Source of the DNA: an uncultured Desulfobulbaceae bacterium
GTDB lineage: Bacteria; Desulfobacterota; Desulfobulbia; Desulfobulbales; Desulfobulbaceae
Assembly (NCBI GenBank): GCA_964626235.1
Contig: CAZVDY010000067.1
Coordinates: 13,539-77,538 of the forward strand
Reading direction: 5' to 3'
DNA: 64,000 nucleotides
The notes under the pieces were generated by a model, which ran no database searches, was not told the DNA's origin, and worked only from the letters and a program-made list of their open reading frames with translations. A program made the translations under genes and the position numbers. Below, one piece after another: positions 1 through 64,000 of this stretch (positions are counted from its first letter, which is position 1; the number at the start of each line of letters is the position of its first letter).

Positions 1-1176
1 AGGGAGACGTTCAGGATACTCAACCGGGATGAAAAGACCGTTGCCTTGGCCATCCTGGAGGAACGGACGGTCCAGGATGAGGTGCGGTTGCTTGTCACCC
101 TGCAAAATATCAGGGGATACAGGAAAAAATTCAAGGCATTGCACCAACTCCTGGAAGAATTTGCCCTCGACGAGGCCATTGGGCCGGCAGAGGCCTTCCA
201 TCGGGGAGCCCGGCTGGGTGGCCGTGAGCCAGGAGCATATAGTTCTGCATTGCAGGTAACTCTGGATCCGGATCTTTCCGCCATGCAGGCGGCAAAAAAC
301 ATCTTCCTGCAGCTCCTGGAGACCATGCGGGCCAATGAGGCCGGGATACGGGACGATCTTGATACAGAGTTTCTTCACGACTTCCGGGTGGCCGTCCGAA
401 GAACCCGGTCCGGCCTTGCCCTGTTCAAAGAGGTGCTCCCGGAAGACATCAGAGAACATTTCAGAAACGAGTTCTCCTTTCTGGGGAGAGTGACAGGCCC
501 GGTCAGGGATCTGGATGTCTACCTGCTCCTGGCCGAACAGGGATACCGCAACAGGCTGCCCGAATACCTGCAAGGCGGTCTGGAAGATTTTTTTAGCCGA
601 CTGCATCAGACACGGAAACAGGAGTTTGCCAGGCTCATCAGGACCATGGATTCGCCACGATACAAGTCTATCCTCAGTGACTGGGAGGACGTTCTCCAGG
701 CCGACGACCGGTCGTGGTCAGGCTGTTCTGACATGCCGGTCATCGATCTGGCCACAGGCACGATCCGCAAATGGCATCGCCGGATCATCGAGGATGGAAA
801 AGAGATAAAAGATGACAGTCCGGACGAAGCCCTGCATCGCCTCAGGATCCGCTGCAAGAAACTGCGCTATGGGCTGGAGTTTTTCGCCTCCCTGTTTCCG
901 GCCGGAAAGATGCGCCGAATACGCAAGCAGCTGAAGCATCTGCAGGATAATCTCGGCGCGTTCAACGATCTCGCCGTTCAGCAGAACATGCTCCGGGAAC
1001 ACCTGGAGAGGTTGCGGCCCGGTGTACGGAAAAATCTGTACCAGGCCGCAGCCCTGGGCGGGCTGCTCACCTCGCTGCACAGGGAACAGGAAGCGGTCCG
1101 GTCCGGTTTTGCCGCAAGCTTTGCCAGGTTCAGCGGCAAGAAGACTTCAGGGCTCTTCCGGGAGCTGTTTTATTGA
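1..1176 (+). CDS. CHAD domain protein, 5' end cut by window edge (possibly CYTH-CHAD)
   Basis: Frame 1 is open from nt 1 (RETFRILNRDEKTVALAILE...) to the stop at 1174-1176. Helical CHAD-type sequence with LHDFRVAVRRTRSGLALFK and LHRLRIRCKKLRYGLEFF. Confidence 0.75.
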   Translation, partial: RETFRILNRDEKTVALAILEERTVQDEVRLLVTLQNIRGYRKKFKALHQLLEEFALDEAIGPAEAFHRGARLGGREPGAYSSALQVTLDPDLSAMQAAKNIFLQLLETMRANEAGIRDDLDTEFLHDFRVAVRRTRSGLALFKEVLPEDIREHFRNEFSFLGRVTGPVRDLDVYLLLAEQGYRNRLPEYLQGGLEDFFSRLHQTRKQEFARLIRTMDSPRYKSILSDWEDVLQADDRSWSGCSDMPVIDLATGTIRKWHRRIIEDGKEIKDDSPDEALHRLRIRCKKLRYGLEFFASLFPAGKMRRIRKQLKHLQDNLGAFNDLAVQQNMLREHLERLRPGVRKNLYQAAALGGLLTSLHREQEAVRSGFAASFARFSGKKTSGLFRELFY

Positions 1177-1374
1177 AAGGGAGAACGATCACCGGGTTGC
1201 GGCAGGAACTGCCCCCAATCCAGCCGGGTGGAAGCCGAATTCCAGAAGATTTCCGGTCTTGGCAAGGCTGGAGCGGGAAACCGCCGCATTGCCGCTGCTT
1301 GGATAACCGATACTTCCAAGAAGGTACAGAACAAGACCAAACTCCTGTCAGCAACCGTCATCAGGGCCCAGGAT

Positions 1375-2112
1375 ATGAGCACAATAGCCGTCTACAACAT
1401 CAAAGGGGGAGTGGGGAAGACCGCCACCGCCGTCAACCTTGCCTATCTGTCGTCTCTGGAAGGCACCAGGACCCTGCTCTGCGATATGGACTCCCAGGGA
1501 TCGGCCGGGTACTACTTCCGGATCCGCGCACCCCGCAAGTTCAACACTTCCAGGCTTCTCAAGGGTGGAAAACATCTTGCCCGCAATATCCGGGGCACCG
1601 ATTTCCCTGACCTCGATCTCCTGCCGGCTGATTTTTCCTTCCGGAACATTGACATAGCCTTAGATGAGCTCAAAGGCGGTACCAGGCGGATAGCCAAGAT
1701 TCTCAAGCCACTGCGTAAGGAGTACGGACACATCTTCATCGACTGTCCGCCCAATGTCACGCTGCTGTCTGAAAATATCTTCGCGGCAGCCGACCGTATT
1801 TTGGTGCCCATGATTCCGACAACTCTCTCCCATCTCGCCTATCGACAACTGGTCGACTTCCTCGAGACGATTGGCCAGGATGTGGGCAAGGTGCTGGTCT
1901 TTTTTTCCATGGTGGAAAAACGAAAAAAAATGCATAATGAGATGATGGAAGCGCTGCGCAATAACAGAGGCGTGCTGGATTGCGCCATACCCTTTCTGGC
2001 GGACATCGAAAAAATGGGGCTGTATCGGCAGCCGGTCGCTGCCGCCCTGCCTGCCTCTCTGGCCGCCAGAGAATACCGGAGACTTTGGGCCGAGATAAGC
2101 AGGTATATCTGA
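1375..2112 (+). CDS. ParA/MinD-family P-loop ATPase (orphan ParA-like)
   Basis: MSTIAVYNIKGGVGKTATAVNLAYL: deviant Walker A (KGGVGKT) at the N-terminus. The track ORF opens at GTG 1228, but family N-termini match ATG 1375. No ParB seen nearby. Confidence 0.85.
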   Translation: MSTIAVYNIKGGVGKTATAVNLAYLSSLEGTRTLLCDMDSQGSAGYYFRIRAPRKFNTSRLLKGGKHLARNIRGTDFPDLDLLPADFSFRNIDIALDELKGGTRRIAKILKPLRKEYGHIFIDCPPNVTLLSENIFAAADRILVPMIPTTLSHLAYRQLVDFLETIGQDVGKVLVFFSMVEKRKKMHNEMMEALRNNRGVLDCAIPFLADIEKMGLYRQPVAAALPASLAAREYRRLWAEISRYI

Positions 2113-2114
2113 CC

Positions 2115-2645
2115 ATGAGCAAGCGACTCCTGCTCTGCCGGCATGCCAAATCGAGCTGGAAGGATCCTTCGCTGACCGATATTGCCAGGCCACTGAACAG
2201 GCGGGGAAAACAGGATGCCCCCCTGATGGGTGCCTGGTTGCACCACCAGGGCATCATGGTGGATGCCATTCTTGCCAGTCCGGCCAAGCGGGCCAGGAGC
2301 ACGGCCCGCAAGCTGGCCAGGGCGATCGGTTTTGACCGGACCGGGATCATCACCCTGGATGTTCTCTACTTCGGGTCTGGAGAGGAGATCCTCCTTTCCC
2401 TGCACCACCTGCCGGATCCGTGCGAGCAGGTGCTGGTGGTGGGGCATAATCCGACGATTACCGACCTGGCCAACAGACTGGGTAATCTCTGCATCGACAA
2501 CGTGCCTACATGTGGAATCGTAGGTCTCGAATTCGAGACAGCTTCCTGGGAGGAACTGGCTCTGCGGCCTGGAAAACCGCTCTTTTTCGAGTACCCGAAA
2601 CATGTCCGCAGGGACTTTCCGGAAGACAGGATCCGGCCGGCATGA
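2115..2645 (+). CDS. SixA-type histidine phosphatase
   Basis: LLLCRHAKSSW (RH catalytic motif) and VVGHNPT (second His). About 175 aa, as for the SixA family. ATG 2115 lies 2 nt after the upstream stop. Confidence 0.7.
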   Translation: MSKRLLLCRHAKSSWKDPSLTDIARPLNRRGKQDAPLMGAWLHHQGIMVDAILASPAKRARSTARKLARAIGFDRTGIITLDVLYFGSGEEILLSLHHLPDPCEQVLVVGHNPTITDLANRLGNLCIDNVPTCGIVGLEFETASWEELALRPGKPLFFEYPKHVRRDFPEDRIRPA

Positions 2646-4750
2646 AGAAGCAAGAGCGTTCCTACGGCGTATTGCTGGACAGGCTTTCGCCACCCGAGGG
2701 TCTGCTCCTGCTCGTTCTGGCAGTGATCATCGGGGGGGCCACCGGCTTGGCAGCGGTATTCTTCATTCAGCTCATCGCTCTGATCCAGAACCGTTCCTAT
2801 ACCACGGTCCAGTTGCTCTTTCCCCACCTGGGGCTCTGGAGTTATGTCATCGTTCCGGTGATCGGAGCGTTGTTCGTCGGCCCCCTCATCGCCTGGTTCG
2901 CCCGTGAGGCCAAGGGACACGGTGTGCCTGAAGTGATGCAGGCCCTGGTCCTTCGAGGCGGCCGCATACGGCCCAGAGTCGCCCTTGCCAAGATCGTCGC
3001 CTCGGCCCTCTGTATCGGTACCGGCGGTTCCGCCGGCAGGGAAGGTCCCATCGTTCAGGTGGGCGCTACCCTGGGGTCGGCCACCGGCCAGTTCCTTCGC
3101 CTTTCCGACGAGCGGATAAAAAATCTCGTCTCCTGCGGGGCGGCCGCCGGAATCGCCGCAACGTTCAACGCTCCCATCGCCGGGGTGGCCTTTGCCATCG
3201 AGGTGCTGATGAGTGAGCTGCAGGTCAGGATGTTCGGCAACGTGGTGATTTCAGCGGTCTCGGCATCCATTGTCAGCCAGATGTTTCTGGGAGACCGGCC
3301 AGCGTTCAGCGTGCCTACATACACCATGGAATCGCCGATCTCCATTCTTTTCTACCTCGTCCTGGGGCTGGCAGCCGCCCTGGTCGGAATCATGTTTATT
3401 CGCATGCTGAACTGGTTCGAGGAGTTGTTTGACAACTGGCGTTTCCCCCTGACCCTCAAACCGGCTGTCGGGGCCCTGCTCCTCGGGCTGCTCGGATATG
3501 GATACATGCGTCTTCCAGGCATCGGCTTTGCCGATATCACGGATTTTCAGCTGGGCATGCCGCTTATCGAGAACATTCCCCACGTCTATGGCTCAGGGTT
3601 CACCTTTATCGAGGAAACATTGCAGGGACGGATCAATTTCTGGCTCCTGGCCCTGCTCATCCTGGTAAAACCCCTGGCCACCTCCTGCACTCTGGGCTCG
3701 GGCAACTCGGGTGGGGTGTTTGCGCCGTCTCTGTTCATCGGTGCCATGCTTGGCGGTGCCATGGGATATCTTTTCCTCTACCTGGCTCCTTCGGTGGCCG
3801 GTCCGGTTGGAGCCTATGCCCTGGTCGGCATGGCGGCTGTATTTGCCGCCTGTGCCCGGGCCCCCTTGACCGCCATGCTTATCGTCTTCGAAATGAGCAA
3901 CGATTATTCGCTGATCCTTCCTCTGATGGTGGCGGCCGTCTCGGCATCCTACCTGGCCCAGGCCCTGTTTCCGGAATCCATCTATACCATCAAGCTGACC
4001 AAACGGGGCATCCGGTTTGTCCAGGGAAGGGATATGGACATCATGCAGGGCGTACTGGTCAGCGAGGTAATGAATACCGAACCGGTGACCATCAACAAGG
4101 ATCAGCCCATAACCGATCTCTACCGGCAGTTTCAGGAGACGCATTATCTTGGATTCCCGGTACTGGACGAGCAGGGCAACCTGTGGGGGATTGTTACCCT
4201 CCAGGATATGGAACGGGCCTTTTCACAGAATCCCGATACCCTGCGGGATCTCAAGGTGCGGGACGTGGCCGTGCGACAGCCCATTACTGTTTTTGCCGAC
4301 GAACCGATCTGGACAGCCATCCAGAAGATGGCCCCCAGGGATCTGGCACGGCTGCCGGTGGTCAGCCGTAAGGAGACAGGGAAACTGATCGGCCTGATCA
4401 GCCGCAGCGAGATTCTCCGGGCCTATGATGTGGGCATCGTCCGTAAACAGCGGGGCCAGCTGCTGGAGGGACATATCAGTCTCCGTAGGCAGCAGAGCAA
4501 CGCCTTTTCCGAATTTCGTCTCAAAGCCGGGTCCAGAGCGGTTGGTCAGCGCCTGATGGACCTGGAACTCCCCAGGTCGGTGAACGTGGTTTCGGTGGAA
4601 CGTGACGGCAGGATCATCATTCCCCGGGGCATGACCCGGTTCGCGGCAGGGGATATCATCACCCTCTTCGGTAACCGGGAAGGACTGGAGACCACGCGTC
4701 TTCACTGGACAGCGGTTACACAGAACCATTCAGAAAAGCAGGAAGAATGA
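2642..4750 (+). CDS. ClC chloride channel/antiporter with C-terminal CBS pair and TrkA-C (RCK_C) domain
   Basis: ClC motifs GHGVPEVM, GREGP and GGVFAPS, with multiple TM helices. CBS-like repeats follow (VSEVMNTEPVTI..., VRDVAVRQPITV...), then an RCK_C-like tail (AVGQRLMDLELPRSVNVVSVERDGRIIIP). ATGA overlap with the previous stop. Confidence 0.9.
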   Translation: MKKQERSYGVLLDRLSPPEGLLLLVLAVIIGGATGLAAVFFIQLIALIQNRSYTTVQLLFPHLGLWSYVIVPVIGALFVGPLIAWFAREAKGHGVPEVMQALVLRGGRIRPRVALAKIVASALCIGTGGSAGREGPIVQVGATLGSATGQFLRLSDERIKNLVSCGAAAGIAATFNAPIAGVAFAIEVLMSELQVRMFGNVVISAVSASIVSQMFLGDRPAFSVPTYTMESPISILFYLVLGLAAALVGIMFIRMLNWFEELFDNWRFPLTLKPAVGALLLGLLGYGYMRLPGIGFADITDFQLGMPLIENIPHVYGSGFTFIEETLQGRINFWLLALLILVKPLATSCTLGSGNSGGVFAPSLFIGAMLGGAMGYLFLYLAPSVAGPVGAYALVGMAAVFAACARAPLTAMLIVFEMSNDYSLILPLMVAAVSASYLAQALFPESIYTIKLTKRGIRFVQGRDMDIMQGVLVSEVMNTEPVTINKDQPITDLYRQFQETHYLGFPVLDEQGNLWGIVTLQDMERAFSQNPDTLRDLKVRDVAVRQPITVFADEPIWTAIQKMAPRDLARLPVVSRKETGKLIGLISRSEILRAYDVGIVRKQRGQLLEGHISLRRQQSNAFSEFRLKAGSRAVGQRLMDLELPRSVNVVSVERDGRIIIPRGMTRFAAGDIITLFGNREGLETTRLHWTAVTQNHSEKQEE

Positions 4751-4977
4751 CCATGCAGCAGATCGGTTGTCAACGCTGCCGCCACTACCGTGTCACCCAT
4801 GATCCTCTACGGCCGGCCGGCTGCACTGCCTATGGTTTCAAATGCAGGATATTGCCGGCCCGGGAGGTGGAACGGGTCTCCGGGCTGCCCTGCCAGATGT
4901 ACTCGGCCAGAAAAGAATCGGCAGGGGTGCTGCGCAACGAAGAAAAAATTTCATTTTCAATACGAAAGTCAACGTGA
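4747..4977 (+). CDS. small Cys-rich hypothetical protein (76 aa)
   Basis: ATGA overlap with the ClC stop suggests translational coupling. CQRC plus three further Cys. No family recognised. Confidence 0.4.
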   Translation: MTMQQIGCQRCRHYRVTHDPLRPAGCTAYGFKCRILPAREVERVSGLPCQMYSARKESAGVLRNEEKISFSIRKST

Positions 4978-5075
4978 TAGTATCACTGGTAGATCAAGGG
5001 CAGGGAAGACGGCCTGCCGGGACGCAACAGGACTGCCCCGGATAGTGGCCGGTGGAGGAGCAGGCCTGACAGACC

Positions 5076-5807
5076 ATGACGGATAATACGGACTTTGAAC
5101 AGGAAAACGGGCAAATAGGAGGAGTCTCCCTCGCCTCTTTCTTGCAGATGCTCGAACAGGAGAGAAAGAGCTGCACCCTCATTGTCAATGCAGGCAATAC
5201 GAGCGGCAGGTTCTTTTTTTCCAGGGGTGAGCTCATCGATGCCGAATTCGAGGATCAAATCGGCCAGGAGGCGGTTTTCACTCTCCTTTCCTGGAAGAGC
5301 CCTTCTTTCACTGTAGCCGAAGCCGAGGACCGGCTGCGCCGGATCAACCAGCCTCTGGCCCATCTCCTCCTCATCGCCGCCACCAGGCAGGATGAAAAAA
5401 AGAGAGAAGTCAACGCAGATGCTCTGGCTGATCCTGGAACCGCCATGCTCGACACCGGCCTGCATGCCAATCCGGTCCTGAAAAACCTGGTCACCACCAT
5501 TCTCGGCATTTCCGGCGTCAAGCACTATTACCTGCTTAACCGCCAGGGCAACATGATCGTCCAGTCGTCAAGAAACAAGAAGGCAGGAGACTTCATCACC
5601 TACTGCATCATTACCGGGATCCAGGTGCGGAAGGCCCTGCAGAGCAAGGGCCCGCGCCGGATCACCCTGTCCCTGAAAAATGGGGACCGACTCCTGATCT
5701 TTCCAGGTGCGGGATTTATCATCGGTCTGCTGATCGATGCCGATGCCCAGGTAGATGATGTCATGACCCAGCTGCGGCCCGCTCTGCTGAAAGGGCAGGG
5801 AACATAG
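5076..5807 (+). CDS. PATAN (DUF4388) domain protein with Roadblock/LC7-like C-terminal half
   Basis: SLASFLQMLEQERKSCTLIVNAGNTSGRFFFSRGELIDAEFEDQIGQEAVFTLLSWKSPSFTV matches the DUF4388/PATAN pattern. The C-terminal half (VKHYYLLNRQGNMIV...LLIFPGAGFIIGLLID) looks Roadblock-like. Confidence 0.6.
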   Translation: MTDNTDFEQENGQIGGVSLASFLQMLEQERKSCTLIVNAGNTSGRFFFSRGELIDAEFEDQIGQEAVFTLLSWKSPSFTVAEAEDRLRRINQPLAHLLLIAATRQDEKKREVNADALADPGTAMLDTGLHANPVLKNLVTTILGISGVKHYYLLNRQGNMIVQSSRNKKAGDFITYCIITGIQVRKALQSKGPRRITLSLKNGDRLLIFPGAGFIIGLLIDADAQVDDVMTQLRPALLKGQGT

Positions 5808-5810
5808 TCA

Positions 5811-6470
5811 ATGGATGCGCTGCTTAAAGATATATCTGTGATTCCAGGGGTATTGGGATCTTGTGTCTTTGACCGAAGCGATGGTCTGCTCTGCCGTGAG
5901 CAGCATCCTGTGCTTTCCGAGGAGCTGACCAGAACGGTGGGCAATCATCTCATCCGGTTGTTTCAGATGGCCGCAATCTGTGATATGGATATCCAGTCCA
6001 CGTCCTTTGATTATGAAAAATATGTGGTCGTGGCCCTGCCATTGCGGGAATTCACCGTCCTGTTCACGGTCTGCAGTTCCCAGGCCAACTGTTCCCTGGT
6101 GACCTCGACCGCCCAGATGCTGCTCGACGACATGCGCAAGGAACTCGAGCGGAGGACAGGGATCGCCATTGCCCTGGAAGATGATATCGAGGATCTGGCC
6201 GCCTTTGACCTGCTCAGTGAACAGGCCGAGACAGAGCAGGATGACGACCTGCTGCTCATCAGGCCATACCTGCGGCAGATCGAGCAGACCTTGGCCTCGG
6301 TCATCGGCCCGGTGGCTGCCATCGTGATGGAGGAGTATATCACCAAGTGGCGACAGGCCGGTCCGGCCAACAGGGAACGGCTGATGCTCCTGGCCACCAT
6401 GGCGAGTTCGGAAATAGACGATCCTGTCCTGGAAAAGGAGTTCATGCTCAAGATTGCCGATATGTTATGA
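5811..6470 (+). CDS. Roadblock/LC7 (MglB-like) domain protein with acidic linker and helical C-terminal domain
   Basis: N-terminus LLKDISVIPGVLGSCVFDRSDGLL...YVVVALPLREFTVLFTV fits Roadblock/LC7. Starts 3 nt after the previous gene and is followed by a strong terminator. Confidence 0.6.
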   Translation: MDALLKDISVIPGVLGSCVFDRSDGLLCREQHPVLSEELTRTVGNHLIRLFQMAAICDMDIQSTSFDYEKYVVVALPLREFTVLFTVCSSQANCSLVTSTAQMLLDDMRKELERRTGIAIALEDDIEDLAAFDLLSEQAETEQDDDLLLIRPYLRQIEQTLASVIGPVAAIVMEEYITKWRQAGPANRERLMLLATMASSEIDDPVLEKEFMLKIADML

Positions 6471-6500
6471 TGGCCATCGCTTCGAGCCGTATCTGCCGGG

Positions 6501-6536
6501 AGCCACGATCGGCTGCAACGCCGTCGTGGCTTTTTT
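6501..6536 (+). terminator. Rho-independent terminator
   Basis: AGCCACGA (6501-6508) pairs with TCGTGGCT (6524-6531), with an inner CGGC/GCCG extension, followed by a T6 run. Confidence 0.8.
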
Positions 6537-6572
6537 GCCCCTGGTCGGAACGAGGATATACAGACGGAAAGT

Positions 6573-7829
6573 ATGCATTACTCGAAATTTGCTGACAGAT
6601 TAACCGCAGACGGCGGTATCCTGTCGCTGATGAAGGACCTGGGCACGTGCCTGACCAGCAACTCCATGATCATGATGGGAGGCGGCAACCCGGGACATGT
6701 GCCGGAAATCGAGGCGCTCGTCGCAGACCGGCTTCTTCAGATTGCCGAGGATCCGGTTCAGGTCAGGCAAGTGGCAGGCCTTTACGATCCTCCCCAGGGA
6801 AACAAACAGTTTCGCGGTCTTTTGGCCGACCTGCTCAGGCAGGAATACGGCTGGGATATTACCGCTGATAACATCTGCCTCACCTGTGGCAGCCAGGGAT
6901 CGTTTTTCCTCCTTTTCAACATGCTGGCCGGACGTTTTGCCGACGGACGCAGGAAGAAGATCCTTCTCCCCTTGGCTCCGGAATACATAGGATATGCCGA
7001 CATTGGCCTGTGCGATGATTTTTTCGCCGCCTACCTGCCCGAGGTGGAGTTGCTCGATGGCCGCTTCTTCAAATACAGGATCAACTTCGCTGAACTGGAA
7101 ATCGGTCAGGACATCGGGGCTATCTGTGTTTCACGGCCGACCAATCCGACCGGCAACGTCCTTACCGACAGGGAAATGGAACGGCTGATGGAACTGGCTG
7201 CAGCCCATCGTGTTCCCTTGATCGTCGACAACGCCTATGGAGTTCCCTTTCCGGGCATCATCTTTACCCGGGCGACCCCGGTCTGGAACGAAGACCTCGT
7301 CCTCTGCATGAGCCTGTCAAAGTTCGGCCTGCCCGGCGCCAGGACCGGGATCGTCGTGGCCAGCAGGGAGATCGCCAGCCGGCTGGCCGCTGCCAATGCA
7401 GTGCTCAACCTGGCTCCGGGCAGCCTGGGTCCCATGCTTGCCTGTAACCTGGTGGAAAGCGGAGAGATTCTCAGGCTGGCCGACCAGGTGATCAGGCCGT
7501 TCTATCACCACAGGCTGACCAGGGCCCTGGAAGCGATAACCGCCTTGTTCAGTGACATTCCGTACCGGGTGCACCTGCCGGAAGGGGCAATGTTTCTCTG
7601 GCTGTGGTTCGACGGACTGCCGGTGTCCTCGGGTACACTTTATGCCCGTCTCAAGCAACGGGGGGTGCTGGTTGTCGCCGGACACTATTTCTTCCCTGGA
7701 CTGCAACAGGAGTGGTCTCACCGGCACCAGTGTATCCGGATCACCTACTCGCAGGATGAAGACCATGTCCACCAGGGGCTGGCCATCATCGCCGACGAGG
7801 TACGCAAAATCTATAGAGAAGGTGGTTGA
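6573..7829 (+). CDS. avtA: valine-pyruvate (alanine) aminotransferase
   Basis: End-to-end resemblance to E. coli AvtA as recalled: FADRLT..GILSLMKDLG, MMGGGNPGHVPE, LAPEYIGYAD, CVSRPTNPTGNV, DNAYGVPFPGIIF, CMSLSKFGLPG (PLP Lys), FLWLWF, HQCIRI. Confidence 0.85.
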   Translation: MHYSKFADRLTADGGILSLMKDLGTCLTSNSMIMMGGGNPGHVPEIEALVADRLLQIAEDPVQVRQVAGLYDPPQGNKQFRGLLADLLRQEYGWDITADNICLTCGSQGSFFLLFNMLAGRFADGRRKKILLPLAPEYIGYADIGLCDDFFAAYLPEVELLDGRFFKYRINFAELEIGQDIGAICVSRPTNPTGNVLTDREMERLMELAAAHRVPLIVDNAYGVPFPGIIFTRATPVWNEDLVLCMSLSKFGLPGARTGIVVASREIASRLAAANAVLNLAPGSLGPMLACNLVESGEILRLADQVIRPFYHHRLTRALEAITALFSDIPYRVHLPEGAMFLWLWFDGLPVSSGTLYARLKQRGVLVVAGHYFFPGLQQEWSHRHQCIRITYSQDEDHVHQGLAIIADEVRKIYREGG

Positions 7830-7830
7830 G

Positions 7831-9546
7831 ATGAAGTGGAAGCTTGTTTTGCTGTTGCTGCTGACCATGGTTCCCCACCTGGCTGCTGCCGGATGTCTGG
7901 AGGGAGACTGCCGAAACGGATCCGGTACTCTCCGCAGTCCGGATGGCCGTTATTATCAGGGGGAATTCAGGCACGGATTTCTTTGGGGGCGCGGCACCCT
8001 GGTCACTCCGGAAGGAATGCGTTACAGCGGGGAATTCGTCAAGGGCAAGTTTCATGGCAAAGGCACTCTGGTCAGTCCGGATGGTCGCCGGTACGAGGGG
8101 AGCTTTCGCAATGGTGTCATCGATGGCAAAGGCACCCTGACCACTGCCGATGGTCTGCAGTACAACGGAGAGTTCAGCCTGGGACGCTTCAACGGCAAAG
8201 GGTCGCTCTTTTTCCCGGACGGCAGGGAGTATGTTGGTGATTTCCGCAACAACGTCCTCCATGGACAGGGCAGGCTGACCTACCGGGACGGCAGCTATTT
8301 CGAAGGTGAATTCCGGGACGGCCAACCTGCCGGTCAGGGAACGCGGCGATACCTGGACGGCACCATCTACAGTGGCGAGTATCATGGCGACAAGCGGGAA
8401 GGCCAGGGTATCCTCGAGATGCCGGATGGCAGCCGGTACGAGGGGGATTTCCATAATGACCTGTACGACGGCCAGGGAAAACTGACCTACCCGGACGGCA
8501 GGGTCTATGCGGGTACGTTCAAGGCCGGTACCATCACCGGTACCGGTGTCATGACCTGGGCGGATGGACGGGAATACAGCGGAGAATTCGTCAATGGCCA
8601 GCCCGAAGGCCAGGGAGTCATGCGCTACAGCGACGGCAGCCGGTACGAGGGTCAATGGCATAACGGCAAACGGCACGGCACTGGCGTCATGCTGTATGGC
8701 GATGGCAGCCGGTACGAAGGGACCTTTGTCGACGGCAAACCAGAGGGTGAGGGAGTGATGCGCTATCCGGATTCCACGGTATTCAGAGGCCGGTTTCACG
8801 ACGGACAGCCTGTGCAGGAAGCGGCTGTCGGCAAGGAGCAGCGTGCCCAGCAGGCTGATCAGGCGGACAGTCAGCCACCTGTGGTTGAAGAGGTGATACC
8901 TCCCCGGCCCGCTGATACCGAAAACAAACTGACCCAGCGTAACGGCCTTGTCTATGGGGGGACAGGAAAGGACGAGCCATTCACAGGTCAGGGAAAAATC
9001 GTCTATGATGACTCCTCGGTCTACACGGGTGATTTCCGTGATGGCCGCCGCCATGGTCACGGGGTGCTGGAGCTGGCCAACGGCGACAGGTATGAAGGCG
9101 ATTTTGTCGATGGGGTGTTTTCCGGCCAGGGAGACTACACCTTTGCCGACGGCCGGCGATACCAGGGCGAGTTCAGGAATGGTAAACGTCATGGCCAGGG
9201 CCGTTACACCTATCCTGATTCCTCATCTTACCAGGGAACGTTCAGGAACGGTCGTTTCGACGGCCGGGGAATCTACATCTTTCCGGACGGCAGCCGGTAC
9301 GAAGGGGAATTCCGGGATGGTTTCTTCCACGGTCAGGGAACGCTTCAGTATCAGGATGGCAAGAAATATGTCGGTTCGTTCAAGGACGACCTGCCAGACG
9401 GTAAAGGTGTGCTGGAATCACCGGATGGTTCTGTTTTCGAGGGCAGGTTCAGGCGGGGCCGCCGGAACGGCCATGGCCGCCTCACACTGCCGGATGGCAG
9501 GGTGATTGAGGGCGAATTTCGGGACGACCGGCTTGTTGAGGAGTAG
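7831..9546 (+). CDS. secreted MORN-repeat protein (about 21 repeats)
   Basis: Signal-peptide-like MKWKLVLLLLLTMVPHLAAAG. Then 23-aa units of form Y-x-G-E/D-F-x-x-G-x-x-x-G-x-G-x-x-x-x-x-D-G-x-x. The track ORF opens at 7552, but ATG 7831 follows the avtA stop directly. Confidence 0.9.
   Translation: MKWKLVLLLLLTMVPHLAAAGCLEGDCRNGSGTLRSPDGRYYQGEFRHGFLWGRGTLVTPEGMRYSGEFVKGKFHGKGTLVSPDGRRYEGSFRNGVIDGKGTLTTADGLQYNGEFSLGRFNGKGSLFFPDGREYVGDFRNNVLHGQGRLTYRDGSYFEGEFRDGQPAGQGTRRYLDGTIYSGEYHGDKREGQGILEMPDGSRYEGDFHNDLYDGQGKLTYPDGRVYAGTFKAGTITGTGVMTWADGREYSGEFVNGQPEGQGVMRYSDGSRYEGQWHNGKRHGTGVMLYGDGSRYEGTFVDGKPEGEGVMRYPDSTVFRGRFHDGQPVQEAAVGKEQRAQQADQADSQPPVVEEVIPPRPADTENKLTQRNGLVYGGTGKDEPFTGQGKIVYDDSSVYTGDFRDGRRHGHGVLELANGDRYEGDFVDGVFSGQGDYTFADGRRYQGEFRNGKRHGQGRYTYPDSSSYQGTFRNGRFDGRGIYIFPDGSRYEGEFRDGFFHGQGTLQYQDGKKYVGSFKDDLPDGKGVLESPDGSVFEGRFRRGRRNGHGRLTLPDGRVIEGEFRDDRLVEE
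7954..8811 (+). repeat. tandem 69-nt (23-aa) MORN coding repeats, block 1 (about 12.5 units)
   Basis: Strict 23-residue periodicity from YQGEFRHGFLWGRGTLVTPEGMR through FRGRFHDGQP. Confidence 0.85.
8953..9543 (+). repeat. tandem 69-nt MORN coding repeats, block 2 (about 8.5 units)
   Basis: Resumes after a 47-aa Q/P/E-rich linker: YGGTGKDEPFTGQGKIVYDDSSV ... IEGEFRDDRLVEE. Confidence 0.85.
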
Positions 9547-9551
9547 TAGTC

Positions 9552-9917
9552 ATGGATATACGCTGGCAATACAGGACAATACTCTTCGAATTTCAAAAGG
9601 ACGGACTGCTCGGAGACAAGTATATCGACGACGAGGAGGTGGAAAAGACACTCAATGAACAGGGAAGTCGCGGCTGGGAACTGATCAGCGTGACCATGAT
9701 CCAGGAGGGGTTGCTGGCATTCTGCAAACGGCCCGTTACGGGACAGGAGCAAGGCGTCCTCTCCGATGAAGGAGAACAGGAAGTGGCATCCGGCCTCAGC
9801 GTGCGCCAGATCCAGGAGGAAGAAAAACAATATATCCGGGATCTGGCCAGGAAAGGCGAAGGTGGAGAGCCTGGCAAAGAATCGGACCAGGTGGGAGGAA
9901 TCAGGATTTCCCGGTAG
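9552..9917 (+). CDS. DUF4177-like small protein
   Basis: MDIRWQYRTILFEF...QGSRGWELISV pattern typical of DUF4177, with a charged C-terminal tail. Confidence 0.55.
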   Translation: MDIRWQYRTILFEFQKDGLLGDKYIDDEEVEKTLNEQGSRGWELISVTMIQEGLLAFCKRPVTGQEQGVLSDEGEQEVASGLSVRQIQEEEKQYIRDLARKGEGGEPGKESDQVGGIRISR

Positions 9918-9921
9918 CAGC

Positions 9922-11091
9922 ATGGACCAGCCCAGCAAAGAACTGATCGATTCCATGCTGCGGATCAGGAGGGAGCTGCATCGCCATCCAGAGCTGGCCT
10001 ATGCAGAGGTCCGGACCGCGGCCCTGATCAGGCGGGAGCTCGATCGGCTCGGTATCCGTCATGTGGACGGCCTGGCAGGCGGCACCGGCATCCGGGCCGA
10101 ACTCGGAAGCGAGGAACGACTCCGGCCATGTGTCGCCCTGCGCACCGATATGGACGCCCTGCCCATCCACGAGGAAACCGGCCTGCCCTTTGCCTCCAGG
10201 GAGGCCGGCCGCATGCACGGCTGCGGCCACGACGGCCATGTGGCCATGATGCTGGGTGCGGCCATGCTCCTGAAACAGATGGATCTTCCAGGCCGGGTCG
10301 TCCTCCTCTTCCAACCGGCCGAGGAATCGGGTAACGGTGCCGCCCGGATGATCGCCGATCAGGCCCTGGAGGGTGTCTCCATGATCTTTGCCGGCCATAT
10401 AGATACCCACTATCCGGTTGGGTGTTTCACTGTGGACAGCGGCCTGATCTGTTCTTACACCGACCCATTCACCATCCTGATCCGTGGCAGGGGAGGGCAC
10501 GCAGCCAGGCCGCACGAGGCCGTTGATTCCATCGTTGTGGCCAGCAACCTGGTTATGAACATGCAGACACTCGTCTCCAGGCAGATCGATCCGTCCCATG
10601 CCGCAGTGGTCACGGTCGGCAGGTTGCATGCCGGCACGGTCCACAACGTCATTGCCGAACAGGCCGTACTCGACGGCACTGTCCGCAGTACCCATCCGGA
10701 CACCAGAAAGCGTATCCTCAACGGGTTGCAGCGGGTCATCCAGGGGGCCAGCGACATGTGCAATGCCCAGATCACCCTCACTTTTGCAGACGGTCTGCCG
10801 GCAGTGATCAATGACGAGGAGGCAAGCGTCATCGCCAGGGAGGCCGCCGTTCAGGTGGTCGGTGCAGAGGGAGTTGTCTCCCAGGGCGCACCCAGCCTTG
10901 GCGGTGAGGACTTTGCCTTTTACCTGCAGGAGATTCCCGGAGCCCTGGTCAGGTTTGGAGCGGCCAGGCCACCCGGCCAGGCAGGCCCGGCCCATTCGAG
11001 CCGTTTCGATTTCGATGAGGATGTCCTGCCACTTGGAGCCCGATGGCTGGCAACCGTGGCCAGGCAGGCACTGGATGTCATGAATCGCTGA
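9922..11091 (+). CDS. M20D-family amidohydrolase (N-acyl-amino-acid amidohydrolase/hippurate hydrolase type)
   Basis: IRRELHRHPELAYAE, MHGCGHDGH and LLFQPAEE match metal-ligand blocks of M20D peptidases. ATG 9922 lies 4 nt after the previous stop; the track ORF opens earlier at 9766. Confidence 0.85.
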   Translation: MDQPSKELIDSMLRIRRELHRHPELAYAEVRTAALIRRELDRLGIRHVDGLAGGTGIRAELGSEERLRPCVALRTDMDALPIHEETGLPFASREAGRMHGCGHDGHVAMMLGAAMLLKQMDLPGRVVLLFQPAEESGNGAARMIADQALEGVSMIFAGHIDTHYPVGCFTVDSGLICSYTDPFTILIRGRGGHAARPHEAVDSIVVASNLVMNMQTLVSRQIDPSHAAVVTVGRLHAGTVHNVIAEQAVLDGTVRSTHPDTRKRILNGLQRVIQGASDMCNAQITLTFADGLPAVINDEEASVIAREAAVQVVGAEGVVSQGAPSLGGEDFAFYLQEIPGALVRFGAARPPGQAGPAHSSRFDFDEDVLPLGARWLATVARQALDVMNR

Positions 11092-11103
11092 TCCTGTTTC
11101 TGT

Positions 11104-12219
11104 ATGAAACGCATAGATTTTGCATCAAGCCGACCATTTACCCTGGGAGTGGAACTGGAGTTTCAGCTCCTGGACAGCCGCAGCCTGGATCTTGTCCCGG
11201 CCGCTCCAGCCATTCTCCGCCGGGGCGGCTGGCTGGAGAGCAAGCGGGTGGCTCCGGAATTTCTCCGCTCCATCATCGAGATCCAGACCGGTATCTGCGG
11301 CTCCGTGGACGAGGTCGCGGAAGACCTGGCAGAGACCATCCAGATGGTGGAGCAGGTCGCCAGGGAGGACGAGGTGGTGCTTTACTCCGCCAGCCTCCAT
11401 CCCTTTGCCATTCCCGAGAAACAGCAGCTGAGCAATGGTGAACGCTACCAGCGGATCATGAATGAGCTGCAATATGTGGGCAGACAGTTCATCTCCCAGG
11501 GGCTGCACGTTCATGTGGGCGTGTCCGACCCGGAGACCGCCATCCGGCTCTGCAACGTTCTCCAGGTCTACCTGCCGCTGCTTCTGGCCCTGAGCGGATC
11601 CTCGCCCTATTTTCGCGGGCAGGATACCGGCTTTTCCTCGTATCGGACAAAACTGTTTGAGGCCTTGCCATTGGCAGGCATTGCCGGGTATATAGGCAGC
11701 TGGAAAGAATACGAGGAGGAGATCGGCATGCTCCGGGAGCGGGGCATCATTCTCCAGATCCGGGATCTCTGGTGGGATGTCCGTCCCAGCCCGGGATTCG
11801 GGACCGTTGAGGTACGGACTTGCGACATTCCCTGCCGGTTTCAGGAGGTACTAGGCCTGACGGCAATCATTCAGGCCCTGGCAGCTGCCGTGTCCGAAGG
11901 ATTGGTCCGGTCGCGACGGGTCAGCCTGCAGCTGCTTCGGTACAACAAGTGGCAGGCAGCCAGGCATGGTCTGGAAGGCCGGTTCTGCGATCCGCTCACC
12001 CTGCTCCAGGGTGGAGTCGACAGCCTGGCCGATGCCGTCCATCGGCTGCTCGAGGTCCTGGCTCCGTATTTTCGGCGATTCGCATCGACGGACCACCTCG
12101 ATGCCATCGACACGATCCTCGCAGAGGGCACCGGTGCGGCCAGACAGAGACGGTTGATGGCTGCCGGCGGTTCTTTCCGGGACATGATAACCACGCTCCA
12201 GGAGAATTACTGGTCATGA
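11104..12219 (+). CDS. ybdK: carboxylate-amine ligase, glutamate-cysteine ligase family 2
   Basis: SRPFTLGVELEFQLLD N-terminal signature, GLHVHVG and WWDVRP blocks typical of YbdK/GCS2. Confidence 0.85.
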   Translation: MKRIDFASSRPFTLGVELEFQLLDSRSLDLVPAAPAILRRGGWLESKRVAPEFLRSIIEIQTGICGSVDEVAEDLAETIQMVEQVAREDEVVLYSASLHPFAIPEKQQLSNGERYQRIMNELQYVGRQFISQGLHVHVGVSDPETAIRLCNVLQVYLPLLLALSGSSPYFRGQDTGFSSYRTKLFEALPLAGIAGYIGSWKEYEEEIGMLRERGIILQIRDLWWDVRPSPGFGTVEVRTCDIPCRFQEVLGLTAIIQALAAAVSEGLVRSRRVSLQLLRYNKWQAARHGLEGRFCDPLTLLQGGVDSLADAVHRLLEVLAPYFRRFASTDHLDAIDTILAEGTGAARQRRLMAAGGSFRDMITTLQENYWS

Positions 12220-13748
12220 GCAGAAATGGATGTGCAGTGGTTGCCACTGGTCATGAACTGGTCAGCCAGGCTGCTGCCCAGATACTGGAGGCCGGCGGCA
12301 ATGCCTTTGATGCGGCTGTGGCTGCCGGCTTTGCCGGTGCCGTGGCCGAACAGACATTGACCAGTCTGGGAGGAGGCGGTTTCCTCCTAGCCCGGACCGC
12401 CGGCATGGAGGGCCCCTGCGAGGAGATTTTTTTCGATTTTTTTGTCAATACGCCTGGCCTTGGCCGCAACCTTGTCGAAGAACCGCATTTTTTCCCGGTC
12501 ACTGTCAATTTCGGCGGATCAGTGCAGGAATTCAATATCGGACTGGGCTCGGTCGCCGTGCCCGGCACCTTGAAAGGCCTGCTCCATGTGCAGGAACGGC
12601 TCGGCAGGATGCCCCTTCGGGACGTCGTTGAACCGGCCATCCGGCTGGCCCGTGGACACCGGCTCAACGACTTTCAGGCCGGCTTCCTCCGGCTTCTTCA
12701 TCCCATCATGACCATGAGCGCCACCGGCAGGGCACTGTACGAGCCAGGCGGCAGGTACCGGAAGCCCGGAGACATCCTGAAGAATCCGGCCATGGCAGAT
12801 TTCCTTGAAGTACTGCCGGAAGACCGGGGCAGGGAATTCTACGAAGGAGAGATCGCCAGGGAAATGGTCCGGGATATGGAGGCCGAACAGGGGCTGTTGA
12901 CCATGGAGGACCTGAAACAGTACCAGGTCAGGGAACGGAAACCGCTCAGGATCAGGTACCGGGATTACACCCTGCTCACCGGTCCTCCCCCTTCCCTGGG
13001 GGGAACCCTGATCGGCCTTTCCCTGGCCATCCTGGAAAAACTGGACGTTCCGGAGCAGTGGGGAAGCGGTCCACACCTCTTGCAGACATTCGCCCTGATG
13101 CAGGAGGTTGAACGGCTCCGGGATCTGGGGATCGCTTCACCCGAGGCACTGCAACAATTCAGGGAATCGGGAGAAGTGACCGGATCGGCGGAGACTATCC
13201 GGTCGTTCAGCAGGGGCACGACCCATATCTCCGTAGCCGACGGCCAGGGCAATATCGCTTCCATGACCTGCTCCAACGGGGAGGGATCCGGCTACTTTGC
13301 CCCCCATACAGGCATCATGCTCAACAACATGATGGGCGAAGATGATCTTCATCCAGAGGGATTTCATGCCTCACCCCCGGGAATCCGGGTCAGCTCCATG
13401 ATGGCGCCTTCTGCCCTGCTCAGGGAGAACCGGGTCGAACTGGTTCTGGGCAGCGGTGGTTCCAAACGGATTCGTACAGCCATGACCCAGGTGCTGTCAC
13501 AGTATATCGATTTCCGGCGGGATATCCATAGCGCTGTCCATGCGCCGAGGCTGCACTGGGATGGAAGCAGGATCCAGGTGGAGCCGGGCTTTTCGCCCGA
13601 GGCCGTGGATCTGCTTCGCAGCCGTGCAGAGGTGAATGTCTGGGATGAACTGAATGTCTATTTCGGAGGAGTACATACCGTGGTTCCTGGCCGCGAAGGG
13701 GTGGGAGATCCCCGGCGTGGCGGGGCCGTGGCAGTGGTCGAGCTATGA
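12216..13748 (+). CDS. ggt: gamma-glutamyltranspeptidase
   Basis: ATGA overlap with the ybdK stop. EAGGNAFDAAVAAG near the N-terminus and the autoprocessing nucleophile context SRGTTHISVADGQGN. The 5' extension of the track ORF (from 11820) overlaps ybdK and is R/P-rich. Confidence 0.85.
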   Translation: MSRNGCAVVATGHELVSQAAAQILEAGGNAFDAAVAAGFAGAVAEQTLTSLGGGGFLLARTAGMEGPCEEIFFDFFVNTPGLGRNLVEEPHFFPVTVNFGGSVQEFNIGLGSVAVPGTLKGLLHVQERLGRMPLRDVVEPAIRLARGHRLNDFQAGFLRLLHPIMTMSATGRALYEPGGRYRKPGDILKNPAMADFLEVLPEDRGREFYEGEIAREMVRDMEAEQGLLTMEDLKQYQVRERKPLRIRYRDYTLLTGPPPSLGGTLIGLSLAILEKLDVPEQWGSGPHLLQTFALMQEVERLRDLGIASPEALQQFRESGEVTGSAETIRSFSRGTTHISVADGQGNIASMTCSNGEGSGYFAPHTGIMLNNMMGEDDLHPEGFHASPPGIRVSSMMAPSALLRENRVELVLGSGGSKRIRTAMTQVLSQYIDFRRDIHSAVHAPRLHWDGSRIQVEPGFSPEAVDLLRSRAEVNVWDELNVYFGGVHTVVPGREGVGDPRRGGAVAVVEL

Positions 13749-14797
13749 GCCTCTATATCATCAAACGGATCCTGCTCATGATTCCGACCCTTTTCGGAGT
13801 CATGCTGATCACCTTCGTGGTCACCCAGTTCGTTCCCGGCGGCCCTGTTGAGCGGATGCTCGCCCAACTCGAAGGCCAGGGGGCCGGGGGAGAGACCGCA
13901 GCGGTCACCGGGACCGGGCTGTACCAGGGGAACAGAGGGCTGGACCAGGATCGGGTGGAACAACTGAAAAAACTGTACGGGTTTGACAAACCACCACTGC
14001 AGCGTTTCCTCTCCATGATGGCCAGCTACCTGGTTTTTGATTTCGGGGAATCCTACTACCACCACATGAGCGTAGTCGAGCTGGTCGTCTCCAAACTCCC
14101 TGTGTCCATGTCTTTGGGATTGTGGACATTCCTCATAGTCTACTCGGTCTGCATTCCCCTGGGAATCGCCAAGGCGGTCCGAGATGGCTCCCGGTTCGAC
14201 ATGGTGACCAGCACCATTATTCTCATTGGCTATGCCATTCCCGGCTTTGTCCTGGGTATTGTGCTCATTGTCCTTTTTGGCGGCGGCTCGTTCTGGAACA
14301 TTTTTCCACTCAGGGGCCTGGTTTCGGACAACTGGGCCGAACTGGGACTCATCGACAAGATCCTGGACTATCTCTGGCACATGGTTCTGCCCATCATTTC
14401 CTCCACGGTCGGCAGCCTGGCGGTCATGACGCTGCTGACCAAGAATTCCTTTCTCGAGGAGATCCGCAAACAGTACGTGATGACGGCCAGGGCCAAGGGG
14501 TTGCCAGAAAAGCAGGTACTGTACAAGCACGTTTTCCGTAATGCCATCATCCCCATCATTACCGGTTTTCCAGGGTCCTTCATAGCCGCCTTTTTCACCG
14601 GCAGCCTGCTCATCGAGACCATATTTTCCCTGGACGGTATGGGACTGCTGGCCTACGAGTCGGTCCTGAACCGTGATTATCCGGTCGTCCTGGGAACGCT
14701 CTACTTTTTCACCATCATCGGCCTGGTTTCGCGCCTGCTCTCGGATCTGAGTTATGTGCTCGTCGATCCCCGGATCAGTTTCGAAGGCCTGCAATAG
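13745..14797 (+). CDS. yejB: ABC transporter permease, YejB-like (peptide/microcin C type)
   Basis: N-terminus YIIKRILLMIPTLFGVMLITFVVTQFVPGGPVE is colinear with E. coli YejB as recalled. ATGA overlap with the ggt stop. Confidence 0.85.
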   Translation: MSLYIIKRILLMIPTLFGVMLITFVVTQFVPGGPVERMLAQLEGQGAGGETAAVTGTGLYQGNRGLDQDRVEQLKKLYGFDKPPLQRFLSMMASYLVFDFGESYYHHMSVVELVVSKLPVSMSLGLWTFLIVYSVCIPLGIAKAVRDGSRFDMVTSTIILIGYAIPGFVLGIVLIVLFGGGSFWNIFPLRGLVSDNWAELGLIDKILDYLWHMVLPIISSTVGSLAVMTLLTKNSFLEEIRKQYVMTARAKGLPEKQVLYKHVFRNAIIPIITGFPGSFIAAFFTGSLLIETIFSLDGMGLLAYESVLNRDYPVVLGTLYFFTIIGLVSRLLSDLSYVLVDPRISFEGLQ

Positions 14798-14803
14798 AGA
14801 ACC

Positions 14804-15838
14804 ATGAAGACCGGAGCTATTCGCAACAGCCTTGCCAGGCGCCGCTGGCGCAGTTTCCGCAAAAACCGGCGCGGTTACTACAGCCTGATCCTGTTCTCCA
14901 TACTCTTCGTCATCAGCCTGTTTGCCGAGGTGGTCAGCAACGACAAGCCCATCCTGGTCCTGTACGAAGGATCATATTATTTCCCGCTCTTCAGGACGTA
15001 TCCGGAAACAGTGTTTGGAGGGGACTTCGACACAGAGACCGATTACCGGGATCCATACATCCTCCGGCGGCTGAGCACGAACGGCAACCGGGTCTATTTT
15101 CCGCCCAATCCCCATTCCTACAACTCAATCAACCTGGAACTGGATGTACCGGTCCCCTCGCCGCCGACCCGAATCAACCTCCTGGGAACAGACGACCGGG
15201 GCCGGGATGTCCTGGCCCGTATTATTTACGGCTTCAGGCTCTCTGTGCTCTTCGGATTCGCGCTGACCGGGATCGGCACCCTGCTCGGCATCGTAGCCGG
15301 TGCGGTCCAGGGATACTTTGGCGGCCGGACAGACCTGTTCTTTCAGCGGTTCATCGAGATATGGAGCGCCATGCCCGAACTCTATCTGCTGATTATCTTT
15401 GCCTCGATCTTCAAGCCGAGTATCCTGCTCCTGCTCATTCTCCTGTCCATGTTCGGTTGGATGGGCCTGTCAGACTACGTGCGGGCCGAGTTTCTCAAGG
15501 GCAGGAACATGGAATATGTCAAGGCGGCCAAGGCCCTCGGGGTAAACAACTTTACCATCATGTACAGGCACCTGCTGCCCAACGGCATGACACCAGTGAT
15601 CACCTTTCTGCCCTTCCGCATGTCCGGGGCCATCCTGGCCCTCACCAGCCTGGACTTTCTTGGTCTTGGGGTGCCGCCTTCCACACCAAGTCTTGGCGAA
15701 CTGCTCGCCCAGGGTAAGGCAAATATCGACGCCTGGTGGCTCTCGTTGTCCACCTTTCTCGTCCTGGTGGGAACGCTTGTACTGTTGATCTTTATCGGCG
15801 AGGCATTGCGGGAGGCGTTCGATCCACGTAAACAGTGA
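14804..15838 (+). CDS. yejE: ABC transporter permease, YejE-like
   Basis: RWRSFRKNRRGYYSL, NDKPILV, LLGTDDRGRDVLARIIYG, FIEIWSAMP and DYVRAEFLKGRN are colinear with E. coli YejE as recalled. Confidence 0.85.
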   Translation: MKTGAIRNSLARRRWRSFRKNRRGYYSLILFSILFVISLFAEVVSNDKPILVLYEGSYYFPLFRTYPETVFGGDFDTETDYRDPYILRRLSTNGNRVYFPPNPHSYNSINLELDVPVPSPPTRINLLGTDDRGRDVLARIIYGFRLSVLFGFALTGIGTLLGIVAGAVQGYFGGRTDLFFQRFIEIWSAMPELYLLIIFASIFKPSILLLLILLSMFGWMGLSDYVRAEFLKGRNMEYVKAAKALGVNNFTIMYRHLLPNGMTPVITFLPFRMSGAILALTSLDFLGLGVPPSTPSLGELLAQGKANIDAWWLSLSTFLVLVGTLVLLIFIGEALREAFDPRKQ

Positions 15839-15858
15839 GAAGAAACGAACCGTTCACC

Positions 15859-15925
15859 GGACAGGAATTTTGTTCCGTCCACCCGATGATCATCTCCATT
15901 TTTTCCCGCAAGGGGCAGGGAAAAA
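15859..15925. other. two hairpins in the convergent intergenic gap (possible non-canonical terminators)
   Basis: GGACAGGAA/TTCCGTCC (15859-15880). TTTTTCCC/GGGAAAAA (15900-15925) abuts the stop of the acidic ORF. Neither has a clean 3' U-tract. Confidence 0.3.
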
Positions 15926-18900
15926 TCAGGAAGTCAGCTCCTTTTTCAGGGTCTCTATCTCCTTCTTCAGAGCTGACCTGATCTCTGCGAATTCACTACG
16001 CATCAGCCTGAGCAGCCGATCTTCTTCAGCGTCAGGAGAAGCAGCCGCCTTCTGTTCCGGAACCGTTTTTTCCTCTGCAGGTCTGGCCGCTGGAGCGGGC
16101 TCCTGTTCTTCACTGCCGGGTGCACTGGTATTCTGGCGGAGGATATCAGCCAGCAGGTTCTGGTGCCAGGTGGTGAAACGCGTCACAGCCTCCACCAGGG
16201 TCTCTGATCCCTGTCCGGGATCCTTGAGACGCTGATAGAGATAGTCCATCAGCTCTTCGGTGCCTTCCCCTACGGCTGCATCGTAATCCCGGGGGATCGA
16301 GGTCACCACGGTATTCATCAGGGTCAGAAGCACCTTCTGGGTTGTATCCTCGATGTACTGCTGCTGGACCTGGATGATGTTGGTGGTCTGGTCGACGAAC
16401 TCCTCTCTCGGCGTGCTGCCGAATCCGGCAATGGCACTGCCCAGGGCCTGCAAATGTTCCTTCCGGGTAGACTGATCATCGGAATCAACTGGTTCTTCAG
16501 CCTCCAGGGCGGCAGCGGTTTCTGTCTCCATTTCCGCGGCCGCTGACTCCGCGCTTTCCGCCTCCTGGTCGGGAAAGAAGAAGTTGAGCTTCTCCTCCAG
16601 TTCCACTGTCGGAGTATCGTCATCCTCCTCGACCTCTCCACCCAGTTCCTCCTCCATGTCCACGTCAACGGCGTCGGCTGGCGTTTCGGTCCTGCCAGAC
16701 TCGGTCAACAATTCATCCTCGGGTTCAACGGCAGCCAGGGCCGGCTCGACAGTGTCGCTCTCGTCTTCTTCTTGCTCCTCGGCTGCCGGAGATTCAAGCT
16801 CACCGAAGTCCACATCAGGCAGGTCTGTTTCGGCGACAACAGGCTCAATCTCATCTTCTTCACTACTGCTGAGCAGGGAATCGAGCCGCTCCTCGATTCC
16901 ACCGATGGACTCCTCGGAAAGGGCCAGATCAAGCTCTTCCTCTTCCTCGTCAGCCGGTTCTCCGTCAACAGGTTCTTCAGCCACCTCTCCGGCTGCCTGG
17001 TCAAAAAGTGTATCCAGACTTTTTTCTATCTCCTCGATGGATTCTGCGTTTTCCATCTCTCCGGCCGGGGGAAGAACATCCTCGTCTGCCAGCGCCGGTA
17101 TCACGGCTCCATCCTGGAAAAAATCGTCCTCTGCCTCTTCTTCATCCGTCTTGTCAGGCTCTGCTCCCGTTTGAACTGGAGCCTCCACGTCCGTATCCGT
17201 GTCGGAGCCAAAGAAGCGATCCAGGCGCTCTTCCAGTTTTTTCGCAGCTTCGCTGTCAAAATTCAGATCCTGCTCCTCTGCAACATCCTCTGCCACATCG
17301 GAAAGGGCAGGGGTCACAGACTCGTCAAATGCAAGTTCTGATTGGGCAGTATCTCCCTCGGTGGAGATTGTTTTCGTCCCATCCTCATCTGCCTCCTCTA
17401 CAGAACTCTCGTCAAAAAAGGAATCCAGGTGCTGTGCCAGTTCATCGGCCGGTAGCCTGGCCTCGGTATCCACCTCTCTTTCTTCGTCCTCGTCCGGGGT
17501 AACAGAGGAAAGAGCCGGCATGATCTCTTCCGTGGTATCGTCCTCGTCACTGAAGACCGAATCCAACTGGAGATCGATATCCTCAACAACAGCCTCCCCA
17601 GGCTTCTTCTCCGTTGCCGCCTCTTCCAAATCATCGAGCGAAAGGGCAGAAGGAAGGTCTTCAAGCTGTTCCTCCACATCCCCATTCAGATCCAGGCCAA
17701 GCTCATCCGCATTCTTGTCATCCAACTCAAAGGTCTGGGTATCCAGGCTGGCGAAATCTTCTTCACTGTCATCAGAGAAGAGGAGATCGAGCTGTTCCTC
17801 GATATGCTCCTGGGGAGAGATATCGTCTCGCTCCTCGAGTTTTTCCGGAACATCCAGGCCACTGAGGGCTGCTGTCACCTCATCGCCACCCAATTCCTCG
17901 CCAAGAAAATCATCTGCCACCTCGTCTGCAATAGGCTGGATGGCCTCGGGATCAAGGAGATCATCAAATCCATCTTCTTCTGCTCGCTCTTCCTCCTCCT
18001 CCGAAACTTCTTCAAAGAATGCCATCAGGGTGTTGTCCAGGTCTTCGGTGAGTTCGTCTTCCTCTTCTTCCTCACTTTCCATGGAGGCAAACAGCGGCTC
18101 TTCCTCCTCTATGTCGGGGACCGCCTTGTCCCCGGGCTCCACATCCTCCAGGGCAACAGGCGTTGATTCTATTTTCCTGCCGACTTCTTCTGTCACGGCC
18201 GTTCCGCCGGCAGCGATGAGAGCCTTGAGATTGTTGAGCCGTTCCACTTGGCTGACGAGGATTTCCTGGCGTTCCTGGTCGCCCAGATTTTCGTCTTTGA
18301 GCAATCGTTCCAATCCTTTGTAGAAAGAATGAAGAAGAATGAAGGCCTCGGGATGGGCATCGGCCTTCTCGTCTGCAATGTAGTTGCCCAACACTCCGAG
18401 CCCCTGGAGAAGAACCAAGGCAGCCTTGTCGTCCTTGACCGATTCTGTCAGTTGGCCGACCTGTTCCCGGAACTTGTCCAGGCCGTTATCGGTAACCTCC
18501 CATTCCAGGCCGAGAATCGTGGCTTTCAACCGGGTGAGCGGTTCCTGGCCGCTCAACGAAAGTGCGTCCTTGTCCAGGTTGCCCATCTCTGGAGATTCAT
18601 TGGTGCCGGCTGCTTCCAGCTGGCTGATCTGATACTGGAGGATCTTGAATTTTCTCACGTCGGTCTTCAGTAGGATGCTGATCTCCTCCCCGTTCATATC
18701 CGGGGAAGAGACAATTTTTTCAAAATCGTAAAAAAAGGTCAGGAGAAGCTTGATGGCGTTGGGATGGGCGTAGGCACCTTCATCGCGCAGATAACGTCCG
18801 ATCTTGTCCAGGCCCTGGAGATACACCTGGGCGACCTTGTCACCTTCCCAGACCTGCTGCAGTTCCACGATCTCGTCCGCCAGCTCCTGCAGGATATCGT

Positions 18901-19105
18901 CGCTGATTTCCCAGTCAAGGGACAGGATGATGGATTTCAGTCGTGTCAGGGGCGACTCTTCCTCACCGGTGAACTCGAACAGGTCGATATCCACCGTATC
19001 GAACGATTCGTCTGCGAACAGGGTGAGATCTTCCACCTCGTCCAGGGAATTGACAGGGTCCTTCTGCGGAGTGCTTTTCATGGGCTGGTCGGTGTTGGAT
19101 ACCAC
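15926..19105 (-). CDS. 1059-aa hyper-acidic protein: two homologous N-terminal domains, about 575-aa D/E-rich repeat region, helical C-terminal domain and terminal coiled-coil-like tail
   Basis: Single long ORF starting 12 nt after the mglA stop. Clear internal domain duplication and repeated motifs. The plus-strand Ser-rich ORFs here are mirror images of GAx/GAG codons. Confidence 0.8.
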   Translation of the reverse strand: MVSNTDQPMKSTPQKDPVNSLDEVEDLTLFADESFDTVDIDLFEFTGEEESPLTRLKSIILSLDWEISDDILQELADEIVELQQVWEGDKVAQVYLQGLDKIGRYLRDEGAYAHPNAIKLLLTFFYDFEKIVSSPDMNGEEISILLKTDVRKFKILQYQISQLEAAGTNESPEMGNLDKDALSLSGQEPLTRLKATILGLEWEVTDNGLDKFREQVGQLTESVKDDKAALVLLQGLGVLGNYIADEKADAHPEAFILLHSFYKGLERLLKDENLGDQERQEILVSQVERLNNLKALIAAGGTAVTEEVGRKIESTPVALEDVEPGDKAVPDIEEEEPLFASMESEEEEEDELTEDLDNTLMAFFEEVSEEEEERAEEDGFDDLLDPEAIQPIADEVADDFLGEELGGDEVTAALSGLDVPEKLEERDDISPQEHIEEQLDLLFSDDSEEDFASLDTQTFELDDKNADELGLDLNGDVEEQLEDLPSALSLDDLEEAATEKKPGEAVVEDIDLQLDSVFSDEDDTTEEIMPALSSVTPDEDEEREVDTEARLPADELAQHLDSFFDESSVEEADEDGTKTISTEGDTAQSELAFDESVTPALSDVAEDVAEEQDLNFDSEAAKKLEERLDRFFGSDTDTDVEAPVQTGAEPDKTDEEEAEDDFFQDGAVIPALADEDVLPPAGEMENAESIEEIEKSLDTLFDQAAGEVAEEPVDGEPADEEEEELDLALSEESIGGIEERLDSLLSSSEEDEIEPVVAETDLPDVDFGELESPAAEEQEEDESDTVEPALAAVEPEDELLTESGRTETPADAVDVDMEEELGGEVEEDDDTPTVELEEKLNFFFPDQEAESAESAAAEMETETAAALEAEEPVDSDDQSTRKEHLQALGSAIAGFGSTPREEFVDQTTNIIQVQQQYIEDTTQKVLLTLMNTVVTSIPRDYDAAVGEGTEELMDYLYQRLKDPGQGSETLVEAVTRFTTWHQNLLADILRQNTSAPGSEEQEPAPAARPAEEKTVPEQKAAASPDAEEDRLLRLMRSEFAEIRSALKKEIETLKKELTS

Positions 19106-19117
19106 AACTTCCGTCCT

Positions 19118-19723
19118 CTATAAAAGTTTCTTCTGTATGGATACAACCGTAAGGGAGATTATTTTTTTAAGTGTTTCTGCTACGTTATAGCCTGTCAGCG
19201 CACTTGCCTCATACGCGGGCACGCGCAATTTCGAATTGAGGTCCTTTTCCAGCACACTGGATGGCAGGATCGGGACGCCCTGGTTTCTGAGATCGACCTT
19301 GTTGTACTGCAGGACCAGGGGAATACGGAAGATCGATTCCTTGTATCCGAGCAAGTTTTCGTGCAACTGATTCAGGGAGCGGATATTTTTCTCCCGCATC
19401 GACTCCTGGGCATCAGCGACGAACACGATCCCGTCCACTCCCTTGAGCACGAGCTTCCTGGTGGCATTGTACTTGACCTGTCCAGGCACGGTATAGAGTT
19501 GGATCTTCAGTTCATAGCCCTTGATCTGGCCCATGTCGAAAGGCAGAAAATCGAAAAACAGGGTCCGGTCGCCATGGGTCTTCAGGCTGACCATTTCCGA
19601 TTGGATCTGCTTGCTGAATTTCCGGTTGATGTATTCGAGGTTTGTTGTCTTTCCGCCCCGACCAGGACCGTAATAGACAATCTTCACCTGAACGATTTTT
19701 TCGCGTAGATTGATGAAACTCAA
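19118..19723 (-). CDS. mglA: MglA-type Ras-like small GTPase
   Basis: Near-colinear with M. xanthus MglA as recalled: MSFIN, KIVYYGPGRGGKTTNL (P-loop), DRTLFFDFLP, LYTVPGQV (switch II Gln), LKGVDGIVFVADAQ, QYNKVDL (NKxD). Confidence 0.9.
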   Translation of the reverse strand: MSFINLREKIVQVKIVYYGPGRGGKTTNLEYINRKFSKQIQSEMVSLKTHGDRTLFFDFLPFDMGQIKGYELKIQLYTVPGQVKYNATRKLVLKGVDGIVFVADAQESMREKNIRSLNQLHENLLGYKESIFRIPLVLQYNKVDLRNQGVPILPSSVLEKDLNSKLRVPAYEASALTGYNVAETLKKIISLTVVSIQKKLL

Positions 19724-19789
19724 GATTATCTCCTGCTCTGCTTCACTGCATTAACTGGATGGCCTCCTTCACTCTGATCCCTGGCAGCT

Positions 19790-20191
19790 CTAGCTGGCTC
19801 TGGTCCAGAGCTTCCTGATTCTGTCGATAGCCTCGACCACGTTCAGCCTGAGAAAACCAAGAGAAATATCTTTGCCGAACATGGATATCAGGAGCAGTTC
19901 ATCGTCAATCTTGGAAAAATGAATATTGCAGTCTGTTCCCTTGTGAAAAAGAAGGGAGAACTCCTGCTCTCCAACGAGCTTTGCCATGGCATCGACAGTG
20001 GCAAAATTGCCCGCAGCCAGAGCAGCAAAGGAATAGACATCATATTTTGAACTTCCATTGTCCTTGGCCGTGATGATGTTGCCGGCCATGTCGATGATGA
20101 TTACACAGTCGACTCCGATCTTGATCAACTTCTCGTTTAAAATTTCATCAATTTTTTCAAGTTGTTCCTGACTAACAACTCCATAGTTCAT
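19790..20191 (-). CDS. mglB: MglB-type Roadblock/LC7 GTPase-activating protein
   Basis: IIIDMAGNIITA, FAALAAGNFATVDAMAKLVGEQEFSLLFHKG and ISLGFLRLNVVEA parallel M. xanthus MglB as recalled. Start taken at MNYGVV; the track ORF opens at 20224. Confidence 0.85.
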   Translation of the reverse strand: MNYGVVSQEQLEKIDEILNEKLIKIGVDCVIIIDMAGNIITAKDNGSSKYDVYSFAALAAGNFATVDAMAKLVGEQEFSLLFHKGTDCNIHFSKIDDELLLISMFGKDISLGFLRLNVVEAIDRIRKLWTRAS

Positions 20192-20280
20192 TTGGCTACC
20201 TCGCAAGCGTTGTCTGTCGGTCACCCGGTTGTTGTAAGACCAATAGGATACTTCTCCAATTATCTATGAGTATACGTCAG

Positions 20281-20306
20281 AAAAACAGAGAGCTGAAGCT
20301 GTTTTT
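20281..20306 (-). terminator. A/T-flanked hairpin between the FlhB-like gene and mglB (possible bidirectional terminator)
   Basis: AAAAACAG ... CTGTTTTT: an 8-bp stem that is mostly A-U, with a 10-nt loop. Confidence 0.35.
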
Positions 20307-20451
20307 ACTGATCATTTTCATTTTTTTCCCTTTGCAGGATTTGATCACCTGATTTGTATCTATGTGCTTAGCCGATCGAAAACAGAAACGAGGCAGACAG
20401 CACCCGCTACTGCCCACCTGCCCGACATCAGGACCTTCCATCCAAATCCGG

Positions 20452-20739
20452 TCACTGTTGCCGGATCTTGTGCTTAAACCGTTCGTTGACAGCATAGACA
20501 AAGGCCAGCACCTCGGCTACAGCCTGGTACATCTCTGGTGGAATTTCGTCACCGACCTCTACCTTTGCCAATAACTCGAGGAGATCCGGATCTTCTCTGA
20601 CATGGACACCGGCAGCCCTGGCAGCCTCGATGATCTTTCTGGCAACCAGCCCCGAACCCTTGGCGACAACCTTGGGGACAGCGGCCCGGTTACCGTCATA
20701 GAGCAGGGCGACAGCCTGTTCCCGTTTCCCCGCGCTCAT
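20452..20739 (-). CDS. stand-alone FlhB/YscU C-terminal (CC subdomain)-like protein
   Basis: AVALLYDGNRAAVPKVVAKGSGLVARKIIEAARAAGVHVREDPDLLELL...IPPEMYQAVAEVLAFV matches the segment that follows NPTH autocleavage in FlhB. No TM region and no NPTH. Start uncertain: ATG 20739, while the track ORF opens at 20859. Confidence 0.75.
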   Translation of the reverse strand: MSAGKREQAVALLYDGNRAAVPKVVAKGSGLVARKIIEAARAAGVHVREDPDLLELLAKVEVGDEIPPEMYQAVAEVLAFVYAVNERFKHKIRQQ

Positions 20740-20842
20740 GGAAGGCTTCCCGGCTTGTTGAAACCGGAGTCCGGCCCTGCGGAACGATCCGCAAACAACG
20801 TGGTCTGCGACACTGGCAGTGCTGTAACAAAACAGTATTCCA

Positions 20843-22291
20843 TCATGCCGTGGTCTCAATCACACCGGATCCATGCCTGTGCAGGTTCTCCGACAGGACC
20901 CGCTCCGGCGGTTCGACACCGGTCAGGAACTGAACAGCCGTTCTGTTGCCCTGGGACAGCCCTGCCAAGAGCTCATCCCGGAAGCTGGCCAAAAACATGG
21001 CCCGTTCCCTGTCTGCGGTGTGGAAACAGATGGCAAGCCCATCAGCAGATTGCCTGATATCGATCTGCAGATCGCCCAACCCTTCCAGGGAAAGGTGCAG
21101 GCGGCACTCCTTTTTTCCGTCGTTGTCCGGCTGTTCATCGGCAGCGGACTGCCGGCGATCCATGACCAGGTATCCCTGGTCCAGAAAGGGGAGGGCCAGG
21201 GGATAGAAAACGACTCCCTGTTCGGCAAAACGGGCCTTCACTATTTGGAACAACTCGATGATCCGGAGGGCTTCCCCGGCCTGTTCACGGATCTCAGGAC
21301 TACCTGCATCCCGCTCCACTTCAGCCATGGCATGTTTCAAAGACTCTTCGGCCTGCCGGAGATCGCCTTGCAGCAGGGCATGTTCCTGCTGGAGACCCAA
21401 CCTGTGCAGATACCGTTGCAGGTCAGACCCACGAATAGAAGGAGAAGGGAAAGAGGGGGCCGGCCTGCTCAGCCGGTCGGTCAGCGCCCTGAAAAGCGTG
21501 TGCAGTCTATCCCGGACAAGAAGATTCTTTTCCGCACCGGCTCCAGGCATCCCTGGCTCCCTGTTCCTGTCAGTCAGCAGGGAGACCAGTTCCCTGGTCA
21601 ATTCCCCGACCTGGTCGTTCTGGGGCAACTGCCTGGCATATCGTCCGAGCCGTTCGGCCAGGGCATGGTCTGCTATTCCTGGGGAACCCGGCTTGTTCTG
21701 TTCAAGGAGCTGCTGAACATATTCCCTAAGCTCCTCCAGCAGGCCGCGGGCAGGCGACGCCTGTGGTCCGGAAACAGCTGCCCCGGGCCGCAGGCTACCG
21801 GGCAGGCGTCCCATGTCCTGGAGAAATAGCCGGACACTCCTGCTCAGATCAGGATGCTCTTCTGTGTGCTCTGCCAACTGCACGATGAGCTGCCCCAACC
21901 TGTTTTGCCTGGCCAGGAGCGGGAGAGAACGACTCAAGTGGAGCTGTCCGGAGGGCTGGACGATCTGCAGGGTAAGCTTGGGCCTGATGGCGGTGACCTG
22001 GAGATCCAGTTTCTGACCTGCATGAAAACGGAGCCTTGACTGAATGGTGAACTGTTCTTGTCCCAGGGTCAGGATCCATTGCCCTTGGCGGTTTTTGCCA
22101 CTGACAACAGCCTGCAGGAACTGTCCTGGAACAAGGCCAGGCTTGTTTCCCTGTGTGCCGGACAGACCGGTGAGGGTGAGCAGCTCGCCGATGCCGGCCA
22201 TCATCGGGGGGCGCGCCTGTCCGGCACCGGCAGGGATCAGTCGACCCGTATTTTTTCCCGGAGTTGCCGACGTTGCTCCTGCAGGCAGCAT
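20843..22291 (-). CDS. FliK-like (flagellar hook-length control C-terminal domain) protein
   Basis: C-terminal CRLHLSLEGLGDLQIDIRQSADGLAICFHTADRERAMFLASFRDELLAGL resembles the Flg_hook/FliK C-domain. An alternative start at 22204 (MMAGIGELL) would remove the 55-nt overlap with the PilZ gene. Confidence 0.55.
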   Translation of the reverse strand: MLPAGATSATPGKNTGRLIPAGAGQARPPMMAGIGELLTLTGLSGTQGNKPGLVPGQFLQAVVSGKNRQGQWILTLGQEQFTIQSRLRFHAGQKLDLQVTAIRPKLTLQIVQPSGQLHLSRSLPLLARQNRLGQLIVQLAEHTEEHPDLSRSVRLFLQDMGRLPGSLRPGAAVSGPQASPARGLLEELREYVQQLLEQNKPGSPGIADHALAERLGRYARQLPQNDQVGELTRELVSLLTDRNREPGMPGAGAEKNLLVRDRLHTLFRALTDRLSRPAPSFPSPSIRGSDLQRYLHRLGLQQEHALLQGDLRQAEESLKHAMAEVERDAGSPEIREQAGEALRIIELFQIVKARFAEQGVVFYPLALPFLDQGYLVMDRRQSAADEQPDNDGKKECRLHLSLEGLGDLQIDIRQSADGLAICFHTADRERAMFLASFRDELLAGLSQGNRTAVQFLTGVEPPERVLSENLHRHGSGVIETTA

Positions 22292-22914
22292 GAAATTATC
22301 TGATCCCGTACTTTTTGCTCGATACTATCAAAATGAAAGGCGATCTGATAGCGGTTTTTCCGCATTCGATAGACCCGGACAACATGCCCCATGCATTCTA
22401 TGGGCTGTTTTTGCTCCGGGAGTTGCAGCATCAACTGAATGCGACTCTTGTTTTCCGGTGGCTGACTGAACAGCGCCAGTACGCCGCTGCCGCTGAGATC
22501 AACGGTTTCACCGGTCAGCTCCCAGGCCTTTTTGCGGATCTCTTTGGGACCTGGTTGGTAGCGGGCAACAATGGGTAGCTGGACATTCACCCGGAAATAC
22601 TCCCGTAAGGATTCCGGCCTGATCGACTCCTGAGCAGTCAGGAGGAGGCTCCGCTCGTCCACCAATCCGTCCACAGTGGCCAGCAAGGTAATGCCGGAAT
22701 CGTTTTCCTGCTTCACGGTCAGCATACAGTTCGTGCCCTGGTCAAGGGCAAGGTCTTCCAGGTTGTTGCTGGGAAAGACCAGGGTGAACTGAGGAGCCTT
22801 GTTCTTCTTCAGGACGCTCTTCAGTCGGCGCCGCTCATCCGTGCCGACCGGAATATCGATCAGGACGATTGAGTTGTCGCGGAGTCTGTTCAGTGTGTCC
22901 TCTATACCAGCCAC
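22237..22914 (-). CDS. PilZ-domain c-di-GMP receptor (YcgR-like architecture)
   Basis: RxxxR (REYFR) followed by D-x-S-x-x-G (DLSGSG) about 30 residues later, with an N-terminal PilZN-like beta domain. Confidence 0.75.
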   Translation of the reverse strand: MAGIEDTLNRLRDNSIVLIDIPVGTDERRRLKSVLKKNKAPQFTLVFPSNNLEDLALDQGTNCMLTVKQENDSGITLLATVDGLVDERSLLLTAQESIRPESLREYFRVNVQLPIVARYQPGPKEIRKKAWELTGETVDLSGSGVLALFSQPPENKSRIQLMLQLPEQKQPIECMGHVVRVYRMRKNRYQIAFHFDSIEQKVRDQIISCCLQEQRRQLREKIRVD

Positions 22915-23236
22915 AGTCTCTGTGCGTCAGTTATGGCATGACCGTCAAGTGATCAGCCTATGTTTTTCCGGCTTTCCTGAAAAACTGTACCCGATGTGTG
23001 GGCCGTCTACGGGATGAAGTCCTGCACGATCCAACCGGTCGGAAAGCTCATCCTCTGGAGTAATTCGACATGTTGAATGTAACTGTATACTAGAAATTCA
23101 TCTTTTTCAATGAACATGGCTGAGATGAACCGGGCAGATAGGGGAAAAAAGGGTGGCAAGCTTCTTTCAGGTCCAGAACGACTCTCTCCCTATACAAGAG
23201 AAATTACCAGCTATAGTAATGAATATTGACAAACAA

Positions 23237-24616
23237 TCAAGATGTTATGAGCCGTTCGTCATTATTTTCATCAAGTACGCCTTGTAACGAGTGGTTTCCA
23301 GCGTGAGTAATGGCGACCTTGACCGTATCACCAGGAGCTGGCTGACACCTGGACGTGACATGAACGATATGGTTGGTTCCAGTGCGTCCCTGAAAGCAGT
23401 CTGTATTACTTGATTCAACCAGTACATCAATTTTTTTTCCTAAGTACTCGTTATTTCGTTCAAGGCTTATTTCATCCTGCAAAGTCTGGAGTTCCTGGAG
23501 TCGACGGCTCTTGACTGCTTCGTCGATCTTGTCGCCAAAAGCTGCCGAACGAGTGTTCGGCCTGTCCGAATATTTGAACGAAAACGAGCTGTGAAAGCGC
23601 ACCGATTCCATGAGTCGGATAGTAGCGGAAAAATCCTCCTCGGTTTCCCCGGGAAAGCCGACAATGAAATCTGTGCTCAGAGCAATGTCGGGCTGGTAGG
23701 TGCGAAGCCTGGCCACCTTGTCCAGATAGGTTTCCACGGAATATTTTCTGTTCATCCTGGCCAGGACCCGATTGGAGCCAGACTGTACCGGAAGGTGAAT
23801 ATGGGGACAGAGGTTTTCCAGTTCAGCAAAGCAGCGCATCAGGTCATCAGAGAGGTCCTTGGGATTGGAGGTTGTGAAGCGCAACCGTTCCAACCCTTCC
23901 ACGGCCGCCACCATCCGAAGGAGGTCAGCAAAAGTCGTGGTTCTGTCGGCAACAGGATTGGTCTGGCCATAGGAGTTGACGTTCTGACCTAGCAAGGTCA
24001 CCTCTTTCACCCCCTCTTCCTGGACCAGGATGGTCACCTCATCGAGAATATCGGCAACGGACCGGCTGGTTTCCCGTCCCCTGGTTGTCGGAACGACACA
24101 GTAGCTGCAAAAGTTGTTGCACCCTTGCATGATGGTAACAAAGCGCCTGAAAACCCGACCAATAGAGGGGGAGGGGGGACGCCTCCCCCGGAACGTTGCA
24201 TAAGGTGGGATGGAAAATTGGTCATCCATTGCCGTGGCAAGTTCCTTTTTACCTGGACAACGCCTTACCCGATCGACCAGGTCGGCAAGACGGTAGAGTT
24301 GCTGCGTGCCTACAACGATGTCTACATGGTCCATCCTTTGAAAGATCCGTTCACCGTCCTGTTGGGCCACGCAGCCTGCAACCACGATGCAGAGGGACGG
24401 ATTTCGCTCTTTCAACGCCCTGAGCTGGCCCAGAAGACTGTAGACCTTTTGCTCGGCCTTGCCCCTGATGCTGCAGGTATTGAGAATAATCGTATCGGCA
24501 AGCTCAGGATCAGGGCAGGGGATATAGCCATCCTTAGCCAGTATCTGCTCCATGATCGCACTGTCGCGCTCATTCATCTGGCAGCCGAATGTCTTGATAT
24601 AGAGCGTCTTGTCCAT
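23237..24616 (-). CDS. miaB: tRNA-i6A37 methylthiotransferase
   Basis: YIKTFGCQMNERDS (UPF0004 N-domain), radical-SAM CNNFCSYC and a C-terminal TRAM domain. Confidence 0.9.
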   Translation of the reverse strand: MDKTLYIKTFGCQMNERDSAIMEQILAKDGYIPCPDPELADTIILNTCSIRGKAEQKVYSLLGQLRALKERNPSLCIVVAGCVAQQDGERIFQRMDHVDIVVGTQQLYRLADLVDRVRRCPGKKELATAMDDQFSIPPYATFRGRRPPSPSIGRVFRRFVTIMQGCNNFCSYCVVPTTRGRETSRSVADILDEVTILVQEEGVKEVTLLGQNVNSYGQTNPVADRTTTFADLLRMVAAVEGLERLRFTTSNPKDLSDDLMRCFAELENLCPHIHLPVQSGSNRVLARMNRKYSVETYLDKVARLRTYQPDIALSTDFIVGFPGETEEDFSATIRLMESVRFHSSFSFKYSDRPNTRSAAFGDKIDEAVKSRRLQELQTLQDEISLERNNEYLGKKIDVLVESSNTDCFQGRTGTNHIVHVTSRCQPAPGDTVKVAITHAGNHSLQGVLDENNDERLITS

Positions 24617-24670
24617 GGATCATTTAGTCAATAAGTTGCATTTAATATATCATGTGTTGCATCAAAGATG

Positions 24671-24895
24671 TCAAGTCTGCAAATCACCGGCTACGGCCCG
24701 AAGAAGAGACCAAAGCTCTGGACAGCGTGCCTGATCCAGGTTCAACACCACCAGGCCCTGTTTTTGGTCAACCGTGGACAGCATGGCCAGGCCGTCATAG
24801 CCTTCAAGAAGAAAGCGGAGCAGGCTGATTCTCTCCGGCCTGATGCGGAGAAATACCTGTACAAGTCGCGGGCTACACCTTGAGCGAAGAGTCAA
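24671..24895 (-). CDS. DUF4911-like small protein
   Basis: ISLLRFLLEGYDGLAMLSTVDQKQGLVVL pattern. Sits immediately after purB, as I recall is common for this family. Overlaps the purB end by 23 nt, so the start is uncertain. Confidence 0.5.
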   Translation of the reverse strand: MTLRSRCSPRLVQVFLRIRPERISLLRFLLEGYDGLAMLSTVDQKQGLVVLNLDQARCPELWSLLRAVAGDLQT

Positions 24896-26315
24896 CTTTT
24901 CCTATCATCTCCTTGTATTTCTGTAAAATCGGAACGACGTGTCCATCAAGAAATTCATCGGTCTGCGCTGCGGCCCTGCCGGTGAATTCCTGGTAATTCT
25001 GCAAGAGTCCCTGCAGCTCGGTCAGGGAAAAGGGGACCCGCGGGTCGCGGGCCAGTCGTTCAAGCAGGTCGTTTTCCCTGCCTTGCTCCTTCACGGCCTG
25101 GCCGGCTGCAACAGAATGCTCACGAATCACCTCGTGCATTTCCTGTCGACTGGCTCCTTTTTCCACACAGGCCATGAGGATCTTTTCCGTGGCCATGAAC
25201 GGAAGCTCGGCTCGAAGATATCTTTCTATTTGTTTTGGGTAAACAACAATATCATTTGTAATATTGATGTATAACTTTAATATTGCATCACAGAGAAGAA
25301 AGGCCTGTGCCAGATCCATTCGGCGGATGGCAGAATCATCCAGAGTTCGCTCAAACCACTGGTTTGCCGCTGTGGCCGCAAAATTGGCAGGGAGGCCCAT
25401 GAGTTTCCTGGCCAGGCCGGTCAGTCGCTCCGACCGCATGGGATTGCGCTTGTAGGCCATGGCAGAGCTGCCCACCTGTTTTTTGGCAAATGGTTCTTCC
25501 TGGACCTTGAGATTGGAGAGCAAGCGCATGTCAACGGCAAACTTGTGGGCAGAGGCCCCGATTCCGGCCAGCACCTCGACAGTCTTCATATCCAACTTCC
25601 GGGGATAGGTCTGGCCGGTTACTGGAAACACTTCGTCAAAGCCCAGCTTGCTGGCAACCAGCTGGTCGAGCTGTCGCACCTTGTCGTGGTCGCCATCAAA
25701 GAGTTCCATGAAGGTGGCCTGGGTCCCCACGGTCCCTTTGGCGCCTCTGGCCTTGAGCTGTTTTTCCAGGTGTTCAATGTAGGTCAAATCCATCAGGAGG
25801 TCTTGCACATAAAGCGTGTTCCGCTTGCCGACCGTGGTGGGCTGGGCTGGCTGGTAGTGGGTAAAGCCAAGGGTCGCCATGTCCCGGTAACGGCGGCAGA
25901 ATCGTTCCAGGTTGGCCATGACGTTGACCAGAGCGCTCTTGATCAGGCGCAGGGCCTTTTTCTGGATGATCAGGTCAGTGTTGCAGACAACGAACTGGGA
26001 CGTGGCTCCCAGGTGAATGATGGCCTCGGCCTTGGGACACTGCAATCCATAGGCATACACGTGGGCCATGACGTCATGCCTGATTTCCTTTTCCTTGGCT
26101 GCGGCCACCTCAAAATCAATGTCTTCGACATGGGCCCTGAGCTCCTCGATCATTTCCCTGGTAACCAGCTTGAGGCCAAGTTCGTGCTGTGCCTCGGCCA
26201 AGGCAACCCAGCAGCGTCTCCAGGTGGTAAACTTGAAACGCTCAGAGAAAAGCTCTTGCATTTCCCGGCTGGTATAGCGACTGACAAGCGGTTCCTGATA
26301 GATATCCCTGTTCAT
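24873..26315 (-). CDS. purB: adenylosuccinate lyase (long, eukaryote-like type)
   Basis: PLVSRYTSREMQELFSERFKFTTWRRCWVALAEAQ N-terminus and the fumarate-lyase signature GSSAMAYKRNP. Confidence 0.9.
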   Translation of the reverse strand: MNRDIYQEPLVSRYTSREMQELFSERFKFTTWRRCWVALAEAQHELGLKLVTREMIEELRAHVEDIDFEVAAAKEKEIRHDVMAHVYAYGLQCPKAEAIIHLGATSQFVVCNTDLIIQKKALRLIKSALVNVMANLERFCRRYRDMATLGFTHYQPAQPTTVGKRNTLYVQDLLMDLTYIEHLEKQLKARGAKGTVGTQATFMELFDGDHDKVRQLDQLVASKLGFDEVFPVTGQTYPRKLDMKTVEVLAGIGASAHKFAVDMRLLSNLKVQEEPFAKKQVGSSAMAYKRNPMRSERLTGLARKLMGLPANFAATAANQWFERTLDDSAIRRMDLAQAFLLCDAILKLYINITNDIVVYPKQIERYLRAELPFMATEKILMACVEKGASRQEMHEVIREHSVAAGQAVKEQGRENDLLERLARDPRVPFSLTELQGLLQNYQEFTGRAAAQTDEFLDGHVVPILQKYKEMIGKVDSSLKV

Positions 26316-26421
26316 TGTCTTGCTCTTCTGTTCCTGGTTATCGACTTATGCTCCAGTTGTCTGTCTTTCTCTTGTGAACAGCAACAATTCTGTAGTCTCT
26401 ATATTGGCGTCAAAGTCTTTA

Positions 26422-26450
26422 ATTAGAGCCCAGATCGCCGGAAAAGTCAA
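26422..26450 (-). promoter_or_regulatory. candidate sigma70-type promoter for purB
   Basis: Minus strand reads TTGACT-17 nt-TCTAAT in the AT-rich gap upstream of purB. Confidence 0.35.
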
Positions 26451-26470
26451 AAATCACCCCATGGTTGGGG
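26446..26470 (-). terminator. candidate Rho-independent terminator downstream of recJ
   Basis: Minus strand reads CCCCA-ACCA-TGGGG followed by TGATTTTTG. Located about 70 nt after the recJ stop. Confidence 0.45.
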
Positions 26471-26540
26471 CAGGAAATTCTAAGACTTTTGCAATGTCGC
26501 ATAATATATATTATGTTAAATTTTATATATCAATATAAAA

Positions 26541-28292
26541 TCAGACAGATGGGTAGATCCCGGTTGCCTGAACCTCAATCCTGCTGCAGCCACGATACAT
26601 GGACCTGCGGAGATTGAAGGTAAGGTCCACTGCCTCAGTAACCAGGTCCCGGCAGGATGCCATGCGAAAACCGATACCCCGCACAGACCCTTTCCTGGTA
26701 GCCAATCTGAACACCAGGTGGTCGCCAGTAACCCGTATGTCCTGCAGCCGCTGCCGAGGCAGCAGGAACACCGGCTCTCTGTTGGCCTCGCCAAATGGTC
26801 CCAGCATTTCGAGGCTCCTGGCAAATGACTGGTCAAGGATTTCATTGACAGTAACCTGACAGTCAACGCGCTCCACTGAACACTCCCTGGTCGGCTCCTG
26901 GACCAGGATGCCGGCCTGCCTGGCAAAGGCCTTGCTGAAGTCTGCTAGCTGGCTGCCATCCACTACCAATCCTGCTGCCATGGCATGACCGCCAAAGGAC
27001 AGGCAATGTTCCCCGCACCTGGTCAACATATCGTAAAGGTTTATGTGCTTGATTGATCTCCCTGAAAATCTGTATGTATTGCCATTGTGCTCAACGGTGC
27101 CGACCAGGGCTGGCAGGCCAAAGGCGTCAACGATCCTGGCTGCCAGGATGCCGATTATTCCCGCGTGCCAGGAGGCATTCCAGAGCACCAGCCCCCGCCT
27201 TCCCCTGTTGACCTGTTCCTCGGCCTGTTCCCTGGCCTGCTCCAGGGCGACCTGTTCCAACTCCTTCCTGGTTTCGTTTGCCTGCTCCAGTTCTCTGCCC
27301 AGCCGATTCGCCTCATCCCAATTGGCTGTCAGCAGCAGGTCAACCGCTGGCGCAAGATTGCCCACCCTGCCGGCAGCATTGATTCTCGGCGCAAGCCTGT
27401 AACTGATGTCTTCTGCCTGGACGATCCCCTCCTCCAGGCCGCTCAGGCTGCACAGTACCTTGATTCCAGGACGGTTTCTTGTGGAAAGCACTTCCAGGCC
27501 AGCCCTGACGAGCACCCTGTTCACTCCCCCGAGGGGCATGACGTCCGCCACGGTGCCCAGGGCGACCAGGTCCAGGTATTGCTTGAGGTTTGGCGCTGTT
27601 TCCCTGGACCAGGTGCCCCTGGATACCAACCTGGAGCGCAATCCCATGAGCAGCACAAATGCCACCCCTGCCCCGGAAAGCAGGGGTTCGCTGAACATGG
27701 TCCTGACCAGCGCAGGGTTCACAAGCACATCAGCCTCGGGAAGACGATCTCCAGGCTGGTGGTGATCGGTAATAATGACCCGGAAACCAAGCTGCTTGGC
27801 AAGGGCCACCTCGTCCACGTCACTGATACCGCAGTCCACGGTAACCAGAAGAGTCGGTCCTGTGGCGCCTCTGGATATTTCATGTAATTTTTTACAATTG
27901 ATGCCGTAACCTTCCGTAATACGGTCCGGAATCACGTGCATGGCCTGGGCGCCGAGTTCTGCAAGAAACCGAACGAGCAGCACGGTTGCACAGATTCCGT
28001 CCACATCGTAATCTCCATACACGACGATTCTGCCTCGGGCGGAAACCGTGTCCAGAATCAGGTCAACAGCCTCGTCAACTCCTGGAAGCAAAAACGGATC
28101 CGGAAGATCAGAAAGCCTCGGATAGAGATGATTCCAGGCCGCTTCCACAGTACGAATCCCCCGTTGCCAGAGAAGCAGGCCTATGGTTTCCGGAACTTGC
28201 AGGGTCCTGGCCATGGCCTGGCAGCGATCCCTTTCCGTACCCACAGGAGATGGAAGTATTTCGTATCGGCTGTTCAGCAAATTAGCGGTCAC
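26541..28292 (-). CDS. recJ: single-stranded-DNA-specific exonuclease RecJ
   Basis: DHH-family motifs: VVYGDYDVDGICAT, VDCGIS, IITDHH, GGHAMAAG. Confidence 0.9.
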   Translation of the reverse strand: MTANLLNSRYEILPSPVGTERDRCQAMARTLQVPETIGLLLWQRGIRTVEAAWNHLYPRLSDLPDPFLLPGVDEAVDLILDTVSARGRIVVYGDYDVDGICATVLLVRFLAELGAQAMHVIPDRITEGYGINCKKLHEISRGATGPTLLVTVDCGISDVDEVALAKQLGFRVIITDHHQPGDRLPEADVLVNPALVRTMFSEPLLSGAGVAFVLLMGLRSRLVSRGTWSRETAPNLKQYLDLVALGTVADVMPLGGVNRVLVRAGLEVLSTRNRPGIKVLCSLSGLEEGIVQAEDISYRLAPRINAAGRVGNLAPAVDLLLTANWDEANRLGRELEQANETRKELEQVALEQAREQAEEQVNRGRRGLVLWNASWHAGIIGILAARIVDAFGLPALVGTVEHNGNTYRFSGRSIKHINLYDMLTRCGEHCLSFGGHAMAAGLVVDGSQLADFSKAFARQAGILVQEPTRECSVERVDCQVTVNEILDQSFARSLEMLGPFGEANREPVFLLPRQRLQDIRVTGDHLVFRLATRKGSVRGIGFRMASCRDLVTEAVDLTFNLRRSMYRGCSRIEVQATGIYPSV

Positions 28293-29260
28293 GTCTCAAT
28301 CATTGCCTCAGGTTTTCCGTCCTGTGCCATGAACCGGTCAACATCTCTCATTATGGCTGTGCGGTCATCCCGATGGTACCAGCGCAGCTCGGCCTGGCGG
28401 CTGAACCAGGTCATCTGTCGCTTGGCATACCGTCTCGTATCCCGGATCAGCGCTGTTTCCATGTCCTTTCTGTCGACCTTGCCACTAAGAAAGCTGACAG
28501 CATGCCGATACCCTATGGCCTGCATGGATGCCAGGTCCGCTCCATAGCCCATATCCAGGAGGGATTCCACCTCTTCCAGCAGGCCTTGCCTGAGCATGAG
28601 ATGGGTACGCTCGCTGATCCGTTTGTACAGCCGTTCTCTGCTGCACTGCAGGCCTGCCTGGAACAGCCTGGAAAACCAGACCGGCGGCCGGCCCTTTTCC
28701 TGCCTGGCCAGGTGTTCCGTCCAGGTCGTGCCGGTGAGCTGGTAGATCTCCAGGCCCCGCAGGAGACGCTGGGTGTCTTGGACATGGATACGGGCAGCCG
28801 TTTCCGGATCGATGGCTGCCAGTTCGCTGAACAGTTGCTGCCGCCCTTCCCTCTGCAACCGCTCCAGCAATCCCTGCCTGACCTGCGGATCCGTGGGAGG
28901 TGCGGAAAACAGTCCCTGCAGCAGGGCCTTCAGGTAGAGGCCGGTGCCGCCGGTTATCAGTGCGCCCCGTCCCTGCAGCTGCAGTCTTTCCAGGACCTGC
29001 CTGCAGTCACGGACAAACTTGCTGGCATCGTACTGTTCGTCTGGATCAAGAATATCGATGAGGTGATGGGGAATAGCCGCCAGTTCGGCCGGTGAAGGCT
29101 TGGCCGTGCCGATATCCATATACCGGTAGACCTGCATGGAATCCATGCTGATGATCTCGCAGTCGTGGCGGCTGGCGATCTGCAGGGCAAGACCGGTCTT
29201 GCCGATGGCGGTGGGTCCTGCGAGGACAAGAACCGGGATGGTGATCCGGGTCATGATCAT
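28289..29260 (-). CDS. miaA: tRNA dimethylallyltransferase
   Basis: LAGPTAIGKTGLAL P-loop, MDSMQVYRYMDIGTAKP. The start ATG overlaps the comEA-like stop (ATGA). The track ORF's 5' extension to 29617 lies over the comEA-like gene in another frame. Confidence 0.9.
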   Translation of the reverse strand: MIMTRITIPVLVLAGPTAIGKTGLALQIASRHDCEIISMDSMQVYRYMDIGTAKPSPAELAAIPHHLIDILDPDEQYDASKFVRDCRQVLERLQLQGRGALITGGTGLYLKALLQGLFSAPPTDPQVRQGLLERLQREGRQQLFSELAAIDPETAARIHVQDTQRLLRGLEIYQLTGTTWTEHLARQEKGRPPVWFSRLFQAGLQCSRERLYKRISERTHLMLRQGLLEEVESLLDMGYGADLASMQAIGYRHAVSFLSGKVDRKDMETALIRDTRRYAKRQMTWFSRQAELRWYHRDDRTAIMRDVDRFMAQDGKPEAMIET

Positions 29261-29811
29261 TGGAAGCAGAGGTGAGCGGCAAGGCGCCTGGCCAGGGATG
29301 GGCTGATTCCCCGCACCGCGGACAGCTCCCCGGCTGACCTGATATGACCAAACCGACGGCGGTGGGCGATGATCCGTGCCGCCAGGGTCGGACCGATACC
29401 TGGCAGGGTCGCCAAGGTCTCCCTGTCGGCCCGGTTTACCGGAATCTTTGCTGCAGCAAAGGGAGCCAGCCTGGCCGGCCAGGCTGCACACTCCTCCTCC
29501 GTACCGGTAAAGACCCGCCGGACAGTGGCCATTTCCCCGCCAATGGCTTCCCGCAGTCTGGCAAGGGTTTCCGCCCTGTGCAGCCGGCCCTGCCCGGCAA
29601 CCTGCGGAACAACCCACCAGTAGGAGGAGGGGCGGGCCCGGCTGCTCCCATCCTGGTCTGCGAGCCAGCTCGACCCGATCAGGGCGACGACAATCAGGAG
29701 CACATGCAGCCGCCTGTCCCGGCGGCCGTTCCCTCCCCCGGAAACCACCGGTGTCCCGCCAACCTCCAGGTTCAGGGACTGGAAAGCCGGTTTATGGCCG
29801 GCCGTTCTCAT
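29257..29811 (-). CDS. comEA: ComEA-like helix-hairpin-helix DNA-binding protein
   Basis: N-terminal TM segment (VLLIVVALIGSSWL) and C-terminal HhH pair (LATLPGIGPTLAARII...LSAVRGISPSLARRL). Confidence 0.7.
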   Translation of the reverse strand: MRTAGHKPAFQSLNLEVGGTPVVSGGGNGRRDRRLHVLLIVVALIGSSWLADQDGSSRARPSSYWWVVPQVAGQGRLHRAETLARLREAIGGEMATVRRVFTGTEEECAAWPARLAPFAAAKIPVNRADRETLATLPGIGPTLAARIIAHRRRFGHIRSAGELSAVRGISPSLARRLAAHLCFQ

Positions 29812-31387
29812 CCTTCATCAGCTTGTAGTTGATGGAATCCACCAGGGCCTGCCAGCTTGCCTCGATGATATTGAAGGACACCCCCACGGTGCCCCATTGG
29901 CTGCTCCTGTCCCGGCTCTCCACCAGGACCCGGACCTTGGCCCCCGTGCCCCGCTCGCCGGACAGGACCCGGACCTTGTAGTCGATGAGCTCCATCTCCT
30001 CGAGGTTGGGATAGAACCGGGTCAGGGCCTTGCGCAGCGCCCTGTCCAGCGCGTTGACCGGCCCGTCTCCCATGGAGGCGGTATGCTCTTCCTGTCCTTC
30101 CACATAGAGCCGGATGGTCGCCTCGGTCAGGGGGGCCTTGTCCATGCGGTACTTGTTGTTCATCACCCGGAATCCTTCCAGTTTGAAATACTCCTTCTGC
30201 AGGCCCATGGCCCGCCGCATGAGGAGTTCGAAACTGGCCTCGGCCCCCTCGTACTGGTAGCCCCGGTTTTCCAGTTCCTTGAGCTCGCGGACAATGGTCT
30301 GCATGACCGGATCGTCACCATCCAGCTTGAGGCCGTACTTCTTGGCCTTGTGAAGGACGTTGGACCGGCCGGCCTGGTCCGAGATCAGGATCCTGCGGAT
30401 ATTGCCCACCTTTTCCGGCTCGATGTGTTCGTAGGTCAGGGGATTGCGCTCCACGGCGCTCACGTGGATGCCTCCCTTGTGGGCAAAGGCCGACTCTCCC
30501 ACATAGGGCTGGTACCGGTTGTGGGGCAGGTTGGCCAGCTCGTTGACCAGCCTGGAGGTGGAGTAGAGCTTGTCGATATTCTGGCCCACCGAGGATTCCA
30601 ATCCCATCTTGAAGACCACGGCAGGTATGATGGAGGTGAGGTTGGCGTTTCCGCACCGCTCTCCATAGCCGTTGATCGTTCCCTGGACCTGGTCCACCCC
30701 CAGGGAGACAGCCAGGAGGGCATTGCCCACCGCTGTCTCGGAGTCGTTGTGGGTGTGAATTCCTAGGGAGACCTCGGCGCCCTGCTCCCGGATAAATTGC
30801 TGCACCCGTTCGATGATGGGGCCGATCTCGTGGGGCAGGGTGCCGCCGTTGGTGTCGCAGAGGACCAGGGTCTCGGCTCCGCCGGCAATGGCACGCCCCA
30901 GGGTGGCCAGGCAGTATTCCCGGTTGTTCTTGAAGCCATCGAAAAAATGCTCTGCATCGTAGATCAGGTGCTGTACCCGCGAGCGGAGATAGCGCAGCGA
31001 ATCCTCGATGATCTGCAGGTTGTCTTCCAGCTCGATCCGCAGGGCGTCATGCACGTGAATGTCCCAGCTTTTGCCGAAAATGGTGATAGCCGGCGTCCTG
31101 GCGGCCAGCAGGGCCTGTAGGTTGGGATCCCGGTCCGGGGCGTTCTGGAAATGGCGGGTGGAGCCGAAGGCGGTCAGCCGGGCGTGCCTGAGGCTGATCT
31201 TCTGCATCCGTTGGAAGTATTCGACCGCCTGAGGGTTGGATCCCGGCCATCCTCCCTCGATATAGTCGATTCCGAGCTTGTCCAGCTGCCTGGTGATCCT
31301 GATCTTGTCGTCAACGGACAGGTTGAAGTTTTCCGCCTGGGTGCCGTCCCGGAGGGTCGTGTCGTAGAACTCTATTGATCGGGCCAT
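29792..31387 (-). CDS. cimA: citramalate synthase (LeuA/CimA family, type with C-terminal LeuA-dimer domain)
   Basis: FYDTTLRDGTQ, GIHTHNDSE and the overall length. Start taken at MARSIEF. Assignment of cimA versus leuA is by recalled resemblance to Geobacter-type CimA. Confidence 0.8.
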   Translation of the reverse strand: MARSIEFYDTTLRDGTQAENFNLSVDDKIRITRQLDKLGIDYIEGGWPGSNPQAVEYFQRMQKISLRHARLTAFGSTRHFQNAPDRDPNLQALLAARTPAITIFGKSWDIHVHDALRIELEDNLQIIEDSLRYLRSRVQHLIYDAEHFFDGFKNNREYCLATLGRAIAGGAETLVLCDTNGGTLPHEIGPIIERVQQFIREQGAEVSLGIHTHNDSETAVGNALLAVSLGVDQVQGTINGYGERCGNANLTSIIPAVVFKMGLESSVGQNIDKLYSTSRLVNELANLPHNRYQPYVGESAFAHKGGIHVSAVERNPLTYEHIEPEKVGNIRRILISDQAGRSNVLHKAKKYGLKLDGDDPVMQTIVRELKELENRGYQYEGAEASFELLMRRAMGLQKEYFKLEGFRVMNNKYRMDKAPLTEATIRLYVEGQEEHTASMGDGPVNALDRALRKALTRFYPNLEEMELIDYKVRVLSGERGTGAKVRVLVESRDRSSQWGTVGVSFNIIEASWQALVDSINYKLMKDENGRP

Positions 31388-31447
31388 GTCGTTTACCCCT
31401 TTTTGCCACAAGATTCATTGCAGTGCACGGCAAGGCCGCACAGTCCC

Positions 31448-32686
31448 CTACTCCTCCTCCACAGGCAGGTTTTCCTTGTCCAGGGCAAAGGCGTCGTGCA
31501 GGGCCCTAACGGCCAGTTCGGCATACTTTTCAGCTATCACGCAGGAGACCTTGATTTCCGAGGTGGAGATCATCATGATGTTGATCCCTTCCTTGGCCAT
31601 GATCTGAAACATGGTCGAAGCGATGCCGGAATGGTTGCGCATGCCGACGCCCACGATGGAAACCTTGACGATGGATTGATCGCCGGTGACCGACTCGGCA
31701 CCGATATCTTCTGCCACCTGTTTCAGAATCTCCATGGCCCGGGCATAGTCGTTCCGCATCACAGTGAAGGTCATGTCCGTGAGGTGCCCTTCCCTGGTAT
31801 TCTGAATAATCATGTCCACCAGGATACCGGCATCGGAGATCGGCAGAAAGATCTTGGCAGCGATACCTGGCTGATCCGGCACCTTCTTGATGGTGATCCG
31901 TGCCTCGTTTCTGTTATAGGTGATTCCCGATACCAGCATGGATTCCATGATCTTGTCCTCCTCAACAACCCAAGTTCCCTCGTTTTCGGAAAAAGTGGAC
32001 CGGACATGCAGCGGCACCCGGTACCGTTTGGCCAGTCCGACAGAGCGGATATCCAGAACCTTGGCCCCCAGGCTGGCCAGTTCGAGCATCTCGTCATAGG
32101 AGATCTTGTCGATCTTCCTGGCCTGCCGGCAGATGTTGGGATCCGTGGTGTACACCCCGTCCACATCGGTGAATATCTCGCAGGCATCGGCCCCCAGGGC
32201 GGCCGCCAGGGCCACGGCCGTGGTATCCGAACCTCCCCGGCCCAGGGTGGTGATATCGCCCTCATCGTCCACGCCCTGAAAGCCGGCGATCACCACGATC
32301 TTGCCGCTGTCCAGGTGTTTTCTGATGGACCCGGTGTCGATATTCCTGATCCTGGCTCGGGTGTGCATGTTGTCCGTGTGGATGGCCACCTGGTCACCGA
32401 GCAAGGAGATGGCCTCCATGCCGGCCTCCTTGACCGCCATGGCAAAGAGGGCGATGGTCACCTGTTCGCCAGTGGAAAGCAGCATGTCCATCTCTCTCCG
32501 GTTGGGTATCCGCTGGATGTCGTTGGCCAGGGCAACCAGCCGGTCCGTCTCTCCGGCCATGGCCGACAGGACGACCACCATCTGGTTGCCCTGTTTCTGC
32601 ACCTTCATGACCCGCCTGGCAACGGCCTTGATCTTTTCCGTGGAGCCGACCGAGGTGCCACCGAATTTCTGTACAATCAGCGCCAT
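31448..32686 (-). CDS. lysC: aspartate kinase
   Basis: MALIVQKFGGTSVG, TLGRGGSDTTA and a C-terminal ACT pair. Confidence 0.9.
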   Translation of the reverse strand: MALIVQKFGGTSVGSTEKIKAVARRVMKVQKQGNQMVVVLSAMAGETDRLVALANDIQRIPNRREMDMLLSTGEQVTIALFAMAVKEAGMEAISLLGDQVAIHTDNMHTRARIRNIDTGSIRKHLDSGKIVVIAGFQGVDDEGDITTLGRGGSDTTAVALAAALGADACEIFTDVDGVYTTDPNICRQARKIDKISYDEMLELASLGAKVLDIRSVGLAKRYRVPLHVRSTFSENEGTWVVEEDKIMESMLVSGITYNRNEARITIKKVPDQPGIAAKIFLPISDAGILVDMIIQNTREGHLTDMTFTVMRNDYARAMEILKQVAEDIGAESVTGDQSIVKVSIVGVGMRNHSGIASTMFQIMAKEGINIMMISTSEIKVSCVIAEKYAELAVRALHDAFALDKENLPVEEE

Positions 32687-32868
32687 GATATTGCCTTTTG
32701 TTTGTGTTTTCCTGTAAAGTTCAGGTCTGTTGCCGCCCGGTCACACTGTGAAACCATGGGGCAGAACTGTTGAATTTAAGACAAAATCCGAAATTTGCAA
32801 CTCAAACCGGTCACCGCCGGAAACAAATTATGCAAAAGACCCAGACATCACCGTCAGAACCGGTCTCC

Positions 32869-33327
32869 ATGCAGGTCGTCCTGGTCGAGCCCGAGATACC
32901 GCCCAACACCGGGTCCATCGCCAGACTGTGCGGAGCCACCGACTCTGTCCTCCACCTGGTGCATCCCCTGGGCTTCAGCACCGACGACCGTCACCTGAAG
33001 CGGGCCGGTCTCGACTACTGGCCCCATGTACGCATCAGGCACTGGCCCTCCCTGGATGCCTTTCTCGATGCCCAGGATGAGGAAAAACTCTTCCTGTTCA
33101 CCACCAAGACGGCCCGACCCTTCTGGCAGGCCAGCTTCAGTCCCGGTGATTTTCTTGTTTTCGGCAAGGAGACCAGGGGACTGCCGGAAGAAATTCTTGC
33201 GCTGTATCATGACCGATGTTATACCATTCCGATGGAAAATCCGCATATTCGCAGCCTCAACCTGGCCATGAGCGCCGGCATCGTGCTGTACGAGGCCCTG
33301 CGCCAGCAGCACCGGCACTCACTGTGA
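32869..33327 (+). CDS. trmL: tRNA (cytidine/uridine-2'-O)-methyltransferase TrmL (SpoU family)
   Basis: MQVVLVEPEIPPNTGSIARLC is colinear with the E. coli TrmL N-terminus. An alternative upstream ATG exists at 32830. Confidence 0.85.
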   Translation: MQVVLVEPEIPPNTGSIARLCGATDSVLHLVHPLGFSTDDRHLKRAGLDYWPHVRIRHWPSLDAFLDAQDEEKLFLFTTKTARPFWQASFSPGDFLVFGKETRGLPEEILALYHDRCYTIPMENPHIRSLNLAMSAGIVLYEALRQQHRHSL

Positions 33328-33446
33328 CTCCCCCGGTGCGGCCCATGGCGGGACAGGCCGAGCAAGCCGTGACGACCAGGAACAAGCAACAGGTTTTCCG
33401 TTCAGGAATTCAACATAGTTACTACCAGTCAGACAAGGAGAGCAAG

Positions 33447-34529
33447 ATGCCAGAACGAGTCTACAACTTCAGCCCCGGACCGGCCACCCTGCCCTACACC
33501 GTCCTCCAGGAAGCTGCCCGGGATATCGTCAACTATCACGATACCGGGATCGGCCTGATCGAGCTGAGCCACAGGAGCCGCGAGTTCATGGAGGTGGCCG
33601 AACAGACCGAGGCCCTGATCCGTGAACTGCTTGCCGTTCCGAAGAATTACAAAATACTCTTCCTTCAGGGCGGCGCCTCGTCCCAGTTTTTCATGATCCC
33701 CATGAATCTCCTGGGTAACGGCAAAAAGGCCACCTACCTCAACACCGGCACCTGGTCAAAAAAGGCAATCAAGGAGGCCAGGCTGTTCGGCGACATCGAG
33801 GTGGCCTTTTCCAGCGAGGCCGAGAGTTTCAACCGGGTGCCGGACGCAGATGAATACCAGGTGGATCCGGCCAGCGAATACCTCTACTTTGTTTCCAACA
33901 ACACCATCTACGGCACCCAGTTCCGGGAATTTCCCGACACCGACACCATGCTGGTCTGCGATATGTCTTCGGACATCCTCTCGCGGCCCGTGGATGTCAG
34001 CCGGTTCGGCATCATTTTTGCCGGGGCCCAGAAGAACATGGGCCCGGCAGGCGTAACCGTGGTCATCATCCGGGACGACCTCCTGGACCGCGCCCCGGAC
34101 AACGTTCCCACCATGCTCCGTTACAAGACCCATGCCGACAAGGGGTCCATGTTCAACACCCCGCCCTGCTTCGCCATCTACTGCGTGGGCCGGGTGATGC
34201 AGTGGCTCAAGGACCTGGGCGGCGTGGAGGCCATCGCCGCCATGAACGAGGACAAGGCCGCCCTGCTCTACCAGGCCATCGATGCGACGGATTTCTATCG
34301 CGGCCACGCCGAGCCGGCCTCACGCTCACTGATGAATATCTCCTTCAACCTGCCCACTCCAGAGCTGGAACAGCAGTTTATTGCCGAGGCGGCGGCCGAG
34401 GGCTTGAACGGACTCAAGGGACACCGGTCCATCGGCGGCTGCCGGGCCTCCATCTACAACGCCTTTCCCAGGGAGGGAGTGGAAAAGCTCGTCTCCTTTA
34501 TGGAGGACTTTGCTGGTCGCCACGGCTGA
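33447..34529 (+). CDS. serC: phosphoserine aminotransferase
   Basis: VYNFSPGPATLP N-terminus. AAGGAG RBS 7-12 nt upstream of ATG 33447. GAQKNMGPAG (PLP Lys). Confidence 0.9.
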   Translation: MPERVYNFSPGPATLPYTVLQEAARDIVNYHDTGIGLIELSHRSREFMEVAEQTEALIRELLAVPKNYKILFLQGGASSQFFMIPMNLLGNGKKATYLNTGTWSKKAIKEARLFGDIEVAFSSEAESFNRVPDADEYQVDPASEYLYFVSNNTIYGTQFREFPDTDTMLVCDMSSDILSRPVDVSRFGIIFAGAQKNMGPAGVTVVIIRDDLLDRAPDNVPTMLRYKTHADKGSMFNTPPCFAIYCVGRVMQWLKDLGGVEAIAAMNEDKAALLYQAIDATDFYRGHAEPASRSLMNISFNLPTPELEQQFIAEAAAEGLNGLKGHRSIGGCRASIYNAFPREGVEKLVSFMEDFAGRHG

Positions 34530-34567
34530 TCAGCCATCCTGGCCCGGATGCGGGGAAGGAACGGGAA

Positions 34568-35437
34568 ATGCACTACCAGGGTGCCATCATCAGACCGCCC
34601 AGCGAGGCCGACGCCATCATCCTCCAGGTGACCACAGGCTGTTCCCACAACCGGTGTACCTTCTGCGGCGCCTATCGGGACAGGCGGTTCAGCATCAAAC
34701 CGCAGGCCACTGTCCGCAGGGATCTCGACTTTGCGGCCAGACACTGCAGCCACCTGAAAACCGTGTTTCTGGCCGACGGCAATGTCCTCACCCTGCCCTT
34801 TTCCCGCCTCATGGCCCTGTGCAGCGATATCCGGGACCGGTTGCCCCAGGTGCGGCGCATCTCGCTGTACGGCAATGCCCGAGATGTGCTCCGGTTGTCG
34901 CTGGCCCAGCTCAGGGAACTGAAAGCGGCCGGTCTGGGCAGGGTCTACATGGGCCTGGAAAGCGGCCACGCCGGGGTCTTGGCCAGGATACGAAAGGGGG
35001 CCACGCCCGGGGAGATGATCCGGGCCGGCAACCGGCTGCGCCGGGCGGCCATCTTCCTGTCGGTGACCTGTCTCCTTGGTATCGCCGGCGTGGAGGAGTC
35101 CCCGGCCCATGCCCGGGCGACGGCAGCCGTACTCAACGACATGCACCCGAACCAGATCGCCGTGCTGACCCTCATGCTGCTGGACAACACCGAGCTGGGC
35201 AGGCAGGCGCGGGCAGGAACATTTACCATGCCGGACAGGCACGGGCTGCTCGAGGAACTCCACCATCTCCTCGACGGCCTGGAACTGGACCGGGTCCAGT
35301 TCCAGGCCAACCATGCCTCCAGTTACCTTCCCCTTGCCGGCCGACTGCAGCGTGACAGGGAGAAACTGATGGCCCTGGTCCGGGATGGACAGGCCGGCCG
35401 GATTTCTCTGCGCGCCGAAGCCATGCGGGGACTGTGA
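34568..35437 (+). CDS. radical-SAM-like protein (about 290 aa, function unknown)
   Basis: Cys cluster reads GCSHNRCTFCG, that is Cx4Cx2C as translated, followed by TIM-barrel-like blocks (VFLADGN, YMGLESG). Confidence 0.7.
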   Translation: MHYQGAIIRPPSEADAIILQVTTGCSHNRCTFCGAYRDRRFSIKPQATVRRDLDFAARHCSHLKTVFLADGNVLTLPFSRLMALCSDIRDRLPQVRRISLYGNARDVLRLSLAQLRELKAAGLGRVYMGLESGHAGVLARIRKGATPGEMIRAGNRLRRAAIFLSVTCLLGIAGVEESPAHARATAAVLNDMHPNQIAVLTLMLLDNTELGRQARAGTFTMPDRHGLLEELHHLLDGLELDRVQFQANHASSYLPLAGRLQRDREKLMALVRDGQAGRISLRAEAMRGL

Positions 35438-35443
35438 GCGGTG

Positions 35444-36499
35444 ATGCGGACGGAAGACGACAGGATCGACCTGAAAAATCTCACCCAGGAAGAACTGGTC
35501 ACCTTTGTCGAATCACTGGGGCAGCCGGCCTTCCGCGGCCGCCAGATCTTTCCCTGGCTGTACCGGCCGGGAATCACCGACTTCTCCCAGATGACCGACC
35601 TGGCCAGGTCATTCAGGGAGATCCTGAACACCCGGGCCCGGATCAGCCGTTTTACCGATGCCATGGTCCAGGTCTCCCGGGACGGAACGGTCAAGTTCGG
35701 TTTTCCCCTGGCAGATGGCGCCCTCGTCGAATCGGTGCTCATTCCGGAGGCGGACCGTAATACGCTCTGCGTCTCCTCGCAGGTGGGCTGTGCCATGGGC
35801 TGTGTCTTCTGTCTCACCGGCACCATGGGCTTTCGCCGCAACCTGACCGTTGCCGAAATTGTCAACCAGGTCTGCGCGGTCCGGGACTGGATGCTCGAGC
35901 ATGACCGGGGCAGGCTGACCAACCTGGTTTTCATGGGAATGGGTGAACCGCTGGCCAACCTTGACAGACTTATCCCGGCCATCGACATCCTCATTGAGCA
36001 GCGGGGCCTCAACTTTGCCAGCCGCCGAATCACGGTCTCAACCTGCGGCCTCGTCCCCCAGATGCTCGAGCTCGGCCGGCGCACGGAGGTCAACCTGGCC
36101 GTGTCCCTGCACAGTGCCAGCGATGCGGTACGTTCCTCCCTGATGCCGGTCAACAGGCGGTATCCCCTTGCCGAATTGCTCCAGGCCTGCCGCGACTTTC
36201 CCAGGAAGAAACGGCAGCGGATCATGTTCGAATACACCCTGTTGGCCGGGATCAACGATTCCCTGGCCGACGCCAGGCGACTTGCTGCTATCCTGCGTCC
36301 GATTCCATGCAAGATCAACCTGTTGGCCCTCAACAGAGTTGGCAGCCAGGAGTTGCGCAGTCCAGACCGGGACAGTGTGCTTCGCTTCCAGGCCATTCTC
36401 CGCCAGCAGGGATATTCCGTCTTTATCCGCCAGAGCCGGGGCGAAGATATCGCCGCCGCCTGCGGCCAGCTGGCCGCCGGAACAGAGACCATCTCCTGA
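35444..36499 (+). CDS. rlmN: 23S rRNA/tRNA adenine-C2 methyltransferase
   Basis: FRGRQIFPWLY, CVSSQVGCAMGCVFCLTG (CxxxCxxC), MGMGEPLAN. A GTG at 35441 is an alternative start. Confidence 0.9.
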   Translation: MRTEDDRIDLKNLTQEELVTFVESLGQPAFRGRQIFPWLYRPGITDFSQMTDLARSFREILNTRARISRFTDAMVQVSRDGTVKFGFPLADGALVESVLIPEADRNTLCVSSQVGCAMGCVFCLTGTMGFRRNLTVAEIVNQVCAVRDWMLEHDRGRLTNLVFMGMGEPLANLDRLIPAIDILIEQRGLNFASRRITVSTCGLVPQMLELGRRTEVNLAVSLHSASDAVRSSLMPVNRRYPLAELLQACRDFPRKKRQRIMFEYTLLAGINDSLADARRLAAILRPIPCKINLLALNRVGSQELRSPDRDSVLRFQAILRQQGYSVFIRQSRGEDIAAACGQLAAGTETIS

Positions 36500-36743
36500 A
36501 GAGCACGGGACCCGAACCAGATGGTTCTCCACAGCACGCGCCGGACTGTCTCATCCTGGCGGAAACGTGACCTATCATCCTCGGCCACACGGAATCCTGT
36601 CCAAATTGGCCGGGGAACTAGTGGTATTTTTTCGAAAGGTTGATGATAACCGATCCCAGGGCATGTACCGCAGCAGTACCAAACCGGAATTGTTCACAGG
36701 TGCTGCAATCGCGTGAAGATGTGGTGTCTGTGATCGGTTGCCA

Positions 36744-37748
36744 CTAATGACGGAGGACCATGATACCCAGCGCTTCGAGTCGCTTTCTGCCGGGCCAGGT
36801 GGAGAGGAGCTTGCGGAATTTCTTTTCCAGGTTGTGCTGGGCGACGATCTCCCAGACGCAACTGATCACCGCATTGGCGATCTTGACCCTGGGCGCGTCG
36901 CTGGAAAACCGGACCTTGCCATCCAGATATTCAAACTGGGAGGCAAAGGGATCGAGAAAGGGGTAGACGTCGATTCGTTCGAGAAACCTGCGCTTCAGGT
37001 GGATCACCGGCGCTGAACGGTTCCTCCTGCGGCCAAAGAGACTGGCATAGAGCAGGAGAAACTCCTCCAGGGCTCCGGTAAGTCCGGCGATGCAGCGGGG
37101 ATCCGTGTCCCGGGTCTCCTCCTCGTCGCAGCTCTTGTCCACATCCTGCTTTGCGGACCGCTCCTGGATGAAGTAGCCGACCGAGAAGTAGGCACCCTTG
37201 GCCTGCACCATGGCCAGGAGGCGCTGGTATTCCTTCTCGCTGGCGGTCAGGCCGCCCTTGCCCCAGTAGTAGGAGCCTCCCAGGCGGGAGCCGTTCTTGA
37301 AAAACAGGATGCCGTTTCTGATATCGGTCCGGATACGGACGTCGACGAACCCGGAAAAACGTTTTTTTTCCAGGTGGTGAATGAGATCGGGCAGGGAAAC
37401 GGCATCTGAGCGCTGTTCTTCCTTGGCCCGGACAAAATGGGGCAGCTGACCCCAGAAGAAGATGGCATTGGGATCCAGATAGTAGACCGTAACGATGTAG
37501 GTCCGCTGCAGGAGCGGGGCCAGGGCTGTTTCCAGGTTAGCCGAAAAGACTGCCTTGCGGCCGTTTTCCTGGTAGACGACCCGCAGGATATCCCGTTCAT
37601 CGAAATAGATCAGGATCTCGCTCCCAGAGGACCGGAAGTGGATGCAACCTGAACCGATCTCGCCCTGGAGATGCTCCACGAAACGGCTCACATCCAGGTA
37701 AAAGGAGTTCAGGCGGTGGATATACGGTTTTTCACGGGGAACAAGCAT
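36744..37748 (-). CDS. hypothetical protein with two PATAN/DUF4388-like segments
   Basis: LNSFYLDVSRFVEHLQGEIGSGCIHFRSSGSEILIYFDERDILRVVY and LPDLIHHLEKKRFSGFVDVRIRTDIRNGILFFKNGSRLGGSY both fit the loose DUF4388 pattern. Last gene of the HAMP/PhnD-like operon. Confidence 0.5.
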   Translation of the reverse strand: MLVPREKPYIHRLNSFYLDVSRFVEHLQGEIGSGCIHFRSSGSEILIYFDERDILRVVYQENGRKAVFSANLETALAPLLQRTYIVTVYYLDPNAIFFWGQLPHFVRAKEEQRSDAVSLPDLIHHLEKKRFSGFVDVRIRTDIRNGILFFKNGSRLGGSYYWGKGGLTASEKEYQRLLAMVQAKGAYFSVGYFIQERSAKQDVDKSCDEEETRDTDPRCIAGLTGALEEFLLLYASLFGRRRNRSAPVIHLKRRFLERIDVYPFLDPFASQFEYLDGKVRFSSDAPRVKIANAVISCVWEIVAQHNLEKKFRKLLSTWPGRKRLEALGIMVLRH

Positions 37749-37757
37749 GTCCGGCTG

Positions 37758-38594
37758 TCACTTGGCCAGAACCTGGCGAATCACGTCATAGTCCGAATCC
37801 ACGGCGGGCCGGAATCCGGCAAGCCCCAAGGCTCGCAGTGTTCGGTCATCCAGGTGCAGGATGGCCATCCGCAGCGCCTCCCGATCCTGTTCCGGCATAC
37901 TGCGATCTACGGAAAAGGCCCAGTTGGGCAGCCAGGCGGTCCGGGCCATCACGGTTACCGAGCCGGGGGCGATGTATTTGTCTGCCTTGTGGAGGGCGGA
38001 TTCCCGGATGAACCCGGCATCCACATCGCCGATACTCACGGCGATGATGACGTTTTCCTGGCGGTTGGCGGCAGCCTCTTCCAGGGTGCAGTCCCGGTCC
38101 ACATCGATGTGTTCCGCCTTCAGGGTCAGCTTCTGGGAAAGGTAGCCGCCGGCCGAGGTCTTGGCCACGATCATGATCCGTTTGCCCTTCAGATCGGCCA
38201 GGGAGCGGATCGCCGAGTCCGGACGGGTGATGATGATCCCGCGGAACCTGTTCTTTCCCTTGCCCTTGACCGCGGTGGCCAGGACCCGGTGCCTCTTGGC
38301 CAGGTTGACGTACACCAGCGGGTTCTGGTAGCCGATCTGGATGGCTCCCTTGCCGATCTCGGCCTCGTAGTGGGCAAAGTTTTCCGTCAGCACCGGCGTG
38401 ATCTTCAGGCCGGTGCTCCTGCTGAGATAGTCGGCCAGGGGCGTGATCATGGCCCGCAACCGTTCCGGATAGTAGCGGGGAAGCATGGAAAGACGGTACT
38501 CCTTGGCTGCAGCCGCCCCGCCGGGGAACAGCAGCAGGAGGAGAAGAGGAAAGATGAGTCCATACCTTGTCGGAGAAATCCACTTACTGATCAT
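37758..38594 (-). CDS. PhnD-family periplasmic substrate-binding protein (paralog 2)
   Basis: Signal peptide (LIFPLLLLLLFPGGAAAA), then YRLSMLPRYYPERL..PLADYL..GYQNPLVYV. Paralogous to the upstream gene. Confidence 0.7.
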   Translation of the reverse strand: MISKWISPTRYGLIFPLLLLLLFPGGAAAAKEYRLSMLPRYYPERLRAMITPLADYLSRSTGLKITPVLTENFAHYEAEIGKGAIQIGYQNPLVYVNLAKRHRVLATAVKGKGKNRFRGIIITRPDSAIRSLADLKGKRIMIVAKTSAGGYLSQKLTLKAEHIDVDRDCTLEEAAANRQENVIIAVSIGDVDAGFIRESALHKADKYIAPGSVTVMARTAWLPNWAFSVDRSMPEQDREALRMAILHLDDRTLRALGLAGFRPAVDSDYDVIRQVLAK

Positions 38595-39591
38595 TGCCTG
38601 CTAGTCCTTCCTGGGGTCCGGGCGTGTTCTCCAGCAGACCGGCTGCCCTGCGTACCACATCGCACTCCCGGTCAAAGGCCGGCCGGAAACGCTGCACCTT
38701 CATTGCCTCCAGTATCTTGCTTTCGGCAGTCAGGTCGAACAGCGCCCGAAGTATCTTTTTTCTGTCTGCAAGATTCATGGTCTTCTCCACAGAGAGGACC
38801 CAGTTGGGCAGCCAGGCGGTTTCCGCGACAACCCTCAGCGCGTCCGGAGGGATGAAACGTCCGGTCTGGCCGAGCGCCGACTCGCGAACAAAACCGGCGT
38901 CTGCACCGCCGGTATACACGGAAAGCAAAACATTTTCATGTTTGTTGCCCGGTACTTCCTCCACAATGCAGTCTCGGGTCACATCGATGCCCTCGCCTGC
39001 CAGGGTGAGCTTCTGGGAAAGAAAGCCGCCGCTGCTGATCAGGCTGACCACAGCGATATGCCGACCACGAAGCTGGGCCAGACTGGTGATGGGACTGTCG
39101 GACCGGGTGACGACCACGCCGCGGAAGCGGTCTCCGTGCCGCTCCTCCTTGACGGCCATGGCCACGACCTCGTGGAACCGGTCTGCCAGCACATACACGG
39201 CAGGGTCCTGGAAGCCGATATCGATGGCGCCGGAACTGAGCATCTTCAGGTACTCCCTGAAGTCAGCGGTCAGTACCGGCCTGATGGCAATGCCGGTTGC
39301 CGCCGAGAGATAGCTCGCCAGCGGGGAGATCCGCCGGCTTATCTCCTCGGTGGCATAGCGCGGCAGCATGGAGATGGTGTATTCTCCGGCCCCGAGACAG
39401 TTGCCTGCCCCCTGCAGCATGAAGAAGACGGCCATGGCGGCGCAGGCCACCAGTCTGACCGCCGGGAACAGGTACCCCCTCCTCTCTGCCGCATGGCATG
39501 GTGATCGCCTGTGCAGACCTGCTATCATCGTGCTCCTCCGGTGCAGGTGGCGAGTTTTCCGCCGGCCTGGACATTGACACTGTCCATTCAT
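38584..39591 (-). CDS. PhnD-family periplasmic substrate-binding protein (paralog 1)
   Basis: YTISMLPRYATEEISRRISPLASYL..GFQDPAVYV. Hydrophobic leader AVRLVACAAMAVFFML. The true start may be ATG 39528. Confidence 0.7.
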   Translation of the reverse strand: MNGQCQCPGRRKTRHLHRRSTMIAGLHRRSPCHAAERRGYLFPAVRLVACAAMAVFFMLQGAGNCLGAGEYTISMLPRYATEEISRRISPLASYLSAATGIAIRPVLTADFREYLKMLSSGAIDIGFQDPAVYVLADRFHEVVAMAVKEERHGDRFRGVVVTRSDSPITSLAQLRGRHIAVVSLISSGGFLSQKLTLAGEGIDVTRDCIVEEVPGNKHENVLLSVYTGGADAGFVRESALGQTGRFIPPDALRVVAETAWLPNWVLSVEKTMNLADRKKILRALFDLTAESKILEAMKVQRFRPAFDRECDVVRRAAGLLENTPGPQEGLAGNDQ

Positions 39592-39599
39592 CCCTCTCC

Positions 39600-40715
39600 C
39601 TACCTGGCGGCCCGCAGCCGGCCGATGGCCGCCTTGATGGAATGGCGCATCCTGTCAAAGGCCACGGCCAGCTCCCGCACTTCCCGGGGACCCTCGGGCT
39701 CGATGGCCAGGTCCAGCTCGCCCAGGCTGATCCGGTCGACGATCTCGGTGAGCTTCCGCAGCGGGCTGGTGATGATGCGGCCCAAAAAGAGGAATACCAG
39801 CAGACCGCTGAGCCAGACGATGGCGAGCACACCAAGGGAAAGCGGTGACAGCAGGGTGTCCCGGATGGCCTGGTCCACATCCGAGACATAGATTCCCACG
39901 TGGACCTCACCACCGCTGTCCTTCAGGCCAACGGCCTTGTCGAAGATCTTCTGGCCGCCGATATCCAGGCGGGCATCCTGCTCGGCAATGCCCTTGGCCA
40001 GCCGGTTCTGCTCGATGATCTCGCGGGGAAATCCCTTTTCCTTGACCCGGGAGAGGAAGCGGGGATCGAACCGGTTCAGGTCGCTGAAGAAACCGGCAAC
40101 CACAATGCCCCGTTTGTTGACCACCGCGGCATAGGCCACCCCGGGCAACCGGCTGATCCGTTCCGCCTCCTTGTTGACCTGGAGGTAGTTGCGGATCAGC
40201 AGCGGCTGCTGGACAACGCCGCTGAAGGCCATGGCGACCGCCGAGGTGCGGAGGTTGATCTGCCGGTTGATCAGGTCCGGGATGAACTGCAGATAGAGAA
40301 AGGCTATGGCGCCGGTCACCATCAGAAACCCCAGGAACAGGGTCATGAAGAGGTAGAGCCTGATGGGAACCCCCCTGCCCTTTTTGTTGCGGCCTTGTTG
40401 CGTTTCACTCTCCGGCGTCTCTGCGGAAACGGTGTCGTTGATCCCGGGCTGGTCCAGCTCAGCGGTCGCCTCTTCGTCCTCCGCCTCATCACGGGGCACA
40501 CTCTCCCGGGCGGCCGCTTCGGACCGGTGCGGCTTTTCCTCTTCCGCAGGCCTGCCGGCGGATTCGTCGAGGGCCGGCAACTCGTCCTGCATTCCCGGGT
40601 TCTTGACCACAATGATATGACCGCATTCCTGGCAGGCAAAACGGGCCTGCGGCCCCTTGATGCGGCGTTCGTCGATGTTATATTTTTTTGCGCATTCCTC
40701 GCAAATAACCAGCAT
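39600..40715 (-). CDS. MJ0042-type zinc-ribbon / two-TM periplasmic sensor / HAMP protein with no output domain
   Basis: MLVICEECAKKYN...FACQECGH (two CxxC pairs), an acidic linker, TM1 and a roughly 150-aa extracytoplasmic domain. TM2 follows, then HAMP (PLRKLTEIVDRISLGELDL...LAVAFDRMRHSI) and the stop. AAGGAGG RBS upstream. Confidence 0.75.
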   Translation of the reverse strand: MLVICEECAKKYNIDERRIKGPQARFACQECGHIIVVKNPGMQDELPALDESAGRPAEEEKPHRSEAAARESVPRDEAEDEEATAELDQPGINDTVSAETPESETQQGRNKKGRGVPIRLYLFMTLFLGFLMVTGAIAFLYLQFIPDLINRQINLRTSAVAMAFSGVVQQPLLIRNYLQVNKEAERISRLPGVAYAAVVNKRGIVVAGFFSDLNRFDPRFLSRVKEKGFPREIIEQNRLAKGIAEQDARLDIGGQKIFDKAVGLKDSGGEVHVGIYVSDVDQAIRDTLLSPLSLGVLAIVWLSGLLVFLFLGRIITSPLRKLTEIVDRISLGELDLAIEPEGPREVRELAVAFDRMRHSIKAAIGRLRAAR

Positions 40716-41004
40716 TCACGGACCTCCTTGACCTGTGACAGGGTTTCGAGCCGGTGGAACTCCCGCGTCGGGTCTGCATGATTCCGGTTCGACTCCGGAC
40801 GGCTTGCCCGGACAGTTGCCAGCGCGACCGGAAACGGGTCTCCCGGAGCCAGAAGACAGAAACTGACAGTTCTCATTACAGTTATATCGTCTCGCCGGAT
40901 TGATGGTCAAATAAAATTCTGAAAAAACAGCAACAGTGTACGCTAGATACTGCCAGAAAATCCGCCTTTCCGTTTTGTCTTTTCCTGGAGAACCAAAAAG
41001 GGTG

Positions 41005-41057
41005 TTGACAGCCGCTGCGGACCGATCTATATATCGAGATATGACGATATGTAGATC
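41005..41057 (+). promoter_or_regulatory. sigma70-type promoter with overlapping inverted-repeat operator (putative ArsR-family site)
   Basis: TTGACA (41005-41010), 17-nt spacer, TATATA (41028-41033). The 13-bp arms GATCTATATATCG (41024-41036) and CGATATGTAGATC (41045-41057) form an inverted repeat with one mismatch and an 8-bp spacer. Confidence 0.6.
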
Positions 41058-41125
41058 GCCAATACCTTGAGCGGCCGAAACGACAAGTTTCCGGGATGCC
41101 TTGAACACAACCCCGTCCCAGGACC

Positions 41126-41557
41126 ATGAAACAGCTTATCCGGGTCATGAAGGCCCTGTCCGATCCCAACAGGCTGCGGATCCTCAAACTGCTTGAAGGA
41201 GGGGAGCTCTGTGTCTGCGAAATCCAGAAGGTCCTGGAACTCGCCCAGTCCACCGTCTCCAGGCACATGAAACTGCTGGAAGATGCGGACCTGGTCACCA
41301 GGCGGCGGCAGGGAACCTGGATGCTTTACAGGTTGGCGGCGGCAGGAGAGAATCCCTATGCCAAGACCATGCTGGAACGGCTGGCCGGCTGGCTCGAGGA
41401 CGACGCAACATTGCACCGGATGCGGCAGGCCCTGCCGGAAGCGGCGGTCCTGCGCGGCTGTACACCCGAAAAACAGGAGAAGAGGAAGAACAATGGAACC
41501 CATTCAACCGACAGGATGCGGCTGAACCCGGGACAATACCGACCGGGCGGCCGGTAA
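41126..41557 (+). CDS. ArsR/SmtB-family transcriptional regulator
   Basis: ALSDPNRLRILKLLEGGELCVCEIQKVLELAQSTVSRHMKLLEDADLV (wHTH with an ELCVCE metal/metalloid-site-like motif). The last roughly 30 residues look like run-on sequence and overlap the next gene model. Confidence 0.8.
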   Translation: MKQLIRVMKALSDPNRLRILKLLEGGELCVCEIQKVLELAQSTVSRHMKLLEDADLVTRRRQGTWMLYRLAAAGENPYAKTMLERLAGWLEDDATLHRMRQALPEAAVLRGCTPEKQEKRKNNGTHSTDRMRLNPGQYRPGGR

Positions 41558-42587
41558 AACACCCATCGGGGCGGGAAAGGCCATCATCGTCGGCCTGCCT
41601 GCCCTCCTGCTCTGGCTTGCGGTCTACAGCCGGCTGGAACCTTTTTCCAGGTACCTGACCCATACACTGCTGCGGCTGGAGGAGGGCAGTCACCTGGGAG
41701 AAACGGTACGTTTTTTCCTTTATGACACCCCGAAGGTGATGATGCTCCTGACCCTGATCGTCTTCGTGGTGGGAATAATCCGCTCCTTTTTCTCCCAGGA
41801 ACGGACCAGGCGCTACCTGGTCGGCAGGCGTGAGCTGGCCGGAAACGGTCTGGCCGCCCTGCTCGGCATCGTGACCCCCTTCTGTTCCTGCTCGGCCGTG
41901 CCCCTCTTTCTCGGTTTTGTCCAGGCCGGGGTACCCCTGGGAGTCACCTTCTCCTTTCTCGTCGCCGCCCCCATGGTAAACGAGATCGCCCTGGTTCTCC
42001 TTTACGGTCTCCTGGGGTGGAAGGTGGCGGCGATCTATCTCGTCTCCGGCCTGAGCATTGCCGTGCTCGCCGGCTGGGTGATCGGTCGGCTGAACCTGGA
42101 GCACTGGATCGAGGATTGGGTGCGGGAGATGCGGGCCGGCCAGACCTTGACCTTTGAGAAGAAGCTGACCTGGTCGGACCGCATCGCCATGGGGCGCGAT
42201 GCTGTCCGGGAGATCGTTGGCAAGGTCTGGATCTATGTGATCGCCGGAATCCTGGTCGGTGCAGCCATCCACGGCTTTGTCCCCGAAGAGTTCATGGCCA
42301 GGATCATGGGCCGGAACAACTGGTGGTCCGTGCCGGCCGCGGTGATCACCGGTATTCCCATGTACTCCAATGCGGCCGGCATCGTGCCGGTCATGGAGGC
42401 CCTGCTGGGCAAGGGTGCTGCCCTGGGAACGGTGCTGGCCTTCATGATGAGCGTCATCGCCCTTTCCCTGCCGGAGATGGTCATCCTGCGCAAGGTGCTC
42501 AAACCAAAATTGATCGCCGTCTTCATCGCAGTGGTGGGCAGCGGCATCCTCTTCACCGGCTACCTGTTCAACCTGCTCATTCCCTGA
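41493..42587 (+). CDS. ArsP/DUF318-type permease; model requires read-through of an in-frame TGA at 41523-41525 (selenocysteine candidate)
   Basis: Family motifs VTPFCSCSAVPLFLGF and FFLYDTPKV. The conserved TM1 region (41526-41735) has no ATG/GTG/TTG start. The same frame carries ATG 41493 with a purine-rich RBS, then M-E-P-I-Q-P-T-G-C-G-TGA. The uncontroversial part is 41736-42587. Confidence 0.55.
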
Positions 42588-42606
42588 TCAGGGTGTGCCG
42601 GAGGGC

Positions 42607-43509
42607 TCATATCGTGCGGATATAGGAAAACATGGCCTCCAGGGCATCGCTGTGACGCCGCGGCCCGCCGGTGATAAAGATGCCGTGACCGCCGCCCTGG
42701 TACTGGTACAGCGCATCGACGCGTCCGCCGTGGCTGCGGACATAGCGATCCATGCGGTTCATGCCCCGACAGGTCTGGCCGTTATGGTCCCTGGTGCCGC
42801 AGTAGAGCCAGAATCTGGCGCCCGCATATCCTGTTGGCTCCAGTGCCTGGAGAAGCGGCGAAAGACGCCCCTGGTGATCCGGGAAAACCGTTCCGGAATC
42901 CGCGATAAAGGCCCTGAACAGTCCCCGGCCATCCGGGGCCCGGTCCATGGCGGCCAGCTCGAACACCATGGCAGACCCCTTGGAAAAGCCGTGCAGGACA
43001 ACCGGAACGCCATCCAGGGGATAGCGGGCCGCCACCAGGTCCAGGCTCTTTGCGAGCAGGCTGTAGACTTCCTGGCTGGAGTCGAACCGGAGCCTGTTGT
43101 CTGTCCCGGTTTCCGCATACTGCAGAGCCAGGAAGGCGAAATCGTGGAGCGGAGTGTTCCGGTGCCAGAAGGCGAACATCCGTTCAGCGCAGCCACCCTT
43201 GCCATGGAGACTGACGACCAGCCGCCGGTCCGGCCGCCTTTCCCAGCCTGGCGGGAACCAGGCCAGGAAGAACCGGTTCCTGTCGACAGGGACGATGGCC
43301 CCGCCCGATTCCTCTACCAGGGCGAGCGCCGCTGCCTGTTCCGCACAGCCGTGACCGACCAGGTCCCGGGACGAGATCGCCCCGGGCCAGGCCGCCTGTT
43401 GCCTCTGGGTGCCGCCGGCACAACCCGTCATCACCAGCAATATGAACACCAGCCAGCAGGCCTGGCCGTACCCGGCGCGCTGCCGGGTACGGCATGTGGT
43501 CTGTACCAT
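42607..43509 (-). CDS. alpha/beta-hydrolase lipoprotein (esterase family)
   Basis: Lipobox-like LLVMTGCAGG, nucleophile elbow HGFSKGS, VVSLHGKGG oxyanion region. Confidence 0.7.
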   Translation of the reverse strand: MVQTTCRTRQRAGYGQACWLVFILLVMTGCAGGTQRQQAAWPGAISSRDLVGHGCAEQAAALALVEESGGAIVPVDRNRFFLAWFPPGWERRPDRRLVVSLHGKGGCAERMFAFWHRNTPLHDFAFLALQYAETGTDNRLRFDSSQEVYSLLAKSLDLVAARYPLDGVPVVLHGFSKGSAMVFELAAMDRAPDGRGLFRAFIADSGTVFPDHQGRLSPLLQALEPTGYAGARFWLYCGTRDHNGQTCRGMNRMDRYVRSHGGRVDALYQYQGGGHGIFITGGPRRHSDALEAMFSYIRTI

Positions 43510-43520
43510 AACCTGTCCCC

Positions 43521-43844
43521 CTAGTCCTGCGCCGAAAGCTGTTTCCTGGCACGGGCTGCCTCATGGGGACCGACGTGGCCGTCATGGTTCCGGTCGGCCC
43601 GCTGCTCCCAGGGACTGTCGACCACGGCCCGGTTTTTCATGTAGTCCTTTTTGGCCCGGTCGGCCTCGTGCCAGTCCACATAGCCGTCCCTGTTCCTGTC
43701 CGCCCTGTGCTCCCAGCGGGTGTCCACCACCCTGACATTCGGCCGGCCGATACGTTTCCCCGGTTTGGCCTGGGCAGTGGCCGCAGTGATCAGGACAGCA
43801 CAGACAACGGCTACACCAAACATCGTCAGGTGTTCTTTCATCAT
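43521..43844 (-). CDS. small secreted protein with two canonical EF-hand Ca-binding loops
   Basis: Signal peptide (FGVAVVCAVLITAATAQA). Loops DRNRDGYVDWHE and DRNHDGHVGPHE sit within a W-E-x-R-A-D-R-N-x-D-G-x-V duplication. Start chosen at MMKEHL because GGAGGAA lies just upstream; the track ORF opens at 43856. Confidence 0.6.
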   Translation of the reverse strand: MMKEHLTMFGVAVVCAVLITAATAQAKPGKRIGRPNVRVVDTRWEHRADRNRDGYVDWHEADRAKKDYMKNRAVVDSPWEQRADRNHDGHVGPHEAARARKQLSAQD

Positions 43845-43883
43845 CGTTTCCTCCATGGAAAAGGTTAAAAATGGAAAGCGTGC

Positions 43884-44423
43884 TCACCTCGATTCCGGCA
43901 CAGACGGCCTTCCCCGCTCTTTCCGGGGATGTCGGCCGTCGGCGCGGTTCTGCATGATCCGCCTGATCTCCCGGGCCATATCCTGGGAAAACAGCAGGAA
44001 ACGGGCCCGGTCACGGACAGAGAAGATCCCCTCGAGGCCGGCCAGCTCGCTGGCCGGGATGGCGGCCAGTTCCTCCATGACCTCCAGGTAGGTACTGATC
44101 AGTTCGGCAAGCCGATCCTCGTCAGGATCCAACCGGCTGCTCTCCTTTCGCAATCGCTGCAGGACCTGTCGTCGTTTCCTGATCAGTCTTGCCCGCCTGG
44201 CATCGATCTCGTCGAGGACGGCAAAGACCTCCTGCGCCTTTTCGCCTCGAAGATTGAACTCTTTCATGAGCTTCCAGTTGCGGATGGTGATGATCCGGTC
44301 CATCACTGCCGGGCTGTCCTGTTCCTCTGCCAGGGCCGGACCGGTGAGCCACCCTGCCAGAAACAATCCTGCCATGATCAGCAGGATGCACGATTTGCAT
44401 CTTCTGCCTGTTGTCCTTTTCAT
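43884..44423 (-). CDS. periplasmic helical protein (possibly Spy/CpxP-like)
   Basis: Signal peptide (ILLIMAGLFLAGWLTGPALA), then a charged helical sequence. Third gene after the ECF sigma and anti-sigma. The family call is weak. Confidence 0.5.
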   Translation of the reverse strand: MKRTTGRRCKSCILLIMAGLFLAGWLTGPALAEEQDSPAVMDRIITIRNWKLMKEFNLRGEKAQEVFAVLDEIDARRARLIRKRRQVLQRLRKESSRLDPDEDRLAELISTYLEVMEELAAIPASELAGLEGIFSVRDRARFLLFSQDMAREIRRIMQNRADGRHPRKERGRPSVPESR

Positions 44424-44442
44424 AGGTCGGGCTCCTTCGGTT

Positions 44443-44979
44443 TCACAATAGTGTACCATCCTCCAGGTCGACCAGAAGACCATCCCAGTCATCCATGAGA
44501 TGACCGTTGTCCGGCCAACCACTGTCGGCCTGTACCAGGGTCGTATCCCACTCCGCAGGGTCGAACAGGGCCGTGAGCTGCTCCATGCCCGTGAGCAGCG
44601 GGATCTCCTCCTCGGCCAGCACCAGGGGCGGAGGGGCTGGCTTCGGCAAGAGTATCGCCAGGAGCATGGCCGCCATGACCGGGGCTGCCCACCAGGATCG
44701 CCAGGAGTGGACGCTCCGGTTGAACAGCATGGCCAGGCGGCCGGGCCGGGAAACGGCAGCAACGACCCGGCTCCGCATGCCGTGCCAGAAATCGGCCGGT
44801 TCCTCTGCGCGGAGCTCCTCCCTGAGCCCGCGCAGCCCCAGCTGCAGGTGCTCCAGTTCTGCCCGACATCGCGGGCACTGCTCCAGGTGATGCTCCTGGG
44901 CGGCAGACAGGATGGAATGCAGGAGTGCATCCGGCCCCATTGCCTGCCAGAAGGCGTCACAGTCAGATTCTCTACTCAC
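44443..44979 (-). CDS. zf-HC2-type anti-sigma factor (single TM)
   Basis: HLEQCPRCRAELEHL (H-x3-C-x2-C), TM segment WWAAPVMAAMLLAILL, 8-nt overlap with the sigma gene. Confidence 0.7.
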   Translation of the reverse strand: MSRESDCDAFWQAMGPDALLHSILSAAQEHHLEQCPRCRAELEHLQLGLRGLREELRAEEPADFWHGMRSRVVAAVSRPGRLAMLFNRSVHSWRSWWAAPVMAAMLLAILLPKPAPPPLVLAEEEIPLLTGMEQLTALFDPAEWDTTLVQADSGWPDNGHLMDDWDGLLVDLEDGTLL

Positions 44980-45514
44980 TGCACTCTCTTCCTTTCAGTA
45001 AATCACGCAATGCCCGTATTCCGAAATGAAAGTTGGAACGGGCACTCCCTTCCCTGATCCCGAGCAGGTCGCCGATCTCGGCAAAAGTCAGGCCGGCGAA
45101 CAGGCGCATGGAGATCACCTCCTGCTGACGGGGAGGGAGAAGGCGGAGCATGCTCTTCATGTTGCGCATGCCGTCCCTTGCCATGGCGATCCGTTCCGGA
45201 TCCGCTGACCTGTCGGCCTGGTCCCAGTCTTCCAGGGCGACCTGCGACCTCCGCTGCCGGATGTGATCCCGCGCCAGGTTGACCCCGATGGAGAACAGCC
45301 AGGATCTGAACCGTTCCGGCTTCCGCAGCCGGTTGATACGGGTAAAGGCCCTGATGAATGCCTGCTGGGTGATGTCCTCTGCCTCTTCCCTGTTCATGAC
45401 CATCGACCTGACCAGGTAGTAGAGCGGTTTCTGGTACCGTACCATCAGGAGTTCGAACCCTTCCCGGTCCCCACGCTTCCACGCCTGGACCAGATCCCTG
45501 TCTTCCATGTTCAC
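44972..45514 (-). CDS. ECF (group 4) RNA polymerase sigma factor
   Basis: Region 2 (EAEDITQQAFIRAF) and region 4 (LPPRQQEVISMRLFAGLTFAEIGDLLGIREGSARSNF). Confidence 0.9.
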   Translation of the reverse strand: MNMEDRDLVQAWKRGDREGFELLMVRYQKPLYYLVRSMVMNREEAEDITQQAFIRAFTRINRLRKPERFRSWLFSIGVNLARDHIRQRRSQVALEDWDQADRSADPERIAMARDGMRNMKSMLRLLPPRQQEVISMRLFAGLTFAEIGDLLGIREGSARSNFHFGIRALRDLLKGRECSE

Positions 45515-45843
45515 CTGCGCGATCGGTTGTTTTCCTGTAAGACGTCCCTGGTTGGAGAACGTTTAAAAAAAATGGCTCGTGGCGAAAAAGCTCTTTCTGC
45601 CGGACCAGTTCCCTCTTTATAATACCCTCAAGGGACTACCCGGCTGGAGCACCTTGTGCCCTTCCACTGCCCATTTCCTCCAGGAAGGCCAGGGAAACGG
45701 CGCCATGTTTGTCTTGAAATAGAGACGGCTTCATTGTAAATTAGAATAATGTTCATCCTGTATGAAACAAAACGATGCACCGGCCGCCCGCTGGGCACCA
45801 GGGGCATCACCCTGGTTCCGACCTGGTGACTGAACGGCAATCC

Positions 45844-48800
45844 ATGAAACGTTCGCAATCTGTCCACCGGGTCGCCGTCGTCCTGCTCACCCTGGGCTGC
45901 CTATTGTTCTACGGCACCAGTGCGCAGTCGGGCCCCATCAGGTGGCTGCAGGATCAGTACAGGACCAACCGCACCTTTCCCCGGGTGCAGAAGGCCTACG
46001 CTCTGATCCGGGAAGGCAGGTATCAGGAGGCCCGTAGCCTGCTGGAAAAGGCCCTGACCATTGATCCGGAAAACACGGAGATCCGGCAGCAGCTCCTGGA
46101 GGTCTGCTTCCAGCTCAAGGACTACCACAGCGCGCTCCACCATGCCGAGGTCCTCCTGGAGATGGACCCGGATCAGACGGTCAACACCCTCTACCTGGCC
46201 CAGGCGGCCATGCAGCTCGACCAGCCCGAACGGGTGATCGGGCTGCTTTCCGAAGACAGGATCCTCCAGGACTTTGACGAGCAGTACCGGGACCAGGCCT
46301 TCAGGCTGCTTTCCGCGGCCTATATGAAACAGGAACAGTATTCCCGGGCCCTGGCGGTCCTCAAGCATATCCGGAAACCCAACTACTTCGATCTCTACAA
46401 CCTGGGGGCCAGCCAGCAGCGTCTCCAGGATAGCGATCAGGCCGTCGCGGCGCTGGAAAAGGCCTACCAGGCCGCGGACGGTTACGAGGCCAAGCACCTG
46501 GTCACCCTCCACCTGGCCATGCTCCACCTGGAGGAGGACCGGCCGCAGGAGGCGGCCAGGGTCCTGGAACGGTTACGGAACGAATATCCGGCCTACCGGC
46601 AGGAACGGGATGTCATGGAGATGCTGATCCTGGTGGTCATGAAGCTGGACGATCGGGCAAAAACCGATGACCTGCTCCGGGAGTACAGGCAATACTACGA
46701 TCCCGCCCCTGAAGTGGTGGAGACCTGGATCAACCTGCTGGCGGCCAATGAACGCTACGACCAGGCCCTGGCCCTGATCCGGGAGGAGGTGCAGGTCTGT
46801 CAGCACGGAGCCCAGGAATCCATTCTGCTGGAAAAGGCGGGCCGCTACGAGGAAGCTGCCGAAAAGCTGAAGCAGTGCGCCGTGGAGGAGAAAAGGGATG
46901 TTCCCTGGCTGCGCATCGCCGCCCTGTACAACAAGGCCGGCAGGAGTGACCGGGAACTGGCCGCCCTCCAGGAGGGAGTGCGGCGGTCCAACGATCCGGC
47001 TCTCTACCAGAGTCTCCTGGACCGGTATATCGGCCTCGAGCGCTACGATGACGCCATCAGCCTCCTGGCCAGGATGCAGCAGAAAGACATCGGCGACCAG
47101 GAAGAACTCTTCCGCAGACAACTGAGCCTGTACGAGGCCGGCCACCGGTACGAGCAGGGGGTGATCCTGCTGCAGAACAGACTGTACCGGAAAAAGGTGA
47201 TCCGCAAGAGTGATCCGGATTTCCAAAAGCTGATCCTCTTTGCCGACCACCTGCCGACTGCCAAGCGGATCGAACTGTACGAGTGGCTCCTGGCCCGCCT
47301 GGACACGATCTCTCACTTCCTGCTGAGCAACGAGATCCACCTGCTGGCCAAGACCAACCAGAACAAAAAGATCCTCGCCCTGCTGGAACGGTACTATCCC
47401 TTCAAGGGCCTCTCCGGCACGCAGCAGCAGGAACTGATGCTGCAAACCGCCTCCATCAACCTGAAGCTGGGCAAGAAGAAGCGGGCCATGGAGATCCTTG
47501 CCCTGCTGAAGCAGCAGAACATCGCGGACCGGGAGCTGGCCATGCGGCTCTCCAATCTCTATGCCGGAGAAAAGGACTGCCGGAACGCCCTGGAAGTTGC
47601 CAAGAAATATCTGCGGCTGCACCCCCTGTCCGTCCAGTTCAGGATGTCAGCGGCCTTCTGTTATCTGAAGAGCGGCATGCCGGGTCTTACGGTCCATTCC
47701 CTGAAAATGGTGGAAAAGCTGGACCAGGAACTCACCCCCCGCGACCAGCGCCGTGTCCTCCTCAACATGGCCTATGCCTATGCCGGGATGGAAGAGCCGG
47801 ACAAGGCCCTGGCCTACTTTGACAGGCATTTCAGGCTGAGCAAGGATCCCGTGTCGGCCCTCAAGGCCGCCTCCATGGCCATGCGGTTGCAGGATATCGA
47901 AAAGGCGAAAGAATTTCTCGACTTCATCCAGCAGGACGCACTGCCTGCCGAAAACGTGGCCGAGTACTACATCCTTCGCGGCGACATTCTGGCAGCCGAA
48001 CAGGATGTTCAGGAAGCCAACAGGTATTACACCAAGGCCCTGGAGCAGGAAAAAACCGCCCAGCACTGGTACAAGTGGGCAAACAACCGCAGGCAGCTGG
48101 GCGATATCCATGGAGCCATCGACGGTCTGCAGAAGGCCCTGGAAATGGAACCAGAGAACGGGGTCTGGTTGTCCGAGCTGGCCTACCTGCACCTGGCGGC
48201 CCGCGACGACGGTGCTGCCGCGGACGAGTTCGCCAGGGCCCTGAAGGCAGAGCCGGACCAGCTCAAGCTCTATGAGGATTTCGCCTATACCCGCAAGCGG
48301 CTGCTGCAGAATGACCAGGCTGTCCAGCTCTTCAAACAGGTTGTGGACAACGCGCCCTATGCCCTTGTCGAGACAGAGGAGGACAAGGCGGCCCAGAGCG
48401 AAAAACTCTTCAAAATCAGGCGGGAGATTGCCGAGATCGACAGAAGGTTCTTCATGCAGTTCGGCACCTCGGTCAACCTCCAGTCCACGGACACAGAGGT
48501 GTCCTCCCCGGCCTCACCCATCGAGTCGCCACTGAACACCGGCTACGGCGAACTGCTGGCCGGCTGGCAGCCCCCGGTCTACGGCTACCGGAACGGCAGG
48601 ATCCTCCAGTTGTTCTCTCGGCTCCTCTGGGGCATGGAAAGCCAGGATGTCTGGCCCGACTCGGACTCCATGCAGCTGGCGGCCGGGGCGCGTTACAAGC
48701 CGTTTGGCGACTACAACCTGGTCTTTTCCGCGGAACGGTTCATCAAAATGGGATCCCGGTCCCGCAATGACTGGTTCCTGCGTGCGGCCGGTTCCCTGGA

Positions 48801-49191
48801 CAGGGGGCTCGACTGGGAACCTGTGAGGGCCGAATGGCCGGTCTACTCCATCTATGTCGATGGCGGCTACTTCCTGGACCAGGGCACCACCCTCTTTTCC
48901 GGTGAATTCAGGGCCGGCTGGTCCATGAAGATCGACCAGTTGCTCAACCGGCCGGCCACCTTTGTCCCCTACGGCCTGGGCGGGTTTTCCTGGAGCAACG
49001 ACAATGCAGGCCAGGAGGAACAGTACCGGCTGGACCTGGGGGCCGGCGTAGCCCTCTGGCACTGGTGCAACGAGAGCCGATACAAGGCCTACCAGACCAA
49101 GACCACCCTGGGGCTGGAGCTGCGTGTTCCCCTGGACAGCAGTGATGACGCAGACACCACCCTGTTGCTCAAACTGACCACCGGCATATGA
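45844..49191 (+). CDS. giant TPR-repeat protein with beta-rich C-terminal domain (NfrA/PgaA/BcsC-like outer-membrane exporter candidate)
   Basis: Signal peptide (VAVVLLTLGCLLFYGTSAQS) and about 800 aa of TPR-like repeats. The C-terminal roughly 300 aa have beta-barrel-like patterns (YGLGGFSWSND, LDLGAGVALWHW, TTLGLELRVPL). Confidence 0.7.
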   Translation: MKRSQSVHRVAVVLLTLGCLLFYGTSAQSGPIRWLQDQYRTNRTFPRVQKAYALIREGRYQEARSLLEKALTIDPENTEIRQQLLEVCFQLKDYHSALHHAEVLLEMDPDQTVNTLYLAQAAMQLDQPERVIGLLSEDRILQDFDEQYRDQAFRLLSAAYMKQEQYSRALAVLKHIRKPNYFDLYNLGASQQRLQDSDQAVAALEKAYQAADGYEAKHLVTLHLAMLHLEEDRPQEAARVLERLRNEYPAYRQERDVMEMLILVVMKLDDRAKTDDLLREYRQYYDPAPEVVETWINLLAANERYDQALALIREEVQVCQHGAQESILLEKAGRYEEAAEKLKQCAVEEKRDVPWLRIAALYNKAGRSDRELAALQEGVRRSNDPALYQSLLDRYIGLERYDDAISLLARMQQKDIGDQEELFRRQLSLYEAGHRYEQGVILLQNRLYRKKVIRKSDPDFQKLILFADHLPTAKRIELYEWLLARLDTISHFLLSNEIHLLAKTNQNKKILALLERYYPFKGLSGTQQQELMLQTASINLKLGKKKRAMEILALLKQQNIADRELAMRLSNLYAGEKDCRNALEVAKKYLRLHPLSVQFRMSAAFCYLKSGMPGLTVHSLKMVEKLDQELTPRDQRRVLLNMAYAYAGMEEPDKALAYFDRHFRLSKDPVSALKAASMAMRLQDIEKAKEFLDFIQQDALPAENVAEYYILRGDILAAEQDVQEANRYYTKALEQEKTAQHWYKWANNRRQLGDIHGAIDGLQKALEMEPENGVWLSELAYLHLAARDDGAAADEFARALKAEPDQLKLYEDFAYTRKRLLQNDQAVQLFKQVVDNAPYALVETEEDKAAQSEKLFKIRREIAEIDRRFFMQFGTSVNLQSTDTEVSSPASPIESPLNTGYGELLAGWQPPVYGYRNGRILQLFSRLLWGMESQDVWPDSDSMQLAAGARYKPFGDYNLVFSAERFIKMGSRSRNDWFLRAAGSLDRGLDWEPVRAEWPVYSIYVDGGYFLDQGTTLFSGEFRAGWSMKIDQLLNRPATFVPYGLGGFSWSNDNAGQEEQYRLDLGAGVALWHWCNESRYKAYQTKTTLGLELRVPLDSSDDADTTLLLKLTTGI

Positions 49192-50168
49192 AACGACCAG
49201 GTTTTCCGTCCATCCTCCTGTCGCTCCTCCTGCTCGCCGTACTGCTGCTGAACGGTGGAGAGGCTCGGGCCCGGCTGCGCCTTCCGGCCCCTCTCCACGC
49301 TGTGATGTACCAGCCCCACGTGACAGACCTGGAAAACGATCCGGCATGGTGGCAGCAGACCCTGGAGCGGCTGCAGAGACTGAAGGTGCAGGAACTGTAC
49401 ATTCAGTGGAGCAGGCACGGAGACGTGGACTTCACCCGGCAGATAGATCCCCTTCCCGAACCCCTTGTCCAGCTTCTCCTGCGCCAGGCCGAGGCCCTTG
49501 GCCTGAAGCTGCACATCGGTCTCTATGCCGATCCAGACTTCTTCTCCCGGTCCAAGCAGAGCCTGCCCGCCCTGGCCGTCTACCTGAACCGGCTCCGCAT
49601 CCTGTCCCTGGAACAGGCCGAAAAGATCGCAGTCCTGGCAAAGGGAAGCCCTGCTCTGGCCGGGTTCTACCTGTACGAGGAGATCGATGATGTCAACTGG
49701 CGGGCCAGGGAGAAACAGGACCTCCTGGCACAACACCTCCAGAAGAGTTACGATGAACTGCACAGCCGGTTTCCGGAACTCCAGATCGCGGTCTCCTCCT
49801 TTTTCACGGCCAGGATGACCCCGGAGGGGTATGCGAAGATGTGGCAGCGGCTGACCCGGGAAAACTCCCTGGTCGTCTTTGTCCAGGACGGCGCCGGAAC
49901 GGGCCTGCTGGACAGCGACGAGCGAATGCTCTATTTCCGGGCCCTGGACAGGAACCTGGTGGCCAACCAGTGGAGCATCATCGTGGAACTCTTCCGCCAG
50001 GACCGCAGCAGCAAGGGATTTTCTGCCTCCAGGGGCGGCACGGCCGACCTGAACAGGCGGATGAACCAGATAAAAAAGCTGCACATCCGGCCACCAGTGG
50101 CATTCTCCCTCCGCTATCTGATCTCCTTTCCTCCTCCCGACAGGGGTGAAGGAAAGGAGAATCCCTGA
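49188..50168 (+). CDS. secreted TIM-barrel glycoside-hydrolase-like protein (DUF4434-like)
   Basis: Signal peptide. Blocks LYIQWS, LKLHIGLY, GFYLYEEIDD and VFVQDGAG suggest a (beta/alpha)8 fold. ATGA overlap with the upstream TPR gene. The family call is tentative. Confidence 0.45.
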   Translation: MKRPGFPSILLSLLLLAVLLLNGGEARARLRLPAPLHAVMYQPHVTDLENDPAWWQQTLERLQRLKVQELYIQWSRHGDVDFTRQIDPLPEPLVQLLLRQAEALGLKLHIGLYADPDFFSRSKQSLPALAVYLNRLRILSLEQAEKIAVLAKGSPALAGFYLYEEIDDVNWRAREKQDLLAQHLQKSYDELHSRFPELQIAVSSFFTARMTPEGYAKMWQRLTRENSLVVFVQDGAGTGLLDSDERMLYFRALDRNLVANQWSIIVELFRQDRSSKGFSASRGGTADLNRRMNQIKKLHIRPPVAFSLRYLISFPPPDRGEGKENP

Positions 50169-50182
50169 TCCTCGTCCAGGGC

Positions 50183-50208
50183 GGCAGCCCGTGAGGGCAC
50201 GGTCTGCC
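50183..50208. terminator. GC-rich hairpin between convergent genes
   Basis: GGCAGCCCGTG-AGGG-CACGGTCTGCC (one mismatch). No U-tract. Confidence 0.3.
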
Positions 50209-50232
50209 GGGCCGGAAAGACACCGGGAAGAG

Positions 50233-51123
50233 TCAGTCGCCGAGCAGCCGGTTCATGGCTTCCTCATACCGGGCCCTGGTCTTGTCCAGGATCTCGGCCG
50301 GCAGCGGGGGCGGGGGCGGCTGTTTGTTCCAGTCCAGGGAAGAGAGATAATCGCGCAAAAACTGCTTGTCAAAGCTGGGTTGGCCCCTGCCCGGCTCATA
50401 GGCGTCCAGGGGCCAGAACCTGGAGGAATCCGGGGTAAGCACCTCGTCGATCAGGATCAGCTCGTCCCCGGCCATGCCCAGTTCGAACTTGGTGTCGGCT
50501 ATGATGATACCCCTGCCCCGGGCATACTCGGCCGCCTTCCTGTACAGGGCCACAGAGATTTCCGCCATCCTGTCGGCCAGCTCAGGCCCCACGATTTCCC
50601 GCATCCGGGCGAGAGAGATGTTCTCGTCGTGCAGGCCCTGCTCCGCCTTTGTGGACGGGGTGAACAGCGGCTCGGGAAAGGGATCGGATTCCCGCATTCC
50701 CTCGGGAAGGGCAAATCCGCAGACCGTGGTGTCCTGCTGGTAGGCCTTCCAGAAGGAACCGGACAGGTAGCCGCGAACGATACACTCGATGGGCAGGACC
50801 CTGGTCTTTCTGACCAGCATGGAACGCCCTTCCAACTGTTCCCTGTACTGGTGACATACCGGCGGATAGGCCTCCACGTCAGCCGTGATCAGGTGGTTGT
50901 CCACGATGTCGGCCAGCAGGTCGAACCAGAACAGGGAGATCCTGGTGAGCACCTTTCCCTTGCCGGGGATGGGATCGGCCATGACCACATCATAGGCGGA
51001 TATCCGGTCCGTGGCCACCATGAGGAGCTTGTCCTCCTCACCGGGAATTTCGTACATGTCACGGACCTTCCCCCGGTGGAGCAGGGTCAGTTCCGGGCAG
51101 TCGGTCTGTATTATCGCATCCAT
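50233..51123 (-). CDS. purC: SAICAR synthetase
   Basis: LLHRGKVRDMY, MVATDRISAYD, ADTKFE blocks. Confidence 0.9.
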   Translation of the reverse strand: MDAIIQTDCPELTLLHRGKVRDMYEIPGEEDKLLMVATDRISAYDVVMADPIPGKGKVLTRISLFWFDLLADIVDNHLITADVEAYPPVCHQYREQLEGRSMLVRKTRVLPIECIVRGYLSGSFWKAYQQDTTVCGFALPEGMRESDPFPEPLFTPSTKAEQGLHDENISLARMREIVGPELADRMAEISVALYRKAAEYARGRGIIIADTKFELGMAGDELILIDEVLTPDSSRFWPLDAYEPGRGQPSFDKQFLRDYLSSLDWNKQPPPPPLPAEILDKTRARYEEAMNRLLGD

Positions 51124-51125
51124 GG

Positions 51126-51773
51126 TCAGATGTGCAGTTCCTTCTTGATCGCCTCGATCACCGCGTCACTGGTGACCGCCTCCACGTTGAGCAGCAGGCC
51201 CTCCTTCTCGTAGAAACCGATCAGCGGCGCTGTCTTCTCGTTGTAGGTGGCCAGCCGGTGGCTGATGGCCTCTTCGGTCTCGTCTTCCCGCTGGATGACC
51301 CTTGACCCGCACTTGTCGCAGATCCCCTCCTTTTTCGGCGGGTTGGACTTGACGTTGTAAATGGCCTGACAGTCAGGATTCTCGCAGGTGCGCCTGGTGC
51401 AGAGCCGGTCCAGGATGACCTCGCGGGGCACATCGATGTTCACGGCCTTGTCCAGGGTGATGTTCAGCCTGGCGAGCAGCTCCTTCAGGGCCTCGGCCTG
51501 GGGAATGGTCCGGGGAAACCCGTCCAGGAGAAAGCCCTTTGCGCAGTCGGGCTCCTGGAGCCGCTTCTCCATGATCCCCATGATCAGTTCGTCGGGCACC
51601 AGGTCGCCGCGTTTCATGTATCCCTCGGCCTCTTTGCCGAGCGCTGTTCCGGCCTGAACAGCGCCCCGGAGGATGTCTCCGGTGGAGATCTGCACGGAAC
51701 CGTCGATGGCGGTGAGCAGTTTGGCCACAGTACCCTTGCCGGCGCCGGGAGCGCCCAGTAGTATCAGCTTCAT
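51126..51773 (-). CDS. adk: adenylate kinase (Zn-lid type)
   Basis: MKLILLGAPGAGKGT P-loop. Lid with CxxC...CxxC (CENPDC...CDKCG). Confidence 0.95.
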   Translation of the reverse strand: MKLILLGAPGAGKGTVAKLLTAIDGSVQISTGDILRGAVQAGTALGKEAEGYMKRGDLVPDELIMGIMEKRLQEPDCAKGFLLDGFPRTIPQAEALKELLARLNITLDKAVNIDVPREVILDRLCTRRTCENPDCQAIYNVKSNPPKKEGICDKCGSRVIQREDETEEAISHRLATYNEKTAPLIGFYEKEGLLLNVEAVTSDAVIEAIKKELHI

Positions 51774-51939
51774 CGTATCTCCTTCAACATGTGGATTTTC
51801 TGGTGAATAGCCCTAAAATGCCGGCACTATACCCGATTCGCCTGTTGGAGGGTAGAAAAAAACGTCCCTGGCTGTTGTTCCCGGCCCGTCCCCTGCCATG
51901 CGGCAGAAAGAGCCCCTGGTCTCTTTTGATTCCGTCCCC

Positions 51940-51967
51940 TTGACACCGGGCCGGAACATCTTATTTT
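51940..51967 (+). promoter_or_regulatory. candidate promoter upstream of the hsp20 pair
   Basis: CCCTTGACA (also sigma32-like at -35), 16-nt spacer, TATTTT. It would give a 5' UTR of about 140 nt. Confidence 0.35.
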
Positions 51968-52111
51968 TTCAACCAGCGAAATGATGCAAACAGACAGCAT
52001 AACCCGCTGGGTCAAATCAACAAACAGGGGGACAGCGAGACGGTTGACAGGCACCGGGGAAGACCGGGCCTGTCCCCCTCCTTCCCCACCGTCTGAAGAG
52101 GAGGAAAGGTC

Positions 52112-52567
52112 ATGGCACTCATACGTTTTGCACCGCAGACCGGTTTCAGAAACCCCTGGGCGGAATTCGAGCGTATCCGCCAGGAACTCGACGCCTTTTC
52201 CAGGACGCTGGCCGGAGAGACGGCACGTCCCAGGGCAACGGTCTATCCGCCGCTCAACATCGCCGAGGATGCCGACAACCTGGTCATCAAGGCCGAGCTG
52301 CCCGGCGTCAGGGCGGAAGACCTGGATATCTCCATCGAGGGCGAAACCCTGACCCTCCAGGGAAAACGGGCGCCCAGGCACGACGAGGAAAATGTCTCCT
52401 ACCATCGCCGGGAGATCGAGACCGGCAGTTTCAGCCGGGCCATCACCCTGCCCACCCGGGTGGACGTGGACAAAATCAATGCCCGGCTGGTCAACGGCAT
52501 CCTGACCATCACCCTGCAGAAAGCGGCAGAGGTGAAACCGAGGCAAATCAGTGTGACCACTGACTGA
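52112..52567 (+). CDS. Hsp20/alpha-crystallin small heat-shock protein
   Basis: Alpha-crystallin domain: PPLNIAEDADNLVIKAELPGVRAEDLDISIEGETLTLQG...GSFSRAITLP...NGILTITL. Confidence 0.9.
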   Translation: MALIRFAPQTGFRNPWAEFERIRQELDAFSRTLAGETARPRATVYPPLNIAEDADNLVIKAELPGVRAEDLDISIEGETLTLQGKRAPRHDEENVSYHRREIETGSFSRAITLPTRVDVDKINARLVNGILTITLQKAAEVKPRQISVTTD

Positions 52568-52580
52568 GAGGAGGTGCACC

Positions 52581-52985
52581 ATGGGCGAGAAGGAACTGAC
52601 CGTGCAGGAAAAACAGGAAGTACAGCACAAGGGTGAAACCACCCGGCCGGAAAAATATTTTGTGCCGGCAGTGGATATATTCGAAACAGACAACGAGGTC
52701 ACCGTGGTGGCGGAAATGCCCGGCGTGGGCAGCAAGGGCGTGGATATCTCCCTCCAGGACGACGTCCTGACCATCAAGGGCAGCCCGGAACCGGAACCGG
52801 AGAGCGACGACCGGCGCATTCTGCTCCAGGAGTACGAAAGCGGCAACTACCTGCGCCGTTTCACCGTGGCCGAGACCATCGATCAGGACAAGATCGAGGC
52901 CTCCATGACCGACGGTCTGCTCAAGGTGGTCCTGCCCAAGGCGGCCCCGGCCAGACCGCGCAAGATCGAGGTCCAGGCCGGCTGA
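52581..52985 (+). CDS. Hsp20/alpha-crystallin small heat-shock protein (tandem paralog)
   Basis: PAVDIFETDNEVTVVAEMPGV..ISLQDDVLTIKG...GNYLRRFTV...DGLLKVVLPK. Confidence 0.9.
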   Translation: MGEKELTVQEKQEVQHKGETTRPEKYFVPAVDIFETDNEVTVVAEMPGVGSKGVDISLQDDVLTIKGSPEPEPESDDRRILLQEYESGNYLRRFTVAETIDQDKIEASMTDGLLKVVLPKAAPARPRKIEVQAG

Positions 52986-53012
52986 TCCGTTTACCGGCCG
53001 GTGGCCCGAGAC

Positions 53013-53058
53013 ATGGTGCAGGACGGCGGACCGCCTCTTCCTGCACCATCTTTTTTTT
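53013..53058 (+). terminator. Rho-independent terminator after the hsp20 pair
   Basis: 11-bp stem ATGGTGCAGGA/TCCTGCACCAT followed by C-T8. Confidence 0.85.
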
Positions 53059-53091
53059 GAAAGCCCTGCAACGGACCGGTCCCACAGATCC

Positions 53092-53937
53092 TCAGGGCGG
53101 GCCAGGCTCCCCCTTTTCGCCCGACAGGCTGCTGCCTGTTCCCGGGTGGACCGAACAGGCCTGGTTCGCGTACCCGACCAGGTCCGCCACCAGGGAGCCG
53201 ATCAGGATCTTCGACTCGATCCGCAGCGGTATGCGGCAGTGATCATCGCTGAGCCAGAAGACCGTGTCCCCCTCCTTGTCGTACAACCCCCGGAAATGCA
53301 TCACCGGCATCACCCCGATGGCCTGCATCGGCCCCCAGGGACTGTCCATGGTCTGCCGGCCCAGGAACCGGACAGCCACCAGGTGGCGCTTTCCGTCCAC
53401 AAAGGTGGGGACGATGGTTTCCCGGTCCAAGGCAGGCTGCAGAGCCCTGGTGATGAAAAAGGAAGAAAACTCGTTGTAGACCCTGCCGGCCACGCTGAAC
53501 CGTTCTTCGGGCTGATCGTTCTTCCGGTAGAGCACCAGGCCCCGCTCCTGCAGATACCTTGTCGATCTCCGGGTCTCGCTGCCCCATCCCTCCCGCTGCA
53601 GGACCCGGTACAGGCGGGGCAGCTTCGTGGGGCCGCTGACCAGGGTGGTAAAGGTATCGTCCACGGGATAAAAAAAATGAAACAGGCCGTAATCCGTCAC
53701 CCGGGCAAGGATCCTGTGCTCCCTGCCCTGCCGCTCCACCTCCAGGCGCAGGTCACCGATTTTGATGCCGCCGGACCAGGAAATGGAAAAATGAAGCAGC
53801 TCCTGGTCTGCAAAGATGGTGTCGAGAATGCGGCTGTCCACGACCAGGGCCGGTTCCCCACAGCGGGCCGGCGGAACGGAACAGACCGCCGCCAGGGTGA
53901 AACAGCAGAAAACCAGGAACAGTCTAGCCGGTCGCAA
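53092..53937 (-). CDS. DUF3108-like secreted protein
   Basis: Signal peptide. LLHFSISWSGGIKIGDLRLEV...YGLFHFFYPVDD fits the DUF3108 pattern as recalled. Confidence 0.6.
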   Translation of the reverse strand: MRPARLFLVFCCFTLAAVCSVPPARCGEPALVVDSRILDTIFADQELLHFSISWSGGIKIGDLRLEVERQGREHRILARVTDYGLFHFFYPVDDTFTTLVSGPTKLPRLYRVLQREGWGSETRRSTRYLQERGLVLYRKNDQPEERFSVAGRVYNEFSSFFITRALQPALDRETIVPTFVDGKRHLVAVRFLGRQTMDSPWGPMQAIGVMPVMHFRGLYDKEGDTVFWLSDDHCRIPLRIESKILIGSLVADLVGYANQACSVHPGTGSSLSGEKGEPGPP

Positions 53938-54778
53938 GGGAAAGCCAGGTCGCCAGGAACAGGGTCAGGGCGATGAAGCCGTTCATGGAGAAAAACGCCA
54001 CCTGGATCCTGCTCAGATCCCGGGGATTCACCACCAGGTGCTGGTAGAAGAGCGCTCCGGCGGTGAGAACGATGCCACCGTAGTAGAACCCGTTCAGGTG
54101 CATCTGCAGGCCGGTGAGCACAAAGAGGACAAAGGCCAGGGCATGGAAGAGAACAGCCAGCTGGAAGGCCCGTTTCCGCCCGAAAAACGCCGGCATGGAG
54201 TACAGGCCGCTCCGGCGGTCGAAATCTGCGTCCAGGCAGGCGTAGACACAGTCGAACCCGGCCACCCAGAAGAGCACTCCCAGGGAGAGCACCCAGGGAT
54301 AACCGCCCAGGGAGTCCGAGACCGCCACCCAGCCGCCCAGGGGAGAGAAGGCCAGGGCCAGGCCGAGAACCAGGTGGCAGAGCCAGGTAAACCGCTTGGT
54401 CAGGGAATAGACAAGGGTCAGGGCCAGGGCGAACGGGGCGATGAGCAGGGCTGTCCTGTTGAGCATGAAACAGGCAAGGAAGAACAGCAGGCCGGCCAGG
54501 ACGACCATGGTCCAGGACTCTGTCAGGCTCACCTGGCCCGACGGCAGGGCACGGCCCGCCGTCCGCGGGTTGGCTGCATCGAAACGCCGGTCCACGATAC
54601 GGTTGAACCCCATGGCACAGGTGCGGGCCCCCACCATGGCCACCACCACCCAGAAAAAGACCCGCAGGCCCGGCAGGCCGCCGGCCGCCAGAAAGGCCCC
54701 CATCAGGGCAAAGGGCATGGCGAACACCGTGTGTTTGAACTTGATCATCTCCAGAAGCACGGTGATCTTCTTCCACAT
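53924..54778 (-). CDS. mqnP: UbiA-family aromatic prenyltransferase (futalosine-pathway MqnP-type by context)
   Basis: Polytopic. Start MWKKITVLLEMIKFKHTVFAMPFAL, NRIVDRRFD (Asp-rich motif 1) and DADFD (motif 2). The start overlaps the ubiX stop by 1 nt. Confidence 0.75.
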   Translation of the reverse strand: MWKKITVLLEMIKFKHTVFAMPFALMGAFLAAGGLPGLRVFFWVVVAMVGARTCAMGFNRIVDRRFDAANPRTAGRALPSGQVSLTESWTMVVLAGLLFFLACFMLNRTALLIAPFALALTLVYSLTKRFTWLCHLVLGLALAFSPLGGWVAVSDSLGGYPWVLSLGVLFWVAGFDCVYACLDADFDRRSGLYSMPAFFGRKRAFQLAVLFHALAFVLFVLTGLQMHLNGFYYGGIVLTAGALFYQHLVVNPRDLSRIQVAFFSMNGFIALTLFLATWLSLATG

Positions 54779-55344
54779 CAGTCCAGTCCCTCCCACCGTT
54801 TCTGGTCCGGCACGTCGATGCCGAGCTGATTGCATATCCTGGCGGCCAGGTGATCGGCCATTTCCTGCAGGTCTGCCGGTTGCATGTAGAACGAAGGCAT
54901 CAGGGGATAGATGATGGCTCCTGCCTCGTGGAGGGCCAGCATGTTCCGCAGGTGGGTCCGGTTCAGCGGCGCCTCCCGCACAGCCAGCAGCAGTGGTTTG
55001 CGTTCCTTGAGCATCACGTCGGCGGCCCGGTGGATCAGGTTGCCGGAGTATCCGCAGGCCACTGCCCCCAGAGTGCCGGTGGTGCAGGGCAGGACGATCA
55101 TGGCCGCATAGCGGCTGGAGCCGGAGGCAGCCGGCGCGGTGAATTCCCTGAGCCCGTACCAGCGGGCGACTCCGGCCAGCTCCTCCGGCGCCACTCCCAG
55201 TTCAAGCTGCATCACCTGGCAGCCGGCCTCGGAGATGATTCCGTGCACCTCGACCCGCTGTTCCCTAAGCAGGTGCAGCAGCGAGGGCAGGTAGATCATG
55301 CCGGTGGCCCCGGTGACGGCGAGAAGGAGCTGGTTCCCGTTCAC
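54778..55344 (-). CDS. ubiX: flavin prenyltransferase UbiX family
   Basis: LAVTGATGMIY, PCTTGTLGAVA, about 188 aa. Confidence 0.85.
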   Translation of the reverse strand: MNGNQLLLAVTGATGMIYLPSLLHLLREQRVEVHGIISEAGCQVMQLELGVAPEELAGVARWYGLREFTAPAASGSSRYAAMIVLPCTTGTLGAVACGYSGNLIHRAADVMLKERKPLLLAVREAPLNRTHLRNMLALHEAGAIIYPLMPSFYMQPADLQEMADHLAARICNQLGIDVPDQKRWEGLD

Positions 55345-55346
55345 CG

Positions 55347-56054
55347 TTACCTGTCCCCCCTGTAGATTGAGACGATGCCGAAGGTCATGGGAATCCGCTC
55401 CACCCTGGTGAATCCCGCGTAGCGCATCATGGCCAGGAGGTCGGCCGGCTCGTAGAAGGCGGCGATGGAGGAGGCCAGGTATTCATAGGCCTCCTTGTCT
55501 CCGGAAACCAGTCCGGCCACCAGGGGAAGCACCCGGTGCAGGTAGAAGTTGTAGAGGGGCTTGATCACGGGATTGGTGGGCCGGGAAAACTCCAGGATGA
55601 GCAGCCTGCCGCCGGGCTTCAGTACCCGGTACATCTCGTTGAGGCCCTGCTGGGTGCGGGCCAGGTTACGGACCCCGAAGGCCACGGTGCAGCCCTGGAA
55701 ACAGTTGTCCGGCGCAGGGATCTGTTCCCCGTCGCCGCAGACCGGAAAGATCCGGTCCCGCCTGGGATCCATGGGCAGGGACCGTCTGCCGGTCCGCAGC
55801 ATGTCTTCACAGAAGTCGACCGCCAGGACCCGGCGCTTCTGCGCCTGCCTGGTCAGTTCCAGGGCCAGGGGAAGGGTGCCGGCGCACAGGTCCAGGACCG
55901 GTCCGTCTTCCAGGTCGGCCAGCATCCTGGTCGTCCGCCAGCGCCAGTACCGGTCGATCTGCAGGGACAGCAACGAGTTGAGCAGGTCGTAGCGGCCGCT
56001 GATGGAAGCGAACTTTTCCCGGACAAACTGTTTTTTCTCTTCAGGCTGCTGCAT
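55347..56054 (-). CDS. ubiE: demethylmenaquinone/ubiquinone C-methyltransferase
   Basis: VREKFASISGRYDLLNSLLSL, VLDLCAGTL (SAM motif I), FGVRN. Confidence 0.9.
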   Translation of the reverse strand: MQQPEEKKQFVREKFASISGRYDLLNSLLSLQIDRYWRWRTTRMLADLEDGPVLDLCAGTLPLALELTRQAQKRRVLAVDFCEDMLRTGRRSLPMDPRRDRIFPVCGDGEQIPAPDNCFQGCTVAFGVRNLARTQQGLNEMYRVLKPGGRLLILEFSRPTNPVIKPLYNFYLHRVLPLVAGLVSGDKEAYEYLASSIAAFYEPADLLAMMRYAGFTRVERIPMTFGIVSIYRGDR

Positions 56055-56075
56055 GGAACACCTGTCTGCTGTTGT

Positions 56076-56900
56076 TCAGGGCCATATCCTGAGGGGCAGT
56101 GCGTGCGGATCAGCCTCGCCCCGTCGGATCAGCAGGCTGAAAAACCGTTCCAGGGCCTGCTGCTTTGCATCGCCCAGATCGTACTCCATGGCCTGGAGAT
56201 AGCTCCGGCAGGCCCCCCAATTCATGGGAATGCGGTGGGCGACCTGCCTGCAGATCTCGTCCAGCCGGGCCAGCCCCTTCTGCCGGCAACCAAGCAAGGC
56301 CTGGTGGATGGCCCTGACATGCTGCTCATGGAGGCGGACAAATTCCTCCCGGACCGCAAAGACGGCAAAGACGAACGGCAGGCCGGTCTCTCGGTTCCAG
56401 AATTCCGCCAGGTCGAGCTGGTAGGGATACCGGTCCTCCATGGCCAGGTGGAGGGCCTCGTCGCCGATTGCCAGGACTCCGGCAGGCTGCGGGGACATCG
56501 CCGGGGCGCCGGTGATGTCCCCGCTGGCATAGTCGGGCCGCACGCCGAGAAACTCCTCCAGGATCAGCCTGAGGAGATAGACCGAGGTGTCGGACTGGCC
56601 GGTCATCAGAATCCGGCTTCCGTCGAGTTCTGTAGGCGGATGGTGGGAAAAGAGGAACACACTGCCCACCGGACCGGTGGCGCTGATGGACAGATCGGCC
56701 AGGATGTGGTAGCGGTCGGGCCGGGCCGCATACTCGTAAGAGGAGACAAAGCCCATGTCCAGCTCGTCGGCGGCCAGCATCCTGTTCAGGGTGGAGGGCG
56801 GCTGCTCGACGATATGCCAGTCAGGATTGCGCACCTCTTCCTTCCATATCTCGTAGATGGGTGCGGTATTGATGTAGTTGACCATCCCTATGCGGGCCAT
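56076..56900 (-). CDS. mqnA: chorismate dehydratase (futalosine pathway)
   Basis: MARIGMVNYINTAPIY N-terminus typical of MqnA. The track ORF's 5' extension to 57221 is G/R/P-rich and overlaps the upstream gene. Confidence 0.85.
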   Translation of the reverse strand: MARIGMVNYINTAPIYEIWKEEVRNPDWHIVEQPPSTLNRMLAADELDMGFVSSYEYAARPDRYHILADLSISATGPVGSVFLFSHHPPTELDGSRILMTGQSDTSVYLLRLILEEFLGVRPDYASGDITGAPAMSPQPAGVLAIGDEALHLAMEDRYPYQLDLAEFWNRETGLPFVFAVFAVREEFVRLHEQHVRAIHQALLGCRQKGLARLDEICRQVAHRIPMNWGACRSYLQAMEYDLGDAKQQALERFFSLLIRRGEADPHALPLRIWP

Positions 56901-58132
56901 GGTGTTTCCTCCAGCCAGCCAGTGGCGTCGTCCGGCACGCCGCTGACCAGGTATTCCATCACCTCCTGCTTCCGGTGAACAGGCTGTCCCAGCCTGACCG
57001 CGACCACTGCCGCTGTCCTGCCCGGGAGCAGGGAGCCGAACCTGTCTGCACACCCCAGGGCACCTGCCCCGCCCAGGGTGGCCATGGCCAGAATCGTTGC
57101 CGGCTCCACGCCGGGATGATCTTCGGCCAGCAGCCGCATCTCCCGCCACAGGGAGAGTTCCGGGTTGGAAGCCAGGCTGTCCGTACCCAGGGCCGGGAGT
57201 ATCCCGGCCTCCAGGAACCACGGCAGCGGGGCCCTGCCCACGGCCAGGAACCGGTTGGAACCTGGACAGAGACAGACTTTGGCGCCTGAGGCGGCCAGCA
57301 TGTCCACCTCCTGCCGCCGTACCTGCACACAGTGAACGCAGATGGTACGCTCGTCCAAGAGACCAAGATTCTGTAGATACTGTACAGAGCCGGAGTTGTC
57401 AATTCCGGTGGGCCGAAAAGAGCTGTCCCACAGGCCCCGGCTGACGAGAAAATCGCGGAACTCGCCTGTTCCGCCGGCAACCAGCTCGCATTCCGCTTCA
57501 GACTCGGCGACATGGATGGGAAAACAGTGGCCGAACCGGTCGGCCCGCCGCTTCAGGGCGGCCAGGAGCCGGGCATGGGTCGAATAGGGGGCATGGGCCG
57601 TGCACATCCGATCCTCATCCTGGCGGCCGAGGATGCTGATGTTTTGCATGAGATTATCTTCTGATATCCCTATAAACTCAAGAAAAGAATATATAACACC
57701 TGGAAAGTTGTCAGCCAGGGTGCAGCCCAGGTCCGTGTTGCCGATATCGGCCAGCAGGGCCACCCCGCCCAGCCACTGTCTTTTCGCCTCCCTGGCGGCC
57801 GGGCCGGCGCTGTCTGCCCTGTCTGCCTGGCGGCGGGCAGCCAGGAGGGAACCGATCCAGCCGGTGAAGCTCGGCGGCGGCTCGTCCTTGCCGAGATGGT
57901 GGAGGTGGGACAGTTCGAGATGGATGTGGGCATTGACCAGCCCGGGCACGAGCACGGTATCGGGATGATCGATCACCTCTGCTCCAGGGAAGGAACGTCG
58001 CAGGTCGCCAAACGGCGCCAGGCCGCAGATGGTGTTGTCGCGGACGGCCAGGCCGCCGTCCCGGATCGGCGGCGCAAGAACGGGAATCAGCCAGGGCGCG
58101 CGGTGCAGTCGGAGCCGGCCGTCCCTGTTCAT
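56888..58132 (-). CDS. amidohydrolase-superfamily deaminase (aminofutalosine deaminase candidate by context)
   Basis: LVPGLVNAHIHLELSHL (HxH metal site), HVAES, CVHCV. Lies between mqnA and mqnC. Confidence 0.65.
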   Translation of the reverse strand: MNRDGRLRLHRAPWLIPVLAPPIRDGGLAVRDNTICGLAPFGDLRRSFPGAEVIDHPDTVLVPGLVNAHIHLELSHLHHLGKDEPPPSFTGWIGSLLAARRQADRADSAGPAAREAKRQWLGGVALLADIGNTDLGCTLADNFPGVIYSFLEFIGISEDNLMQNISILGRQDEDRMCTAHAPYSTHARLLAALKRRADRFGHCFPIHVAESEAECELVAGGTGEFRDFLVSRGLWDSSFRPTGIDNSGSVQYLQNLGLLDERTICVHCVQVRRQEVDMLAASGAKVCLCPGSNRFLAVGRAPLPWFLEAGILPALGTDSLASNPELSLWREMRLLAEDHPGVEPATILAMATLGGAGALGCADRFGSLLPGRTAAVVAVRLGQPVHRKQEVMEYLVSGVPDDATGWLEETPWPA

Positions 58133-59190
58133 CAGACCGGGGTGTAGTCCATCAGTCGCTGCCTGGGCGTGAAGCCGGCATCCAGAACCAGACGCTGGAT
58201 CTCCTGCTCGGAGAGGCGGAAATGAACCCCGGCCGCTGCCACAACATTTTCCTCGATCATGGTGGAGCCGAAGTCATTGGCCCCGAAAAACAGGGAAAGC
58301 TGGGCGATTTTCGGCCCCTGGGTCACCCAGGAGGCCTGAATGTTCCGGAAGTTGTCCAGAAAGATCCGGCTGAGGGCCAGCATGCGCAGGTAGCCGATAC
58401 CGCTGGTCTTCTCGATGGCAGTACCGGCTGCCAGGGCGGTGTTGTCCGGCTGAAAGGGCCAGGGGATGAAGGCGGTGAACCCGCCGGTGCGGTCCTGCAG
58501 ATCGCGCAACCGCTGCAGATGTTCCAGCCGTTCCTCCATGGTCTCCACATGGCCGAACATCATGGTGGCCGTGGTGCGCATGCCCAGGTCGTGGGCCTCT
58601 GCCATCACCGCGATCCACTGGTCGGCAGAACACTTGCGGGGTGCCAGGATCTGCCGCACCCGGTCGGAAAGGATCTCGGCGCCGCCGCCGGGCATGGAGT
58701 CCAGGCCGGCGGCCATGAGCCGCTCGAGCACCTCCCTGGTGGACAGGGAAGAAATGGCGGCGAAATGACAGATCTCGGGCGGCGAGAACCCGTGGATGTG
58801 GATACCGGTCGCCTTCATGACCCGCAACATTTCCTCGTAGAACTCCAGGGGCTTGTCCGGATGCAGCCCTCCCTGGAGAAGGATCTGGGTCCCTCCCAGC
58901 TCCTGGGTCTCCCTGATCTTCCCGAGCAGCTCCTGGTGACTGAGCACCCTGCCCTGGTCGTCTTCCGGGGCCTTGAAGAATGCGCAGAATTTGCACGCCG
59001 ATATGCAGATATCGGTGTAGTTGATGTTTCTGTCGATGACGTAGGTGACCACCTGCTCCGGATGGAGCCGCCTGCGGATGGAATCGGCCATGAAGGCCAG
59101 TTCATGGAGATCGGCCTCTTCAGCCAGGCGCAGGAATTCCCGGCCGTCTATCCGGCCGCCGTCCAGGACCTTGGCAATGAGCTGCCGCAT
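58132..59190 (-). CDS. mqnC: cyclic dehypoxanthinyl futalosine synthase (radical SAM)
   Basis: VVTYVIDRNINYTDICISACKFCAF (CxxxCxxC). The DRNINYT context fits MqnC as recalled. Confidence 0.7.
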   Translation of the reverse strand: MRQLIAKVLDGGRIDGREFLRLAEEADLHELAFMADSIRRRLHPEQVVTYVIDRNINYTDICISACKFCAFFKAPEDDQGRVLSHQELLGKIRETQELGGTQILLQGGLHPDKPLEFYEEMLRVMKATGIHIHGFSPPEICHFAAISSLSTREVLERLMAAGLDSMPGGGAEILSDRVRQILAPRKCSADQWIAVMAEAHDLGMRTTATMMFGHVETMEERLEHLQRLRDLQDRTGGFTAFIPWPFQPDNTALAAGTAIEKTSGIGYLRMLALSRIFLDNFRNIQASWVTQGPKIAQLSLFFGANDFGSTMIEENVVAAAGVHFRLSEQEIQRLVLDAGFTPRQRLMDYTPV

Positions 59191-59191
59191 C

Positions 59192-60286
59192 TCAGTACGT
59201 CCTGAGGATGTTGTAGAGGGTATCGCGCTCCACCGGTTCGCGGCCCGCCTCCCGGATCAGCCGGATCAGGGTCTTGTGTCCCAGGGCCTGGGCGGTCTCG
59301 GCGCCGGCCATGTGGGTGATGACCTCCTCCTTGACCGTACCGTCCATGTCGTCGGCCCCGAACGCCAGCGCCACCTGGGCCAGCTTGGGACCGATCATCA
59401 CCCAGTAGGCCTTGATATGGGGAAAGTTGTCCAGCATGAGCCGGGCCACGGCAATGTTTTTCAGGTCATCCATGCCCGTTGTGCGGGCGTGCTCGGCCAT
59501 GGCCGTGTTCTTGGGATGGAAGGCCAGGGGGATATAGGCCAGAAATCCGCCGGTCTCGTCCTGGAGGTTGCGCAGGGCCTCCAGGTGTTCCAGCCGTTCG
59601 TCGATGGTTTCGATGTGGCCGTACAGGAGGGTGGCATTGGTGTGCAGGCCGTGTTCATGGGCCGTTCTGGCCACCTGCAGCCAGCCCTCTCCGGAGAGCT
59701 TCCGCTCGCAGGTGATCCGGCGGATACGGGGACTGAAGACCTCGGCCCCGCCGCCCGGAATGGATCCAAGCCCTGCCTGCTTGAGCTCCTCCAGGGTCTC
59801 GCCGACCGATTTTCCAGCCAGTTCGGCCAGGTGATGAATCTCCACGCAGGTAAAGGCCTGGATATGAACATCCGGCCTGATCTCCCTGATGGCCTGCAGG
59901 GCATCCAGGTAATAGGTGTAGGGCAGGTCCGGGTGGATGCCGCCCACCATGTGGATCTCGGTTATGGGCTCGTCCAGCCGCTCCCGCACCTTGGCGCGAA
60001 TGTCGTCGATGGACATCTCGTAGGCCTGGGCATGTCCCTTTTCCTTGCCAAAGGCGCAGAACTTGCAAAGGTTGGTGCAGACGTTGGAATAGTTGATGTG
60101 CTGGTTGTAGATGAAGTAGGCCTGGTTGCCGTTTTTCCTTTCCCTGACGATGTTGGCCATGTAACCCAGGGCCAGGATGTCGGTGCTCCGGAAAAGGCGT
60201 CTGCCGTCTTCGAGACTGAGTCGTTCACCGGCCCTGACCTTGGCGAGGATGTCGCCGAGCCCGGCCTGTTCAACAAGTGCGTCCAT
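59192..60286 (-). CDS. mqnE: aminofutalosine synthase (radical SAM)
   Basis: YFIYNQHINYSNVCTNLCKFCAF. The NxHIN context fits MqnE as recalled. Paralogous to the downstream gene. Confidence 0.7.
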   Translation of the reverse strand: MDALVEQAGLGDILAKVRAGERLSLEDGRRLFRSTDILALGYMANIVRERKNGNQAYFIYNQHINYSNVCTNLCKFCAFGKEKGHAQAYEMSIDDIRAKVRERLDEPITEIHMVGGIHPDLPYTYYLDALQAIREIRPDVHIQAFTCVEIHHLAELAGKSVGETLEELKQAGLGSIPGGGAEVFSPRIRRITCERKLSGEGWLQVARTAHEHGLHTNATLLYGHIETIDERLEHLEALRNLQDETGGFLAYIPLAFHPKNTAMAEHARTTGMDDLKNIAVARLMLDNFPHIKAYWVMIGPKLAQVALAFGADDMDGTVKEEVITHMAGAETAQALGHKTLIRLIREAGREPVERDTLYNILRTY

Positions 60287-60322
60287 GGGTAATCCAGGGA
60301 AAAGGGGGAAACCGGGGAAGGA

Positions 60323-61642
60323 TCAGTCCAGGAAGAAACGCAGCCGTTCGCGCCTGCTGGAATGCCGCAGCCGGTTGAGGGCCTTTTTTTCTATCTGGCG
60401 GATACGTTCCCTGGAGACGTTGAACCGCTTGCCGATCTCCTCCAGAGTGTATTCCGCCTTTTCTCCAATGCCGAAACGCAGCCTGATGATCTTCTCTTCC
60501 CGCTCGGTCAGGGTCGAGAGGACCTCGGTGACGCGATTGGCCAGCTCCCTGTTCTGGACCGCGTCATAAGGCGACTCAGACTCCTGGTTTTCCAGGAAGT
60601 CGCCCAGGGTCGAGTCATCGTCCCCCACCGGCGTCTCCAGGGAAATGGGTTCGCGGGACGCCTCCAGGATGGCCAGGATCTTGTCCATGGGCAGGTCGGT
60701 CATCTTGGAGATCTCCACCGGCGTGGGCTCGCGGCCGAGTTCCTTGAGCAGGGAATAGAAGGCCTTGAAGAACTGGCTGCGCAGCTCCAGGAAATGGACC
60801 GGCAGCCGGATGGTTCTGGTCTTGTCCAGGATGGCCCTGGTGATGGCCTGCCGGATCCACCAGGAGGCATAGGTGGAAAACTTGTTGCCCTTCTTGTAGT
60901 CGAAGCGGAACACGGCCCGCATCAGGCCCAGGTTGCCCTCCTGGATCAGGTCGGCCAGAGTGAGCCCCTGGTGCATGTACCGCTTGGCAATGGAGACCAC
61001 CAGCCGCAGGTTGGCCCGGATCATGGCGTCCTTGGCCGCCTCGATGGACCGGTTGTAGGCCTCCAGCTTGGTGTGCAGCTCGAACAGTTCCCGCTTGTCG
61101 CGATGTTTGCGGGTCGCCATGGCCACGCAATGGCGCATGTAGTTGAGCTGCTGTTTCTTGGGCTTCAGGGACGGGTCCCGCTTCTGCCAGAGATCGATCC
61201 GCTCCACCAGCATCCTGATCTCCTCGGTGCCGGACCTGTCGGCACGGATGGCCGCGATGATGGCGTCGAATCCCTCCCTGATGGTCTTGGAGTACCGGGC
61301 TTCCTCCTCGGGCGTCAACAGGTCGAACTGCCCCATTTCCCGCAGGTAGGTGGTGGTCGTCTCTTCGCTATCGTGCTCTTCGGCTTCGGGAAGAGGCTCG
61401 CAGACCACGTCCTCCTCCCCCTCCTTCTTGCCGGTCCACTCTTCACCGGAAAGGGTTTTTTTCTTGCCGGATTCCTCCTGGGTCACGATCTCGATGTTGT
61501 GCTCGCCGAGAAAATCGAATACCTCTTCGATGGCCCCGGGATCCTTGACATCTTCGGGCAATAGCTCGTTAAGATGTTGAAATGTGATGCATCCCTCGCT
61601 CTTTCCAGCCTTGAGAAGGTCGTTCTTGATACTTGTCAGCAC
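60323..61642 (-). CDS. rpoD: RpoD-family (group 1/2) sigma-70 factor, short 439-aa form
   Basis: Regions 1.2-4.2 are recognisable: [58 protein letters not shown]. Confidence 0.8.
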
Positions 61643-61923
61643 CTGCCTTCCACCCCCGAAAATTCAGTTATAATGTGCTGAGCGCAGTCCGCTCCATTAT
61701 ACTCGTGAAATACAAATTTTAATGCACAACGGCAAAAAATGCAAACAAAGAGTTTTCCGCTCCTCTGTAATGGAGTAAATACACTGTGGGTATGGGGATC
61801 ACGATTATCGGCTGCAGGCCCTGTCCGGGCAGCAGCCCGGGACCTGCCTTGCATCGTCTGTTTCGACATGGTGAGTGCAGTCTATCACCTGCAACAAAGT
61901 CAATTCAAGAAAAAGGATACGCG

Positions 61924-63486
61924 GTGAAACAGCCCACCTCTGAACGCTCCAGCGGCATTCTGCTTCATATCACTTCATTGCCGGGACCTTACGGTATCGG
62001 CGACCTGGGGCGGGGAGCCCATGAATTCGTCAACTTTCTCGAGGCTGCCGGCCAGTCCTGGTGGCAGATCCTGCCCCTGGGCCCGACCAGCCCGGTCTTC
62101 GGCAACTCGCCCTACATGTCTGGCTCGGCCCTGGCAGGCAATCCCCTGCTCATCAGCCCGGAACTCCTCCTGGAACAGGGACTGATCTCCCCCTCCGAGC
62201 TGGAGACTTCCGGCTTCTCGGAATACCTGGTCGACTTCGGCCAGGTCATTCCCTGGAAGGAAAAACTGCTGGACAGTGCCTTCCAACGGTTCATGGCCGG
62301 CGGCGGCGAAAAAAAGCTGGACGAGTTTGCAGACCGCACTCCCTGGGTCCGGGATCACGCCCTGTTCCTGGCCCTCAAGGAAAGGTTCCGGCAGAAACCC
62401 TGGCACCGGTGGCCCGAGGGATTGCGGCGGAGGAAGAGCGGCCCCCTGCACAGTGCGGCCAGAGAGCTGCGCCGCCGGGTCCGGCGGCATATCTTTGCCC
62501 AGTACATCTTTTTCGGGCAGTGGCGCAAGCTCAGACGCCACGCGCAGGACAGGGGCGTGGCCATCATCGGCGACCTGCCCATCTACGTGGCTCACGATTC
62601 GGTGGACACCTGGGCCAACCAGGAAATCTTTGCGCTGGATGCGGCCAGCAGCCGGCCGACCCATGTCGCCGGTGTTCCGCCGGACTATTTCAGCAAGACC
62701 GGCCAGCTCTGGGGCAACCCCCTCTACCGCTGGAACAGCGGCAGCCGGAAGGTGGAGCAGCACCTCATGGCCTGGTGGGAAACCAGGCTGCAGACCCTCT
62801 TTTCCCTCGTGGATGCCGTCAGGATAGATCATTTCCGCGGCTTTGCCTCCTACTGGTCGGTTCCGGCCGGCGAGGTCACAGCCGTCAACGGCACCTGGCG
62901 TCAGGGGCCGGGGATCACCTTTTTCCGGGAGATGGAGCAGCGCCTCGGCAGGCTGGCAGTCATTGCCGAGGACCTGGGCATCATCACCCCGGAGGTGGAA
63001 CGACTCAGGGACGAGCTGGAATTTCCGGGAATGAAGATCCTCCTCTTCGGTTTTGACGGCTCTCCGGCGAACAGTCACCTGCCGCACACCTACGGACAAA
63101 ACTGCGTGGTCTACACCGGCACCCACGACAACGACACGGCCGTGGGCTGGTTCCTGAGCCCGGAGGTTCCCCGGGAGGCCAAGGTCCAGGCAAAACGGTA
63201 TGCAAACCGGGATGACATGGAGGTCGACACCTTTCACCGGGACCTGCTCTACCTGGCCTTCTCCTCCACGGCCCGGCTGGCCATCCTGCCCATGCAGGAC
63301 CTGCTCGGCTTTGGCAACGACTGCCGGATGAACAGGCCCGGAACCACCAGGGGCAACTGGCAGTGGCGTTGCGCCCCCCGCTTCATCACCCGGGAACTGG
63401 CCGACTGGCTCAGGGAGAAAACCGTCTTCTTCGGACGACTGCCCGAAACCGGGACCTCCGAGGACGGAAAAGGCAGGAAGCAATGA
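61924..63486 (+). CDS. malQ: 4-alpha-glucanotransferase (amylomaltase)
   Basis: RSSGILLHITSLPGPYGIGDLG, VRIDHFRGF, YTGTHDNDT. Start inferred at GTG 61924 with an AAGGA RBS. The track ORF opens at 61786. Confidence 0.85.
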   Translation: MKQPTSERSSGILLHITSLPGPYGIGDLGRGAHEFVNFLEAAGQSWWQILPLGPTSPVFGNSPYMSGSALAGNPLLISPELLLEQGLISPSELETSGFSEYLVDFGQVIPWKEKLLDSAFQRFMAGGGEKKLDEFADRTPWVRDHALFLALKERFRQKPWHRWPEGLRRRKSGPLHSAARELRRRVRRHIFAQYIFFGQWRKLRRHAQDRGVAIIGDLPIYVAHDSVDTWANQEIFALDAASSRPTHVAGVPPDYFSKTGQLWGNPLYRWNSGSRKVEQHLMAWWETRLQTLFSLVDAVRIDHFRGFASYWSVPAGEVTAVNGTWRQGPGITFFREMEQRLGRLAVIAEDLGIITPEVERLRDELEFPGMKILLFGFDGSPANSHLPHTYGQNCVVYTGTHDNDTAVGWFLSPEVPREAKVQAKRYANRDDMEVDTFHRDLLYLAFSSTARLAILPMQDLLGFGNDCRMNRPGTTRGNWQWRCAPRFITRELADWLREKTVFFGRLPETGTSEDGKGRKQ

Positions 63487-64000
63487 ACATCCTCGTCCTC
63501 CAGGGCAGTCCAAGGAAACAGGGCAACACGGCCATGCTTGTCGACCACCTCTGCAGGGCCCTGGCCGGGCATGGTCGGAAACCGGAGGTTGTCCGGCTGG
63601 CCGGGCTGGACATCCATCCCTGCATCGGCTGCGGGCACTGCGAACAGGACGGCGAGTGCGTTTTCAGGGACGGGATGGTCCCCCTGCTGGAGAAGATCGT
63701 CCGCGCGGACCGGATCGTGCTGGCCTCTCCGGTCTACTTCTACGGGGTAACGGCGCAGTGCAAAGTGGCCATCGACCGGTGCCAGGCCCTGTGGAGCAGA
63801 AAGTATGTCCTCGGCCGGACCGGTACCAGGCCGGGGAAGGTGAAGAAAGGCTACCTGCTCAGCGTTGCCGCCACCCGGGGAGACCGGGTCTTCGACGGCG
63901 TCATCCTGACGGCCCGCTATGCGTTGGATGCCATGGACTGCCGCTACAGCGGCGAACTGCTCGTCAGGGGCGTGGACAAGCCGGGTGCGATCCTGAAGCG
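63483..64000 (+). CDS. iron-sulfur flavoprotein / NAD(P)H-dependent FMN reductase family, 3' end beyond window
   Basis: ATGA overlap with the malQ stop. MNILVLQGSPRKQGNT (flavodoxin-like) and the compact Cys cluster CIGCGHCEQDGEC (Cx2Cx2Cx5C). The frame stays open to nt 64000, so it is absent from the ORF track. Confidence 0.7.
   Translation, partial: MNILVLQGSPRKQGNTAMLVDHLCRALAGHGRKPEVVRLAGLDIHPCIGCGHCEQDGECVFRDGMVPLLEKIVRADRIVLASPVYFYGVTAQCKVAIDRCQALWSRKYVLGRTGTRPGKVKKGYLLSVAATRGDRVFDGVILTARYALDAMDCRYSGELLVRGVDKPGAILK

Follow-up and report, generated by a model that had tools for sequence, protein, structure and literature searches.

In a conserved mglB-mglA-X unit, the third gene encodes a 1059-residue, hyper-acidic and mostly disordered protein, here called X, and its reading as an MglA-switched scaffold is the one to which we incline. 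X is probably an MglA-dependent multivalent scaffold, or an effector through which the polarity switch acts. The unit lies on the minus strand of the 64,000-nucleotide stretch of DNA analysed here (the window), from an uncultured Desulfobulbaceae bacterium, and its three open reading frames are all present in the ORF listing where an earlier note on this DNA had placed them: mglB (19790..20191, minus strand; 133 aa), encoding the Roadblock/LC7 GAP partner of MglA, mglA (19118..19723, minus strand; 201 aa), encoding a Ras-like GTPase, and gene X (15926..19105, minus strand), delimited by its ORF, composition and synteny.

The mglB gene begins with the ATG at 20191, a start favoured over a GTG at 20224, which would extend it by 11 codons, because homolog gene calls are 132-136 aa long, and mglA begins with a TTG preceded by a GGAG-type ribosome-binding site. 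The ATG that the earlier note had placed 12 nt after the mglA stop is in fact a GTG, preceded by GAGGA; the first ATG of X is residue 9 (position 19081, 36 nt past the mglA stop), and it aligns with the start used in nearly all homologs. Across 81 loci the mglA stop and the X ATG are separated by a median of 37 nt, and an in-frame upstream alternative to this conserved ATG is absent in most of them. The start of X in the window is thus ambiguous between 19105 and 19081. Upstream of the trio, a terminator-like hairpin (20391..20419, minus strand; a 12-bp stem, then a T-rich tail) lies between an FlhB-C-like gene and mglB and is followed by an AT-rich leader of ~200 nt, where GC goes down to 0.46; these features suggest that mglB-mglA-X is a separate transcription unit, in which the three genes would be co-transcribed. 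The surrounding region has no more terminators than shuffling predicts.

Judged by their sequences, the MglA and MglB of the window are genuine. MglA is matched over its full length to M. xanthus MglA (6hjh_A; phmmer E 6e-53), in an alignment that retains the P-loop GPGxxGKTT, the arginine of DRTLFFDF, the MglA-specific TVPGQ and the NKxD motif, and MglB matches Pfam Robl_LC7 (E 9.6e-6), the NCBIfam MglB model (E 1.9e-14, below that model's equivalog cut-off) and the M. xanthus MglB structure 6h5b_B (phmmer E 2.5e-15). Copies of MglA directly upstream of X are 80-95% identical (80/80 loci), and wherever a locus extends far enough, a copy of MglB that is 85-95% identical precedes mglA. At 133 aa, the window MglB is shorter than the M. 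xanthus MglB chains in the PDB (160-192 aa), a difference that corresponds to the C-terminal helix by which MglA is regulated in M. xanthus.

The strongest result concerns the linkage of X to mglA, on which the earlier proposal depended: it is very strongly conserved, while the surrounding genes take several different forms. X-specific peptide patterns retrieved 80 loci from species-representative, named genomes that are nearly all Desulfobulbales, including cable bacteria; in all 80 an mglA homolog lies directly upstream of X on the same strand, and in each of the 77 that extend far enough, mglB precedes mglA. The trio was likewise found in 8/8 further metagenomic loci retrieved via the X protein itself, which, listed beside the window's own contig, comprise four large relatives (~37-43% N-terminal identity) and four distant mini-homologs. 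This 100% linkage describes X loci with an adjoining mglA, the direction surveyed being from X to mglA and not from mglA to X; M. xanthus mglBA works without an X-type neighbour, and X is therefore not a universal part of the mglBA module. Many Desulfobulbus-type loci carry FliK-like, FlhB-C-like and PilZ genes upstream of the trio and an ABC permease gene downstream. In cable bacteria the trio is flanked by LeuRS, LptE and adenine deaminase genes on one side and by Sdh or ThiG on the opposite side, and in a third group TatD and YggS lie upstream, with CoaD and RsmD downstream. The flanking genes differ completely between lineages and the trio alone is kept; in the large-protein lineages its neighbours do not point consistently to pili, flagella or gliding.

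X is a genuine gene rather than a chance ORF, since the protein has 973 cluster representatives at E<=1e-3, is recorded in identical form on a 127.6-kb ENA metagenome contig, and has folded parts that AlphaFold modelled with confidence. It contains 29% D+E and 6.5% K+R overall, with a net charge of -238 and a calculated pI of 4.05, and residues 306-875 reach 38% D+E with 4% K+R; the acidity described in the earlier note was thus real, but its figure of roughly 30-50% D+E in 50-residue windows narrows to a measured 30-44% over residues 301-850. As that note had also held, X has no transmembrane segment (highest 19-residue Kyte-Doolittle mean, 1.09), and it is wholly cytoplasmic. There was no match at all to Pfam and NCBIfam, nothing significant among PDB sequence profiles and no significant match for the folded domains in two Foldseek searches against PDB, so that no well-characterised family emerged, and no describing paper was found in the papers searched. 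X founds or belongs to an undescribed family, with no name, solved structure or paper found, built around a five-helix bundle of ~115 residues (the "B domain"); the acidic part varies widely in length, in proteins of 666-2800 aa. Of the earlier suggestion of an MglA-coupled scaffold of an undescribed type, the coupling is upheld by the strict linkage and the novelty by the lack of a family or paper match, whereas the structural likeness to HubP/FimV falls away; the polar-scaffold function is a hypothesis, and X could as well regulate the GTPase cycle.

The earlier note had overlooked much of the anatomy of X: its three helical bundles, homologous to one another, its bipartite repeat of short motifs and its terminal helix with a coiled-coil-like heptad pattern. 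Near the N-terminus, column conservation marks an acidic-hydrophobic peptide (18956..19048, minus strand; residues ~20-50, EDLTLFADESFDTxDVDLFEF), in which D26, L27, F30, E33, F35, L42 and F45 are invariant or at least 90% conserved. It is almost without regular secondary structure, except for a short helix at residues 17-25, and has a pLDDT of 64-81 in the full-length model, which hints that it may dock on a bundle. B1 (18596..18952, minus strand; residues 52-170), with five helices and the signature PLxxLKxxILSLDWEI, is the family's most conserved part and was predicted at pLDDT 85-97 in two independent AlphaFold runs. B2 (18188..18541, minus strand; residues 189-306; pLDDT 93-98) is its tandem duplicate (hhalign probability 99.9%, E 2e-37), and B3 (16127..16480, minus strand; residues 876-993; five helices, pLDDT 90-97), which occurs in most X orthologs, a third, divergent copy, matched by hhalign to B1 and B2 with probabilities of 97.1% and 97.6% (E 6e-11 and 4e-12); an HMM from B3 columns matches B1 at 4.6e-9 and B2 at 2e-7. 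Overall, pLDDT exceeds 90 in all three bundles (92-98 for the tandem pair of five-helix bundles), and on these profile comparisons they share a common origin. The C-terminal amphipathic helix (15932..16033, minus strand; residues 1025-1058, LLRLMRSEFAEIRSALKKEIETLKKEL) was modelled by AlphaFold as a single helix (pLDDT 85-92) with a coiled-coil-like heptad pattern, its 3-4 hydrophobic spacing being read directly off the sequence, and the pattern ...LRxxhxxEhxxLRxEL is retained at the C-terminal end in most large relatives and in every mini-homolog that was aligned.

Between B2 and B3, composition, pLDDT and motif statistics define an acidic disordered region of ~570 aa (16481..18187, minus strand; residues 307-875) with a bipartite repeat, [VI]xPAL[SA], followed after 23-26 aa (48 aa in the sixth unit) by [IL]E[EK]xLDx[FL]F. 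X has about eight LD helices (starting at residues 356, 435, 510, 556, 624, 693, 737 and 836), and six of these have an xPAL(S/A) motif upstream as their partner (starting at residues 412, 486, 530, 599, 670 and 788), and the six repeat units were aligned. In 197 relatives the motifs are enriched 12-30-fold over shuffles, with 609 occurrences of the LD motif (20.4 +/- 4.9 in shuffles) and 530 of the PAL motif (45.4 +/- 7.1), and the PAL-to-LD spacing peaks at 25-29 aa (208/419 cases). Cable-bacterial orthologs multiply the LDSFF core, one of them (L049) carrying 64 copies where shuffles give 7.3. The pLDDT of the region is <50 apart from short helices at the LD motifs, its only helical islands of raised pLDDT (45-76), which hints at docking of LD helices on the bundles. 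The coding DNA of the region contains no DNA-level tandem repeat, and the repeat units are therefore old and diverged. The acidic region could also work mainly through charge or length, without motif binding.

In the distant mini-homologs (211-316 aa), which occupy the same position after mglB-mglA and whose genes start 10-12 nt after mglA, the acidic region is wholly absent, and what is left is one LD motif, an acidic-aromatic amphipathic helix of the form (I/L)ExxLDxFF, one B domain, a linker and the heptad-patterned terminal helix. By this comparison of layouts, the window X is an expanded form of a minimal architecture. The mini-homolog operons continue with genes for a Zn-ribbon/HAMP protein, a REC-PATAN response regulator and an MshE-type T2SSE ATPase, which, as annotated, are a motility or pilus-like setting. 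The window carries homologs of three of those operon genes, at a distance.

Several known systems resemble X in part. According to two reports, RomX of the M. xanthus RomR/RomX complex is an adaptor in the MglA polarity module that binds MglA-GTP and joins MglA to an acidic-tailed partner (10.1101/2024.02.20.581209; PMC13408092). Like X it is all-helical and lacks enzymatic motifs, but it is a single 11-kDa three-helix bundle (PDB 8ZNA) against the five helices of the B domain, it is not encoded beside mglA in M. xanthus, and it has none of the repeats, disordered region or coiled-coil-like terminal helix of X; Foldseek with the B domain gave no hit to 8ZNA among the matches listed, and sequence similarity was also absent. 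SgmX, AglZ and FrzS of M. xanthus are reported to be large cytoplasmic scaffold-like MglA effectors, localised or activated by MglA-GTP, through which the switch acts on type IV pili or on the machinery of gliding (PMC7519303, PMC7668184, PMC9811614). They are TPR or receiver plus coiled-coil proteins encoded outside the mglBA operon, whereas X adjoins mglA and has no TPR or REC domain in Pfam. In design, X also resembles the eukaryotic focal adhesion pairing of paxillin LD motifs with FAT and GIT-PBD four-helix bundles, in that short acidic amphipathic LD-type helices on a disordered protein occur together with helical bundles, although LD-B binding in X is hypothetical and the consensus differs (LDxFF in X, LDxLLxxL in paxillin). 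FAT, GIT1-PBD, vinculin and talin bundles were non-significant Foldseek neighbours (E 0.08 to >1, low TM-scores), and the likeness is offered as an analogy, with no homology claimed.

Several X homologs are labelled "pilus assembly protein FimV" by JGI, which would make X a polar hub of the FimV/HubP type; this seems to us highly improbable. HubP of Vibrio and FimV of Pseudomonas, which are credited with assembling several clients at a pole, are, like X, large proteins with a highly acidic, repeat-containing central region, but they are anchored in the membrane and carry a LysM domain in the periplasm and a FimV/TPR-like motif at the C-terminus, their repeat units differ from those of X and they are not known to be coupled to MglA/MglB. 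The cytoplasmic X has no LysM domain, transmembrane segment or FimV C-terminal or core motif (Pfam/NCBIfam, hydropathy), and the name FimV probably arose because acidic repeats matched on composition. X was rejected as a structural FimV/HubP member on the lack of LysM, transmembrane segment and FimV C-terminal motif; a hub-like function, by analogy and not homology, is possible.

X could instead regulate the MglA nucleotide cycle, as a lineage-specific replacement for RomR/RomX, RomY or MglC whose B domain is GEF-like, co-GAP or GAP-inhibiting on MglA or MglB. This is a possible but rather unlikely account, which draws on the size and simplicity of the ~220-aa minimal family member, typical of small regulators, on its position 10-12 nt after mglA, on a linkage as strict as that of MglB, on the binding of MglA-GTP by RomX, a small helical bundle (10.1101/2024.02.20.581209), and on the short window MglB, whose missing C-terminal-helix role another factor might supply. 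It would leave three bundles, an acidic spacer of ~570-2500 residues and 8-64 motifs superfluous, yet lineages expand these, and Foldseek found no similarity of the B fold to RomX or Roadblock domains. That X merely shares an operon and is unrelated to MglA signalling, acting as a polyanionic cation buffer, entropic spacer, cytoskeletal or junction protein, is improbable. Its charge, the widely varying length of the acidic part and flanking genes that tie it to no specific machine would fit such a role, but the gene order survives complete neighbourhood turnover, down to mini-homologs without an acidic region, which is hard to explain without functional coupling, and it is the bundles, motifs and terminal helix that are conserved, rather than charge as such.

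In the scaffold model that we favour, X would be made together with MglB and MglA, and its terminal helix would dimerise or oligomerise it. One or more B domains would bind MglA, most likely in its GTP form, by analogy with the three-helix-bundle protein RomX of M. xanthus (bioRxiv 10.1101/2024.02.20.581209), although a relation of the B domain to RomX or other known MglA partners was not detectable by Foldseek. The repeated LD helices would offer multivalent docking sites for clients from the motility or polarity machinery or, alternatively, for B domains on adjacent X molecules, and X would thereby act as an MglA-switched scaffold at the cell pole or at cell-cell junctions.

In the window, three genes follow one another on the minus strand of the ORF listing, as the earlier note had described: mglB (19790-20191 from its ATG), encoding a 133-aa Roadblock/LC7 protein, mglA (19118-19723), encoding a 201-aa protein from a TTG start with a GGAG ribosome-binding site ahead, and a large gene, here called X (15926-19105, alternative start 19081), encoding a hyper-acidic protein of 1059 aa. 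In phmmer-type matches against PDB sequences, the 201-aa protein aligned over its full length with M. xanthus MglA (6hjh_A, E 6e-53), and it also matched T. thermophilus MglA (3t12_A, E 1.6e-49). The alignment retains both the G1 P-loop GPGRGGKTT and the G4 motif NKVD (NKxD), and the G3 Thr instead of Asp (YTVPGQ) and the intrinsic arginine (GDRTLFFDF) match the M. xanthus residues; the role of the TVPGQ and DRTLFFDF residues is taken from PMC3000849 and PMC3199381. Judged by the full-length match and by these residues, the protein is a true MglA. The product of mglB, which ends 66 nt before the mglA start, scores over the gathering score of Pfam Robl_LC7 (E 9.6e-6) and matches M. xanthus MglB (E 2.5e-15), and because it reaches 54 bits with the NCBIfam MglB equivalog model, under the 200-bit cut-off, we regard it as a diverged MglB.

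The earlier note placed an ATG 12 nt after the mglA stop; the 12-nt spacer is correct, but the codon that follows is a GTG with GAGGA ahead of it. The first ATG of X is residue 9, 36 nt past the mglA stop, and it lines up with the start in nearly all homologs, in which the distance from the mglA stop to the X ATG has a median of 37 nt (81 loci) and an in-frame upstream alternative is absent from most loci; with a GTG and its GAGGA on one side and a family-aligned ATG on the other, the start of X is 19105 or 19081. In the protein, D+E make up 29% and K+R 6.5%, the net charge is -238 and the calculated pI is 4.05. Its acidity was rightly recognized from the sequence, although the estimate of roughly 30-50% D+E per 50 residues narrows to a measured 30-44% per 50-residue window over residues 301-850, and the reported lack of a TM segment agrees with a top 19-residue hydropathy mean of 1.09. 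Three minus-strand genes whose ends overlap by 55 and 17 nt lie upstream of mglB; they encode a protein with a PilZ domain (22237-22914), a FliK-like protein containing a Flg_hook domain (20843-22291) and an FlhB C-terminal domain that stands alone (20452-20859; TIGR00789-like). A terminator-like hairpin at 20391-20419, after the FlhB-C-like gene, is separated from mglB by an AT-rich leader of ~200 nt, and the gaps inside the mglB-mglA-X trio are short (66 nt, then 12 or 36 nt); on account of this arrangement, co-transcription of the trio is likely. A search for a sigma-70 consensus promoter upstream of mglB found none, the sole match lying inside X and within chance expectation.

To place X in its genomic setting, we searched the GTDB representative genome of each species with two peptide patterns specific to X, which gave 151 genomes with a relative and 80 loci that were kept and compared by tblastn with the window proteins. 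MglA (80-95% identical) was encoded directly upstream of X on the same strand at 80/80 loci, MglB (85-95% identical) upstream of MglA at all 77 loci long enough to tell, and metagenomic loci carried mglB-mglA followed by an X-type gene in 8/8 cases; these counts come from a survey conditioned on X, so that they say that X always has mglA, the converse being outside its reach. The conserved linkage that the earlier note proposed to look for is thus present throughout. Almost all of the surveyed named genomes carry labels of Desulfobulbaceae, of Desulfobulbus relatives or of cable bacteria. The flanks vary: FliK-like, FlhB-C-like and PilZ genes were found upstream at about half of the loci (the three preceding mglB in about half of the Desulfobulbus-type loci) and were absent from all cable-bacterial loci, where one flank carries LeuRS, LptE and adenine deaminase genes and the opposite flank Sdh or ThiG. 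Four more large relatives (~37-43% N-terminal identity) kept the trio, preceded by TatD, YggS and DUF6811 genes and followed by those for CoaD and RsmD. The most distant relatives, here called mini-homologs, are metagenome proteins of 211-316 aa from uncultured organisms; they consist of an N-terminal LD motif (ELENRLDELFGDD; an (I/L)ExxLDxFF helix), one helical bundle of the type present in X, a Pro/Ala-rich linker and a terminal helix, and they were encoded just after a Roadblock-Ras gene pair in 4/4 examined cases, 10-12 nt downstream in three. The trio alone persists through this turnover of the neighborhood, a classical signature by which we regard it as a functional unit; the link of X to mglA is as tight as that of mglB itself, across the sampled named genomes and the distant mini-homologs.

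Downstream of the mini-homologs are genes for Zn-ribbon(/HAMP) and REC-PATAN proteins and MshE-type T2SSE ATPases, or for a TPR protein. At one such locus (L085), three genes sharing an operon with mglB-mglA and the mini-homolog have counterparts dispersed in the window: a PATAN/DUF4388 protein (5076-5807, plus strand; sharing 33% identity with the PATAN portion of the L085 REC-PATAN regulator), an uncharacterised protein of ~330 aa (36744-37748, minus strand; 28% identical along the whole length, E 1e-44) and a Zn_ribbon_4+HAMP protein (39600-40715, minus strand). This distribution suggests a wider set of MglA-associated genes. The GltJ Zn-ribbon domain binds MglB in M. xanthus, as mentioned in the RomX preprint (10.1101/2024.02.20.581209), and a published survey of MglA neighborhoods found that group 1 contexts 'vary widely', with PATAN genes only occasional (PMC4316618). 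Elsewhere in the window, a 664-aa protein with at least 12 MORN repeats (7552-9546, plus strand; Pfam E 1e-124) is encoded near the PATAN gene, and a protein of 1138 aa (45775-49191, plus strand), which has multiple TPR repeats and an NfrA_C domain at its C-terminus, had no detectable relation to X. The ORF run at 34454-45514 consists of crude longest-ORF picks, mostly lacking a Pfam match, with uncertain gene calls.

Two AlphaFold models of X, one of residues 1-314 built with 19 sequences and one of the full length built with 80, agree on its architecture. An acidic-hydrophobic conserved peptide at residues ~20-50 (EDLTLFADESFDTxDVDLFEF; pLDDT 64-81 in the deeper model) is followed by two predicted five-helix bundles, B1 (residues 52-170) and B2 (residues 189-306; both pLDDT 92-98), a long acidic region predicted to be disordered (residues 307-875; pLDDT <50 apart from short helices), a further five-helix bundle, B3 (residues 876-993; pLDDT 90-97), and a lone terminal helix (residues 1025-1058; pLDDT 85-92). 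Sequence comparison identifies B2 as a tandem duplicate of B1 (hhalign E 2e-37) and B3 as a third, divergent copy of the same B domain, its comparison with B1 and B2 by hhalign giving a probability of 97% (E 6e-11 and 4e-12) and an HMM built from the B3 columns recovering B1 at 4.6e-9 and B2 at 2e-7. The B-domain signature PLxxLKxxhLShDWEI...AHP, with invariant columns L56, L61, W65, I67, Y95 and Y105, is matched by B1 and B2 (family E down to 1e-147) and is also carried by the mini-homologs. In the terminal helix, hydrophobic residues are spaced by 3-4, typical of a coiled coil, and the pattern LRxxhxxEhxxLRxEL stands at the C-terminus of most relatives, large and mini forms alike.

The region between B2 and B3 (residues 306-875, 38% D+E) contains repeated motifs. 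Six units in X pair a PAL motif ([VI]xPAL[SA]) with an LD motif ([IL]E[EK]xLDx[FL]F) with 23-26 residues between the two motifs in all but the sixth unit, where there are 48, and two extra LD motifs lacking a PAL partner bring the LD total to eight. Across 197 relatives, the LD pattern was counted 609 times, where composition-preserving shuffles gave 20.4 +/- 4.9, and the PAL pattern 530 times, where shuffles gave 45.4 +/- 7.1; the distance from PAL to the next LD peaked sharply at 25-29 residues (208/419 cases). The LD motif is present in large and mini forms, and LD motifs are the sites of the sole AlphaFold helices in the disordered region (pLDDT 45-76). At the DNA level we found only trivial tandem repeats of 6-15 nt, which rejects DNA tandem repetition as a source of the protein repeats and indicates that the units are old. 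Cable-bacterial orthologs of 1290-2800 aa (up to 35% D+E) have multiplied a shortened core (LDSFF, DDFFSMDE), with 64 core motifs against 7.3 expected in the ortholog of Ca. Electronema halotolerans. This protein contains ~25 near-identical tandem repeats (e.g. ...ASLSLDDADMLGAE...DDFFSMDE...PDAEAAA), and expanded genes of this kind can be seen at L049 (the Ca. Electronema halotolerans locus; 10037-18391) and L061 (9992-16798), among other cable-bacterial loci. A single-copy conserved island, (L)DPEAIQPIADEVADDFL, lies at residues 385-405 of X (~17891-17953, minus strand), is modeled as a helix (pLDDT ~64) and is shared by homologs including P0002 and P0012, with D398 at least 90% conserved.

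The earlier note suggested that X may be of a type not yet described, and database comparisons bear this out for its folded domains. Scans of X against Pfam and NCBIfam returned zero families at E<=0.01, and these scans and a Pfam scan of the mini-homologs gave only sub-threshold chance matches (E up to 1); PDB sequences searched with X alone (phmmer) and with profiles A1 and A3 yielded nothing significant (best E 0.017), nor did Foldseek against the PDB with the N-terminal and full-length models (best E 0.06-0.08). Vinculin, FAT-like, Hpt, generic and de novo designed bundles appeared as Foldseek neighbors and were rejected as homologs on their non-significant E values. The fold and repeat motif of X are new to Pfam, NCBIfam and the PDB, and none of the papers found in literature searches on MglA in Desulfobulbus or cable bacteria, and on FimV in cable bacteria, describes the X family. 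Its members are nevertheless numerous: a profile of residues 1-314 matched the representatives of 973 clusters (50% identity) at E<=1e-3, of which 410 reached E<=1e-30. Among the 973, the top 150 were 180-1535 aa long and 143 of these were new, nearly all of 560-1535 aa and matched at the N-terminus, the remainder being partial and previously found; one of the 143, on a 127.6-kb ENA metagenome contig, is identical to X in the window. The C-terminal 207 residues found no homolog in a set of 5.8 billion proteins, and the C-terminal domain was recovered only via orthologous loci and profile-profile comparison. Named members belong to Desulfobulbaceae, Desulfobulbus, Desulfogranum, Desulforhopalus, Candidatus Electrothrix and Candidatus Electronema, and a second copy of X was not found within the 64-kb window. 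The family is systematically fragmented and mislabelled in public annotation. Most homologs from the first protein search (P0001-P0029) are partial and stop at contig ends, one Desulforhopalus gene appears as two separate ORFs, of 513 and 417 aa (P0185/P0186), and two homolog fragments were assigned to bins labelled Bacteroidales and Krumholzibacteriia, probably through mis-binning.

On the sequence evidence, X is most likely an undescribed, non-homologous third protein of the MglA/MglB polarity module. The closest functional analogues, by analogy, would be RomX/RomR, the effectors SgmX, AglZ and FrzS, and the hubs HubP and FimV, whose defining features (REC, TPR, LysM, TM, FimV motifs, three-helix RomX fold) X lacks. 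In RomR, an N-terminal REC domain precedes Pro-rich and Glu-rich regions, whereas X has helical bundles at its N-terminus and no Response_reg match; TPR-type MglA effectors (SgmX, Bdellovibrio Bd2492) carry TPR repeats, and X matches no TPR family. RomX, which binds MglA-GTP (10.1101/2024.02.20.581209), is a small three-helix bundle of ~90 aa (PDB 8ZNA), in contrast to the five helices in ~115 aa of the B domain, and 8ZNA was not among the Foldseek matches listed for the X models. A relation to MasABK, the M. xanthus mglBA neighbors, was rejected, as these are membrane/lipoprotein components and divergently transcribed (PMC3546991). Several homologs of X are labelled 'pilus assembly protein FimV' by JGI, and X shares with FimV/HubP an acidic repeat region (6-8 units in X), a feature that alone does not define the family; FimV/HubP proteins, however, have an N-terminal periplasmic LysM domain, a TM anchor and a core/C-terminal motif (NCBIfam/TIGRFAM models), and with all of these missing from X its membership in that family was rejected as very improbable.

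Among the functions that X could have, we lean slightly towards an MglA-coupled scaffold or effector, much as the earlier note had suggested with its polar scaffold. That X instead regulates the MglA GTPase cycle seems unlikely, since its valency (three bundles, 8-64 motifs and a polyanionic spacer) fits a scaffold that concentrates partners better than a catalytic regulator, and it is quite doubtful that a gene kept next to mglA at every surveyed locus encodes a co-operonic polyanion functionally unrelated to its neighbors.

For X as a scaffold or effector, we infer a mechanism that starts from observed features, i.e. the domain and motif architecture, the homology of the bundles and the strict genomic coupling. 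Only the LD helix, the B domain and the terminal helix are common to mini and large forms, which places the core function in these three elements. Our best guess is that the B domain would bind MglA or MglB, with RomX as precedent, that the terminal helix would mediate oligomerisation, and that the large forms would add valency. An LD-type helix precedes the bundle by ~25 residues both in the mini form and at B3, and LD helices may for this reason bind to B domains in cis or trans, a possibility at which the pLDDT values of the models hint. A fuller version, which we put forward tentatively and consider improbable as a whole, would make X a GTPase-switched, self-associating multivalent scaffold, in which LD helices bind B domains of neighbors or clients, the terminal helix dimerises, and the GTP/GDP state of MglA, set by MglB, controls assembly. 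If so, X would be, by convergence, a bacterial counterpart of the paxillin LD-motif/FAT-bundle logic of eukaryotic focal adhesions and could form a multivalent, possibly condensate-like polar or junctional hub, and along the filament of cable bacteria the larger forms (1300-2800 aa, dozens of motifs) could arrange motility or the polarity of cell-cell junctions.

To our knowledge, MglA/MglB is the best-understood bacterial spatial switch, and nearly all that is known of its partners comes from Myxococcus and Bdellovibrio. X is a concrete candidate for readout or regulation of the MglA switch outside the myxobacteria, from a family currently annotated as 'hypothetical' or, misleadingly, as 'FimV', and often truncated or split in assemblies. 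X also exemplifies, in nature, a bacterial protein whose long disordered stretch carries short linear motifs, an architecture that is still poorly documented in prokaryotes. While current understanding is not overturned, the finding makes polarity control in Desulfobulbales and cable bacteria accessible to experiments, and X provides an entry point to how polarity and motility are controlled in cable bacteria, for which genetics is lacking.

Follow-up and report, generated by a model that had tools for sequence, protein, structure and literature searches.

The window, a 64,000-nucleotide stretch of DNA from an uncultured Desulfobulbaceae bacterium, carries directly downstream of mglB and mglA a gene for a strongly acidic protein, and in the disordered centre of this protein a short acidic amphipathic motif recurs at seven to eight sites. 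The motif is genuine and under selection: its L-D-x-F-F core is nearly invariant from Desulfobulbus to the cable bacteria, and the spacers between the copies have been freely replaced. The core matches that of the helix in which MglB of Myxococcus xanthus ends, a helix that the local MglB lacks. We tentatively suggest, from these sequence comparisons, that the role of the MglB tail has been moved to the product of the third gene and multiplied there, which would make the acidic protein a multivalent docking scaffold for MglA.

According to the list of open reading frames and its translation, the gene occupies positions 15926..19105 on the minus strand (the strand also of its parts and of mglA and mglB below) and encodes 1059 amino acids. 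Residue numbers count the GTG at 19105 as the start, although translation may in truth begin with the ATG at residue 9, as the orthologue consensus begins with MK. The protein contains 307 D+E as against 69 K+R residues, and in residues 331-870 the share of D+E is 38%. No hydrophobic or membrane span was evident in the translation, and no match to Pfam or NCBIfam was obtained even at E up to 10. Structures were predicted with AlphaFold2 as two single-chain models, one of the full protein and one of the disordered region alone. Residues 50-167 and 187-309 (18179..18958) are predicted to form two tandem helical bundles (pLDDT > 90), each containing the signature L-x-L-[DE]-W-E-[IV], after which we call them DWE domains. 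The DWE domain is undescribed; searches of the PDB with the bundles gave no match by sequence or by fold, and the domain was present in 939 cluster representatives at E <= 0.001 and in 50 of 301 genomes of the phylum. The C-terminal part is predicted to consist of another helical bundle (876-994) and a long terminal helix (1024-1058), together 15932..16480. This part had no PDB match by sequence, and a Foldseek search of the PDB with the full model returned generic helical bundles only (best E 0.017). The first bundle is preceded by an acidic-aromatic peptide, EDLTLFADESFDTVDIDLFEFTGEE (residues 25-49, 18959..19033), which includes D-[IV]-D-L-F and whose columns D26-F45 are invariant; remote homologues have E-I-E-x-A-V-D-D-L-F-G at the equivalent position. 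The central 540 residues (331-870) have pLDDT below 50 outside the motif helices.

The earlier note had described about nine copies of the motif in this region. All nine strings that it quoted were found at the residue numbers given, and they map to positions 16565-18043, within the interval 16556-18052 proposed for the array. A profile HMM built from orthologue motifs only, with the window protein excluded, detected seven copies at a threshold of >= 3 bits (residues 435, 508, 552, 624, 691, 737 and 832); in 300 shuffled sequences the same HMM found 0.02 copies on average and at most one. The count of about nine is thus reduced to seven copies and an eighth, degenerate one at residue 355, the one at residue 477 being unsupported, and the spacing, given as 45-100 residues, was measured as 32-99, a slightly wider range. 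Shuffling that preserved composition yielded essentially no copies: the pattern L-D-x-[FL]-F occurs six times in residues 331-870, compared with a mean of 0.06 and a maximum of 2 in 5000 shuffles. The consensus of the motif is P-x-x-[ED]-[IL]-[ED]-[DE]-K-L-D-[SA]-F-F-G-[DE], in which positions -4, 0, +3 and +4 form the hydrophobic face of the helix, the proline is the N-cap and the glycine the C-cap. Peptides representative of the motif are SIEEIEKSLDTLFDQA and KKLEERLDRFFGSD. In the 1.27 million residues of the other open reading frames of the genome [IL]-D-x-[LF]-F-[GSA]-[DE] occurs only twice, and no second protein carrying the array was found in this genome. Single matches elsewhere (in a radical-SAM-like ORF, a MotB-like protein and spurious ORFs) were judged to be due to chance.

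The copies differ in score and in conservation. The first one, IEEQLDLLFSDD (residues 435-446, 17768..17803, 10.0 bits), is of the Q-L-D-[FL]-L-F type; L439 and F443 are at least 98% conserved, and a helix at 431-443 was predicted in both models with pLDDT 75-81. The next, EDIDLQLDSVFSDE (508-521, 17543..17584, 4.5 bits), shows no more than partial positional conservation (41% gaps among the aligned orthologues) and forms a short helix solely in the model of the isolated disordered region. For PADELAQHLDSFFDES (552-567 including the N-capping proline, 17405..17452, 7.8 bits; numbered 556 in the earlier note) the core is 83-87% conserved, with a helix at 553-565 in both models, and for KKLEERLDRFFGSD (622-635, 17201..17242, 7.0 bits) the L, D, F and F residues are 90-96% conserved, with a helix at 618-631 (pLDDT 77-83). 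Copy IEEIEKSLDTLFDQ (690-703, 16997..17038, 6.1 bits; helix 686-705, pLDDT 64-84) is an extra repeat in a lineage-specific insertion, where the orthologues show 95% gaps. In IEERLDSLLSS (737-747, 16865..16897, 4.3 bits) an L-L pair stands where the orthologues have F-F; L and D are 86-90% conserved and the hydrophobic class at least 90%, and both models contain a helix at 736-746. The highest score, 11.0 bits, was obtained with PTVELEEKLNFFFP (832-845, 16571..16612), the last copy before the C-terminal domain, in which L840 is 95% conserved and residues 834-843 are helical in both models. The degenerate copy DLDNTLMAFFEE (355-366, 18008..18043) fell below the HMM threshold; it lies in a helix (352-367) predicted in both models, and orthologues show L-x-A-E-L-D-x-L-F nearby. 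The doubtful copy VEEQLEDLPSAL (477-488, 17642..17677) scored -2.7 bits, has no aromatic residue, was not helical in either model and was not conserved in the orthologue alignment.

Alignment of the repeat units showed that the motifs are part of a degenerate acidic repeat of about 65 amino acids with further conserved islands, P-A-L-[AS]-D and, in relatives, E-G-G-F. The pattern [VI]-x-P-A-L-[AS]-x has five sites in the protein as opposed to a shuffle mean of 0.12: SVTPALSDV at 17294..17320, and pattern matches at 17855-17881, 17501-17527, 17081-17107 and 16727-16753. From an island to the next L-D-x-F-F copy the distance is 27-30 residues, or 52 for the last island. A600 and L601 are at least 90% conserved, and APAL is the most enriched 4-mer of the family. 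No tandem repeats were detected at the DNA level in the repeat region of the window, and the absence of DNA-level similarity among the repeats indicates that they are old.

The motif was found in every full-length orthologue among 80 genome loci, and 119 of 120 homologues had 3-7 copies. Full-length Desulfobulbaceae orthologues, those of the cable bacteria included, contain from 2 to 16 or more copies of L-D-x-F-F. Five copies (435, 556, 622, 737 and 836) keep their position in at least 87% of the 93 orthologues that were aligned. Taking into account that the motif sequence is conserved, for five copies also in position, that the spacers diverge, that shuffled sequences are essentially devoid of copies and that helices are predicted at the sites, the proposal of a multivalent array of short linear motifs rather than acidic filler has held up. 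Remote homologues, which share the DWE domain, have motifs of the same class, singly or in small number (RLDEFFSE, RLDDLFGE, AVDDLFG, AIDELFVK), and they end in a basic amphipathic tail, not in a C-terminal bundle with a long helix. A literature search found no paper on the acidic protein in Desulfobulbaceae or cable bacteria.

The neighbouring genes belong to a polarity module. The mglA gene (19118..19723, 201 aa; Pfam Ras/Arf, E 6e-53 to M. xanthus MglA) is in frame with the acidic gene and separated from it by TAG and 12 nucleotides, and it is preceded by mglB (19790..20224), identified as a Roadblock protein by Pfam and NCBIfam. In all 80 family loci mglB-mglA is directly upstream of the acidic gene (four short contigs end before mglB); MglA and MglB of these loci are about 90% identical, compared with 46-66% for the N-terminal domain of the acidic protein. 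The same gene order was found in L031 and L033 and in other families of the order. This order was also seen in 17 of 20 loci sampled across the phylum, where most of the remote homologues likewise come directly after mglA; on this sampling, the third operon gene is conserved across Desulfobacterota.

In the alignment the local MglB covers residues 7-130 of its M. xanthus counterpart (159/160 residues) and ends about 4 residues past the Roadblock fold, without the C-terminal helix. About 73 related MglBs, and those of the phylum sample, likewise stop directly after the Roadblock fold. The tail was lost by, or never present in, the MglB of Desulfobulbaceae, and judging from the sampled proteins the same apparently applies throughout Desulfobacterota. 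In genomes of the order that lack a close form of the acidic protein no tailed MglB was found as a substitute; the third gene in these genomes is a remote homologue that carries the motif N-terminally.

M. xanthus MglB ends in PFAE[I/M]SDDDIDNLFSE (PDB 6IZW, 6H5B, 6HJM). Its Ct-helix, residues 147-157 in PDB 6IZW (Baranwal et al. 2019, PMC6785124), binds an allosteric pocket of MglA made up of the beta2-beta3 loop together with helix alpha5, and modulates both polarity and nucleotide exchange; the contact residues are D150-152, D154 and F157, and D154 pairs with K185 of M. xanthus MglA (PMC6785124). Aligned with the window motif, these contact residues fall on its best-conserved positions, the acidic positions -3/-2, D at +1 (90-97%) and F at +4 (95-97%). 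Common to the Ct-helix and the motif is the core [IL]-D-x-[LF]-F-[GSA]-[DE] following an acidic run and a proline. The window motifs are located in a separate protein and not at the C-terminus of MglB. With a strict position matrix the MglB tail ranked in the top 0.1% of 12-mers with a weak score, in part because the copies used for the matrix had been chosen with L at position 0. A motif-profile search of the PDB did not retrieve MglB at E up to 10; the sole return was 'EELDFLFDEE' of LARP1 (E 3.6). The similarity to the MglB helix extends over 7-10 residues and lacks significance on a database-wide scale. On the side of the putative receptor, the local MglA retains M64 and I67, which belong to the hydrophobic pocket, and the equivalent of K181, and its alpha5 helix has a basic T-L-K-K, invariant in the family, with a neighbouring K present. 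The equivalent of K185 is S. MglA binding has been demonstrated for the M. xanthus Ct-helix only, and the partner residue K185 is not kept in the local MglA.

In the model that we tentatively favour, the motif helices would be copies of the docking element of the M. xanthus MglB tail (D-D-D-I-D-N-L-F-S-E), which would be carried not by MglB but by the protein encoded third in the mglB-mglA operon, where amplification in Desulfobulbaceae would have given from 2 to more than 16 copies. The helices would bind MglA at the alpha5/beta2-beta3 pocket, one acidic protein would capture several MglA or MglA-MglB2 complexes, and it would act as a multivalent scaffold and co-regulator concentrating the switch at one cellular site. 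Since the core of the motif is the core of the MglB tail and the local MglB is tail-less, several MglA molecules are probably docked at once. Helices persist at the motif sites in the model lacking the folded domains (pLDDT 60-83). Among the candidate partners (MglA, MglB, the PilZ protein and the protein's own domains) the comparisons point most to MglA. The P-A-L-A-D and E-G-G-F islands lie outside the MglA-docking model, which leaves them unexplained.

The DWE domain is an equally natural receptor, since the motif always occurs in the same polypeptide as this domain. The helices could bind the DWE or the C-terminal bundles of their own or another chain, leading to self-assembly (a polar matrix or condensate) or to autoinhibition, with MglA and MglB binding elsewhere, for example to the DWE domain. 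Motif and domain share one polypeptide phylum-wide, helical bundles are typical receivers of amphipathic helices, and the non-significant Foldseek matches include the vinculin head with talin helices and the paxillin-binding bundle of GIT1. The helix at 691-700 had pLDDT 84 with and 64 without the folded domains, whereas the values were 75 and 81 for the helix at 431-440 and 77 and 83 for that at 621-630; as other helices score as high or higher when the folded domains are left out, docking to the protein's own domains is not consistently indicated. Moreover, the net charge disfavours acidic helices binding to an acidic protein, and both the match to the MglB tail and the missing tail would be left unexplained. 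We regard this arrangement as unlikely.

It is less probable still that the helices dock on Roadblock dimers, either MglB or a second Roadblock pair at about 5.1-6.5 kb of the window, the acidic protein being then a RomR-like adaptor that recruits a GAP. Such docking is known from RomR(371-420), whose aromatic-anchored helix has nanomolar affinity for MglC (PMC12719032), and RomR has a similar layout of folded N-terminal domain, long disordered region and acidic helix. MglB is also as invariant as MglA in the acidic-protein family. Against this reading, the tail that the motif matches has MglA, and not a Roadblock dimer, as its known receptor.

A similarly low probability is assigned to a general polar hub of the HubP/FimV/PopZ type, in which the helices and the P-A-L island would recruit type IV pilus, PilZ, chemosensory or cell-division clients, and MglA/MglB would only position the hub. 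The unstructured cytoplasmic region of HubP has imperfect acidic repeats with short helices (PMC12918733), several distinct islands are conserved in each repeat of the acidic protein, several orthologues have been named 'pilus assembly protein FimV' by JGI, and about 3 kb upstream, in the window as in L033, there is a PilZ gene. However, the PilZ neighbourhood is absent in L031, and the linkage that never varies is that to mglBA. The acidic protein has no LysM, membrane span or FimV C-terminal domain, and neither it nor four orthologues, three of them JGI-named FimV, matched the FimV models TIGR03504/TIGR03505 at E up to 10.

That the acidic repeat has no specific partner and serves as spacer, cation buffer or entropic bristle, the islands being leftovers of repeat history or helix propensity, would fit the extreme composition, the species-variable repeat number and the nearly identical repeat copies of some orthologues, which suggest recent expansion, but is very improbable given that the window repeats have kept their motif cores despite having no DNA-level similarity, that L-D-x-F-F stays nearly invariant where spacers are replaced, and that remote homologues retain one copy of this class of motif. 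Three other identities of the motif were considered. A membrane-targeting helix was rejected on account of the acidity of the helices, and the beta-clamp motif QL[SD]LF was rejected as well, the first copy alone being similar and its context giving no support. A CheY-binding peptide of the FliM/CheZ type was without support.

The MglA/MglB pair is the best-studied bacterial polarity GTPase switch, and what is known of its mechanism comes almost entirely from Myxococcus. The defining motif of the acidic protein matches the one element of MglB known to act allosterically on MglA, an element absent from the local MglBs. In M. xanthus this element brings about a roughly 2-fold stimulation and GDP-state binding. 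A further-reaching and rather doubtful extension of the docking model is that the moved and multiplied MglB tail forms a disordered, multivalent 'MglA sponge' that organises the switch and tunes polarity through valency. If this were true, the number of GTPase molecules retained per site would depend on the copy number, which ranges from 2 to more than 16 with the highest values in the gliding cable bacteria, and a new, valency-based route to building and tuning bacterial cell polarity would emerge. The series from remote homologues with a single copy to gliding cable bacteria with 16 or more is a natural valency series. The protein is also a case from bacteria in which a multivalent motif array has been conserved within an acidic disordered region, which bears on the possible working of acidic repeats of the HubP type.

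Several known systems share features with the acidic protein. Paxillin contains several LD motifs, acidic amphipathic helices of the L-D-x-L-L type connected by disordered linkers, each of which can dock to a folded partner. The likeness to this array is an analogy only: there is no homology, the host is bacterial, and Foldseek matches of the acidic protein to LD-binding bundles were not significant (E 0.3-0.5). In HubP of Vibrio and Shewanella, a hub for motility clients, the number of acidic repeats varies between close species (PMC12918733). The acidic protein resembles HubP/FimV in its large, acidic, repeat-containing and mostly unstructured region, although the repeat sequences are unrelated; unlike HubP/FimV, it has no LysM, membrane span or FimV TPR domain, and it has a fixed partnership with mglBA. 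In M. xanthus RomR docks through its acidic C-terminal helix on the basic cleft of the Roadblock MglC dimer (PMC12719032), a precedent from within the same polarity module, and the Glu-rich helix of RomR has been compared with the MglB Ct-helix (PMC6785124). Like RomR, the acidic protein combines a folded N-terminal domain and a long disordered region with acidic helical docking elements, putative in our case; a receiver domain and a single C-terminal helix set RomR apart from the acidic protein, which has DWE bundles and an array of repeated motifs. No homology to RomR and no receiver domain were detected with Pfam and NCBIfam, the N-terminus consisting of two all-helical bundles. A further parallel is the MglB Ct-helix, like the window motifs an acidic amphipathic helix that follows a disordered linker within the MglA/MglB module. 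In M. xanthus this helix is present in one copy fused to MglB, whereas here 7-8 copies are carried by a separate protein next to a tail-less MglB.

The acidic protein, encoded on the minus strand at 15926-19105, very probably carries a multivalent array of helix-forming docking elements that is conserved and linked to the MglA/MglB module. The nine short E-x-L-D-x-F/L-F strings quoted in the earlier note were all found at the residues given there, and they map to 16565-18043 of the window. They are not explained by composition: the acidic region contains six instances of L-D-x-[FL]-F, whereas 5000 shuffles of the same residues gave a mean of 0.06 and a maximum of 2. A profile HMM of the motif, made only from other species' copies to avoid circularity, detected seven copies in the window protein (residues 435, 508, 552, 624, 691, 737 and 832; 4-11 bits), as compared with 0.02 on average, and never more than 1, in 300 shuffles. 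The count of about nine thus needs trimming: seven copies stand by the HMM, the copy at 355 falls below HMM detection yet is predicted to be helical, and the copy at 477 (VEEQLEDLPSAL) was left out because it has no aromatic residue, is non-helical and is unconserved.

The gene is the third in a tight string, following the MglB-like Roadblock gene (19790-20224, minus strand) and the MglA-like GTPase gene (19118-19723, minus strand). Its product has 1059 amino acids counted from a GTG, though translation may really begin at the ATG of residue 9. It contains 307 D+E against 69 K+R, residues 331-870 being 38% acidic, and Pfam and NCBIfam searches with it returned no match. The mglA stop codon is followed after 12 nt by the acidic gene in the same reading frame (TAG plus four codons between the two in-frame genes, 19103-19123); read-through at this single stop would join MglA and the acidic protein in one chain. 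Upstream of mglB (20452-22914) lie a PilZ gene, a FliK-like gene and a stand-alone FlhB C-terminal fragment.

AlphaFold2 modelling of the full chain with an alignment of 93 sequences predicted two N-terminal helical bundles (residues 52-167 and 189-309, pLDDT above 90), a C-terminal helical bundle (876-994) and a long terminal helix (1024-1058). The central region was a low-confidence chain interrupted mainly by helices at the motif sites (352-367, 431-443, 553-565, 618-631, 686-705, 736-746 and 834-843; pLDDT up to 84); the only other short helices, 394-406 and 409-414, fall in a separately conserved segment. When residues 311-875 were modelled alone, the same helices appeared with similar confidence (60-83), together with an extra short helix at 510-515. 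Since the helices persist without the folded domains, the predicted helix propensity is intrinsic to the central region. The spacing of hydrophobic residues (-4, 0, +3, +4), preceded by a proline and followed by a glycine, fits a capped amphipathic helix. Compared with the PDB, the folded domains gave no sequence match, and by fold only generic bundles (best Foldseek E 0.017).

With the N-terminal folded part as query 435 homologues of about 600-1100 amino acids were obtained, those with names being labelled Desulfobulbaceae, Desulfobulbus or Thermodesulfobacteriota. Among the 120 listed, 119 had 3-7 motif copies, usually 59-72 residues apart, with the logo L(-12)...P(-8)..[ED][IL][ED][DE]-K-L-D-[SA]-F-F-G-[DE]-D, in which D reaches 90%, the first F 73% (L 24%) and the second F 95%, while the L position was set by the search pattern. 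Every full-length orthologue in 80 genome loci carries the motif, in 2 to at least 16 copies; these include Desulfobulbus species, Desulfogranum marinum and the cable bacteria Ca. Electrothrix and Ca. Electronema, where the variant is L-D-S-F-F-[ND]-F. The cable-bacterium orthologues are far longer (1300-1950 amino acids; 1957 at locus L120 of genome G007). At the Ca. Electronema halotolerans locus (L090), E-D-E-G-L-D-D-F-F-S-M is repeated ten times identically in a run, and there is one A-D-E-G variant; the array would thus have expanded recently. In the 93-sequence alignment copies 435, 556, 622, 737 and 836 of the window protein keep their position in at least 87% of the orthologues, copy 690 sits in an insertion found only in its own lineage, and the motif cores average an identity of 0.30, the remaining acidic region 0.17. 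No DNA-level similarity was detectable among the window repeats, so the motif cores have been kept through long divergence. The conservation that the earlier note had proposed as a check is thus borne out.

The motif belongs to a composite repeat. Alignment of 225 units of about 65 amino acids gave the order [VI]-[AV]-P-A-L-[AS]-D, E-x-G-G-F, [VA]-A-x-L-x-E-E-P and, immediately after this last island, the next L-D-x-F-F. The window protein has five P-A-L-type sites (shuffle mean 0.12), each 27-30 residues ahead of the next L-D-x-F-F except the last (52). Unbiased counting of k-mers in 125 cluster representatives placed APAL, PALA and LDSFF among the most enriched words. Two further islands lie outside the repeats. 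Residues 380-406 (17888-17968; FDDLLDPEAIQPIADEVADDFLGEELG), between the folded domains and the array, are strongly conserved, with L384, A388, I389, P391, D398 and L405 invariant. The N-terminal peptide EDLTLFADESFDTVDIDLFEFTGEE (residues 25-49, 18959-19033) includes D-[IV]-D-L-F, and 11 of its positions do not vary across 93 orthologues; remote homologues have E-I-E-x-A-V-D-D-L-F-G at the equivalent place, and the peptide may represent the ancestral single copy of the L-D-x-F-F class.

Linkage to mglA is complete in the family: mglA lies directly upstream in 80 of 80 loci, and mglB precedes it in 76, that is, in all whose contig reaches far enough. Identity to the window proteins is about 90% for MglA and MglB and 46-66% for the N-domain of the acidic protein. 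Two further contigs (L031 and L033) have the same gene order; the PilZ/FliK-like/FlhB-fragment trio also lies upstream in L033, with an amidohydrolase gene between, and is absent there in L031. In other families of Desulfobulbales, mglB-mglA is followed by a shorter homologue with one N-domain, one or two motifs (R-L-D-D-F-F-G, T-L-E-D-F-F-G, R-L-D-E-F-F-D) and one P-A-L site. Three of six such homologues (loci L115, L116 and L117) end in a basic amphipathic tail (GFLERLKKLFK, IMAKLKGIFGKK and WWARFRKRLGRD, respectively), which resembles membrane-targeting helices of the MinD type; at the C-terminus of the window protein there is, by contrast, a long coiled-coil-like helix. A 1172-residue homologue from another Desulfobulbales family (locus L114, genome G040) has a different acidic repeat, L-[ED]-x-S-L-S-F-L-D-E-D, with five copies that are clear (in one of them N replaces the second S), and also repeats G-I-D-P-L-A-G-V-D-V-E...E-A-D-E. 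The word GVDVETEADDDSDE is present in many cluster representatives. In Desulfobulbales genomes without the close form the mglBA pair is more distant, and its third gene encodes a remote homologue with the signature L-T-[IV]-D-W-E-V and the E-I-E-x-A-V-D-D-L-F-G start. The N-terminal helical domain (18179-18958), here named the DWE domain, has the signature L-x-L-[DE]-W-E-[IV] and is an undescribed family without a Pfam model or structural relative; it had 939 cluster representatives (E at most 0.001) and was present in 50 of the 301 genomes sampled across the phylum. In 20 sampled loci from many families of the phylum, mglA was adjacent in 17 and a DWE-domain ORF recognisable in 14, of which 12 had at least one [ED]-x-x-[RKA]-[LIV]-D-x-[LF]-F motif.

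A candidate partner is suggested by Myxococcus xanthus, where the C-terminal helix of MglB (residues 147-157) binds a pocket of MglA to which helix alpha5, strand beta2 and the beta2-beta3 loop contribute and which is lined by L64 and I67; D150-152 touch MglA, D154 pairs with K185 and F157 touches K181 (PMC6785124). Deletion of the helix lowers GTPase stimulation, abolishes MglA-GDP binding and makes MglA, MglB and RomR bipolar (PMC6785124). The tail reads ...S-P-F-A-E-[I/M]-S-D-D-D-I-D-N-L-F-S-E in 6IZW_B, 6H5B_B and 6HJM_A. Its core I-D-N-L-F-S-E shares a pattern with L-D-L-L-F-S-D, L-D-S-V-F-S-D, L-D-S-F-F-D-E and L-D-R-F-F-G-S of the window, and its MglA-contacting residues coincide with the positions at which the motif varies least. 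Among the 1.27 million residues of the genome's other ORFs there are only two instances of [IL]-D-x-[LF]-F-[GSA]-[DE]. The window MglB can be aligned with residues 7-130 of the M. xanthus chain 6H5B_B (160 residues) and extends no further; about 73 MglBs from the family and order likewise end there, and so do most in the phylum sample. In the local MglA, M64, I67, the K181 equivalent and a neighbouring lysine are retained, and T-L-K-K-I-I-S is invariant in the family, whereas the K185 equivalent is a serine.

MglA is a putative direct partner of the motif helices, somewhat less probable than not: the match to the MglB tail covers few residues and does not reach significance when a whole database is searched, one pocket lysine is replaced, and rival receptors are available. 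The DWE domain, the constant companion of the motif, is an alternative receptor, but neither AlphaFold2 model gave a consistent sign of motif helices docking on the protein's own domains. Roadblock dimers might also serve, by analogy with RomR and MglC (PMC12719032). The acidic protein could possibly be a client hub comparable to the HubP of PMC12918733; membership of FimV/HubP itself is ruled out, since LysM domain, membrane span and FimV domain are all absent, and RomR identity by the absence of a receiver domain.

Literature searches for the family found no paper. On the simplest account of the array, the docking helix that is borne by MglB in Myxococcus would in Desulfobacterota be borne by the third gene product, and in Desulfobulbaceae it would have been multiplied within an acidic disordered repeat, so that a single chain could hold several MglA molecules or MglA-MglB2 complexes. 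Compared with the Myxococcus system, this would be a known docking element at a new place and in many copies.
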